The notes under the pieces: model-generated
Databases searched by the model: none
What the model saw: the letters and a program-made list of their open reading frames with translations, nothing else
Told to the model about the DNA's origin: nothing
Program-made: the position numbers and the translations under genes
Assembly: GCF_902459465.1 (NCBI RefSeq)
Contig: NC_047080.1
Location: 12,214,001 to 12,278,000 of the forward strand
From: Asterias rubens
Taxonomy: Eukaryota
Direction of reading: 5' to 3'
DNA length: 64,000 nucleotides
In this document: piece after piece, positions 1 to 64,000 of the stretch
How the letters are laid out: each line of letters starts with the position of its first letter
Numbering within the stretch: position 1 is the first letter of the stretch

Positions 1-1865
1 ATATAATAACATAATCTTCTCGAGTCCCACAGGAATTTTTCCCTCACAAGTTGAAACCGAGACGTAAACTATGAGAAGAGCCTACGACTATTATAGCACT
101 CCGCGCCCTGGGGTTGACTTCAGCATGCATTCACTGAAGGTTACATGGAGGGCGAACCCCATGGGGCGCTGCTTTTATACCAGCCGATCTTTGCACTGTG
201 GTTTCAGTTCAAATAAAATCACTACAATATGTGATGGACCTTTCAATAATGTAAACTTGAATGAAGTTGAGTCATTGGGGGAAAACGGTTCATCGTGAGC
301 AAGCTGGCTTGTTGTCTTGATGTTGCTACCACATTCATAACTTTACTCGTATTCTTCAGAGAGAAAAGACCAACACACACAACGTTGTATATTGTCTATC
401 TGTTGTACTAGTATTCCCATAGAAGGAATCAGTCAATCAGCTCAAAAGTTACATCCCTTTATGTCTGAGAAGGAACAAGACAATGTGTGCCTTAATTTCC
501 ATTAAAGCGGCACTACTGTGTTCTGAAAGTTTGCAAAATGTTCAGAGTAAATTAAAAAATGTTAGCCAATAAAATTGCCAGGCTGAACTTCGTAGCTAGC
601 ACAAGCGCTAAAAGCACACAATGGAACCATGCTGATGCAAGTAGAATCAGATACCGAGACCGATACAAAGACAGAATTCCAGACCAGAATCTTGAGGGGG
701 GATATTACGGGCAATCAGAGGACACCTCGGGGCCTCTGAAGAAACAACAAACGGGGGGGGGGGGTACTTGCAAAATGGTTTTAGAACCAGAAGCCGGTTT
801 GAATCGAACCCGATGACAAACACATGTATTCCGCAAAGGTAAACAAAGCTCAATCAGTCAAAACAAAGTAAACGTGGAAACTAGAAAGCCGCTGACCCTA
901 ATAACCGCCTCAATCTACACCCGTGTGGCACCCCTGTGTTAACTTTTGGCCCTTGTCCGGTACGTCAAATCAAAACACAACAAGAGCATTCGAAATATAG
1001 TTGAAGCATTGATCTATGGTTGAAGAGTTTAGCAAATAAACATATCAATTCAATGCACACACTTGAAAAATGAATTTGAAGACAATGTGTCTGAGAGATT
1101 TACATTATGTGATTCTCAAAACCATTAATTACAATGTCAATGGAATAATGACATTGCTTGGCCAAGGCTCGAGCCTGCCTGGACCGGATACAGTCAAACC
1201 AGCTAGGCATTCCGAAACTGAAGGTATATCTTATACTCATTTTATGCTTCAAAACTCCAAGTTTGGGTATTATTATTGATCATAAAATCAAACTGTAATT
1301 GTCCATCAGTAAATATGAAAAGGTCTTGTACAAACACTTCTCAAATAACTGATACATGCTCGAATTCGCGGCCATAAAGAAAACATAGCCAAATACGCGG
1401 GAAGATCGCGCCAACTTTTTACAGACCTGCAAAATATGAACACGTGTCCGAACAAGCCGCGTGGAGTTGGGACAAGATAATTATGATTTACTGCTGCGGC
1501 TGCCTCAAGTCGTCAAAGAATTATTCGATTATCGCATACTATGTAACATACATATACCGATATCCTTATACCATCTGCAGCATGGTCCGATGGTCCCAAG
1601 GTCTTTATGATGATCTTAAAACCATTCTACTGATCTCCAAGGTTTTTTGCTACTGTTTTAAAATGTTAGGCCCACAAAATGCCCCTCCGGTATTGGTGGA
1701 CAGGTCTAGGCCCATATATGGTTATAATACTTCACTGTTTTGAGTACCTTTATTAGAAATAAGTCCTTTAGTACCAATATGCCCCTCAACGCCCCACAAA
1801 AAAGACCCACAAAAATACAAGAAACTAACAAAACTCCCCAAAAATTAAACAAACAAATCCCAGCC

Positions 1866-1982
1866 CAACACCACCACCACCAACAACAACAACACCACCA
1901 GCAGCAGCAACAGCAACAGCAACATAATCAAAAAAAAAAAAACCAGAACATCAACAACAACAACGGTTACACAACAGCAACA
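1866..1982. repeat. CAA/CAC/CAG trinucleotide microsatellite
   Basis: Runs of caa, cac and cag followed by an A-tract. They produce the spurious poly-Q/H ORF 1740-1991. Confidence 0.85.
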
Positions 1983-4520
1983 CAAATTTAATGCTCTTTT
2001 TTCAATACTCCAAATGGCGCATTTCCCTCACATCTGCATTATATTTTTTAAATTTCTCTTTCAAATAATTCTCTTCTTCAGATAGGTCTTCATAAAACAA
2101 ACTAGACCTGAATCCCCTACGATATATGATTTCCGCATCCAGTTTTCCCACCGTGTTAATACAATGAGACCATGGAGGAAGAAAACAGAGATACCATCAA
2201 AGTTTTGCATTCACGCTGAGTTCAGCCCACTCGAAGTACGCGACACCCGACATACTTCACGTATCATCATCGCCCAACAATTTTCATACAACCCCAAACC
2301 TTAACCAATGTGATGAAACCAACGAGAAAGCCCAGACCGAAGTGTCAACAGTATCAATTTCTATAGACACCACAGGTCATTTTCACTGTTTATGATTATG
2401 ATTTACAAGATGCAAGGGATTGCACAATATTTAAGGGGACAAGGTCGGGGGGGTTGCTGGCACCTAGCCACCATGCTCGTAGACAAGTGAACTCAACGAT
2501 ACAACACGAGGTCTCATTCAGAACTGAGCAGGATGTAATGCACTTTTAATAGGTCTATCAGTTTTTCACTCTCTAGAGAGAAGAAAAGGTTCTCGTTAAA
2601 GTGAGACTGAAGTTTGTTTTATTTTTACAAAATCACAATGACCTCAAAACGTATGCATTAATGAAAATATCTTCACAACTGGTGCATAATTTCCATCAAA
2701 TGCAAAAGTTGAATCTCGTGTCATTGTGAAACTTGAAACAGGTCACATGTTCAAATTGCTGCTGCTTCTTTCCCACATTTTTGCTCGACAAAATCAGTTT
2801 ATTGTTCTCTGCATCAGCTCTCGTTCACTCAGCAATTTAGCTGGTTATGTTCTCGCTAAGCATCATTTATTAGTGCTCAGCAATTTTGAGAGCTTCATGA
2901 ATTGGAGCTGCTTCAGCACAAATAGTCAGAGCATGGAGAGCTAATCACAACAAAATTATGGTAGGCAAGCAGTGCCTTGAAATTGAGCACCGAACTATCT
3001 ACACGAGACTGAAGACAGTAATTGGACTTTCCCCTTAGGCCATAATGAAATACCTCATTAAAGAGATTAAAGCAGCACTGAACGTAACACCTGTGTATTG
3101 ATAGGACTGTATACCGGTGTCTGGTACCAGACTACCAGCTGTTACTGTGACCTTATATAAGGACGCTGGTCCTAGCACCCATTCCCCTTATTATCCCTGT
3201 TATAATCTCAGACGAATTTACCAATCGAGACCAGCCATTTAGCCCATCGACATCACCATAATTAGTGTTTATTGGCGCAAACTGAAACCACCAATGTTGC
3301 CTGTCAGTTCAGTTAATCTGAAAACGTACAAGTTTCACTGCTGTCTTATTTGTCTTTTTTTCGGCGTGGACTCTGGTGTGGACCCAAACGGGAGCGAACT
3401 CCGATAGGGGAAGAATGTTACGTGTTATCCAGCCAAGCACAGCTTGCTTCTATGTCGCCCAGGGGCCAGGTCTCAGCAAGTCCGATGACATGCGCCTCAG
3501 AGTCTCAAAGATCTCCAGGAGAACAGAAGTCAAGGAAGCTTTTCGCCAGTAGGCCTGTACGTACTTTTTTTTATGACTCTAGATGGACCACGTCAACAGA
3601 AAACCAGGACCAGTAAAAGCAAGCCCCCACAATGGTGTTTTACGAGGGGTAGATGTCATGATGCAGTAAATCGCACTGCACAACATGGACTGTCTACCCT
3701 ACCGGCACACGACAAAGTCGACTCTGTGTACAGCCGAGTCGCAAGCCGCTCCCAGGGGCTTTATTTCCAGCAATTTTTGCTGATGCGAGCCTAAATTTCC
3801 CCACGAAAGCCCATGCCACATGCCTGCACTTTAGAAGAACAACGAAGAGGAAAAAACCCAAAGTAATTACATTATGTTGTATTACGGTGACTAAAAATAG
3901 CTGGTAGGGTGACTGTATGGGAGTTGGGCTGAAGGAAACCCTTAATTAGTGTCAATGACTCCAGACAATAGTGTTTTAACACTTGATAATGGGGTAAATC
4001 CCTTGGCACATCAAGACTAGTCCTCGCACTTGACAAATGCATCCTTGTAATTTGTATTACATATTGTGCACAGTTAACAAATATAATTATTTATACCCGT
4101 TAATTATGATTTGTGGTCTAACTTTGCACCAATCCAAACTGTGTTATTTCTAAACAATATCACTCACTATGAACATAGAGGAAGGACAGAAGGAAGATCA
4201 CTACACTAGAAACAATATAAGATAAAAAGGATAGATAGTCAAGTTTTCCTTTTTGGTAAGTTTCAAAACGAGAACTCCAAACATGCAATGAATTGATAGA
4301 CCATGGGGTAGACATAGAAAGTCTAGCTCAAGGGCCAGGTTTAACGATGTGACAGTAACTCGTAAATTAACCCGCTGACAACTCTCTGAACTTATCAACC
4401 ACAAACAACCACATCAACCAATGGAGGACAGAATAAAACCAAAACACACGCCACTCACAAACTAACAAAAACACAATCTACACGTGTGAGATAATGAACA
4501 GGAAAAGGTGTACACTTTAC

Positions 4521-5480
4521 CAACGTCCTCCCGTAGTCACTGATCTCATCCTGTCCAAAGCTCCCCCGCATACTATTTTTTGCCTTCACGGGAGATATAC
4601 CTCTTCTCGGACGTTCTTTCGGTGTTTTTATTATTTAAAAATATGTCCTGTACGTGGAGTTTTCATCGAGTCAGGGGCAATTTTTAGGCGCCAACTTCCA
4701 TAAAATCCCGTTCTCCAGTTCTGGCGGCAGCTTCGATTAAATTCCTCCCTTGTAGTTGAAGCGAGCATACGGCACCAGACTCAACCTCCACTGCGAATCA
4801 TCATAATTCCATGTTATGCAATTCATTTAGGGGGAGACCAAGTAAAAAACGAGGTGGGACACAAGCTCTATGGTGGATGGACACACGGCTACGTTGTCAC
4901 GCACTCCGTGTAGTAAGAGCAGTCACCTACAACTAAACGGCACAGTAGAGGAACTCAAATTGAAGGTCCCCTTTCTGCACGGTGGTCAACGTGGCTGTGG
5001 AGTGAGTGTTGTGAATTTAGAAACAGTTGCCTCTCAGTTGGGTTCTTCCTGACTGAGTCTGGCGAGCTTTTTACCCATCTCGCAACCCTTTATCGCCCGA
5101 TGACAATAGGTGAAGGTAACTAACTTGTGAGTTACTCCGAAGAGGTGTGCGCTTCGGAGTATGAAAATACTCGCTGAGTTGTTACTAAAGAGTTGTCTCT
5201 TTTTTGAAGCAGACGGGACAAGCTGCTGCGATGCAAGAGGGCATTCTCCACCACCTCAAGTCAGTCCTGCGCTCGGGCCACACGTTGCAGACACATGGCA
5301 CAGCAGTCGGTGTTTTTTCCTCTTTTTTAACTTTCCCTTTTTTTTTCTTCTTCTCGTACTCCTCTCCCTTCCTGTAGCGTCCCGTCACCAGCGAAGTCAG
5401 CAGTCGCGACGTGGGGGTCAAAGGTCATCAAGAGCGAGTGTCTCACACAACAAGCAAGCGGCAGACACAATCAACCAATC
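4521..5480 (-). other. Possible first (leader) exon and promoter of a minus-strand gene whose CDS is not in the window
   Basis: CpG-richer block, CCAAT box (aaccaatcag near 5473-5482) and a donor-like TTG|GTAAAG at 4520. No recognisable protein. Confidence 0.3.
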
Positions 5481-6249
5481 AGAAGCGACGACGGACACTT
5501 TGCGTCATCATCATTCTCTATTACCCAACGGGTACAGCGGAAATGTTTAATAGCGTGGCTTTACCCGGGGGTTAAAACTCCGAATTAATATGTCATAGCA
5601 GCAATCCGGTCAGCCGGCTTGAAGGCATGGAGGTAGTTCTACATCCATGATCTAGGCAAATATTATTAGATCGCGAGAATATAATCAACAAAACAAACAT
5701 AATACAAGACATTGTGCCTCTTTTCACTGACATTGGGTAATACAAACAACCAAGTAAATACGACATATAAAGCCATTCCAGGTCGCACATCATTTTTCCT
5801 CTGGTAAGGGGCACTGTGCTATTTTTGTATTGGAACTTTGGACGGGCAAGCACCACAGCAAAAGCACAGGGCACCACGGCAATTGCTGTGGGGGTATTTC
5901 GAGGCCTGCCAATTCGGATAGAGCGTTTTCAAAAGGTTCCCAATTTAGTCCTTGTTCTGGTTTGTCAGCCGACACTCATCGTTGTTATATCTCTTAATTG
6001 GTGACTGTCAACCAGAGTTCACTGTCCACACTACGGCAAGTCCAACCTTTCTCCATGGTCCAACCTCGTATTCCGCTGCAAACAGAGTCCAGCCTCGGCA
6101 TTCAGTGAAAGCAAACAAAAAAGTTGCTATGATTTTGTGCCCAGAATTACCTTGGCATCACAGCGATTTTGAGAAGGGCAGCGGGAAAATATCAAATTTT
6201 TCCTTGTTTTTGTGTTTTCGTTTGCTGAATCCACTTTAGATGATTGGTA

Positions 6250-6288
6250 GCCTTCGAGAAAGACTCTGCTAAAGTCGAAACGTCAGGC
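6250..6288 (+). ncRNA. Minimal type I hammerhead-ribozyme-like motif of Penelope-like element type
   Basis: Stem I GCCT(6250-53)/AGGC(6285-88); core TCGAGAA(6254-60, U3-A8 variant of CUGANGA) plus one extra A; stem II GACT/AGTC; then GAAA-CG-TC. Related copies at 17511-17604 and 63616-63656. Confidence 0.6.
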
Positions 6289-6488
6289 CGTTAACCATTT
6301 CTTGCACTTACATGTACAGCTTTATGGTATATCATATGTCATGTTGGTTGGTAATCAATTTGCAACAGTTAATTCTATTTTCTCATAAGGCCAAGGGAAT
6401 GAATTGCAAAAAGTCCGCGTTAACAAGACGTGTTTTTATGGCATAAACACTGAATTGGATAAATCAAACATGAAGTATTGATCCTTAA

Positions 6489-6696
6489 AGACAGTGGACA
6501 CAATTGGTAATTACTCAAAATAATTATTATCATACAACCTTTCTTGATTATAAGCAATGGAGAGCTGTTGACAGTATAGAACATTGTGAGAAAAAGCTCC
6601 CTCTGAAGTAACGTAGTTTTCGAGAAAGAAGTAATTTTCGACGAATTTGATTTCATGACCTCAACTCGAAATCAAGCATATGAAAGCACACAACTT
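6489..6696 (+). mobile_element. 5' part of a TTAA-flanked MITE (Kolobok-type family A)
   Basis: TTAA|AGACAGTGGACACAATTGGTAATTACTC terminus; internal sequence matches copies at 8453, 18373 and 28670; right end missing. Confidence 0.8.
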
Positions 6697-8452
6697 TGAC
6701 AACATTAATTTGTTATACTGATTTCGGAGACTCAACTTTTGAAACGCGTTGCAAAGTGCACCGTACCAAAGGCAGCAACGGTGGACAATAACTATATAGC
6801 AGCGTGACAGAAAATAGCCAAATGGATACGTAATCTAGTACAAAACAAATATTCACTTACTATATTTTGAAATTACAGAAGATAATGTAACAAGTAGGAC
6901 ATCTAAAAGTAGGTTTTCTATTTCAGCCAATCAAAATAAATAAATTGAACTCCGTATGTCCAATGCATCCCTGGTGGACTATTTCAAATGAAACAGCCGC
7001 CATGTATGTAAACATTATTAAGTATTTTTAATACAAATTCTGTATTGCAGAGAAAAAGAAGAACAAAATTGTAGCAATGCGGTTTGAAGTATCGACGACG
7101 TACGCTGAGCAATGTCTGTCGACATCTCAACTCGACATCAAAGCCAGGGTGGGTTTGCGACGGTATGTATCCCCGGCCTGCCTGCAGTTCTATCTAGCGG
7201 CACGGTGAATAAAAACATATCCCTCGAGTCTTGTTACCCAAATTTGTTATTCCAAGATTTTATCGGCTGTTCTGTTCAAGCTGTAAAAACATATCATTGT
7301 TACATTTAGTCATGGATGTCTTTTACTTCTGATATTCAACAAGTTTCAAATGTTGGGGTCGTTGTAGCCGGCGATTGATGCGTACACTAAAGGTAGGCAT
7401 TATATTACACAATCTAAAAACTCCTGGGTTATCCAGATTCCGGGTTCCATCAGGAGATCTAATACATCAGGAAACCTATACATGGGTCAATCTGACCCGT
7501 TTAACCCAAATCTGCGTCAGTTTGACACATATCTGAGTCAGTTTGACCCATTTCTTGATCAGTTACTTATTTATGAGTCAGTTGACACAGATTCTGGGAT
7601 GCTGACCCATGAATGGGTCAGTCCACACAGGAATCAGAATCCAGGTCAATTCTGACCAGGGAGTGTTCAGGATGTCAAACTACGATAGAATAAAGGCGGT
7701 TTTCATTTGGCTCCCAACGTGAACTACTGTCTCCTGTGTAACAACATGATTATAAGAGATCGCATGCACAGGTCAAAGGTCAATGACTCAGCTGCAACGT
7801 GTCTCAACCCAACCTACTTTTAGCATATTATTTAAAGGTGTGCCGTTGGGATGTCGACCTGGCTTTGAGGTAACAAATTATATCATTGGGTTACAATGCT
7901 GGGAGCAACAAAACTCGTCAAAAAACCCAACTGTTTGAGCCAGCGAGGTCACGCTCACAAGGTCGCAAAGTTGTTACATTGCGGCGCTGGGCTTTTTATT
8001 TTATCCCACGTACAGTGGTAATACCATAATGTTGTGCTATAATCCACGTTGTTGATTTTCAAGCAGTTGCAGTAATTGCTGAACTGTGTTTGGAGTCCCG
8101 TCTCAGTTTAAATTGAAGTTTAATATCATTACAGTCTAAAAACATCCGGGTCATATATTGATCCGAATCAGGATCCCTGACCCAACATCTAATCCAATCT
8201 AATCATTAAACCACATCTCAGCATAATAGGGACTATGGGAACTATCATTGGTTTTTTGGGTCGCTTTCGAGGAAGATACACCTGCCGTTGATTATAACAT
8301 CTTTTAGGACTTAAAGGACCAGTTAAGTTCCGTATCCATAGACGTTCGTTAAAGGACGCACTGATCCTAAGTTACGGGACGAGCTACTCGTCCTAGCATG
8401 GTCCTAGTAACCTGAGATTCGGCGTTTCGTGGAATCGGCTGCAGCAGGTTAA

Positions 8453-8820
8453 AGGCAGTGGACACTAATGGTAATTACTCAAAACAATTATTAGCAGAAA
8501 AAACCTCAATTGTTAACGAGTAATGGGGAGCTGTTGATGGTATAAAACATTGTGAGAAACGGCTCCCTGTGAAGTAATGTAGTTTTCGAGAAAAGTAATT
8601 TTCCACGAATTTGATTTCGAGATATCAGAATTAGATTTTGAGGTCTCGGAATCAAGCATCTGAAAGCACACAACTTAGTGTTACAAGTGGTTTTTTTTCT
8701 TTCATTATTATAACTGAGTTCAATTTTTCACAGGTTTGTTATTTTCTGCATAATTATGTTGAGATACACCAAGTGAGAAGACTGGTCTTTGAAAATTACA
8801 AATAGTGTCAAGTATTTTTT
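8453..8820 (+). mobile_element. TTAA-flanked MITE, family A
   Basis: TTAA|AGGCAGTGGACACTAATGGTAATT left TIR and eroded right TIR (aatagtgtcaagta...|ttaa); internal sequence colinear with 28670-29054 in reverse. Confidence 0.85.
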
Positions 8821-11297
8821 TTAAACAATCTTATGAACAAACCAAGCACGTACGACCGCGAAATGTCACCGTGGGTAATTGTGGCCGCTTACCTACGTGA
8901 CTTCCTTGCGATTTCAGGTTTATAGAAGGTGCGAAACGCAGTGGATGCCTAATTTCTGCGGTTGTTTTGAAATTCACGAGTCCGTGATTTCACGATTGAA
9001 CTGACAACAAGCTGTAATGTATGTAACTGAAATAGTTTCGTCTGAAGGGAGGCCATATTCAAGAAAACTGCATCGAAAACCTTACAACAAATGTTAAAAC
9101 CCACAACAGCTGAATTTGGTTGTTACAACAAAACAGGGCAATAACCTATGGCTACTGTTACGTGCTTCAACTGCGCATGTTTTTCAGTATTTCCTCCCGA
9201 CCCACCACACAACGGATTAAGTTTTCACAGGTTTGCTATTTCATGGTTGATCAAATGAAACTTGAACACTGCCCACGTCTATTTTTATCAATTCCTGTAG
9301 AACACCTTTAAGCTTCATTACTTCATGGAAAATAATGACATTGCGTTTTGTGGTCCTTAGCAAATGATACATCTGTAGGAACAATACTTGACCTGACCTG
9401 AAGGCGATCAAAACATACTGATCGAAACGTCGCGTTGTCAACCACCGTTTTTTCAGCACTACTCAAAAGAGATTTACACATGGTGCTACCGCAAACCTCA
9501 ACCAATAATACTTCCACCATGCAAAGTTTCAAATCCTTAATATTTAACTGACCCATACTCCGTTTATTTGTCACTGTACATGGGAATAATTTGACTCCCA
9601 ACTGAAACTGACCTCAAAAGAACTCATAGTACAGTTCGCTACGTTGACACACTCATAATTCATGCCCTTTGCTTTCTCTCCCAGTTGGCTGTACAGACGG
9701 TCATAATTCTCCAGACGATTAGTGCCACTAGCGGCTTAAATTTATTCCAAATAGTCAGTGACTAAAACATCAACCTATTTTTTAAAATAATGACAATATA
9801 CCAAGACTGCACCATTTATTTCAACAAATCAAGAAATGGCTCTTTTGCAAAACAAAATGGTGGTGCAGCAGGACATGGCTGGCTGGTAACCGCCAGAGTA
9901 ACATTGAACAACGCCGTGTCAGTGGCAAAATGAGATTATGTCCCCTCAAACGGCGAATTTGTGCGGAAACTTCGTCTGATGGCGCCCTCTTTTGAATAAA
10001 CTTCATTCGGCCACAGGAAGGGGGACATACAGACACACATGGGGACAAAAATCCCCTCGGAGTTAATACGCCCTTTTCGAAACCCTGGCTAAGGGCTTGG
10101 GCTACGGCTAAAACTCCTTCCACCTGTTTGGAGGCCCATACCGAAAGCACACATTTTCACATTAACCGATGGAGCCCAAAGCCAGAGCCAAAATTCAAAC
10201 CGTAGTCTCGAAAACGCCCATCACATTGTCCAACGTTTGTCACGTCCCCAGTATCACATAATATAAGAATTACGTGAATACTGATTATCAGTTTGAGAGA
10301 GGGTCACCACCTATTTTGATCTTCTAACCACAAAGAAACCAATAGTTGCAAACTCTTCCATGAAAAGAACAGAGTGGTCGAACCTTCATAACGTCCAAAA
10401 ACAAAAAACATACTTTGAGAACACCGATCTAAATAACTATTTATTTTATAATCAAATTTAATTCAACAATATACCACGCACGAGCTAACCCCCCTGATGC
10501 AAAACTGTAATTGCTTCGCCAGAAGTGTACTCACACAGCACAAAAAAACTCAACACATAACACGCAAACAGTATTACAATAAGTAACAATGGTCGAAATG
10601 GGAATACATTTTTTTTCTTCAATTTCAATGGATTTATTCTACAGCTGTTGGCAATTCTCATGGGTAACGCAGGGCTTACCACTCCAGCTTTGCACAAGGA
10701 CCACTTTGCCAACTTAAAGTTCGCTTTCCTAAAAACAAACTTAGCGGCATGGTAGGAATGTTAATCATAGGCCTCTACATGATTATATACAAACACAATT
10801 TCTACCATTTAATGGAGTTTCTTCTCGGTACTTTGTCAAGACTAATTATAAAACTGTAAATTCCTTGTAAACGTTGTGACTTGTTTTCACTTTTCTCACC
10901 TAATGTTATAATGATTTAATGTATGATTGGGGAAATGTGACAACAAACCATTGTCCACGGGATAAAAAAATATAAAATAAAATAAATATATAAAAAATAA
11001 AAATATATTATATACAAACACTGTGTTTTTTTGTTAACACAAAAGCATGCCGGAACACAATTTCACTGTTTCGAAATGTACCAAAATGTACCCCCAGTAA
11101 AGAAAACCTCCATATTGTTCCAATTATAAAGTTACACATCCCATGATGTCTACTGTAGGTGGTAATAATTAGGGTTTCAAGTAGCCACTGATGAAATCAA
11201 TTAAAATAGTTTATTAGGAACAGCAGCTGAAATATGACACCAAGTGAGGGAGCCCTACAAAACTGTGAAGTGGGATTTCATATTGGGAAACCATCTG

Positions 11298-11364
11298 GGC
11301 CCAATTTAATACTGACTGGTAAAGCACAAAATTATCCTGCTAAGCAGCTTTATGAAATTTGGCC
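11298..11364. mobile_element. Short PIF/Harbinger-like MITE (GGCCCAATTTC TIR family)
   Basis: ctg|GGCCCAATTT ... GAAATTTGGCC|ccg; same termini as 18162-18322 and 63122-63298. Confidence 0.55.
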
Positions 11365-12824
11365 CCGTATTCCACTGAAACAAAATGTACAGTTTATTAT
11401 ACTACTTGGGGGTTGAATAAAGAATTGACTAGAGTGTGATGTGAACCAACGAACTCCGGAGTGCCGGCGCTCTACCAACTAACTATCCAGCCCTACCCCC
11501 CTATGCTGACAGTGTCCCTCTTTTGTCAATATCTTTGTTTTTGGTGTTTATTATTATACGAGTGACCATGAATAGCTATTTACTAACATTAACAAACATC
11601 ACAGGTATATTTTCCGTATTTCCCCGGCGCGCGTGTGATAACGTATTTATCTTCAAGCAAACTTGGCACGTGACCATAGAACACACAAGACGCAGGTAGT
11701 GATATTAGCCAGGCAATATAGGTTTTAATCACCACTCCGTTCTGCAAATCTGATTGGAGGATTAGCGCGTACTTGAAGATAACATTTATAATAGCGCTTC
11801 ATGTGTTATAAATAGATTGTTGATACAGTTACGGAGCTATGTGAAACCATGATGAAACTATTGGCAGTATGTAACCTTGGGGCAAATCTATTTCTAATCA
11901 ACATAGTTCGAAAGTAATTTTATATCAATTGAGGGCGCTAATACTATTTTCAATGGCCCCTGCATTTTTTTGAACAGATAATTTTGTTTGCTTGAAAATA
12001 ACCTTTTAAAAAAGCGGTTGTACCACGGTTCCAGACATAGCATTACAACTGCACTGGTGGTGTCCTTGACTACCGATGAGGCGACCTTTCACAAAATGGA
12101 AACAAAATTGAAAAAAATGCCTTGCCTTAGAAATTCAAACCAAAGTTTGGTATTCCCATTTCCTTCCTCCATGGTGTACCGCGCGCCATTGAGCTATGTT
12201 ATTGTTATGTACGTGTGTTTTTGTTCATTTAAAAACCAGAACACTGTCGGCCATAGATCTTCGAGAGGGCAATGCAAGGAATGCAAGGACATTTTCTTTT
12301 TGCAAAGGGCACTTCCACTTGGAAACTTTTAAGTGGGCCAAAGGCCATGACTGTGTAATTCCAGGCCTTGTGGTAGCGTTCCAAATTCTGAAAACCAGTG
12401 TACATTCAGCCGACGAGTCAGTCACTTCATTTGTACCCAAGTTGACTTGTTGATGTTGTATTTTTGTAGGGGTAGTTGAATTGGAGTTGGCCAATTTGGT
12501 AATTAATAATTTTGTTCTTGAATAATAATTATGTGCGAACGAAGAAATTACATGGACAGTAAGTTAGATACAGCATACAGTAACTTCACAAAGACACACA
12601 TTCTGTGGAAACAAATAACCATGGAGACTCACCACATTGCGTTGCATTGAAATGTCTTTTAGCTGTCACTGGATTTTTGAAACACGTGCATTCGTTGAAC
12701 TTTCTGGTCGCCTTCTAAAGCGCCCTCAGTTGACAGAGTAAAATTCCTGTCAAAATTTGTTGATTCGTTATAGCGCCCTCTGTTGAACTGGTAGCTAACT
12801 TAACACAATTTTTGCAAATTCAGC

Positions 12825-15622
12825 ATGGCGGCTCCACTGTTGTCTGAAGATCACCAAGGCGGATTTGTTTTTGAAAACAGCAGAAGGTTTGTTACTATTT
12901 TGTGTTTTGAGTTGAGTTGAGTTGATGGTGTGTGGTGTGTAATATAGTTACGATTTGCAAGTCTATTTTGGGTTTGGGTAAATTTAATTTCGTTAATAAA
13001 ATTTTGCTGTGGGCCTTTGGTTTGCAGTCTAGTCTAGTCTGCGCTTTCCTTTGGAATTGATTGGAGTTTTTCATTTTTCATTTCATCCAATTCCAACAAG
13101 CAAGGCAAAACACCTTTTTCTACTGAGTAGGCCTCCGTACAGCGCCCCAACAACTGTATCTACTATTTAGTTTCCTCAAACTGTAAACAAGGTGTGGTCT
13201 CATAGTATAATTTTATGGACAAATTTCCATGCGACTTTTACAAAACCAGTTTTTAAAAAGATTTGTTAATGGTATTAGTAATAAATTAAAATAAATTAAA
13301 CCGATGGATGGATTGGATGTTGAATTTTCTATCATCATGTCAACAAATATATGAAATGAAGGTCAGTTTGAGGTAACTGTTGTAACACTAACTAACCATG
13401 TCTTCTTCTACTAGGCCAGTACAGTCAGAATGAACAACTACCCGAGAAATCTCAACTTATTTTCTTTTCTCTCGCAGAAATGCCTTACTTGAAAGAAGTG
13501 GAATGAAACTACCCAAGGGGGTGAAGACTGGAACCACGATTGCTGGTCTCATCTTTAAGGTACAAAGAATAATCTTAATGTAGACTATTTATAGTAATAA
13601 CCCCCCCCCCCCTCTCCCATCACAGGCCTTGGTGCCCTGTCCTTTTGCTATGGAGCCCTTTGCAATGTTCCGATACAAAATTAAATCTTCCTCTTAAGTC
13701 CAGCTGGAATCCCAATTGATGTGCCCTTTCAAGAAAAAAGTTCAAGGCCTGCCCCCCCCCCCCAAAAAAAAAACCCAAAACAACAAGAAAACAACTAGTT
13801 CTCTTTGATTCATTGATTTTTCTGTTTACCAGGATGGAGTTATTCTCGGTGCTGACACAAGAGCTACTGAAGACACAATCGTTGCCGACAAGAACTGTTC
13901 AAAGATTCACTACTTGGCTCCAAATATCTAGTGAGTTTTCAAAATGGGAAAATCAGCTATAAATACTTTTGCAGCCACTCATGACTAAAAATTAATAATA
14001 ATGAACCGTTTGCATTGATTGGTCAGTAAAATTGGGTTCAGTACGAGTTTTGAAGGGATATTTCTTGCTTGGATTCTTTAGTTGTTGCGGAGCTGGTACA
14101 GCAGCAGACACCGAGGTCACGACCCAGGTCATCTCATCTAATCTAGAGCTTCATAGTCTATCAACGAGTCGGGAGGCACGCGTCATTACGGCCAATCGCA
14201 TGCTCAAACAGAAGCTGTTCAGGTACTAGCCCTACATGTAGAGTTTTATTTTTCAACCAAACCTTCCCTCAATTATACGCCCTGCATTTGGCTAAGTTTT
14301 AATTGACGCTAGACTCTAAAGTGTCATTTGGTAGGGACTTTCCATAACCTCTAAAACACTCCACTCTGTATACATGCTGGCACTTCCCTTTGTACAGCGA
14401 AGTGTACCTGAGCCCGGTTTTATAGAGCTGCTTAAAAAAAAATGTACCTACCAGAACAAGGTGACCAGCCAAATACCATGTCACATGCACTATCTGTAAG
14501 TGGTATTCTGCTTTTATTTGCTTAATTGTTAATTGTTATTTGCTTAATTGTTAAGCAATTATTCTTTTGCCCTGATTTTACTTCATTTTTCATTTGATTT
14601 GATTTCACCTCAGATACCAGGGTCATATTGGAGCTGCTTTAGTCTTGGGTGGTGTGGATGTCAATGGCCCCCATCTTTACAACATCTACCCTCATGGCTC
14701 CTCCAATAAACTCCCCTTTGCTACGATGGGATCTGGCTCTCTGGCAGCCATGGCAATGTTCGAAGACAGATATAAACCCGATATGGAGGTAAGTTTTGGA
14801 TGTTTGTTTGTGCTTACTCCACGTACAGGCATTCTTCGTGTACCCAGTTGGTGCAGAATCATGGCGCTTGATCTGTAAGCGGAGAATGGTGATCGCAAGC
14901 ACAGAGTACTGAGCCATGAAATTGAGCCCTGTGGTTTTGCCAACATTACCAAGTACACCTTCATTCAAATCAGATAGAGTAATTACTCCAGTAGTAGGAC
15001 TGTGAACATCCCTATCTCATCTTGGTTTTAACAAGAGTATGCAAGTTAAAGTAGGATTTGAAACTTTGCATGGTTGAAATAACAATATAGTAAGGTTTGC
15101 GGTAACACCATGCAATGATAATCTCTAAATAAGTTTAACACTCTGATAATTCTGCAGGAAGAGGAGGCTAAGACGTTGGTACGTGATGCCATAGCTGCTG
15201 GTATCTTCAATGATCTCGGCTCTGGTACCAACATCGACCTGTGTGTCATCAGAAAGGGCAAAGTGGATTATCTGCGGCCTTACGACGTAGCCAACATTAA
15301 GGGAGTCAGGTGAGGGCGCTTTTATATTTTATCAAGCAGCATCATTTAAAGAGAACGAACAAAATATTTTCCAAACAAATTCAAATCACAACTGACTAAA
15401 GAGTGTGCATTTTCTCAACTCTTGCAAAATTATCAAGTTGCAATTATATCGTACAGACAATGCAGACAATAACATAATGTTTAATATCTTCTTTCTAATT
15501 TTGCTTTCAGGCAAGGGGACTACCGCTACAAGCGTGGAACAACTGGTGTCCTAACCAAGACAGTAACACCCTTGATATTCGATGTAGTCGACACCAAAGT
15601 AGAGGCGATGGAAGTGTCATGA
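12825..15622 (+). CDS. PSMB7: Proteasome subunit beta type-7 (beta2), 273 aa, 7 coding exons
   Basis: Exons 12825-12886, 13478-13559, 13833-13930, 14082-14222, 14614-14788, 15158-15309, 15511-15622; all GT-AG and phase-consistent (822 nt). Propeptide then catalytic Thr (KTG|TTIAG), [27 protein letters not shown] and GIFNDLGSG motifs. Confidence 0.97.
13623..13751. mobile_element. Small non-autonomous element with CAGGCCTTG inverted ends in PSMB7 intron 2
   Basis: 9-bp perfect inverted termini; interior resembles dispersed copies near 5800-5910, 28555-28660 and 58950-59100. No clear TSD. Confidence 0.5.
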
Positions 15623-16962
15623 TCGGATTATTTTGCATTCCGTAGCGGCGTTTAAACACATTTAGATTAGATTAAATATGGATTTTGTTTTTCTTGTTAA
15701 GGTTTTCCAGTTAATTTTATTGCCTCAATTTGGTTTCACTTGAGGTAACGGCCGTCATCGCACAGTAAAACCTAGAGATGTATCTAATTGCTGTTGTTTC
15801 AGAGGTGCCTATAATGTCACACAGTAACCATTAACAAGGTCAAAGGTTAGCCCTGGCTGCTAGGCACAGAGGAAGAGTCCTATATAGGGCTAGGCCAAAG
15901 GTGTGCTAATTATGCTAGCAGGCATCACCAACAAGTGAGCAATGCAAATATGCAATACACAATTGTCTTGATTATAAATTAAATACTGTTTTGTTCCAAG
16001 ACAATTTTTTTCTGTCTGAGTGCATAGCACAAAGAATTCACTTTCTTGTGAACAGCTTCAGGAAATTGGTTATGATCAATAAATTGTTCAATAAGAAAGG
16101 TCTTAAAATTTCACTTGGTAAGTTTGCACTTATATTTCTTCTGGCTGCGAGCCTAGTTGCTTAGTAACATTAACAAATAACAGTTGATCATCACAAGAAC
16201 ATTTTGTTTTATAGATTATTGGTGGCTTACAAGGGGGAACATTTTGAGTTTGTAAAACAAGAATTCAATAAAATATACTCAAAGAAAAAAGAACTTGCGA
16301 GTGTTAATGTGTTGTTTATCACTAATATTTAATGTAAAAAGAAGTGCCCTTTCTCACAATTACTGAAGACCTGGATAAGGGTATGGTTTTATGGGAGTTC
16401 TAACATGCATTTATCCCCAAAAGTTGCCTATGATTCAAGAGATTTTTTGTCAATGACATCTCAAAATGATTTGATTAGTCCTACCATTATGTCATACCCA
16501 TCCAAATCCAACTGTTGGACTGAGGACTCTAGTAGTGAACTGATTCTGCTTTGTCAACATCCAACAGTTTGGGCGCCGGGTTGACCATCTCGGCATTGGA
16601 TTTCACTAGAGTGAGGTTATACAGTGCCTAATGTAGACAAAGCAAGTTTACATCAATTTACATTTATCATATTTAGCGACTCAAATAGGGTGAGCGATAC
16701 AGACAGTAGTCGCTTGCAGCGTTGGTTAGGAGTGAATAATGGGTAGACAATGGGTTTGGGGTAAAAACAAAATCAATGTATTGTCACGTCAGTGCAAAAA
16801 AGTTGTATCTCGTCAAAAATGGTACTAACATGCAAGATTAAAATTATCCCCCCAAAAAATGTTCTCTCAAAATAGCTTGTTTGCACTGACGCAACCGTCG
16901 CCATATTATAATAAAACATTTTTTAAATACAAATTCTATTATGATGGACACCAACCACAGTT

Positions 16963-19594
16963 TTAGTCACTAGTCTCATCACTTTCATCACTATCAGCAT
17001 AACCTCCAAGAAGACTGAGTGCAACAGACTTAGCTTTAGGAAGTACTCCTCTATTTCCCGCAGCATTCTGCCTCCTTCCTAGTCCCTCTTGGATGCTACT
17101 CAAGATAAGGTCTTCAGACGCTTTGCCATCAGCATCTTGGTGTTCACTGTCCGTTATTTCTGAACTTTCACCTTCATGTTCGTTTCTCTGAGACGTTCCA
17201 GCTTGGTTGGTACCCACTGGTTCACTAGAGGGTGCAGTGGGTTCCTTATCTATTGAAGGTCCACCAGTGGAATCATTCTTTAATGTCTTTATTTGGTTTG
17301 ATTCGAGGCTTGGACTGGCCGAAGGAGTTTCAGTCATTGTATTTGTCGGCTTGGCAACAGGATTCTTCAGCTTCACAAGTCCTGCTAGAGCTGATCGGGA
17401 ACTGATCTTTGCTGATTTTGATTCCGATGATTTGGCTTTCTTAGGTTGTGGTTCACCATCCTGTGATTGAAAACAAAGCAAATTTGGATTTGTAAAAAAT
17501 GCAAAAATAAGTTAATGGCTTGACATTTCGACCCTAGCAGAGTCTTTCTAGCATAGTCTTTCTCGAGAAAGACTCTGCTAGGGTCAAGACGTCAGGCCAT
17601 TAACTATTTCTTTGCATTTTTTCCTTTCAGTTGTTAAGCTGTTTGCAACAGCTAATTCTATTTTCTGATTTGTGAATAATATGTCAAACAAGTTCATGTT
17701 GTAGACAAGATCTAACAAACAAAGAGCCAAACTTACATTTGTGAGGATGTCTGTAGGTCTTTTGAAAGCATGTGGCGTTGGAGGCGTCGCCGTTTCATCA
17801 TCATCTTCTGGGTCGTCTTCAAGTCTTTTCATCACACCTCCATCTGGCTTGCCAAATATCCGTCTGTTGACAGAAGAAAAAATAATACAAGGAAGTCAGT
17901 CGTCTTACTATCCCACACATATTGGATTTACGTCTCATCCTTTCGACGAAGCAACAATGGCGTCTTGCTCAAGGACACAAGTGTCAGGACCAGAACTCGA
18001 ACTCACAACTCTGCTGATCAGAAACATTAGAGCTTGAGTCAGGTGCACTAGACTGCTTTGCACTGAAAGGTCACATAAATAAGCAGGAGGGAAGACACAA
18101 GGCTCCTCATCCCCTGATCCATTACTGATTTTAGGGATCCATTACTGATTTTAGGGATCAGGGCCCAATTTCAGATATACTGCTAAGAAAAGTTCTTTGC
18201 TAAGCAAAAAATAAGTGAAGCATCAGTTGGATCAATACCAACCTTATGAAATTTTGGCTGGTAACTATTTTTCTGTGCTTAGCAAGTTTTCTCGCTTTAT
18301 ACAGTCTTTATGGAATTGAGCCAGTCAGAACACCAAATGAGTTAGGGTTGAAAACTTGATGATTGATCTTCAAGGCACTGGACACTATTGGTAATAACTC
18401 AAAATAGTTGATAGCATAAAAACTTACTTGGTGAGCTGTTGACAGTATAAAACATTGTGAGAAACGCGCTTTCTATAAAAAGGTGGTTTCTCACTAAAAA
18501 ATAATAAAATACTTCAAACTGAAGCCTTTTATTATGCATTTATAAGCACAAAGAGTAATGCAACAAGAATATTTTTTCTGTCATTATTTGTCTTGCAAAT
18601 TTGACGACCAATTGAGCCCAAATTGAGGTTTTTTATTTTATGCGTATGTATGTTGGGATACACCAAGTGAGAATACTGGTCTTTGACAATTACCAAAGAT
18701 GTCCAGTGTCTTTAAGAATCATCTGGCTCTTTCTTGACTTACTGAATTTCTGCCTCATCTTCAACCTCCTGCCTCCTCAGCCCTTCCTCCAAAGCCTCCG
18801 CCTTTCTACGTAGGATCTCGGCGTAATCGATATCAACTTTCCTCGTGTTAATCTCCTTTAGCTCCTCCAGGTTTTCCAGTATCTCCATTTCATGCTTGGA
18901 ATCCTGAATAAAACACAAGGAAACATAAACGCACTCAGAACGGATCCACACTAGGGTGTGCATTAATGGAAACTCTTTGAATACAAATGTGCAATAACTT
19001 GCACAAGCAAAAACATCTCCCTGTACTTGTGAATTACACTTAACATATGCCTGGAATTCCATGTGAGCATCAATCCTTTGCAACTTAGGTATGGCTTCGG
19101 TGAAATTCCACGACTGCTTCATTTGCATTTCCTTTAATTTGTTTAACATTTCATATATTTGATCTGATTGCTTTTCTCTGAGAGAAAACTTAATCACTAC
19201 ACAAGCCAAGAACCCAATGGAGAAAAGACAAAGAAGGAAGTTTCAGTTTTAGACTTGGGAAGAACGAAACTATTTTACCAACGTAACTGCTCAGGTTTGA
19301 CGTTCACTGGGTTCCATTACATCCTCAGAACAACTGCTTTGTAATGAGCTCATAATGCTTCATCAGCCCAGAACTTCTACTCGTTAGGGCAACAGGTCTT
19401 TGTCTGTAGCACCAGCCCGGGTGTGGAACCAACTCCAACTGACTGTCAAATCATCTCCATCCATCACAACATTCAAGGCAAACTTAAAATCTCACCTGGG
19501 ATTACTCACACAATCCTCAGTCCTAATTTGTTTTCCTCTCCTCAAGCGCCATGAGCACTTTTTTAGGCGGATACCGGCACTTTACTAAGTGTTC

Positions 19595-19638
<44 letters not shown>

Positions 19639-21829
19639 CTCACTCTACCTTTGTTCTATTTTCCAAGACCTTCATTGGATTGTTGGCTTCCTCCTCTTCT
19701 CGATCTAGCTTCTCTTTCTCCGTAGCTTTCCGAAACATCTTAGCGGCTTCAAACAGTCTGGTGGCTCCGTGCTCTAAGGCATAGTCTTCATTCTCAGGAT
19801 CAGTCTACACAAAAACAAATATTACTCAAAATAATAGTAACAATCGCTTAACTTGTTTCTTTTCATTGTTTTATGATAAGTGTTCGGCATATAAATGTCT
19901 CGTATTATTATTGGGTTTTTTTTAAGTTTTTTTTAGTGCTTTTAGAGTACATATTTTTTGTAAATGGCTTTGATCCTTTGGAGAGGCGCTATAATATAAA
20001 AGTTGAATAATAATATAATAATAATAATTTCATCTTATCACAGTTTGCAAAAGTGTTGATAACTCCTCAAGTCAGGCTACGTCCCTTACGCCTCTCTTAA
20101 TATTTATGCATGACGTCATCATTCTCACCCAAAATGATGCTATGGGCACACGTCGCCACCACTTGCAGTGGCTGCGCCCATGGCCTCGTTTTGGGATAGC
20201 ATTGTGACGTACCTCATGCATAAATCTTAAGAGAGGCGTAAAGCTTAAGATCTCAAGGGTCTTTCGCATGATCCCCCCCCATTTCCAAAAGCGCCGCCTT
20301 CTGCAACAGATCTATCCTCACAGTTATTCCTATTTCATCCAGATATTTCCCCAGTGATTACAGAATTATGCCAAGCACTCCAACCCCACTAGGACTACTT
20401 TCAGTATTAGTAATATTATTATTATTAAACCCAAGGCAGTTGAACCAAGGCGAGCCCAACTCAAACAAGCGACAACGAGACAGCTTGGGACGACTGAGTG
20501 AGCGAGTTGATCGGTGTCAATATGCAGGGAAATGTAGACCAACAGGAAGAGGTTCAGAGATGTAAACTAACCTTAAAGCTGATTTCTGAAATGCACTTTG
20601 GGCACTTGATGTAGAAGCGATAGATTCGTAGGCCGAGGTACTTCTCATCCTGGACATTCTCTGTCTTTGCGTTAAACTTCTTACCCTGGTAGATGTAATC
20701 TCCACAGGTTTCACATCTTGGGGGAAAAAAAAAACCAATCAAAATCACTCAGACTTAGTAAACAGGTGAGGTTTGCGGTGACACCATGTGTAAATCTCTT
20801 TGAGTAGTTTTGGTCCTGAAAAGAACCGGTGGTTTAATGAAAACAAATCGAATAAAAACAACACAAGGTACTAGAGCTTTGTGCACTCTCATCCCCCACC
20901 CCTGCTTGTTCACTCTCATCCCCCATCCCTGCTTGTTCACTCTCATCCCCCACCCCTGCCAACAAACAAATCCACAATGTCTTTTTCACAGGCTACGGGT
21001 TGGTCCTTGGGAACAAAGTAGGATTCCTTCATTGAGTACCTACTTACATGGTATATGCTTTAACAGACTTCTCAGGATATTTAATCACAGTTTTTCAGAT
21101 TTTTGCAAAGGCAAACAAACTAGGAAATCAGACTAAAGTATGAAGAATATCATGCCTGTTCACGCTAATACGATGTTGACATAACAATTAGTGTGGGTAC
21201 TGCACTCACAAGTGCATCTTCATGTCAAGGTTTCCCATGGTCAAGTTGGGAATGTATCACTCATAACAAAATGTATACCTCATATTAAAAGGTGCCATGA
21301 TGCGGACAGTATACTGCCTCTCTCTCTGTAGACGAAGTTTGGGGATCTTCGCCGGATCAAAATCCGGGGGGTAGTATTTCTGTGGGAAGTAAAATAAACG
21401 CAAATTAATAACTAAACATCCTAATTCTGAGTTGGCAGAGATGCCCTTAAGTCACATCACAGCCAGAACTTGGACAGAAAATAATGTTCACAATTTGGCC
21501 TTGGTGCTCCTTGAGTTGACCTAAGTTGGTGCTATTTTCTCCCTTAAGGCCGATTTATAGTCGGTCGTGCGATGGGAATCTTGCGCGCAATCCTAAGACT
21601 GAGGCCTAAAAACTGTGTCTTTTTATGATCGCGCGTCAATATTTCCGACGCCCGACCATCGCGCGACCGACTACAACTCGGCCTTCATGGTCAAGGAAAA
21701 CAGAAAGAAGCATCTCCACCTGAAAAAATTCCAAATATTTTTGACGATATTTGTATTATAAGAAAGGAGCATCTTGGAAGGAAAATGATGACATTAAATA
21801 CTTACATTAAGAACTTTTCTCTCGGACAT
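16963..21829 (-). CDS. YJU2: Splicing factor YJU2 (CCDC94), about 403 aa, 7 coding exons
   Basis: Coding exons 21806-21829 (MSERKVLN), 21279-21379 (KYYPPDFDP...MAPFNMR), 20572-20716 (CxxC...CxxC zinc site), 19649-19804, 18743-18903, 17737-17863, 16963-17460 (ends [11 protein letters not shown]); phases consistent (1212 nt). Confidence 0.95.
17496..17621. repeat. Inverted pair of the Penelope-type hammerhead repeat in the last YJU2 intron
   Basis: Arms 17511-17549 and 17566-17604 are reverse complements with about 4 mismatches; a perfect 20-bp palindrome AGTCTTTCTCGAGAAAGACT lies at 17555-17574. Confidence 0.8.
17905..18062 (-). mobile_element. tRNA-derived SINE remnant
   Basis: tgtcttgctcaaggacacaa core-like segment and a decayed tRNA-like head with B-box-like sequence on the minus strand. 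Confidence 0.55.
18162..18322. mobile_element. PIF/Harbinger-like MITE
   Basis: cag|GGCCCAATTTC ... GGAATTGAGCC termini; preceded by a 20-bp tandem duplication at 18116-18159. Confidence 0.6.
18373..18711 (+). mobile_element. TTAA-flanked MITE, family A, in a YJU2 intron
   Basis: AGGCACTGGACACTATTGGTAAT ... TTACCAAAGATGTCCAGTGTCT|TTAA. Confidence 0.85.
19330..19636 (+). mobile_element. 3' end of an L2-type LINE with (TTA)n tail
   Basis: Translation [11 protein letters not shown]...[16 protein letters not shown] matches the typical L2 ORF2 C-terminus; followed by an agcgccatgag...ggata...cacttt tail and a TTA microsatellite. Confidence 0.75.
20884..20959. repeat. 27-bp minisatellite, about 2.8 copies
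   Basis: Unit cactctcatcccccacccctgcttgtt repeated in tandem. Confidence 0.9.
21546..21685. mobile_element. Small MITE with 30-bp TIRs in a YJU2 intron
   Basis: AAGGCCGATTTATAGTCGGTCGTGCGATGG versus the reverse complement of the right end: 3 mismatches. Confidence 0.75.
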
Positions 21830-22839
21830 CTTGTCTTACTCTGTTTAATTCTCTGCTCTGTAATAAGAATCAAAAATGGATTTTATGTATATGAAAATTT
21901 CCCTTCTGACCTCATATTAATACTTGTAAATGTGCATGGTTGCGAAGCCACAACCACTCTCAATACATTAGTGGTTGTGGTTTAATTAATTAAGCCACAG
22001 AACTACGCCATTGTATAAATGTGCATGGTTATGGCAGGGTATTGGGCTTTATACATGTATGTCGCTTTGTATATCTCAGTGTATCCCAACATCTACATAA
22101 AATAACAAACCTGTGAACAATTGGGCTCAATCAGATGTAGAGGTACATGTACATGTTACATGAAGTTAAAAGTCACTACAAATGTTCAGTAGTTCAGTGC
22201 CGTTGAAGCTTTCCTTTGTAAATAAAACCATGGAGGTAGTCATGGTTAATAAAACGAAAGTCAGTGCCGGCAAAATATCCACTGCCTCGTCATGTTTTTG
22301 ATTTCCCAACCAACCAATCCCATCCTTTAAATACTTCTTTCTTCTTACTTTATGAGTTAACAAAACAACATTTTTGGTCACACAACAGGATAGTAGAAAT
22401 GAGTTTTCAGTTGTATCATGGTATGTTATAAAGCATGGTAAGTCAAACTCAAATGCATTCATTGCCATTCGCTGCAGGAACCAAGATTATATTGTGCAGG
22501 ACACGAAATGGGGGAAATGGATGGAAACCACAATCTGCAAGTGCAACACCAATCTGTAACTTTACTGACTGACACTACCTGACTACACCTGACACCCTGT
22601 CACTCACACCGTAAAGAGCAAGACTCAAAGTTCAAACACAGTACAGTACAGTACACAAGAGTCTCAGAAAACTCAGAAGTAGACGCCGGCAGTGAACAGT
22701 AACACCAGCACTGCTGCTGCTGCAGTGTCATTAAATGAACACATAATGTTTACAGGGAATAATGGTTTGGAAAAATTGGTGGCGACGTGCGGAAGATTAT
22801 CCAATGGTTTAATGAGCACAAATGAAAGGTATAACTTAC

Positions 22840-22950
22840 ATTTTGTCTAGATTCTCTCTCCGGTTTTTCTTCAGCATGTGTGTATGCACAACGATTCTTG
22901 GCTATATACATGTACATGCAATACGTTTATGAACGAAGTACAGTACGTCA
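22840..22950 (-). other. YJU2: Probable 5'-UTR exon of YJU2 (upstream limit approximate)
   Basis: Consensus donor AAT|GTAAGT at 22839; acceptor TTACAG| at 21858 lies 28 nt before the YJU2 ATG; CpG-rich promoter-like DNA at 22950-23070. Confidence 0.6.
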
Positions 22951-25009
22951 ACACACTCCGGATCCGAAAAACTATGAGGGCCTCATGAGGGCGCTGTTTA
23001 AATTATTCCTAATGCTCGCGCCGTTTGAATGCGGGCGCTCATTGTGCACGTGGTAGTCGTCAACCATTTAAAGATCACTCGTGCATTGATTGTACACTCC
23101 TATTTTTGTTTGTTTTTCTTTTAATTAAAGTTGGTTCTCCTGGCCCATAAAGTTTTATAGCCATTTCAGAAATAATTTCAGGAATAAGTAAGCTCTAAAA
23201 CAGCGAGACGAATTATTCGATGGACCCGTGTTCATCAATTTTACAGATACTTTTCTGGTCGTGTTCTTTCCCTAACAACAACCATGGTATAATCCGGGGG
23301 AAGCGCAAATCAAGTAGATGGGTTATTGACCACTAACCATACTTCTCCAGCCCAATGTTAGAAAGCTACTTATATAGGCAGAAAAGTTTCCCCCCTCTAA
23401 GCCGAAAATAATTAGCACGTTGTAAAGTAGTATACAGAATGTTAATTTTGGCTGACACGGTAACCTTTTGTGCCTAAAGTAGCTCCATGAAATAAATGGG
23501 CTCTGAGATACTGAATAGATTCGTATAGAACCTCATATTTCAAATTTAAGTCACATCAACTCTCAACTCCCAACAACTGCCATCCCCAAACAACCCTACC
23601 CTCAGCTTACCTAAGACGCTTATCAAAATGCAATCTTTAGAGATGAGGGAGGCACAAAGACAATTACTCACCCAATACATCATTATATGCTTAGTTTTTA
23701 TGAGTTTTATTTCATTTCCAGTTTTAGTTCTTTCCACTAATAAACACACGGTTCTCTACACACACCAAATCTGCATAAACCCCCAAACCACGAGACCATA
23801 AAGGCTGAGCTAAAACAACATGTATGCGCCATACACAATTCTCAGCCAATGATAGGCATTCCTTTAAACTTACTGAGGGCGCTTTTTTAAATTCTCAAAT
23901 AAAATCAAATGGGTCTATTCTGCATACCCTTTATCGAGGGGAAAATGCTGCTTTGTGTAAACTAAAAACACAACCTAAACTACACAATATTATAGCTAAC
24001 CATCCTACTTTCTGGCCATTAATTTTGACCCTATTAGTTTCAATGATGCATCAAACAGCCTGCCTTATGTCATGTGGTGAACAAAATGAATCTGCATAAT
24101 ACACACACAATGTTTGCTGCAGTTTTTCTACCATACACAGTATGGTTAATGATTAGAAAACTGGTAACAAGTAGTAGTTGAGTTAGGTTCGGCGTCCTGC
24201 ATAAAACTATCTACAAGGTAAAAACACCGTGCCTTTATATTTCAAAATATAAACCCTTTACAATTAGTAATCACAGCATTCCCAACACCATCTCAAATTT
24301 GTTGTGAACTGCCGCACATTATTATAACTATACCCAGTGACGTAACCAGGGGAAGGGTTGGGGAAGTGCCAGCCACCCCCCCCCCCTTAGAACCAACATC
24401 CCCCTCCCAAATAAGACTGAGATTAAAATAATACATGCACAAATGGTTCAAATTATGTCTTTGCTCCCACTTGGCAACCCCTCCAAAATTAAAGATCTTT
24501 TCCCACGACTCGCCTCATACTCTACCTCAAGTACACTCCTGGTTAAGGAGAAGCAATTATGATAGCGTGATTAACTCAATGCAACAAGTGTTATGACCGA
24601 CTTCTGCCTAGGGAAAGGATGCAAACCCACACAACCTTGACCCGTCCACCAAAATGAATGAGATACATTCTACTCGGCCATTATAAAACATACACACTAT
24701 AAACCTTTTACTGACTAATTGAAAAATTACCCCTCACACAGGGGTTAAACAACCACCCGACGGTAAAGTCATGATTTTAGAAACCTGAGAAAGGAAAAGC
24801 AATCCACACAATCCGAGAATCTCTTTTATAATAATGACGTGTTTTTCTTTCCTTGTTGGAATATTTACATCTGTCAAGAAAGTTTGAAGGCAGAGGAAGA
24901 TCTTTGACACCATTAATTTTTCTCTGGGAAAACCAAAAAGGGCCTTCAAATGTCACTTCAAGCGTCTGAAGTGTTTTAACGATAATTTTTGAGGATGTGA
25001 AATTTTACT

Positions 25010-28000
25010 CTAGGATCGATTCTTTCTATTTGATCCATTCTTCGGTTGGTTTTCTTGGGCATTGGGATCGAAACACAAGGATTCGACATCGATGTCTCTG
25101 TCGTCTTTGGTCGTGAAGACCTCTCCAGTCTCCGTAGTGGAGGCACAGCAGTCACCACCATCCCAGTTGCAGTAAGCTCGATTGTTGACTCGCTGACATA
25201 TACCGTTTGCAATGTGCGTCTACAGAAACAAAAACAAGTAAACACCAATGAAATTCAAAATAAAATTCCTTAAAAAGTGTGACATTCATGCTTCATTGTT
25301 TATGGTTTGACTTGGGTAATAACCAATGAAATTCAAAAACCCCTCAAAGCAATTTGGACAATATAATGTCATGCTTCATTGAAAACTATCTGACATAGTT
25401 TTGTGCGTGTACAGAAACAAAAACGAGTAAAAATAACAAATAAATTCAAATAAATCCCTTAAAAAAACTGGACATGTCATGCTTCATTGAAAAAGGTCCG
25501 ACTTGGGCAACAACTGTTACTTTGACGGAACTGTCGTATAAATTGCAAAAAAAAACCTGGACAACTGTAAAAATCAGTCTTGTTTATTTCAATAAGTAAC
25601 AGAGAGTTCCCTGGTATCCTCTCTCACCTCAATACATCCTTCTACACAAGTGATCCTTCTTGGATCTGGGAACCACTGACGCTGAGCGGTGCATATGATC
25701 ACATGATCTCTCTGCCAATCAGCGTTTCTCGCAAACGTGGTTGATGAGTTTGTGGCCAATAGAGCTGGTTCGTTGTCTGACAGACCGTACAGGTCGGGAC
25801 AAACAGCTGTGCAGTGTGAACCTGAAGAATAGAAATTGGATTTTTATTTCATGTTCATATTTTATTAGAAAAGTTTGAAGCTGAATTGCATGGTTATTAC
25901 AAGGGAATACTAGAAGATAATACAATAGAAATAAACAATGGCTTTGATCGGATTGAATGGAAGATACAGAAAATGTCACTCACCCACAGCGAATCCATTA
26001 TCACATCTAAGCTCAACGTTCTTGTTACTCTCTGGTTGGGGTGGATCACATGATCCTTGTAAGGACCTGCAAATGGTGAAGTTGCCGTCCCACACACCCC
26101 TGCTTGGATCACGAGTGTCTTGAATGCATCGAATGGTATTCACCACCTGCAGAGAGAGATTGGAACATTTACTACTTGCATAGACCATAGACAATTTTCA
26201 TTCTATTTCATTTATTAACTTCTTCTTGTAAAGCCATGAACAATCAGACAAGTGAAATTAATCACCACACTAGCCAAGAACCCCATGAAGAGAAGATACG
26301 GAAGGAAGTTTCAGTTTTAGATATGGGAGAAAAACCCCAGAGAATTATTCCTAGGAAAACCCACGCACTCAAGTAGGGACTGAAAACCCAATCCACATAG
26401 TGCCCCTGGTGGGATTTGAACCGGGGTCCCAGAGGTAAAAGGCGAGGAAAGCTACCCCAATCCACATAGTGCCCCTGGTGGGATTTGAACCGGGGTCCCA
26501 GAGGTAAAAGGCGAGGAAAGCTACCCCTACATATATTTTGAGGTGCAAACAAAAAACTTATAAAGCAAAAACAAGTTACCAGCCAAAACGTAGTCACAGA
26601 ATGTATATGGTTGAGAGTGGTATCTTTCATACTTTTGCTTTGCAAATTTGTTTCGCAAGTTCTAGCCAAGTGGTTTACTGAAAAGGAGACCAAACTATGT
26701 ATTATCATGGTAAGTGGCTTGTCTGGTACAGGAAATGGCGCCACCAAAATTTGTGAAATCGACACCAGGGCTGTCAAGTTCACCTCTAATTCCAGTCCAC
26801 TATTGGAGTCATCACATCTCAGCCTGCACTCACTGTTGAAGTTAAGGCCATCCGTACACGTGTACATATTATTGAAGATGATTGGTGGACGTGGGCAGGT
26901 CACAGGGTCACACGTTGGCCCGGACCATGTTGCATCTTCCGTGCATCTGTACTTCAGGCGCTGGGCCCTCCGTCGGCTTCCGTAAGAAAAATGAAAAAGG
27001 GAAATAGTTTAGAGATTGTATTCTGTCTTTTGGGAATAATAATTATATCTTATCTTCATTTATTTATTTTACTACACAAGACAACTTATATTGCATGGTC
27101 AGGCATCAATATTATTTGGATTGCGGTAACCCAATGTGTGTGTCTACTTGCTAAGTAGATTTTCTTAATTAAAACCTGTCTTTTTTTGTAGGACAGTTCT
27201 TTTCAGAACTGAGAAGCGTTCTGACAATTTCAAAACTTGCACGGAACGGAAATGCTTTTTAGGCGATACAACCTTTTTGCACTGACACAAAACCATGTCG
27301 ACTAAAATGCTTACAATTATCTTGATTGATTTTTACCCTTTACTTGACTGTGCAGCTACGTGGTATCCAGCATCACATCGATATTTGCAGATGGTGTCGA
27401 TGGTGTGGCTGCCCATTTGGCACTGCTGACTGGCCAGCATAGCGTTAGGGATTATAGGCGGTGCGTCACACAACAGCTGACAAAAAGCTTCTGGTAACGA
27501 GTAGAGCCCGTCGGCCATGCAGGTAATTGTTTGGATGGTGCCTAGTAGAGAATAAACAAAATAATTGTAAAAAACAATAATAATATTCCCATGGGACGTA
27601 TGAATCTGAATGGAAACATCATTGAAATTTGTTATAGGGAAGACTATGAAGAAATTTCAGTTTCAGTCGACGTTGTAGGAAAACCCCTATAGGGAAAACC
27701 CGGGCAGCCAGGTTGGGACTGAACAACCCACTCCACATGCCAACCTAATTGCCCACATCATTTTAATCTTCCCCACCACTCACTTTCTGACACAGGTTGC
27801 AGGGCATTAAGGCACTATAGGTCACACAAAAACACTGTACAACTGTACATGTATGTCTGAGTAGGGAGAAACAGTGGTTAAGGCGCCTCAAGACCATACA
27901 ACCCCATGGTCTGAACATCAAAGAAGACAATTATAATAACAGAAATGTCTTTGGCTTCCCCTTTTTACTTGGTTCTTTTGGTTGCATCAAGCTTTTCTAC

Positions 28001-31000
28001 CCGCTATTTAAACAAAATTTACCTTGCATCTTTGCAGGTGGTACACACTTGAGTTTACACTGCTTGCCGTAGGTTTTACCAAGAGGGCAAACGATCTCAG
28101 CGTATGGTAACGATGGCTCACCACAGTCAACTGCCTTACATATCATGTCTGGTCCCCTCCACTCACTATTGATGCAAATCATCTGCAGAATCAGATAAGA
28201 AAGGTAACATGGTTTGTGCTAGGAATTCGATCAATTATGCTCTTTTTTTAGTTAAAGATTTTGGGTAAATTTTTAGGGCCACTTAACAATTTCCAAATAA
28301 GTTAATTTGAACTTTGAATTTCTAAAAGTGAGTTTTGGTGATTTAACTTTCTTGATATACTTTTATTGATATCTAAGATGGGGGATTTCAGACTAAAAAT
28401 CTTGCAGGATGCTGACAACCATTCTTACACCTTTATAACAAGTAAAATTTCGGATAAAATAATATACAATTTTTGTCTCTGTCTTCACCAAAGTATGACA
28501 AAGTATTTAAGCCTTTGAACTTCACTCTTGAAAATGCACATTAATTAATTATTCTCTGGTAAGAAGCACTTCTATGAGTAAAATGTTTGTATTGGAACTT
28601 TGCGGAGGGCACAACAGCAAACTCACAGGTCACCCTTGCAAGCTATTTTGAGGCCTGCAGTTCATTTAAAGACACTGGACACTATTGGTATAAAGTAAAT
28701 GTCAAAGGCCAGTCTTCTCACTTGGTGTATCTCAACATATGCATAAAATAACAAACCTGTGAAAATTTGAGCTTAATTGGTCGCTGAAGTTGCGAGATAA
28801 TAATGAAAGAAAAAACACCATTGTCACATGAAGTTGTGTGGTTTCAGATGCTTGATTTCGGGACCTCAAAATCAAATTCTGAGTTCTCGAAATCAAATTC
28901 ATGGAAAATGACTTCTTTCTCGAAAACTACGTTACTTCAGAGGGAGCCGTTTCTCACAACGTTTTGTACTATCAACAGCTTCCCATTACTCGTTACCAAG
29001 TAAGGTTTTGTGCTAATAATTATTTTGAGTAATTACCAATAGTGTCCACTGCCTTTAAGACTCTTAAACCTGAAACAAAAGTTCTTCCTTTGCCTCACCT
29101 CTGCCTCTGTCATGACTCCTCCAGTCCGATATCCTTCTTTACATCTCACCGTACATGTCTCACCATCTTGAAGACCAGAGCAGTTGACCACAGCATGAGG
29201 CACGGTCAGCATCTCACATTCCGTCCATGTACACATGTAGGACACACATTGACCAGTGGCTGGATTGAACAACTCACCGGAACGGCAGGATGACACCACT
29301 ACCGGATCAAGAGTCTTACTGGATCGTAATCGGACGGCGGAAATGGCAATGACGTCAGTCATGCTTATCAACACCTATTCCGTGAACAGTAATAATATGT
29401 ACAATGTCTTTAGGAGCGATATTTTACAACTATATTCATTTTTAAAATAATGTATACAAAAGATTCAGAAATTAATCCTCATCATTAGCTGGGCTTTCTG
29501 ATGATATAAAACTCAAGAAGTAACTATACATTTTTGGAGGAGTGTTGGCTCCGAGAAGAGCCAGTTTGGTCTCTGCGATTTGACCCTCCTTCTTTGTGTT
29601 TGTCTCTTCGGACAACTCTGCGTAAAGACATCCTGATTTGGTAGACTGGTGGGGAGCATGCGGAGCAATTAAAACGAATCCAAGTCGTTATTTGACAATT
29701 ATTGTTTACCTCTTTGGTGTGAAAGAATGGCAGGTTTAAATCATGAGTCATGACAAACTGCACTGGATTCTCATTGCATAGTGCTGCAAGACTGACGAGA
29801 GGCTGGTCATGGATCTCTCCATTTAGTCCAATCAGCTTTAGTGATATCATGGATGGGAAGTAGCCAGGGTAAGGATCTCCATCAGACGAAAGGTGAACAA
29901 ACACAGAGGTAGCAACGACAGCTTTGGAAAACCTTGCCTGGCAATTATAAGTTAAACAATTTTTCATTATAAAAGAAAGAAGGCAACATTAGATTTCAAC
30001 ATTGTTGCAAAACCACGGCCAAGCATTTCAGGATTTAAAGGGTTTGATATTTCTCTTTCAAATGGTTGCAAGCTTTGGTATGGAGGTTGAAAAAAGACAA
30101 AACTACAGCTTTAATAAACAAATGTCGCATGGGCTCAGGCGTGTGTTGTTCTGTGTGTGTTATCTGGGGCGACTTCATTGGGGCTCAAACAGGGTACAAT
30201 GCTCAGTCTCTGGGCTCAAACAGGGTACAGCCGGCAAAGGGCTGAAATGGTTCAACTGGGAAGGTGGGTATATTTAAATACTTCAAACTTGTTGGTACCA
30301 AAGCAAGCAAACGGAAAGACGCTCAGACCTTTCTTACCTTAATCCAGTAATTTACATCATGAAAGTACATATCAATCGGGTACCATCCATGCCCAGTCTC
30401 AACCTCCTTCACACATGTTGAGGTGCTTGGGGGACCAACGAGTGCCGACACTGGGTTCTCTTTGGTCTGATGGTCAGGGTTTGCAACAGCACTCTCTGCC
30501 CATTGGTCGATGAAGTCGTCTGGCACTGGGTACTGATCATTGGTGTTATCGGTGGAACCGGTGTTGCCCACAGAAAAAGTATGACTGCAAAGACTTGATA
30601 ATCCTGAGGGAAAAAGTCATGTTTATCACAGTCCACATTTTACAACAAACGTTGACTATCACTAACAGCTACAATTCTTGCTAAAAGTTTGACTCCCACC
30701 AACAAATGGTGGCAATAGTATACACACATTTTGTGGAGGTTCGTTGTGCAAAGGGACAATTGATACAAAATCTACTGATTGGACGGGATTCCAAAGAAGT
30801 TGAAGTTTAAAGAAGTAGCTGAGATATCCCAAGATATCTTACCCTTGCATGTGAAGGAGTTTTCGACCTGACATTCTTGGCTACATCCATCACCATCTAA
30901 GATGTTACCATCATCGCATTCCTCGTTAATAGTGCTGTTCAGAAAATAATAAAATCAGTCAACAATTTTGTCACAAGTACATTATAATAACAAGATGAGG

Positions 31001-34000
31001 GGGAAACAAAAATAAAGCAAGAAAATGTTGTCTCAATACCTTTCTTTGAGACCATTGCCACAGAATTCTTGGCCGAAACGACGCTGTAATGGCGATGTGA
31101 AATCCCCATACTCATCACCCCGGAAAGCTTGCACCTTGTAGGAGTATATAACATCATCGCTGACGACACTTAAAACGAGACAAAAGACAACATTTTTGCA
31201 ATTTATAATTAAATTTATGACAAAATGTTTCCCTACGATTAAAAATAAACAAAAATAAAATAAATACAAATAGATAAATAAAAAACAAATAAATAACCAC
31301 AAGGTATAAAAATAATTATGGAAAAAACAAAAAACAAAAACCTGTTTTCAACTTTTACATTCTTAGCCCCGCCCACCAGATCCGACCACTCCCATCTACC
31401 GCTCACCATTTTTAGTGAGGAGAGTGAGCCAACAACCTCCACAGTTATTGTTATAATTCTAAGAAACGTGTGTGTAAAGTTTCCTTCTATATCACTCAGT
31501 AAGGCACAGTAACACCCCTGACCTTAAAGCAAGAAGCCTTTTCAGAAAAAAGTATGTCAGTTTTACTTACCCATCATCAGTAAAAGTTGTGGTGCGAGAA
31601 ACTCTGCTGATTTCACCTCCAGAAAACGGTGGATCTCTAACCACCTTGTAGTTGAGGGGTTTACAGCTAACACAGGCAGACCAGTCAGCTATCGACACCA
31701 ACTGCACGGCATCTAAATTAAAGTACTCCCCAGGGTACAGGCGGATAGCCTGGACTTTCTTGCCAATGTGAGTCAGGCGCATTGTGTACGGCATATCACA
31801 GAAGATCTCGATTGGGCCCATGGATTCCAAGCTACCATCACGGTACTCAAGTTCCAGGTTGCGCACGCCCCCAGCGGTGTTGTAGTTTGCCCAGATGATG
31901 AGTTTACTGGGGGCGACGGCTGTTTTGAATTCTAGACGCAGGTAACACTCATCGCAGACAGTCTTCGTTCCACCTATCCAAGATTTGCGACTATATTCGC
32001 ATTTAATTCCAGCATCTGGCGGACCTGTTAAAGTTTTTATCAAAAATTGAGTAAATTCTTGAATTTATTTCAAGCACATCATCAAGGGTTTGCTCACCCT
32101 AAGGCTTGTTTCTCGATGGAGGTAGGATTCCATGGTTTATCTAATCACGGAAGCAGTTTATTATGGCGAAATGCTGTACACAGTCTTTGAATCTGAATAG
32201 AAAGCATCCCAATGGAAACATCACTCAAACTTTTTGTAGAGACGACAATGAAGAAGTTTAGACGTGGGAGGAAAAACCAACGCAATTAAAAACCCCAATT
32301 AACATGCAAGGCTCTGGTCCGGGTATCGAACCGGGATCCACAGAGGTGAAAGGCAAGGACAGAAATCCACTGAGCCAACCTGACTGCCAAAATTGTTTGA
32401 TTTAGTGCTTTACTTCAAAGGATTTATGGTGAATAGAGCTTGCTAAACTATAGTGGCAGGTTTTGACACAGCTGATTGTCAAAATTCGTCATTTTGTCCC
32501 TATATCTCGTCTGAGCATGCACCCTCCTTTACATTCAGTGTATGAGAGACACACACTAAGACCCATGCAACAGTTGGGCTACCTTTGAGCAATAAGCTTT
32601 TAATATCAACAAAACAAATCTATATCGAACAAAATGAGGTAAATTCAAAGAACTGCTTTGAGATACGGGCACATCAACCCCGATTATTTACAATGTTTCG
32701 ACTAGAATGATGATCAAGCCGTCATAAGAACACTTCGAAATAACTTTTTCGTTAAAAGGCCTGTACACCCTCGGTGGTTGTCAAAGACCTGCGTTAAGTT
32801 TTTATGCTAACAATTATTTTGAGTAATTACCAATAGTTACCAGCATGACAAGTATGTTATGGTTTAGCTAACCTGTTGCTTCGTCTAGGGACGGATACCT
32901 CGGTAGCATCTTAACCGACTCAGGGTAGAATTGAACCAAGCTGGCATACTGTGTTAACTGCCCCATCTCAGTACATTCCAGACATGTATTGTCCTCTCGG
33001 TCACCATGTCCGAACCTCGACATTGGAGGCAGCCATGAGAGGGTGACGGCTCGCCCGCGTTCAGACACCACTCGCGGGCCAAGTGGGATGCCGATTTTGG
33101 GTCGGGTTGGTACGGATGGGTCCTGGTGGAGCCATGATTGGTAGACCAGGTCAATGTAGCAGTGCATACGGGTGCCTTGCTGGGCCGTGAAGTGGTCCGT
33201 ACATTCGGCATCTTGGGTATAGCAGAGGGGGGGGGGGGAGGAACAATCAAACAATGACAAATCCTATATATGTAAACTAGTCCAAGTATTCTTCAAATAT
33301 ACATTGCACTCGGCATATTTTTTAGGTATCGCAGATGGGGGAGAACGGTCAAAACAAAATCCTAACATGTAAATCAGCCAAAGTATGTATCCAAACGGTA
33401 AACTCATAAATACATAAGACATTTCAGCTTTGGAGGAAAAACCCACGCCGCCAGGTAGAGACTTAAAAAAAACAATCCACATGCAAGGCTCCGATCCGCT
33501 TGGCAACCTTAATGGTGTTATTGTTAAACAATTATTCAATTAATAAATGCATGGGCTTTTTGGATAGTGGCATTTCCTTGCTTTTACCAGTTGTTAGCTT
33601 TTTATTTTGTTATGCGCTTGTGTTTATGATGGACGCAATATACCTAAATAAATTACTATTATTATTATTATAAAAAATAGGTTATACAAAATCGATATCC
33701 TCTATTCGGTTTCCGTGTTATAACTCACACTTCCTGTTACTAATTGGCAAGAGGGCCAGACACCCTATTCGTGTCAGGGACCAATGAACAGCGACCTCCT
33801 TGTCTATCACCAAAACACAAACCACTAAAATAGTTAGGTAAAGAACACTACAGTGGAATGAGTTTAGGAGTTTATCGATGAGACAGTAATTTAGAGGCGT
33901 CAGTGTGCCAGGATTCAGGGATATGTGTAATGGAGGCGTCACTTTTCATGTTCAGTTATGGACTCGTGTTTTGATTTCTGGTCTTCATGCATTGTGATTA

Positions 34001-37000
34001 CTGAACACAGGTTGCCTTTCTAACCATATATGCATTTTATAACAAACGGTGACAAACGCTTTTCAAAGACCAACTCGTCCGATCCAAGGCAGCGTGTTCC
34101 GTTAACATTCTAACCATATTTCTCTGAAAGCATGCTCACTGTTTGTTTATGTTTTCCTGTTACCTGTTTGTCTTGTCTCCATGTTTGTAGTTTGTCTGCT
34201 TATAGGCTTTCTTCTACAAGCCTTGGCTTACATTAATATGAAAGCCTCACACTCTTCATATTAATTTGGTTACATAGATTAACTATTTTCCCTCCATTCT
34301 CTGTGCTTATTATTTTACTTATCTATGTAAATAAGTGTTGATGTTTAATTTTAGAAGTCAGAGTATTATAAAATAAATGCTGACTTTATGAATTGAATAA
34401 TAAAGGTCTGAAAAGAAGCAACTGATAAGTGTCGTTTATGTACCTGTGTAGCTCATGAAGTTCCTGTATGGAGTGTCAGTAAACTCAGCCTCACCGAAAC
34501 AGGCTGGAAGCTCACATGTTGTTGGGTCTCTGAAACAAGGAAACCAATAATAGGATCATGTCACACGAGGCAATTTACAGGCAACCTCCAAGAATACAAT
34601 TCATTCGCAGTTGAATGTTCACATTCTCTGTGAGTTCGTAATTAAGACATTGTTTGAAAAAGGCTCATGTGCTATCAAAGTGGTCCACTGCTGTAAGCAT
34701 GCACTGCAGTTTAACGCCTCCAAGTTTACTGTAAAAGTTGCATTTTGTGACAGGGCCCTCGGAACAGTGTAATCTACGTGTTTGAAGCCCGGTTCATACT
34801 TCCCGCGAATGCGATAGAAATTTTGACGTCACAAATTCGCAACGAAAAAATCGCATCAGTTGAAAATGTGCTCAACTCCTGTGAAACATTCGCAGCGAAA
34901 ACAGGGCTGTGACAAGAAGTATGCGGGCTAGAGTTTGATGACATACTTCGTATTTGACTATAACTGACCTACAGAACGCATTTTCAGGTGTGGGGTTGGT
35001 ATCAGCCACCAGGTCGCCCAGTACCCCGGACGCCCGATGCTCCCTGCAGTCATCAACGCACTCCATACCCTGGTGGACGTGCCAAAGCCCAAGGTTGTGA
35101 CCGAGTTCGTGCACGATCGTCTCGGCCGATGTTTCGGTGAAACTGCAGGCGTCTGCTTGGAGGACAGTTCCCCCTGGACAGAATGGACACATTTTGGAAC
35201 ATAATCAAATTCAATTCGACTCCTTTTTAAACCTGAAATTTCCCGTATTAATGATTTCACAAAGAGCTAAGATTGATCTTAGCTGCAAATCAATCGTAGT
35301 TGCTTAGTAAAGTATGATGTTACAGTACACATCGCTATGGTAATACTGACAATTTTGTCTTCCGATGGATGAACTTTATTGCTTTGTGAAATAGGCCCCT
35401 GGACTATGTTTAGTTTATAAATTGGGCCTTAAATTCCGTTAATTGCTTGACTCACCGAAGAGCCCATGGACATCCATCTCCCAAGGCATCGTAGCAATTC
35501 CTTCAATATCAGGATCAGAAAAGTTGACAAAGTAGACATTAAGATGGGAATCTGACTCCATTGCTACTGTGCCCTTCAGCTCTCCCAATGTAAGATAGTT
35601 CCTGTTAATATTTGATACAAAAATGACAACAAGAGGTTGATACAAGCATGAAATTTTGCACATAGAGTCACGAGTAAGATATTGTGCTTGTAAGACCATT
35701 GCAGACATAGAGTCACGAGTAAGATATTGTGCTTGTAAGACCATTGCAGACATAGAGTCACGAGTAAGATATTGTGCTTGTAAGACCATTGCAGACATAG
35801 AGTCACGAGTAAGATATTGTGCTTGTAAGACCATTGCAGACATAGAGTCACGAGTAAGATATTGTGCTTGTAAGACCATTGCAGACATAGAGTCACGAGT
35901 AAGATATTGTGCTTGTAAGACCATTGCAGACATAGAGTCACGAGTAAGATATTGTGCTTGTAAGACCATTGCAGACATAGAGTCACGAGTAAGATATTGT
36001 GCTTGTAAGACCATTGCAGACATAGAGTCACGAGTAAGATATTGTGCTTGTAAGACCATTGCAGACATAGAGTCACGAGTAAGATATTGTGCTTGTAAGA
36101 CCATTGCAGACATAGAGTCACGAGTAAGATATTGTGCTTGTAAGACCATTGCAGACATAGAGTCACGAGTAAGATATTGTGCTTGTAAGACCATTGCAGA
36201 CATAGAGTCACGAGTAAGATATTGTGCTTGTAAGACCATTGCAGACATAGAGTCACGAGTAAGATATTGTGCTTGTAAGACCATTGCAGACATAGAGTCA
36301 CGAGTAAGATATTGTGCTTGTAAGACCATTGCAGACATAGAGTCACGAGTAAGATATTGTGCTTGTAAGACCATTGCAGACATAGAGTCACGAGTAAGAT
36401 ATTGTGCTTGTAAGACCATTGCAGACATAGAGTCACGAGTAAGATATTGTGCTTGTAAGACCATTGCAGACATAGAGTCACGAGTAAGATATTGTGCTTG
36501 TAAGACCATTGCAGACATAGAGTCACGAGTAAGATATTGTGCTTGTAAGACCATTGCAGACATAGAGTCACGAGTAAGATATTGTGCTTGTAAGACCATT
36601 GCAGACATAGAGTCACGAGTAAGATATTGTGCTTGTAAGACCATTGCAGACATAGAGTCACGAGTAAGATATTGTGCTTGTAAGACCATTGCAGACATAG
36701 AGTCACGAGTAAGATATTGTGCTTGTAAGACCATTGCAGACATAGAGTCACGAGTAAGATATTGTGCTTGTAAGACCATTGCAGACATAGAGTCACGAGT
36801 AAGATATTGTGCTTGTAAGACCATTGCAGACATAGAGTCACGAGTAAGATATTGTGCTTGTAAGACCATTGCAGACATAGAGTCACGAGTAAGATATTGT
36901 GCTTGTAAGACCATTGCAGACATAGAGTCACGAGTAAGATATTGTGCTTGTAAGACCATTGCAGACATAGAGTCACGAGTAAGATATTGTGCTTGTAAGA

Positions 37001-40000
37001 CCATTGCAGACATAGAGTCACGAGTAAGATATTGTGCTTGTAAGACCATTGCAGACATAGAGTCACGAGTAAGATATTGTGCTTGTAAGACCATTGCAGA
37101 CATAGAGTCACGAGTAAGATATTGTGCTTGTAAGACCATTGCAGACATAGAGTCACGAGTAAGATATTGTGCTTGTAAGACCATTGCAGACATAGAGTCA
37201 CGAGTAAGATATTGTGCTTGTAAGACCATTGCAGACATAGAGTCACGAGTAAGATATTGTGCTTGTAAGACCATTGCAGACATAGAGTCACGAGTAAGAT
37301 ATTGTGCTTGTAAGACCATTGCAGACATAGAGTCACGAGTAAGATATTGTGCTTGTAAGACCATTGCAGACATAGAGTCACGAGTAAGATATTGTGCTTG
37401 TAAGACCATTGCAGATTTATCCTTATGAAGAAATATACCGGTCCTATAAAAAGCAATTTCAAATTTGCGATGATCTTATGGCCAAAATGTTCTTTCTGTG
37501 ACAGACCCCGAATGTACATGTATGTGTGCCATAACCAATGCTTCAAATGCACACTCCTTAATATCTGCCCCACTTAAAAGTATCATTACACAAGAGGTTC
37601 TGATATAAAGCCAGTGCAAGTAAAATTTCATAAAGATGTAAAACGTTCCTTTAAAAATACCTTAGTTAGTAGGTACTTTACCTATTGAGTGATCTTGGAT
37701 CGAAGCACGTCTTTGTGACGTCAGTGATAGTGGGGTCACAACAGTCACCACCATCATAATCTGTGTATGCTTTATTGCACTCGTTCTCACATACACCGTT
37801 TCCTAAAGAATCAAACAAAAACAATCGTTAGTTTATGTTTTATTCTATCTGTCTCACAATCTGTTCCTGCTGACATGGCTGGGACAGCTTCGTAAACAGC
37901 GGAGCGACTGGAACGGGAGACCAGTCGAGTGGAGAAACTTTGCCACTCGCGTATCGTGGTCTCCCGCTCCAGTCTCTTGGCGTCGCGGCTCTACGAAGCC
38001 GTCCAAGAAACAAAGGCCTTGAGAAAAGGCTATTGCTGCTGAACTTTCAGGGTTAAATATTTCCAAGCAATTCCTCCGTAAGGCCTTATAGTTTCATTTT
38101 TGGAAGCTGGTTAAATTTAGAGAGAAAGACGTACCTATCTGTCTGTCCACACAAGAATAATCATAACTACAGTCCCCTGCATCGTCACCAGTGACGTCAT
38201 ATCGACACTCAGGGTCACATGAGTTATCCCCAATTTGGTAGAGATTACATAGGGCGAGCACAACTCGATTTCTGAGGGAGCTATTCCTGACTACAAACTC
38301 CGTCAGTTCCCAGGAGATATTATGAGGTCTAAATGCCTCGTTGATGGTAGCGTGCTTCCGAAGTATAGTCGCCCGATCTACGGAGTGATTTGCCCCATCG
38401 TCTTCAGCCATAGTGATCGCTCGATACCGTATAACCTTACGGACCCGGAGTTCTGGCTGGTCGATGTAGCTCTTAGCAATGACCGGGCTATCGCAGACAG
38501 TCACCCCGCAGGATGGTTTCCTGGCGGTCAGACGTAGCAGCTCGCCGGGGATGTCAGACGGGATCGGTACGGGTTCGTTCTCAGCAGAGATCTTCCAGTT
38601 CACCCAGTCTGCCTCGAAGCCCTCTCGGACGACCAACCTGCTCCCTGCAATCGTCCAAGGGTCGCTCGGGTTGGAATAGCTTTCTCTGAGCTCTCGGTGG
38701 TTCAAGGTACCAGACCAGATGGCGATTTGATCGATGGCGCCTCGGAAGCCGTTTTCATCGTTGATGCTACCTCCGATGATTAGTTGCTTGCACTGGGTCA
38801 GGACTTCGCCAAACATCGGACCTGCAGTCCCCTTTCCGAAAGCCACCTATAAATAGTTAATAATTCACTATAAAATCAAACAAAAACAACAACAACAAAA
38901 TAAGCCAACAAGCAGAATAAACTGCAAGCAAGGAAAATGGTCAGAAAATTGAACAGAACAGGGCAATCGAGCAAAATCAACAAATTGGCCCAAGTATTTT
39001 AAGCAAACGAAGAAGAAAGCAAATATAGTGCCTTTTGAAGAAAAGGGAAAATTGTGATTCGTTCAGATGTAGGTACCATGACCACAGCGTTGTTTTACCT
39101 TTGCCCCGTTGACAAACAGAGTCAGCTCTCTGCCGTCGAAAGTCGCTGCCAGGTGGGTCCACGTCTCCGCTTCGTACCTACCGGTGGCTCGCACCATACT
39201 CGAGGCCCGAGACCGGTCGCTGGTGACGGAGAAGAAGTAGCGGGCATCGTGGTCTGGCTGATCCCTGTCTGTGTCTACACCCAGGGACCATGTCCAGTGA
39301 TTCCGGCTACCTCTACAAGTATCATGTAAGCCTGGAAAAGAAGCGGGAAATAGTGGTATTAAACACAGACAATAATGCATTGACAATTTACAACTTGGCC
39401 CTTTTGGAATCCACGGCTTCGAGTTCCAGTTTCTGCTCAAGCTAGCTTGGCCCCGTGGTTGTTTTGACAATGCGCGTGCTTTGCGTACGTTCTACTAATG
39501 GCTTCAGACCAGAGGACGAAGGCTGAAGCCGAATCCAAAGCCAAAGCCGTGGATTCGAAAAGGGCCATTGATCAAACAATTTCTACCGTATTGCTGATCA
39601 TACAATAGTGACAATATTATAGTATCAAACAAGTAATTAAAACAAAAACTATATCAATATAATAAACTAATAACCCGCAACAATCATTACACCCCCAAAA
39701 ACAGACTACCAATAAAACAGACAAAAACACTGTTCCACGTATGCAAATTAACAACTCAAACACTTATTATACGCACACGAAAGGGCAAATTAGAGACACA
39801 AACTGACTCAAAGATGCCTCGCAATGCCCTTACGATTTTGTTGTTCTTTGATGATCACACAAAACAACAACATTAGGATAGATGAACGAATTCATGCAAA
39901 CTATAGATGAGACACAAAACGCCAAATATAGCTCACAATGACCTTAAAAATAACAAACAAACCCAACAACAACAATAAACAAACAAGGATAAGTTTAACG

Positions 40001-43000
40001 TATCACCTTCAAACATCAATCTCAACAACAAAACTCAGACATGTGGAATCCTTCAACGAGACTTAAGCAACATGAGATAACACAATGAACATTGATTTTG
40101 TCTCATGAAGTGGTGAAAGTTAATTCATATAATTATTTATTTATCTATCCTGCTGGAATAAAACCTTGGGACCGTCAAAAGGCGTACTACAAGAACTGTG
40201 TATACAGGATGTTTAAGAAATGCCTTAGGATGAAAAAGAAAACACAGGCAATCAGCTGAAATCCAGCCCACAATGCAATGCTCTGGTCTGGTCTTAGGTG
40301 GGATTCAAACCGGTGTCCTGTGAGCGAAAGGGCAGGGAAAATAAACTACTGAGAGTACCGAGTGTCGTTAAAATGTCTGTTTCGGTGACAGCGAAACTCT
40401 CCGGTAACTCTCGCGAGACTACTGCTTTGCACGAGACGATACTGCTCTCACGACTATACAGTGATTATTAATCCAAGCCCACCATACATAGTTATTCTCA
40501 ATACCTCATAAACAACCAACCCGAGGCGAAAAGTGTGGTCCTTTTTTATAAAGTGAGAAATAAACCTAATATAGATACTCATGGGTAGTCGGGGAGATAG
40601 TGTTTTATCCCAACCATAGAGGGGGCGACTTCGTCGGGGCCACTATGTTAGGGAAAGAGTTTGTACATGAAGGGGGCGAGCTTGCTGGGGGCGACTCTGA
40701 TGGAAGCGACTTTTTTGGGGCGACTTTGTGGGGCGACATTGTTAGAGGCGAGTTTGTACATGAGGGGGGCGAGCGTGCTGGGGCGACTTTGCAGGGGCGA
40801 CTTTGTGGGGGCGACTTTACCAGCGGGCGAGATGGCTGGTTACCTTCTCTACATGTTAAGTCAACATTCACTCATTACACATCAAAGCAAAGTCGATCAA
40901 AGTTGCTTTGTATTTACACCACGGTGACACTTCCCAAGAGTTTACGGAGCTTGTGAGTCTGATGGCTCCTTCAAATCCCCCTTTCTTGAAAATCAAATCT
41001 GGAGATTATCCTCAGACGTGAAAACCTCAATCCATTGCATGCAGTTTGATCTTCAAAAAGATTATCCCTTTGTGAGAAAAGAGGATGACAAAACTTGCTT
41101 TGAGAAACCACGCTGATGGATAAACAACGACAACAAAAAGAAACATCAATTATCCGATTAAAGATGTTTCGATGACCCAGAAGTTTTAGGGAAAGACTAG
41201 GTACTTGAAAGCAAGTATCCACTTGTTACTTATAATTCGAACCAAAGACCTTTAAATACTTTTAAAGAGATCGGTACATCCTGCCTCATTTGAGTGTCTT
41301 TGTCACCTCTGTGAATGAAAGAGGTGAAAGTGGAATGTCCGCTAGAAGGTTTCGGAAATGGGTTCTGTTTATTTTTGTAAACAGTACAGGTGTAAAACTC
41401 AAAGTGTGTATTTGGGATTTGAGGCGCTGCATGGCGAGTTATCAATATTGTTTAGCGGTAAATAACACCATGCGTGTATCTACTAATAGCCAGTTATGTT
41501 CTTTTGATAACTTGTCTTGCTTTGTTGCCTATGTTCTACTATCGCGGAGTAGTTTTTTTTTTTCGGAATTCGGAAGACTTCTTAATTCTGAAAAAACTGC
41601 CCTGCTTTTTAAAAGGGCGGAATGAAGGAAATCAATAGGGACTGCTACTTTTACTTTAATTGAATCGAGGGGACTGTTCTTGTTAATTTTTACAAAGTAT
41701 AAGTTTACCCTAAAAATGTTGTTATCCCATGTATGCCTTGCTCACGCCCGGTATACGGCGCGCTGCTCACGGTAGCGAGTCTGTAGTTCACCTCTCCCCT
41801 GATAGCGAGGCTGTATTTTTCTCTCTTCGTTTTTCACAAACTGTTTATTTGTTATGAATGACGGATTCGCTACTAAAGAGACTTACAGAACAACCTAATA
41901 AAATAAATAAAATCCACACAAAGCAGAGAATTAAGAACATCCGCCGTGTTTTTTAATACATTTCTGGGGTTGTTATATTATGTAACGCAAAAAGATTATC
42001 TTCTGATGTGGTTATAATAGCTCCTCGTTATCCTATAAAAAGGATGATCCCTTCTTGGGATTATTGCTTAATCGATCGGAAAATCTGCAGGTTAACTTTG
42101 CTGCATTTTTGGGATGATTTTTCTGCTACGATCCTTTCTTTTTCGGTGGGTTAGGGGTTTGTTGCTGTGTGGTTTTGTTGCCAAGGTTGCTGGTGTTGAC
42201 TAATGACGTCAGTAAAAAGTTTCTTTGTGTACATTGTGCACTGATGTCACCAAGCCACCATCTTCTTTAACGATCATGACGGTTGCGAATTGGCGAAGTA
42301 ATGAAAAACGTACGCGCAAGATGTGCCAATGAGCTTTCTTCTATGGACCTCAGAGGGCGCCCTACTCAATTGACGTCACACGCGAACTGCCATCCTCTAA
42401 TCAGTTGTGGGGCGGGTGGGGGCAGCTACACAAAAAACACTGATACACTGCATGGAGGGGATTTTTACACAGGGAACTGTTTGCAGAACAACCAGTGACT
42501 AGCTCCTATGTTGCCCGATTACGGTATCTAGAATGTTGCCAGCATTATGACTCAGATTACAAAATCCTTCACAGATTATGGAAAATATATGTCATAATTC
42601 ACCGTATAACTTCTTTATTCCGGCTTGTAGAAAGTACGTTCGAGTACCACCTAGGGTCAACGGCTGCTGGCAGATAAAATAACATTGACCTTGCATCAAT
42701 GCTGAATGACTTAATCAATACACTGTTCCCTTCACTTAAGAAAAGTACACACGAAATGTCCTTGATTCGTATTATGGAGACAGGACAGTCTTGATGACCC
42801 AAGGCCCGGCCGCGGTCAGAGCGTCAAAGCACGGGGGACGTCAGGAGGGTGGCGAGCCCTATTCAGCCACCCACTCGCACGGAGTTTGCCACGAATGTTC
42901 CTGGAAATGTTTACACTGAAGATCGAACCTGAAAAGGGGTCGTTCATGAAAAAGCTTGTTTTAGGTCGGAAACGGGTGTAGTTATTATTGGGTTTTTACC

Positions 43001-45200
43001 CAACCATCCATACACATGTGATTGTGTGTGATGAGATCATTGATCTCCATTATACTGACAGTACACAGTACTTTCCCGAGTTCTGTGAAACATTACTCAG
43101 GTGGGATTCGAACCCACGAACTCTGCCATACAGGGCAGCTATCTTACCAACATAGGCCACTGAGATTACATGCATGGTAGCTAGAGGCAGTTCGATCACT
43201 ATAGACGACTATTTGTTGGTGTTATATCGAGGCAAGCTAACAACTCCAACACGGGGTTGACTAAATTTAGTTTATTTATTGATCAATATAATATTGATAA
43301 AACACGGCTCATTTCAATGCGTTAAAATTTATAGGTGGCTTGAACAGAAAATAGTGTCTAACATTAAATTGTATGTTTCTGCTAAGCAAAAATGAGTGGT
43401 ACGTGTGACAAGGCAATTTGGCTGATAACCGTGTTCTGTTAATTTTTTTTTTTTTTTTGGGGGGGCTTATCTTGTTCATACTCAAGCACTGCAGGGTCTA
43501 TGATATCTGCCCTCAAGTTCAAGAATAGTGCATGATTGAATGACCTTTTTGCCACGCAATGATGACGTCATCCTGAGGGGAAACAACCTTTACACTGAAT
43601 CAATCTTCTGTTTTATATTTAGAACCTGAAAGATCTTAAAAACAACTTTCAACCCCACCGAACACCAAGTTATGGCGCGACTTTACAAGAAAATAGAAAA
43701 GGGGCAGAATTGTTCTAACCACGTGAGCTTTGGAGCCGGTCTAGCGTAATCAGTGTTGTCTCTAAATACATGGAAATGAACACTTTCCAAATGTAGACAC
43801 AAACCGGAAATTCGAGATGCCATCACGTCTTGCAGTCAAGGCCAACGGGCCGACCATGAGACTTTCCCCTTTTACTACGAATTATCAAGGAATTAAAGCT
43901 TATTGGCACACTGCCGTAAAGACGGCTTGGATCAGGTCTCGTTCGACACCAAGTTTACAGCAGATGTTTACCAACAAGTTTCATTATGGGTGAACTTGAA
44001 CTAGGCCTACGTACAAAAAGGTGTCATCTTTAAAAACAAATAATATTTAAGCGCTAAGTATTACAGGTACTTTCTGCTTAGCTTAGGTGAACAGACTATC
44101 GAGTACAACANNNNNNNNNNNNNNNNNNNNNNNNNNNNNNNNNNNNNNNNNNNNNNNNNNNNNNNNNNNNNNNNNNNNNNNNNNNNNNNNNNNNNNNNNN
44201 NNNNNNNNNNNNNNNNNNNNNNNNNNNNNNNNNNNNNNNNNNNNNNNNNNNNNNNNNNNNNNNNNNNNNNNNNNNNNNNNNNNNNNNNNGTAAATGACGA
44301 TTGTTTTTCTCATCTTCCTTACCCTTGTAATTACATTATGCAAATATTATTATTACAATGGGGCAGAACAGCCGGTGAATGATCTGGTGAATGATCTGGT
44401 GAATGATCTGGCTGACCAATAGTAACTGATATTGTAGAGTTTTCGCCGAGGCCGGCCGGAGCGAAACCTTGTTCATGACAGCAAATCCCAAACTCAACAT
44501 TATTTTTTTTTCTAAACATTTTACAGAAGGGTACGCCAAAGCTTTAAAATAAGAACATCTCATTGGCACTGATCACACTGTTACGTCTATGAAAACTAAA
44601 GTCCTTTCCACACAAGTTTTACGACGAAAATGATACAGACGTTTTTAATGTTCATTGTTATTGACCAATATTTGTGTTGCTACTTTCCTAAAAATAAAAC
44701 AAGTATCAATATAGAACAAGAAAGGTGAACTCACCGATTATAACTGCCGGGCTCTTCTGACCTCCGGCGGGTTTTACCCAGAGGGCCACCGCAAATGCTT
44801 CCCTAGGGTAGCTGATCTCACCAGCAAGTCCGTCTGATGTAGTTGGGTTGTACCGCAGGGCATCGGAGCGAGCCGTAAAATACACTGCCGTGCCGGTAGA
44901 GACGTCCCGCTGTTCGCGGTGGCTGTCCGGTGTCCCGGAAACCACACTGTCCACATCCCGCAAAAAAGGGTTACTGTTGACCCGTCCAGTGGACGTGCCG
45001 CAGAACTTACGGCCGTCTTTCGCAGCGCTTTCGCCGTGTTGATGGCCTCGATCAATTGCCTCATATTTTAAATCTTCGTAAGTTACACTTCCTCCCCGTT
45101 TGTGAAGTCTAACCCCATGTGTTTGCCTTGCTAACGTAGGAACAAGAAAAACGCACAGAAGACATGTAGCAGAGAAGGCCGTTTTGAAAAAGCTCGCCAT
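25010..45200 (-). CDS. PAPPA: Pappalysin (PAPP-A family metzincin protease), about 1625 aa, 20 exons
   Basis: Exons 44735-45200, 39099-39331, 38135-38846, 37682-37802, 35456-35601, 34969-35173, 34444-34529, 32873-33211, 31571-32024, 31040-31168, 30843-30934, 30338-30603, 29710-29937, 29099-29374, 28023-28182, 27337-27541, 26784-26976, 25984-26146, 25628-25821, 25010-25219 (4878 nt, phases consistent). Signal peptide, REQR furin-type site, LamG domain, LNR1-2, HELGHNLGLWH zinc motif (35079-35111), NFMSY Met-turn, CGNG..ECDDGN repeat, five CCP modules, C-terminal LNR3. Probably co-orthologous to vertebrate PAPPA and PAPPA2. Confidence 0.95.
26296..26527 (-). mobile_element. tRNA-derived SINE with V-domain-like centre and a perfect 69-bp internal tandem duplication
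   Basis: B-box GGTTCAAATCC on the minus strand; duplication 26387-26455/26456-26524; gtgcgtgggttttcct...tttctccca segment. Relatives near 27650-27750, 32250-32385, 33420-33500 and 40235-40350. Confidence 0.7.
28670..29054 (-). mobile_element. Full-length TTAA-flanked MITE, family A (Kolobok-type)
   Basis: TTAA at 28666-69 and 29055-58; imperfect TIRs AGACACTGGACACTATTGGTA and AGGCAGTGGACACTATTGGTA. TTAA TSD with AG-starting termini fits Kolobok rather than piggyBac. No ORF. Confidence 0.9.
35661..37415. repeat. Minisatellite of 39 identical 45-bp units in PAPPA intron 4
   Basis: Unit catagagtcacgagtaagatattgtgcttgtaagaccattgcaga; 1755 bp = 39 x 45; no variant unit seen. Confidence 0.97.
40620..40835. 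repeat. G-rich degenerate tandem array of GGGGCGA(C/G)TT motifs
   Basis: About 12 copies spaced roughly 14-20 bp; resembles subterminal repeats of a DNA transposon. Confidence 0.7.
43068..43175 (-). mobile_element. tRNA-derived SINE head, same family as 53811-53911
   Basis: Reverse complement reads gggttcgaatcccacctgagtaat...cacagaactcgggaaagtac, matching the plus-strand copy at 53811. Confidence 0.6.
44111..44289. other. Assembly gap (179 N) in PAPPA intron 1
   Basis: Run of n characters. Confidence 1.
44374..44411. repeat. 12-bp tandem repeat, about 3 copies
   Basis: ggtgaatgatct repeated three times next to the gap. Confidence 0.85.
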
Positions 45201-47884
45201 CTTAAAAGATAAACTTCAAAGGTGTACCACCGCTCTTTTTAAAGGGTCGAAAACGAAGTGCGTGTCTCAAAACAGTGACTGTGTTTTTATAAACATCTCT
45301 CTTCAATTGACACAAATTGTGCACATCATTTTAATTTGCATAATCCAATTACCCGACCAATAGGTGGACAGGAATGCACGTGACTCAAGAAAGTAATGAG
45401 TCGAGATTATTCAATAGGGAAACCAGTTTGGATAAAATTGTGATAAGTGTGCGGTTCTTTAAGTATACGTATGATGGGTTGGTTATTGCTAAATTTTAAT
45501 TGCGTGCTAAGACTTTTTTTTTTTTTGGCAATCTTTCACACATAATAGGAAGCCAGGAAAAATATAAATATTATGTATATAAAAGAGGCCTATCACTTAG
45601 TCCGAATGTCTTTAAGTGAAATTCTGTGTTAATTTCCTTTGAACCCACACTCAAGAAATGTAGGCCAGTTACGTGGGCATTTAAACAACCGACACGGCGT
45701 GAACCAGCGATGACGTAAAAAAACGATGACCAGTTAGTATCCAGGGGGACGGGCTATCCGTTTTATAAAGTGAAATTAGCATTTTGAAATTATTTTACGT
45801 CAAATAGGGCCTGAACTCAATAGTGAAAAGCCTGCTGAGATTGCAAACCCAATCATTAAGCTTTTCAAATTTGGAATCGGCCCCATCTTCTTTAATACAA
45901 ATGGGTCAAACACGTCTTTCTGATAAGTGATCTTAAAAATATTATTGTACTGTGCCGTTTGGGGGTTGCATGTGCCACTTAGTTTAGCGTCTAAACCTAC
46001 ACACAAGGGGCAAGGTATAGATAACAGTTATTAATATTATATCTACATGTATATAGGAGTGAACAACCGACACAGCGAGTCCCTTCGTCGTCTGACGACG
46101 CAATGCGCCAGCACAGACACTGCTGGCGTGGTAAGCCCACCACATACCTAAACCCCGGTCATTCCAAAAAGCGTACATGTTGGTTGTTCCCAATAGACCT
46201 CATTCATTTGATTCAAAGAAATCGTAACATTCTTAAACTATTACTATTTTGCTATTACATGCATTATGTAATGCTGTGTTTGTGAAAGTATCAAAATAAT
46301 ATGAATTGAATTGAAGAAAAAAATATTGAGTTAAGAATATTTTGGTCTTCACACGAGTTTCCAATTGTGAACATAAAAATAATGATAGAGCTGTATAAGC
46401 TTTCATTGAAGCAACCACCCACACTGGTCAATTCATCAGCCCTGGAGGGAGCGAAACCATGGGGCTTTCAAGAGTGGACGTCCGGTACGTCCTCTTCAGC
46501 CCCGACGGGTCAAAGACCGGGATAAGCACTGGGATCCTTGACTATATCGAAGGTAAGAGTCTCCCCTGAGGGAGAACAGATCAACGGGGATAATCCCACT
46601 CTCGCAGACACTCCGTGGGATTAAACCATGCGTGGTTTTAATGATCGTATAGTGATCTGTAAAACAAATAAGGTTTGGTCGACGCGTTCAGACGTGTCCT
46701 ATGCAAGAAAAACATTCTTTTGTTGCCAATTTGCAGAATTTGTGCGGGTCCTTGCTCTATGGTTTAATGATAACATGGACATCAGTTGGGCACAGTTCAT
46801 AATTATTGTAAAACTAGAAACAGAGGCTAAGTCTCTCTGGATTTCTTTGTCGATTTGTTAAATTTATTTTACTTTCGTATCTCATTTCATTGGCTAAATT
46901 TTACTATCCAAACAATAGCCATGAAAGAACTATAAATTAGACTAAAGTTGTTGGAAGAAGCAGAATCGTGCGTACGTACAACTCATTGGTTGGAACCAAC
47001 TGTGGTTCTGAGAAGAAGTGGATGGTTCTTTTTGGTTCCTTTCAGAACCAGTTCTTGTTGGGTTCTTCTCAGAATCAACACTTCTCCCAAATAAGTTATA
47101 AAACAATACTTTTTCCCCCTAAACATTTCATATGCCATAAATCACGTCAAACTAAAGTATTTTAGGAGGCAGAATCGCATAAAACTCATAAAACCAACTT
47201 GGTCCGGGGAGTTTAAATATTGGCACGACTTGCCCAGTCTGTACTTGCGATGGAGTACACTGTGAACTTGAACTATTAACTGGGGTCAAGTCCCTCAAAC
47301 ATTATCCCCCATCAAGTGAGTAGTGATACTTAGGTCCCTTTGGTTTTTGTAGGCCCCCTACAGTTTCTGGAAAGGAAATGCAATTTTTGCATTTTCCCTA
47401 TGTGTTTAATAAAAACAAACCCGGCCATGTAGAGAATTGTCTTTAAAAGATGTTAACTTTGCACCGGTGATAAATCAACTTTACAAGTAGTAAATAAGTG
47501 ACCACGAGATTCGGGACGAGTGTTCCCGTAAACAAAAGGTAAAAGTTCCGTGACGTTGCATTATCTAATCAACTAACGAATAATGAGACGATAGAGGGCG
47601 GTATTAACATCTCATTCGTCAATTTCAATGTAGTCGTTCTCCATCGGAATTTCATACGCGTTCTCCCTTCGAAAAATAGATAAATAAACAAACAAATAAT
47701 TAATGATAAATGACTCAACGAATCAGAATCCTAAGTATTACTTGAGAGAAGAATCTTCGTATCACTAGACATGTAAATTAGGCCACTGACTGCGTGAACT
47801 TGTTGATTTTAAACCATGGAGCAATATTGCTCCACCTTTCCTTTGTTTTTAAATTCACAAAACTGGAAAAAAAGGAAAGGGTCC

Positions 47885-50800
47885 TCACTCATTTTGTTTC
47901 TTCTGCAACTTTTTGCTTTTTCTGCCTGCTGGGGGAGATGGCGGATCCCGAAGTCTTTGAATTTCAAGATCTTCTGAGCTAGAGGTCAAAATAATAAAGA
48001 GTTCATATTAAACTGTTTTAGTCATCTTCGGTTATTACATCAATTGCTTCATATTTGGTATATATCTTGTATATTTGGAGTGCATTCTTTCCAATCGTAA
48101 AATACTTTTGACCGGGCGCTTCCATCAGGAAATGTCTTGCATCATAATGTTTATGTATACAGGTTTAATTGCCTATATCTTGCATTAATGACGAAACGCA
48201 TAAACATAATAAAAATACTGTCAAAAATACGGCGAATTCGCAAAATAAATTGAAGATTTTTTAATTGTGGCGTTAATGTCGAAATTAGGCGGTTATAATC
48301 AATGTACGCATAATCAATAGAGGGCGCTGCTCAGAAGGAAATTACGGCTTGATTTCGAGTCTACACTAGTCGTCAATGTTTTCATATAATATTATAATTT
48401 TTTAGAAACTTACCCAGGTTGATTAAGCTCATCTGGATCAACGTAACCATTATCACTATCATCGCTGTCGTCAGCTTTCTTCTTAGATTTTCCCTTCTTC
48501 TCTTTTTTCTTCTTCTCTTTTTTCTCCTTCTTTGATTTTTCTTTTTTCCTGGAAGAAAAAAAATACGAAGGGGCAATAGTTAAACATTACTGTACCGTTC
48601 GTGTCCTACTGCGCTTACGGCCCCAGGGCCGCCCATGTCAGAATTGAGCATAATTCTACGTCCAGTGGGGCTTCATCCATTTCTTGATCAGTATGACAGG
48701 AATAATGCAAAATTACCCAGAAATGGGACAAAATGAGGCAGAATAAAACTTCAAGTTAAATTCTTTGGTGCCATATTTCTGTCGTTGAAATCTGGCTAAG
48801 ACCCCTGGGACCTGGATTTCGTAAAGCCCGTGGTCATAAACTTTACTAAGCACAGACAAATTGCTTGCAGAAACTGGTTACCAGCCAAAATTCCATAAAG
48901 TTTACATTGTTAAGTAACTGGTGCCCCAGCACTCATTTTGTTTAGCAAAGAAATTTGTAATGCGGGTAGTTTCAGAGTTTCCACTGCCGAGAACGCCAGC
49001 TCGGGCGACACTGCCTTAGACAGAAGGGTCAGGTTTGAGGAAATTATTTTACAATTATTATCACCGACAATCGGTTTGAGCATAATTATTTCTACTTATT
49101 ACTTTTCTTTAGATGATCCGTCGACCTCTTCATATATGTGTTCATCTTCATCGTCTTTCGCTTTGTCATGCCTTGGACTAAATCGTAAACAAAAGGTACC
49201 ATATCAATTTGACTGCATGTATTTAAATTACCATGGAGAAATCAAGAATTGGTCGTGAGAATTGAGGTAAACCCCTCCCGGATCCCCAGTACGAGCAATG
49301 ATTTAAAAATCGTGCTCAGTTTTGGCTAGCCTGAACATCTGACGTCACACATCACCTTTGACCTCGTATCACTACACACGGCGTTTGTGGTTCTAGAGAT
49401 TATCAGTTAAATCCAACGTACATGTGTATTATTATACGTGTCCACACCCTTGCGATTAAGGACAGGGACTTCTATGAGTTGGCTAATTTAGCCAGACAAC
49501 CCTCAAATTGAAGCAAGAAAGGGGGTGCGTGTTTTTTATTCCAACTATTCAATTCAATTAAGAAAATTAATAGCTCAACGCGAAAAACCTTTTCAATACA
49601 ATCGTAAATATATCGTGTCTACTTACGGAGTCTTGGGTGGGCGTGAACTACTCTTCGATGAATCTTTCCTGAAAAAAAAACAAGAAAGGAAACTAATTCT
49701 GTTTAAAAACCACAGGGACAGAACTTTAAAATGGCTGGGTCACGGGATCGATCCCAGTGTGGGTCTTTGGGACGGAAGGTGGCAGCAGACTTACCGGGTA
49801 AGTAGTCCATTTGTTTATGGTAATTCGCGCGTTCTCAGAACTACGTAAACACTGGAAAATATTACCTGGTAAGTCTGCTGCCACCTAGCGTAACTTTCTA
49901 AAGTCTCACAATCAATTTAATTGTTCATTATATAAAATAAATAATTTGCTTTGTCGAGCATCTCATAATATTATACAACACAATTGAGGCTCTACCGATA
50001 GGAAATCTTATGTTGTGTAGTACAAACCGATAATTGAAGACAGTGAATGAGAATTGGACCAGAGAACGTGATATCGATAGCACCCTCTAGGGTGTAGAGT
50101 ATTACTTACCCGAAAGCAAACCTCTGTATGAAAACAACCACTCCACCCGTTACCAGTGTAATAGTTATACCAATTACGATTCCGATTATAGGTGGCGATG
50201 ATCCGCCTATGTATTTTGAAGAGAAAAACAACAACACCTTAACAAACTTTATGCACACAATACATAATTTTAAGTTGAGCTCCCGCTCCTCTCCTTGGCT
50301 GATCTTCAGCAGCTGTGCATCATAGTTTTAAGATGGCGGCTTGGTGACGTCACTACATAACTTGGTGTATAGGGCTATGCATTTTTTCCAAGCAATGTTC
50401 CTCTCTCGAGTGGCGTATACGCAACTATTTAAACCAAACATATTATTGGTGGAGTACTTTTTTTGTTCTTTTATTATCTTTTCTGAAAAATTGTACTTAA
50501 TGAACACAGAAACCCTTCTACACAAAAGTGAATGACCACCACCAGGACTTTGGTGGCCATTCTGGATCTGGATCTTGATAGATATTCTGACATAGCTCAC
50601 ATTATTAGAACTAAACAAGAAGTGTGTTCGGTGTGGTTAATGGTCTTATTGTCCATGATGGATATGATGTCTGGTGGTGTGTTCCACTCTTTAACAACTG
50701 TTTAGGGTCAAGGATTATGAATGACTCTTTAGGAGTATTTGGAAGCATTGTATCATTGCATTGTGTAGTGTAAAGACACAAGTAATGTATAAAGTTTCCA

Positions 50801-51666
50801 TTATTGTAAAACTATTTTCTTAAGGACATAACTCTCACCTCTGCATGCAAGTTTAGCCTCTAGATAGTTGCGGCTCTTGCAGTCGATTCCAAGACATCGT
50901 TGCCATTCAGGTTCGTTCGACTCGCAATCTGACGGGTCTTCACAATGCTGATTAAGCGTCTTGAATCCAATCCCGCATGAGACATTGCACTCACTCCAAT
51001 CCTCGAATAAAACAGTATTGACGAGGCTATAATCACCCCCATCACCAAATAGCGAAGCAGGATCTAAACCACCATCCGCGTCTCGTTTCGATCTCACATT
51101 TTTCGGATGCTTCTTGGTTCCATTTCCTTCGTGTCTGGCACTCTCAAGGAGAGCAAGCCTTTCCGTCAGACTAGGTAGTTTCTTAGGGTTTAAATCGCCC
51201 GTGTCTAGCGGGATACCTCCGCTGGCTGATAGGCCCTCCAATATTTCATCGACTGTCATGCGTTGATCATGATGCAGTTCGGAATCTCGCGTTTCTTTTT
51301 CTACAAAATGAAAGAAAATAATAAGATAAAGCCTAAGGCCCATATAAACACAAAAACGTGCTCAGCAAAGAAAAACATTGTTTGGCAAAAACTGGGTAGG
51401 CCTTCCAGTCCTAATTCCATTAAGTTAACATTGTTGCAACTAGGCACTCAATTTTTGCTTGTCAACAAAATGAATGTTGTCAAGTAGAAGTTTCTGTTCA
51501 AAAGCTTTATGAAGTTGAGCCCTGCGGATCTTTGAAATTTTGAACTATGTTGTACAAAACTCGACCTACTTTTTCTGTTTGATGGGTTGCCGGATGCAAT
51601 TTCCATACAGCATACAATGGCAAGGAGAATAGTCCAAGTAAACGGGGGATGGCCGTCTGTCTTCAT
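47885..51666 (-). CDS. Uncharacterised single-pass type I membrane protein with prodomain, one thrombospondin type-1 repeat and Lys-rich tail, about 333 aa
   Basis: Exons 51570-51666, 50839-51300, 50110-50206, 49627-49668, 49103-49177, 48414-48548, 47885-47978; GT-AG and phase-consistent (1002 nt). Signal-peptide-like FTWTILLAIVCCMEIASG; RSKR furin site; TSP1 WSECNVSCGIG...QRCLGIDC; TM IIGIVIGITITLVTGGVVVFI; tail with RPPKTPPR, EDEHIYEEV, poly-K/E and NGYVDP. The last exon is less certain. Confidence 0.72.
49777..49886. mobile_element. 110-bp MITE with 25-bp TIRs in an intron of the orphan gene
   Basis: AGGTGGCAGCAGACTTACCGGGTAA versus the reverse complement of the right end: 1 mismatch. TSD not clear. 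Confidence 0.65.
50618..50765 (-). mobile_element. Decayed LINE (CR1/L2-like) ORF2 C-terminal remnant
   Basis: Reads ...SKYS...TVVKEWNTPPDII with stops, resembling the common FKYSFFPRTIxEWNxLPxxIV LINE motif. Confidence 0.5.
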
Positions 51667-53482
51667 TTGGTTCTCAGCTGACGAGATCACATTATTTGTA
51701 CATGTTTGTCCCCCAAAACGTAGATGAGTTTCTGCACTGGAAATTGTGTGGACATCAAACCTTCGTGCATCATTCACAAACCGCTTTTTTGTTGTCGAAA
51801 AAATTCGATATTTATGCGTGAAGCCTCTGCGTTGGACGCATTGCTGCGTGTGACGCGCTCAAACCGCAACATTTGTTGTATATTATTCATTTTATTGGGC
51901 TTACTTGCATCAAGTAAGGAACAAACAATTCTGAGATAAATGCAAAGAAAAAAGCTTAAAGATACAAGCAAGAAACAAAGTCGCGACTTGGAATATAGAT
52001 GTTATACAGTCCAGCTAATTATAAGAGTGAACACGAATGTGCCGTTTAATGCCCAAATATATAAATAACACTAAATATTATTGATTCTGCAATGAGGATT
52101 GTGTTTACAAGAGGGTGTGCGTCTGCAAAATACGCGCTAAGAGTTCAAAGGTGCACGCGTGACGGTTGGTACGCACCACGCGTGGTTGGTAGTGGTTGGT
52201 TGTTTTTTATTTTTTTTATTTGTTGGTTGAAGGTTGGCCGGCTCTGGAGTGGGCAGGTTGGTTGATGTTTTGTGAATATTCTTTAACCCGGGTATTAAAA
52301 CACGACTGCTTCAAATATTATCAGAAACAGTGCAACACAAATAAAAAGGTTTTTTTTTAAACCAGATACATCAGTTCAAACAACATGGCCATGTTTATTT
52401 ATACATAAAACACTTGTCAATAAACGTATTTACTTGTTTAATGTTTGTTTTAACTAGAGCTGGATGTTAACCTAAACGGTTTAAATCATTACATTGTATT
52501 TAACTCCTTGACTCGGTTTGTTTGGGTTTTGTTGTTTGTTTTTTTAAAAACTACTTTACCAGTGGTCTCAAGTTGAGGTTCTAGAATGTGTACTTAATAA
52601 TTATTATGATAACTAGTTGCATAATTGTATACATGTAAACCATGCAAAAAAGGCATAAATCACAATTTATTCCTCCTACTGTCTCAACATTTCCATTAAG
52701 TTTATCCACTGTGGTTTTGAATGATAATAAAACACCAGCCTGGAATATGATATCATGTAGTGAATGCATATACACAGTACAAAGTCAACCCTCCTACTGT
52801 CTGACCACTCATTATCGTCAACTGTGATTTTAAATGATGCACTCTGCCAGCACAATGAACATGCTTGTTGAAGGTTATTGAATGCAAAATGCGCTCTTTA
52901 TTACCATAAATAAAAAAAAAAGATTACCATCAAGTAAGACTTAACCATAAATGAACATTATTGTCTACTTTATTCAATAAGTTCGCTCTACTTTTTAAAG
53001 AATTAGCCATCCGTTTGTGAAACAACTTTGCCTCTCTTATTGTTTAAAAGTTAAACTGGTGTTTGAAGGAACACTGATGGCTCAGGGTTGTTTTCAAAAT
53101 GGACCAAGATTCTTCCCTAAAAGTAACACTCATATGGACATCACCAGGTAAGGACAATCCAATGACTCGTTACAGACTTATCTGCATACATTTTTACAAA
53201 TTGATTCAAGAAATCAACATTATTATTAGCAATGCCTGGGCGTTATGAGACGATTGTACAGAAATGAATGGTTTCTACAGGGTTAAGATGAAGAATGACG
53301 TCTACAAGATGAATGCCACTGATGATCAAGGCCAATGCCACACACCATGACATCCAAGCTGTTCCCTGGCAAGCTTACATTCGATAAATACTTCATTTTG
53401 ATTTTTATGCAGTTCTTGCCACATGTCAACTTATCGACATTGTGTTTATATTTACAGTAAATATAAAAAGAGAATGATGAAC

Positions 53483-56316
<2,834 letters not shown>

Positions 56317-56461
56317 TCATTCTTCTTATCTCAGGATTGGTTGATTTTTGAGACAGAATTGCACATTAATAGTTGGCCAAGCCATGTAGATAGTTTTATG
56401 GAAAGTGGGAAAAAATTACAAGTCTATAAATATAATAGTGTCACTCAAGCCTACCATTTAA

Positions 56462-56808
56462 AGCCATTGGACCCTTTCGGTAAACAGTATTGTCCAAGGC
56501 CCACACTTCGTGTATCACAACTTCTATATCTAATAACAAACCTGTGAAAATTTGGGCTTAATCGGTCAGGAGTCGGTCGGGAGAAAATAACGGAAAACCC
56601 ACCCTTGTATCCGCGCGTTTCGCCGTGTCATGACATGTGTTTAAAATAAATTCGTAATTCTCGTTAACGAGAATTGATATTGTTTTACTGTTTTCTCAAA
56701 AAGTAAAGCATTTCATGGAATAATATTTCAAGAGAAGTATTTCACCACTACCTTCTGTAAACCCTGTAAGTTATTTGTAAATCTGTGAACCGAAAGGGTC
56801 CAATGGCT
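56462..56808. mobile_element. TTAA-flanked MITE, family B, in the PTGES2/RB1CC1 divergent promoter region
   Basis: Perfect 20-bp TIR AGCCATTGGACCCTTTCGGT; TTAA on the left and T-TTAA on the right. Confidence 0.9.
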
Positions 56809-57929
56809 TTTAAAAAAAAAAGTATTGTAACATTTTTTGTTTTACACTTTCTTCAGAACGAAAATTACTATTGATTGAAACATGATAATGTCATGGAACA
56901 TTGTCAACAACAAATAACGGTTCATTATTCAATCAACTACTACCCGCCACAGGCTAATTAAAGTCATTCTAATTTGTACAACCCGGGCGCCCGTCGGAAG
57001 ACACATGGACCACGCCTGCTTGCAAGTGATGAGACCATGGAGGAATGCATTTCCTCCATAATGAGACATAATGCAATTATTTCAACTCGAAGTTTCGACC
57101 AGTTTCGACCGATGATAATTATTCATCGTCTTGAACAACCCCAAATTATTTTACTGACGTGCGACCTAGTCAGTTTCCCTTATTGTGGTTTATAATTGGA
57201 TTCGTAATCAAAAGTTGCATCACAATTCCTCCCTTGGCGTTCGATATTAATTTTTATACGACAAGTAAAGCCCGAATGGCTTCTGACTTGCGCCTTCGGG
57301 GAAGATTATTGACAAAAATAGGGAGACCGCAAACATTTGGTCAAGATAGTGCAGTATGAACCAGTGGTCGCGGGTTCACATCCCACTCTCACAAACCGCT
57401 TTGTTCAACACTTGTTTCCGAAAACAGAAAACCCTGCATGTAGTTGAATAAGTAAATTTCAACAGAGGGCGCGCTTGACAAGATGAATGAAAAATCTCCA
57501 GACTGGTACCCAGTGTTGTTAAGCAGATAATAACGACATGCTAAATCGGAACCCGAACATAATGGCAGTTCATAACAAAATAATTGCACAGTAATCCTGC
57601 CACTGCAAAGTCACTTTTGCCCTGTAAACTGTGGACCCCTTAAACGTCAAAGTTGCTTACTAAATGAGTCATTTGATCTTATCTGAGTAGCCACGCAATA
57701 AACTGCATTTCGTCAGATTCTCACATGCTATATTCTCCGTTCTTCGACATGTTGTGTTTCTTATTATAGGTACCGTAAGTTACGATTTCGTTTTGATTTT
57801 GTTTATTTTTGTATTATTTGTTCATTCAAAGTTCAAAGTTACTCACTATATTTATATATATAATTTATATTAAAATTATCACATGTTTTTGCAGGTTTTC
57901 CAAATACTGCTCTATTTTGAAAGGACAAC

Positions 57930-60900
57930 ATGCTGTACGTGTTTATGGTAAACACTGGGTCTATGCTGACACTGGACATGGCATTAACCATGGAAAGGTA
58001 CATAGTTGTTTAATTAATTGAACTGACTGCTAGCTAAGGCGGATAATTGTTCCTGACCATGCTGACACTTTTTAGTTAATGTCACGTCTGCTTTTTCTCG
58101 ATTACATACTTGACTTGGTCATGTGTGTTTGTTTGTTTAGATGATCTTCCTGTCAAGGGAACTTGGCAAACTCCCACATCACAGGGGAATATAAACGCCA
58201 AGCTGGCAACAACCAATCTCTCTCATACAAACATTTTGTTAAACGTCTATCATGTTTGTATACAGATTACAGGTACAGTCTGTAATGCTCCCAAATTTGA
58301 CACTGGATCGCCAGATCGAGTCTAGTGATATGTCGGGCTGGTATGGTGGTAAACTGAAGACAGGACAAGTCTGGTGATCTTGTGGATTTCCCCCTAAATT
58401 TGAGCCCTGTAAAGTGTAACGCTTAAAGAGTGTTTTCACACGTGTAATACATGTAAGGAATGTCCATAAAGAAGATAGCATAGAGCTGTGTGTATGTACT
58501 GTTTAAATGCTCTGTGTGGATGCACTCACAACATTACAATTACATATTGACCGGCATCTTTGATGGACTCATATGTAAAGTACACAAGAGTCACGCGCAG
58601 CGCATACGTGCATGCACTTTTCACTTGTAAATACCTCAAAGATGGCGGATAATGACGCGTACTGCAATCCATCTAATGATCTATTGTAGGTTTGCATTTG
58701 TGTCTGAAATTAACTGTAGTGTATGTTGAATGTTAAGACAGTAGGAAAGTCAATGAGTTGATTTGACGATTTGTTTGTTTTCTTTCTTGATATGACAGTG
58801 TACAGAGGCTGCAGGAGACCTTGGCGTTAGAGTATCAGCTCCCTGTGGACAAACAAGTCCTTCTGATTAGCGGAGGTCAGAGTCTTGACCCTCACATCAG
58901 AGTCTGTAGCTACAGTGCTGGAACGGTAAATTCATCTCAACTTGATCCTTAATCTTAAATAGGCCCAGGCCTTTATGCTGCGTTTTTGAAAGGGCAAGGG
59001 CACCATGACATCCTTGTAAAGGTCCTCGTTGAGGAAATTGTAAATTTCTATTGGAGCATTTCAAGGGCACAAAAAGTCCAGGGTGCAACAAGGCCATCGC
59101 CTTGATTACCTCTGTGAATACCAGACCTGTAGGCCTAAATTCTCATTCAGGAGGTTGTGCAATATGAGAACATTTAGTAGTAGGCATGCTCTGTAGAAAA
59201 TGATGGAATGCTTATCGCTCTGACTTACCTCTCGTTGAGCTGAATATAATGACGAACAGTGGCAGCCTGTCCATTCTTGTATGCCATGTTTGTAACAGTG
59301 GCAGCCTGTCCATTCTTGTATGCCATGTTTGTAACAGTGGCAGCCTGTCCATTCTTGTATGCCATGTTTGTAACAGTGGCAGCCTGTCCATTCTTGTATG
59401 CCATGTTTGTATACCACAGTACATGTAGGTCTGCCTCAAAACACTGGAAGGGCGGGGTGGGTAAAAACGCCAACTGCCATTATGTCTGCAAAAATTGAAG
59501 GAAAATTTAAAATTGTTTTGGCACTAAAAAATTTCACCATAGGCCTAAAGGCCCGGTCCCACTGCAGCGATAACGAGAACAATAACGATCACGACGCAAA
59601 GAGAACGCGTTCTATTGGTTGAATTGCTTCACGCAAAATACGCACACGCTCATTCAACCAATAGAATGCGTTCTCTTGGCGTCGTTATCGTTCTCGTTAT
59701 CGCTGCAGTGGGACCGGGCCTTTAGTCTGTAAAAAACATCTAATAATAATAATTATAACAAAGATTTATAGAGCGCACATATCCACAAAAGTGCTCAGGG
59801 CGCTATTACAAAGAAACTTTTTTAAAAAGTATAAAAAAATAAAAACAGATGTCATCAGATGTGAAGTGGTGAGGAAAAAGTTGTTTATTTTGACTAATTA
59901 TGTACCATGTCTTTAAATCCCTTATAGGATACCAATCCGATCTTTTTGTTTAGTAAGGGCACCATTGAAGCAGCGATCCCACCTATAACATCTATCACAC
60001 AACAGAGCAGTGAGGAGAAACTCAGATTACAAGTTGAAGGCTTGAAGAACCTTCCTCATAGCTACAGTGCTGTCGTGGCACGTACTCAACTAGCCCTGGT
60101 AAACATGTAGAGTCTGGCTAACACGGGACAATCACAAAATTGTTAACATTTCACAAGATTTGGCTTGAAATACATTGATTAAAAGTCACTTGAGTGATTT
60201 CCAACACCATTCAGTAACTCAACACCAAACTGTTGGACTCTGATTATGGAGTTTTGCCTGATCCCATGAGTGATTTACTAGGATCCTTCCTCATTCTAAC
60301 AAAACCCAACACCATTATGGTAACTCAGCAGCCAGACTGTTGGATTCTGATTATGGTGGTATGCCTGATCCCATGAGTGATTTACATACAAGTATCCTTC
60401 CTCACTCTCACAAAACCCAACACCATACGGTAACTCAGCACCCAAACTGTTGGACTCTGATTATGGTGGTTTGGCTGAGCCCATGTAAAGCACAATCAGT
60501 TTACAAGTGCAGTCCTCAGTTCAACACCCTACAGTAACTCAACACCAAACTATTGGACTATGGATATGGTGGTATGCCTAATTTCATGTATAAACCAAGT
60601 TTACTAGTTCAATCCTCAGTCCAACCAAATAAAAACCAACATGATTCTGATGGGTGTTGTGATTTGGGAATGCAACACCAATATTTTCTACATTTTTTAG
60701 TTTGCATGGGGTTTAGTCATAGAGTCTTATCAAAGGACAAAATATTCTAAGGCTGTTATGTCTTGTTACATGTGTTAAAACCACTGCTGAATAATACAGC
60801 TATTATTGGAGTGAGCCTGAACTTTGTGTATGATATTTTGCTTCTCACTGATAGCAATTCCATGATCTTGCCAAGGAGAATCTCCGATTGTGCGAGGGTC

Positions 60901-63077
60901 TTGTACATGATCAACATCTACAACAACAAGGATGGATGGCAGTTGTGGCTAATCTCGAAGATATTACAAGGTACAAGTCTAAATTGCAGTAGTTTGTTTA
61001 CTTTCTTGTTCGTCCGCAAAAGTGTATCGATCAGATTTTTTGTATTCAAAATTTTGTTTTATGCAAGTTTTGTCCCAAACGAGGCTTGTCTATCTAGAAC
61101 ACACGCCTTGCGCAAGAGAGATGCAAGCAAGTTGACCATGAGTTATTTACAAAGATGTTGCTCATTTTTTGCAGTGCTTTTGAGCAACGTGCTGTCGCAT
61201 TCAAGCAGAGCATGAAAGAATTCCTTGCAGATCGACCTCAGCTTTTGCTCCAGCTGACGGAGTTTGAAGAAATACTGATTCTTCTAGAGAAGACACCACT
61301 ACTGCCTTGCTTAGTAGAGGAGAGCTGTATTATTAACAAGGAGATATTACAAGACGGTAGCACTGTCTCATTAATGCAGTGGATTAGTAGTCAGGTATGG
61401 TGACAAGAAAGAAAGATTAGTCAAAGAAAGATTAACAGAATACCCTTAAACTACACACCCACCCCAAGTGGGCTACACACTTGTTTACAAACTGAGTTCC
61501 AATCTTGTTTACAAACTGAATTTCAACCTTGTTTACAAACCGAATTCCAACCTTGTTTACAAACTGAGTTAGAATATTGTTTACCAGCCGAGTTCCAACC
61601 TTGTTTACAAACTGAGTTCCAACCTTGTTTACAAACTGAGTTAGAATATTGTTTACAAACTGAGTTCCAACCTTGTTTACAAACTGAGTTATAATCTTGT
61701 TTACAAACTGAGTTCACACTTTGTTTACAAACTGAGTTAGAATATTGTTCCAAGTCTGATTGACGACCTTGTTTACCTGAGTTACAACCTCTCCCAAACT
61801 TAAGTGGCAACCCTGTGCCGAACTAAGTTCTGACCTTGTTTACAAACTGAGTTACAGCCTTGTCCCCGAACCTTGTTACACTAAGAAGATACACCGATCT
61901 CTCCCCCTACTTACTACAGGACCAACGAAGCACACTTGAGCAAATGGCACAGCAGTGTACAAAGAGCCTTGACCAGTTCAATCAACAGGTTCTTGATGCT
62001 ATGTCAACAGAAATCAACAAAACTCTGGGTAAGTTTAGACAAATCTGTTAATGATGATTTTATAGAGCACCTTATGCAGAAAATAGTGCTTAAACAACTT
62101 TCTGGTAAGCAGAATTTCTTTTTATTAGAATGTCTTTGTTTTGTTGCTACTGTCAACAGGTGATGTAAACAATGGGAGCATGAAGGAGGTTAAAGGTCTG
62201 GGAGAGAGGTTGTTTGGTTTGGAGCAACTCCTCACCAACGCACAGAAGGTCTTACAAGAACAAGCTGAGATGGCACAGGTATAAGCCCGACTATCTGACA
62301 TTACACCTCAAGGCCCAGGCCCTTCCAGATACTGACCTTTACAACCTGCAAGTTTTCTGCCAAATGTACCTTTGACCTTGCATGACCTACAGTGGGTGCG
62401 TTCGATTAGCTTTCCTTGGTTGACCCCTTGGGTGAGCCCCTGACAAGAGCTAATCGAACGATCACTCACCATCTCATGGTAACGTCATGCACCTCGGGCC
62501 AGCCCTAAGTGACCCGTTCCCCAAGCAGGGCACTGGGGACTGACCTGGGTGAGCCCCTGGAATGACATCAAAGCTATTCGAATGTACCGGGGACAGACTG
62601 GGGTCGACTCGGGGAAGTTAATCGAGCCGCACCAAGTGTAGTTACTTACATATAACACTTGCTCGTGTGTGTAATATCAGTCTGGTGTCTGTGGTTCTTT
62701 GCATGTCTATCCACTGAATCAAAGAACAGTACCTGTCTTTATCCTTTTGTAGTGTTGATACAATTGTAGCGTTTTATCTACTTGCATGTAAGATAATTTA
62801 CTGAGATAATCCAGTAATTTCATTCTGATTCTGCAGGGTTTTCTTTGAAGGTGGAACCAGGTAATGTTTTAGTTTGTATGCTTTCTAATCAGGGGATGGT
62901 ACAGAATCAGACTCGAGCCAGTAACTTGAACGACACGTCCGTACTACCGGATCTTTGCAAGAGTCACCAGCAGCAACTGACTGTAATGTACAAGAAACAC
63001 TGCCAACTTGTTGAGATAAGTCGACGTTGCCAGGCCGCGAAGGAGGAACTCTGTCATAACCTTCACGTCCGACTAAG
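57930..63077 (+). CDS. RB1CC1: RB1-inducible coiled-coil protein 1 (FIP200/ATG11-like), 5' partial; gene continues beyond the window
   Basis: Coding exons 57930-57997 (MLYVFMVNTG), 58799-58925 (RVCSYSAGT), 59928-60098 (DTNPIFLF...RTQLAL), 60855-60970 (CEGLVHDQHLQQQGW), 61175-61394, 61920-62028, 62160-62278, 62893-63077 (SVLPDLC...NLHVRL); phases consistent. Probable 5'-UTR exon with a donor at 57775 and an acceptor at 57894. Confidence 0.93.
59255..59410. repeat. 39-bp minisatellite, 4 identical copies
   Basis: Unit aacagtggcagcctgtccattcttgtatgccatgtttgt. Confidence 0.95.
59548..59722. mobile_element. Near-palindromic 175-bp MITE with TA duplication
   Basis: TA|AAGGCCCGGTCCCACTGCAGCGATAACGAGAAC ... 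reverse complement|TA; arms pair over about 70 bp around a 27-nt loop. Confidence 0.85.
60212..60640. repeat. Degenerate tandem repeat, about 4 units of 104-110 bp
   Basis: The anchor gtaactca..cca.actgttgga recurs at 60214, 60320, 60430 and 60534. Confidence 0.8.
61479..61860. repeat. 24-bp minisatellite (cttgtttacaaactgagttccaac and variants)
   Basis: About 11-12 units plus a decayed right flank, in an RB1CC1 intron. Confidence 0.9.
62394..62634. mobile_element. Possible PIF/Harbinger-like MITE with 3-bp AGT duplication
   Basis: agt|GGGTGCGTTCGATTAGCTT ... AAGTTAATCGAGCCGCACCA|agt, with imperfect TIRs. Confidence 0.55.
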
Positions 63078-63121
63078 GTAAAGGGCCAGAGAAACATGTA
63101 AAACATTAACAAGATCAACAG

Positions 63122-63298
63122 GGTCAAATTTCATGGCTCTGCTTATCGTGAGCAAAGAATCAACGCTTACGGAAGCAGGAAATTCTTTGCTAACGTCATG
63201 CGTATTTCATGGGTTAGCGGGGAATTTTGGTTTGTGCGTTTGCGTCCTCCAGGTTACTAGGCAATCTACGCTTACACAGCTAGCGCAGAAATTGGGCA
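63122..63298. mobile_element. PIF/Harbinger-like MITE (GGCCCAATTTC family)
   Basis: cag|GGTCAAATTTCATGG ... GAAATTGGGCA; a related terminus lies at 14895-14931. Confidence 0.6.
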
Positions 63299-63615
63299 CT
63301 TGCTGTGCAAGCGTAGAATGATGATTGTAAGTGCAGAATTCGGCGGTATGTTGAGCCTTGAAATTAAACCCTGATGAGGAAGCTGATATTTGCCATACAA
63401 CTAAAATGAAATGACCTGCCTCCAAGTAAGTATACACTGATAACTACAAACACAGCATTCTCTGCTGCATGGAAGCTTTGACTCTGTGAAGCTTCCTTGG
63501 TGTATCAAAAACAATGTCTTGTTACAACAACAAAAAGTGAGAAAATAGAATTAGCCTTTGCAAAGTGCTTACCAACCAAAAGGACCTATGGTATAAATGC
63601 AAAAGAATAGTTAAT

Positions 63616-63656
63616 GGCCTGACGTTTCAACCATAGCAGAGTCTTTCTTGAAGGCT
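63616..63656 (-). repeat. Degenerate copy of the Penelope-type hammerhead repeat
   Basis: Minus strand gcct-TCAAGAA-a-gactctgctatggtt-GAAA-cgtc-aggc; core G5 is lost and stem II is broken. Confidence 0.65.
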
Positions 63657-64000
63657 ACATGACAACACAACAAACATGAACAGGTTACCAACTGTAAAGC
63701 TTTTTAATAACTAATGTTATATTTTTTAATTATTGTAAATTATGCCGCAATTCAGCGGTATGCTGCGATGGCATTTTTGAATAAATAAACCATAAACCAT
63801 AAACAACTGTAACATAAGCAGTGAAGTGGAAATACATGAATAGAGAAAGAGAGACTCAGAAAGCACACAGTAAAAGCAACTAACAACAACAAGTATTAGA
63901 CTCGGTATGTTAATGACTTGACCTGTCTGTTTATGCTGATTTTTGTCTGTGCCAAACTTGCTCTTCAGATGGATCATGTATGTAGAGCAGCAGATAAGTG

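Follow-up and report, generated by a model that had tools for sequence, protein, structure and literature searches.

What does the minus-strand gene between PTGES2 and PAPPA encode in Asterias rubens, and how might its product act? In the 64,000-nucleotide stretch of A. rubens DNA that was analysed (the window), a sequence-only reading had placed here an orphan, furin-processed, single-pass receptor with one thrombospondin type 1 repeat (TSR), had conjectured a role in adhesion, guidance, immunity or gamete recognition, and had called it the strongest candidate for an undescribed system. The location is sound, and the order PTGES2-gene-PAPPA is kept in four species of two orders (A. rubens, A. 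amurensis, Acanthaster planci and Patiria miniata). The gene is real and transcribed, codes for a small membrane protein and was found in sea stars (Asteroidea) only. It is an orphan, yet it is already in public annotation as NCBI LOC117303373 (XP_033643438.1), and its exons are 100% identical to that A. rubens protein. Annotated orthologues exist in the three other sea stars (A. amurensis, LOC110976384 in Acanthaster and LOC119734306 in Patiria), so that "undescribed" was too strong a word. All four carry the name "uncharacterized protein", and a literature search with four LOC/XP identifiers returned no paper.

The claim that no named gene or family fits has held up. In an exhaustive phmmer search of exon 2 against 1.84 billion representatives, all other matches ran through the TSR alone (residues 98-150 of exon 2). 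Neither this search nor Pfam nor word-indexed protein searches yielded a clear orthologue of a characterised family, and the phmmer and word-indexed searches found no orthologue outside sea stars, the searches with the tail being weak. Sea-star proteins alone were among the matches listed by the three word-indexed searches, one of which missed the known A. amurensis orthologue (P0063). Another considered at most 8000 candidates, suspected to be mostly lysine-rich proteins, and the blank results of these searches are therefore weak.

All seven exons originally proposed exist, with canonical GT..AG sites and consistent phases, but an eighth had been overlooked. The supposed stop, a TGA at 47885, is part of the exon 7 splice donor, so the coding sequence continues beyond it. 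The corrected model has 8 exons and 1053 nt, and the protein is 350 aa rather than 333 because exon 8 encodes 17 further residues, ENAYEIPMENDYIEIDE, which match the A. rubens protein P0061 at 100% identity (tblastn, 17 aa) and hold two of the four invariant tail tyrosines. Exon 8 is also the last exon in Acanthaster and Patiria and is conserved in these valvatids. Just below the end of exon 7 (47837-47882), RNA depth falls from ~2300 to 22.6.

RNA data support the co-splicing of the exons. Four joints (exons 1/2, 2/3, 4/5 and 6/7) were seen in RNA-derived contigs of two runs, and the exon 3/4 joint appears as a loose contig end at 50105 reading into exon 4. The exon 5/6 joint, which falls in a skipped low-complexity repeat, was not directly seen in the RNA contigs. 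In one A. amurensis-type RNA data set, k-mer depth is 2000-5000 in exons versus 3-23 in introns. When the same exon boundaries are placed on L003 and translated, the product equals the A. amurensis RefSeq protein P0063. Tail exons 4-7 are each a multiple of three in length and in phase 2-2, with roughly one motif per exon. A hexamer scan found a sole AATAAA on the minus strand, at 46863-46868.

Some lengths vary among copies of the gene. In the species behind RNA runs X1 and X3, exon 4 has 18 extra nt, corresponding to the 6 extra residues of A. amurensis P0063, and the homologue of this exon is skipped in Patiria isoform X2. The K-rich part of exon 6 in the window is equal to that of A. amurensis and 11 aa longer than that of A. 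rubens RefSeq P0061.

Table. Features of the gene, in positions of the window; joints are given as last/first exon position in the direction of transcription.
Feature	Position	Strand	Observations
5' UTR (minimum extent)	51667..51828	-	RNA contigs continue from exon 1 to 51734 (X1) and 51828 (X4)
Exon 1	51570..51666	-	ATG at 51666, signal-peptide-like residues 1-26, prodomain start; donor GTAGGT; joint 51570/51300 in X1 contig
Exon 2	50839..51300	-	Prodomain, RSKR, linker, TSR, juxtamembrane cysteine; joints on both sides in RNA contigs
R102-S-K-R105 codons, candidate proprotein-convertase site	51083..51094	-	Read from sequence; kept in A. amurensis; no valvatid counterpart
TSR core W134-C173	50879..50998	-	WSEC, CNVSCGIG, six cysteines; Pfam TSP_1, TSR alignment, AF2
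C185 codon, seventh, unpaired ectodomain cysteine	50843..50845	-	Invariant column in family alignments; outside the six-Cys TSR pattern
Exon 3, transmembrane helix (residues ~192-218)	50110..50206	-	Hydropathy, AF2; exon 2 joint 50839/50206 in X1 and X4
Exon 4, 42 nt, phase 2-2	49627..49668	-	Start of RPPxxxPR motif
Exon 5, 75 nt, phase 2-2	49103..49177	-	Acidic run and HIY248EEVD; joint 49627/49177 in X1 and X4
Exon 6, 135 nt, phase 2-2	48414..48548	-	Polybasic K/E repeat, acidic Ser cluster, GY293VDPxxxNQP
Exon 7, 90 nt, phase 2-2	47889..47978	-	SEDLEIQRLRDPPSPP; ends GA/GTGAGG (donor); joint 48414/47978 in X1 and X4
Exon 8	47612..47666	-	ENAY337EIPMENDY345IEIDE and stop 47612-47614; acceptor ttttcgaag
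3' UTR (approximate)	46845..47611	-	X1 RNA contigs with exon-like depth, 46900-47606; 3' end itself not seen

The ectodomain holds one degenerate TSR. The single repeat near the membrane is borne out by its WSxC and CGxG elements, a three-strand model and six cysteines in register with 47 TSRs, the invariant columns of that alignment being W, C, C, G, G and C. Pfam TSP_1 (PF00090) hits exon 2 with an E value of 4e-4, its 20.9 bits lying just short of the cut-off of 21.6, and hits all four family members, with a best E value of 7.7e-5 and scores that include 20.9 and 19.6 bits against the same gathering threshold. The AF2 model of the TSR has strands at 10-15, 23-33 and 45-51 and a core pLDDT of 67-83, although the input alignment consisted of TSRs and the fold is partly imposed. 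The 25 best PDB matches of the model are TSR domains without exception, led by F-spondin TSR4, BAI1 TSR3 and TSP-1 TSR2-3 (probability 1.00, TMt 0.6-0.76).

Ligand binding of the classical type by this TSR is doubtful, because the repeat has no Trp ladder (WxxWxxW) with RxR layer, containing a single Trp, and the central Arg is missing in Asterias. This near-invariant Arg column holds Leu in Asterias and Arg in valvatids. The C3-C4 pair forms a self-contained disulfide in thrombospondin-type TSRs, and the Patiria TSR is without it. The TSR is followed by a short conserved helix and then by C185 just outside the membrane.

The expected transmembrane helix and long charged tail with signalling motifs are likewise present. 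The hydropathy maximum lies at residues 193-213, the AF2 helix spans 192-218, and the tail that follows has 137 aa and is ~45% conserved overall. It is probably disordered, judging from a low-confidence prediction; AF2 of the whole protein, from a 4-sequence alignment, gave a mean pLDDT of 42 and is uninformative. All four Asterias tail tyrosines (in YEEV, YVDP, YEIP and YIEI) are invariant across the two sea-star orders. They lie among the invariant motifs RPPxxxPR, acidic-HxYEEv, GYvdPxxxNQP, SEeLEIxrLRdPPxPP and YEIPxxNdYlEI, with the HIY248EEVD motif invariant in four species. A basic cluster, KKxxKEKKxxxKK, is also common to all four species; the long K/E repeat represents an expansion in Asterias and varies in length. 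The dN/dS comparison gave an omega of 0.27 in the tail and 0.47 overall, which hints at purifying selection, but weakly, as the 25 substitutions are too few to separate domains.

These features lead to a tentative proposal, held with slightly less than even confidence, that the protein is an asteroid-restricted 350-aa single-pass receptor or adaptor in phosphotyrosine signalling, analogous and not homologous to the vertebrate transmembrane adaptors. Transmembrane adaptor proteins (TRAPs) are defined by several tyrosine-based motifs that are phosphorylated by Src/Syk kinases (PMC3177817). The sea-star protein shares with that class, which is a functional one and not a homology family, a short ectodomain, one transmembrane helix and conserved tail tyrosine motifs (4/4; class as in PMC3177817). 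The nearest language-model neighbours of the transmembrane helix and tail are vaccinia A36R, SCIMP, the MUC1 tail and LIME1, at a score of 0.82 that is a lead only. The atlas scores fall within the range reached by shuffled proteins.

In the proposed mechanism, the small TSR would be shown at the cell surface, where its ligand might be a matrix component, a glycan or a receptor in cis, and the unpaired C185 could link two copies into a disulfide-bonded dimer. Upon engagement, Src- or Abl-type kinases would phosphorylate the four tail tyrosines and so turn them into docking sites for SH2 adaptors. YEEV and YIEI resemble Src/Nck-type sites, and YVDP and YEIP resemble Crk/Abl-type YxxP sites; the SH2 and SH3 specificities are read here from short motifs against consensus sites. 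Partners of the proline motifs would bind alongside the SH2 adaptors, and adhesion or ligand sensing would thereby be coupled to actin or PI3K signalling. The protein would thus work like a vertebrate transmembrane adaptor of the SIT/TRIM/SCIMP type, or like the vaccinia A36 tail, with the TSR as its sensing head.

The likeness to SIT, TRIM, LIME, SCIMP and the A36 tail lies in a very small ectodomain, one transmembrane helix and a disordered tail with multiple tyrosine motifs for SH2 proteins. It is an analogy only, without sequence homology, and the sea-star protein differs in having a folded TSR head. SIT is a disulfide-linked dimer (PMC3177817). LAT, PAG, LIME and SCIMP carry palmitoylation cysteines, whereas the sea-star tail has no juxtamembrane cysteines for palmitoylation.

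If the phosphotyrosine reading holds, the vertebrate transmembrane adaptors would have a counterpart in an invertebrate deuterostome that uses a different extracellular module. The protein would also be a compact entry point to tyrosine-kinase signalling, adhesion or migration in sea stars, among which Patiria is a genetically workable model. As things stand, it adds to the lineage-restricted, uncharacterised membrane proteins that carry a common domain, and it already has a public annotation.

The same tail motifs can be read in terms of sorting. YxxV and YxxI fit AP-2 sorting signals as well. It is conceivable, if unlikely, that the protein acts in trafficking or adhesion without phosphotyrosine signalling, shuttling between the TGN, endosomes and the surface while carrying or presenting TSR-bound cargo. 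YEEV and YIEI would then be YxxPhi signals for AP-2, and DDSDDSD a CK2-type acidic cluster as in furin-like cycling proteins. Two of the four tyrosines do belong to YxxV or YxxI motifs, Y293 follows a Ser/Asp acidic cluster, and the polybasic run is conserved. One RNA set also contains the transcript at very high abundance, as would suit a structural protein or one of the secretory pathway. However, YVDP and YEIP do not fit YxxPhi and are equally invariant. The conserved proline motifs, and the acidic residues that lie upstream of each Tyr, point more to kinase, SH2 and SH3 sites. The atlas neighbours, as a lead only, are signalling adaptors.

How the TSR head reaches the surface is a separate matter. 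Signal peptide and transmembrane helix were called from hydropathy, the -3/-1 rule and AF2 helices. The Asterias N-terminus is signal-peptide-like, with A-S-G before the cut, and is followed by a 79-aa Cys-free segment ending at R102-S-K-R105. This is the sole R-x-K/R-R site in the whole protein and would be lumenal, downstream of the signal peptide. The signal peptide and ~80-aa prodomain that had been proposed thus stand for Asterias, but the Acanthaster and Patiria models lack both, together with RSKR, and contain an extra YVxM motif. Outside A. rubens, RSKR recurs only in A. amurensis, its 95%-identical congener, and by our own estimate a basic 160-aa ectodomain would contain one R-x-K/R-R by chance in ~5% of cases. 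"Furin-processed" consequently reduces to a motif. On the present gene models furin processing is not a feature of the family, because the valvatid proteins start at a Met just before the TSR; in Asterias it is a predicted candidate site.

A further role has been considered for this site, in which furin cleavage at RSKR, shedding and intramembrane cleavage would send the lysine-rich tail to the nucleus, with the KKEKK run as its NLS. The RSKR site in Asterias and the basic cluster kept in four species are compatible with such a proteolysis-activated signal. It is nevertheless very unlikely, given that the valvatid models have neither RSKR nor prodomain, that the long K/E repeat is a length-variable Asterias expansion, and that the tail has no module resembling a DNA- or chromatin-binding one (a Pfam search of the tail without the transmembrane helix found nothing).

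For the phosphotyrosine adaptor, the Asterias head would be delivered by a cleavable signal peptide and the 79-aa prodomain, possibly removed at RSKR, while the two valvatid models suggest a protein that begins right at the TSR. One explanation of this difference would be that the valvatid models are truncated and that all orthologues have a signal peptide and a furin-removed prodomain, which is considered somewhat unlikely. It is unusual for a disulfide-rich TSR to lack a signal peptide. A signal-peptide exon, typically short and poorly conserved, could be missed by a blastn/tblastx screen, and an AG acceptor lies 3 nt before the Acanthaster Met. Against truncation, both models open with a Met at one shared position, 6-7 residues ahead of the TSR Trp, no AG adjoins the Patiria Met, and conservation between Acanthaster and Patiria begins exactly at this residue. 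Searches of the two loci with tblastn, tblastx and blastn for an upstream signal-peptide or prodomain exon found nothing conserved upstream of the TSR. An N-terminal tail of ~60 aa followed by a transmembrane helix with a strongly basic C-side is also compatible with signal-less N-out insertion.

It may be instead that Forcipulatida use a signal peptide and furin-removed prodomain and Valvatida a signal-less N-out insertion, the two orders delivering the TSR head of the phosphotyrosine adaptor differently. Taken as a whole this proposal is improbable. If true, it would be a natural switch of membrane-insertion mode within one orthologous receptor, and the Asterias and valvatid N-termini could provide a small, clean case of an evolving mode of entry into the secretory pathway.

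It is highly improbable that the gene belongs as an orthologue to a named family (THSD1, THSD7A/B, EVA1/FAM176 or nematode MIG-21) and has evolved so fast that the similarity can no longer be recognised. The atlas feature neighbours THSD7A (0.84) and THSD1 (0.71), though within the chance range of such scores, and a weak Pfam FAM176 match in two of the four members (best E value 4.5e-4) point in this direction. The EVA1/FAM176 match (PF14851) was rejected, as it scores 16.8-20.5 bits against a cut-off of 31.5, is driven by composition, is lost without the transmembrane helix and is absent from P0063 and P0036. THSD7A/B have many tandem TSRs and a short tail, as opposed to one TSR and a 137-aa tail. 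A tail-only HMM found no match among 55 retrieved TSR proteins. MIG-21 has two TSRs and is not known to have such tyrosine motifs in its tail.

THSD1 and MIG-21 are themselves proteins with TSR, transmembrane helix and tail (PMC12189160; PMC12445740). THSD1, which is linked to focal adhesions (PMC12189160), resembles the sea-star protein in having one extracellular TSR, one transmembrane helix and a signalling-type intracellular domain. It differs in its length of ~900 aa and its THSD1_N and THSD1_D3 domains, neither of which was matched by Pfam (E up to 1 for exon 2, up to 0.1 for whole proteins), and its tail has no similarity to the sea-star tail. C. elegans MIG-21 is likewise a small, lineage-restricted TSR transmembrane protein and modulates guidance receptors, but is described as nematode-specific (PMC12445740), the comparison being by description only. 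The apicomplexan TRAP/MIC2 adhesins also have a membrane-adjoining TSR followed by an acidic tail, and the TRAP TSR is among the structural matches. The sea-star protein has neither their vWA domain nor their C-terminal Trp motif, the kingdoms are unrelated, and the element shared is the TSR fold only.

LOC117303373 is a real, expressed gene whose placement between PAPPA and PTGES2 agrees with the sequence-only reading. Seven of its exons were rebuilt from three-frame translation and splice sites, and their proposed consistency of phase was borne out. Contigs of public sequencing runs were placed on 46900-52400 to check exon joints and depth. The e1/e2, e2/e3, e4/e5, and e6/e7 joints are directly present in contigs of the RNA-derived run X1, three of them also in the RNA-derived run X4, showing these exons to be co-spliced. 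For e3/e4, the run contigs show a loose end at 50105 with sequence continuing into exon 4, and e5/e6 lies within a low-complexity stretch skipped in contig placement. Depth in X1 reaches 2000-5000 in the exons versus 3-23 in the introns.

The seven exons had been taken for a complete CDS of 333 aa, which proved one exon short. A cluster look-up found XP_033643438.1, "uncharacterized protein LOC117303373 [Asterias rubens]" (339 aa), which by tblastn is 100% identical to the window in most exons and runs beyond the supposed stop into 47615-47665, coding ENAYEIPMENDYIEIDE. The TGA at 47885-47887 is part of the exon 7 donor, and RNA depth falls to 22.6 just below it. The resulting eight-exon CDS is 1053 nt and codes for 350 aa. 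Mapping the exon boundaries onto the A. amurensis locus yields an exact copy of the annotated 356-aa protein of that species.

Features of the gene, its neighbours, and the encoded protein
Feature	Position	Strand	Detail
PTGES2 exon	55696-56250	minus	Glutaredoxin/GST_N
Exon 1	51570-51666	minus	GT..AG border, phase consistent
Exon 2	50839-51300	minus	GT..AG borders, phase consistent
Exon 3	50110-50206	minus	GT..AG borders, phase consistent
Exon 4	49627-49668	minus	GT..AG borders, phase consistent
Exon 5	49103-49177	minus	GT..AG borders, phase consistent
Exon 6	48414-48548	minus	GT..AG borders, phase consistent
Exon 7	47889-47978	minus	GT..AG borders, phase consistent; donor GA/GTGAGG
Exon 8	47612-47666	minus	acceptor ttttcgaag
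PAPPA start	near 45200		
Signal-peptide-like	residues 1-26		hydrophobic core, A-S-G ahead of cut
Prodomain	residues 27-105		hydrophilic, cysteine-free, ends R102-S-K-R105
Linker	residues 106-133		
TSR	W134-C173		
Seventh cysteine	C185		
Transmembrane helix	residues ~192-218		

Exons 4-7, which encode the tail, are each phase 2-2 and a multiple of three, with about one motif per exon, and the exon 4 homologue is skipped in Patiria isoform X2. An in-frame 18-nt insertion at 49651 in exon 4, present in the species sequenced in runs X1 and X3, matches the six extra residues of the A. amurensis protein (TEKSEK). In exon 6, the K/E-coding purine repeat at 48460-48540 is 33 nt (11 aa) longer in the window than in the RefSeq A. 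rubens protein, and A. amurensis is likewise long; either this coding microsatellite is polymorphic in length or the assemblies differ there. Within intron 3, a 30-nt inverted repeat (49772-49891; 90% complementary, 60-nt spacer) lies in a stretch where depth in DNA runs climbs to 10^4-10^5, which marks it as an interspersed element of very high copy number, probably of MITE or SINE type. Intron 5 holds another high-copy element at ~48740-48923.

Last exon aside, the proposed architecture of signal peptide, prodomain, RSKR, one TSP1, TM helix, and tail was right. The TSR scores 20.9 bits against a Pfam TSP_1 threshold of 21.6, and all four family members match (best E 7.7e-5). Searched exhaustively with phmmer among 1.84 billion representatives, exon 2 matched 58 proteins. 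Setting aside the gene's cluster and the Acanthaster orthologue, these are without exception multi-TSR proteins, nearly always aligned solely at residues 98-150, and the prodomain part found no relative beyond its own 50% cluster. The W, cysteines, and CGxG core are in register with 47 of the matched repeats; a single Trp replaces the usual ladder, and a near-invariant Arg column is Leu in Asterias. AlphaFold, given the TSR alignment and so leaning on it, produced three strands with a core pLDDT of 67-83; the top PDB matches of the model, F-spondin, BAI1, TSP-1, UNC5D, and TRAP among them, are all TSRs. CNVSCG conforms to the O-fucosylation consensus. WSEC conforms to the W-x-x-W/C C-mannosylation motif (PMC8433626).

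No characterised homologue was found by phmmer of exon 2 or by three word-indexed searches. Among the matches listed by the latter, relatives come only from Asterias rubens, A. amurensis, Acanthaster planci, and Patiria miniata, although these searches are weak, one covering at most 8000 candidates and one missing a known orthologue. Hidden orthology to THSD1, THSD7, EVA1, or MIG-21 is less likely, as THSD1 domains were not detected by Pfam in exon 2 or whole proteins, a FAM176 match was below threshold and lost once the TM helix was removed, and a tail HMM had no match among 55 retrieved TSR proteins. A literature search found no paper mentioning the LOC and XP identifiers. Every member is named "uncharacterized protein". 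The gene is an orphan, but it is already annotated and not extraordinary.

R102-S-K-R105 is the sole R-x-K/R-R of the protein, yet the motif was seen in Asterias only and is absent from the valvatid models, which begin at a Met 6-7 residues ahead of the TSR Trp. The Asterias N-terminus has no tblastn match in the valvatid loci, blastn/tblastx comparison of the two valvatid upstream regions found nothing, and conservation between these species starts exactly at the model Met. Two readings fit: a signal peptide, prodomain, and RSKR confined to forcipulatids, or valvatid models that miss a poorly conserved first exon. Furin processing, as proposed from the sequence alone, is therefore a reasonable guess in Asterias, at about even odds, and not a family property.

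Conservation across Asterias and the valvatids covers the TSR core, a short membrane-adjoining LExxxAC helix with the extra cysteine, the TM glycines, and several tail elements: RPPxxxPR, Acidic-EHxYEEvD, a basic cluster, GYvdPxxxNQP, SEeLEIxrLRdPPxPP, and the C-terminal YEIPxxNdYlEId. The 137-aa tail holds 35 basic and 35 acidic residues and four tyrosines, all invariant versus ~45% identity for the whole tail. Valvatids carry an extra motif, N(S/R)YV(I/T)MTS (YVxM; 11274-11381 in the Acanthaster locus L001, 13363-13479 in the Patiria locus L002), where Asterias has its expanded lysine-rich repeat. YxxM is by consensus a PI3K-p85-type site. For the A. rubens and A. amurensis pair, dS is 0.04, dN 0.02, and omega 0.47 (tail 0.27, prodomain 0.48), though with just 25 changes in all these values are little informative.

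The protein may be a surface receptor or adaptor with a small TSR head, possibly dimerising through C185, whose probably disordered tail would be tyrosine-phosphorylated and recruit SH2 and SH3 proteins. This reading draws on analogy with transmembrane adaptors, not homology. What defines such adaptors is tyrosine-based motifs that Src/Syk kinases phosphorylate; one of these adaptors, SIT, is a disulfide-linked dimer (PMC3177817). By language-model comparison, the TM plus tail falls closest to vaccinia A36R, SCIMP, the MUC1 tail, and LIME1 (score 0.82; a lead only). A trafficking role is the foremost alternative, because YxxV, YxxI, and the acidic cluster can equally be read as sorting signals. 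Release of the tail followed by nuclear entry is less likely.

Across 16 kb, the window and the A. amurensis locus run colinear at ~95% identity, and the PTGES2-gene-PAPPA order is identical in Acanthaster planci and Patiria miniata. In the PAPPA region, a minisatellite at 35660-37415 (39 copies of a 45-bp unit, 100% matches, no indels) produces long spurious ORFs on both strands and odd Pfam hits without a matched stretch. So perfectly uniform an array is unusual; it may have expanded very recently or may be an artefact of assembly. A 179-N run occupies 44111-44289, just downstream of PAPPA exon 1.
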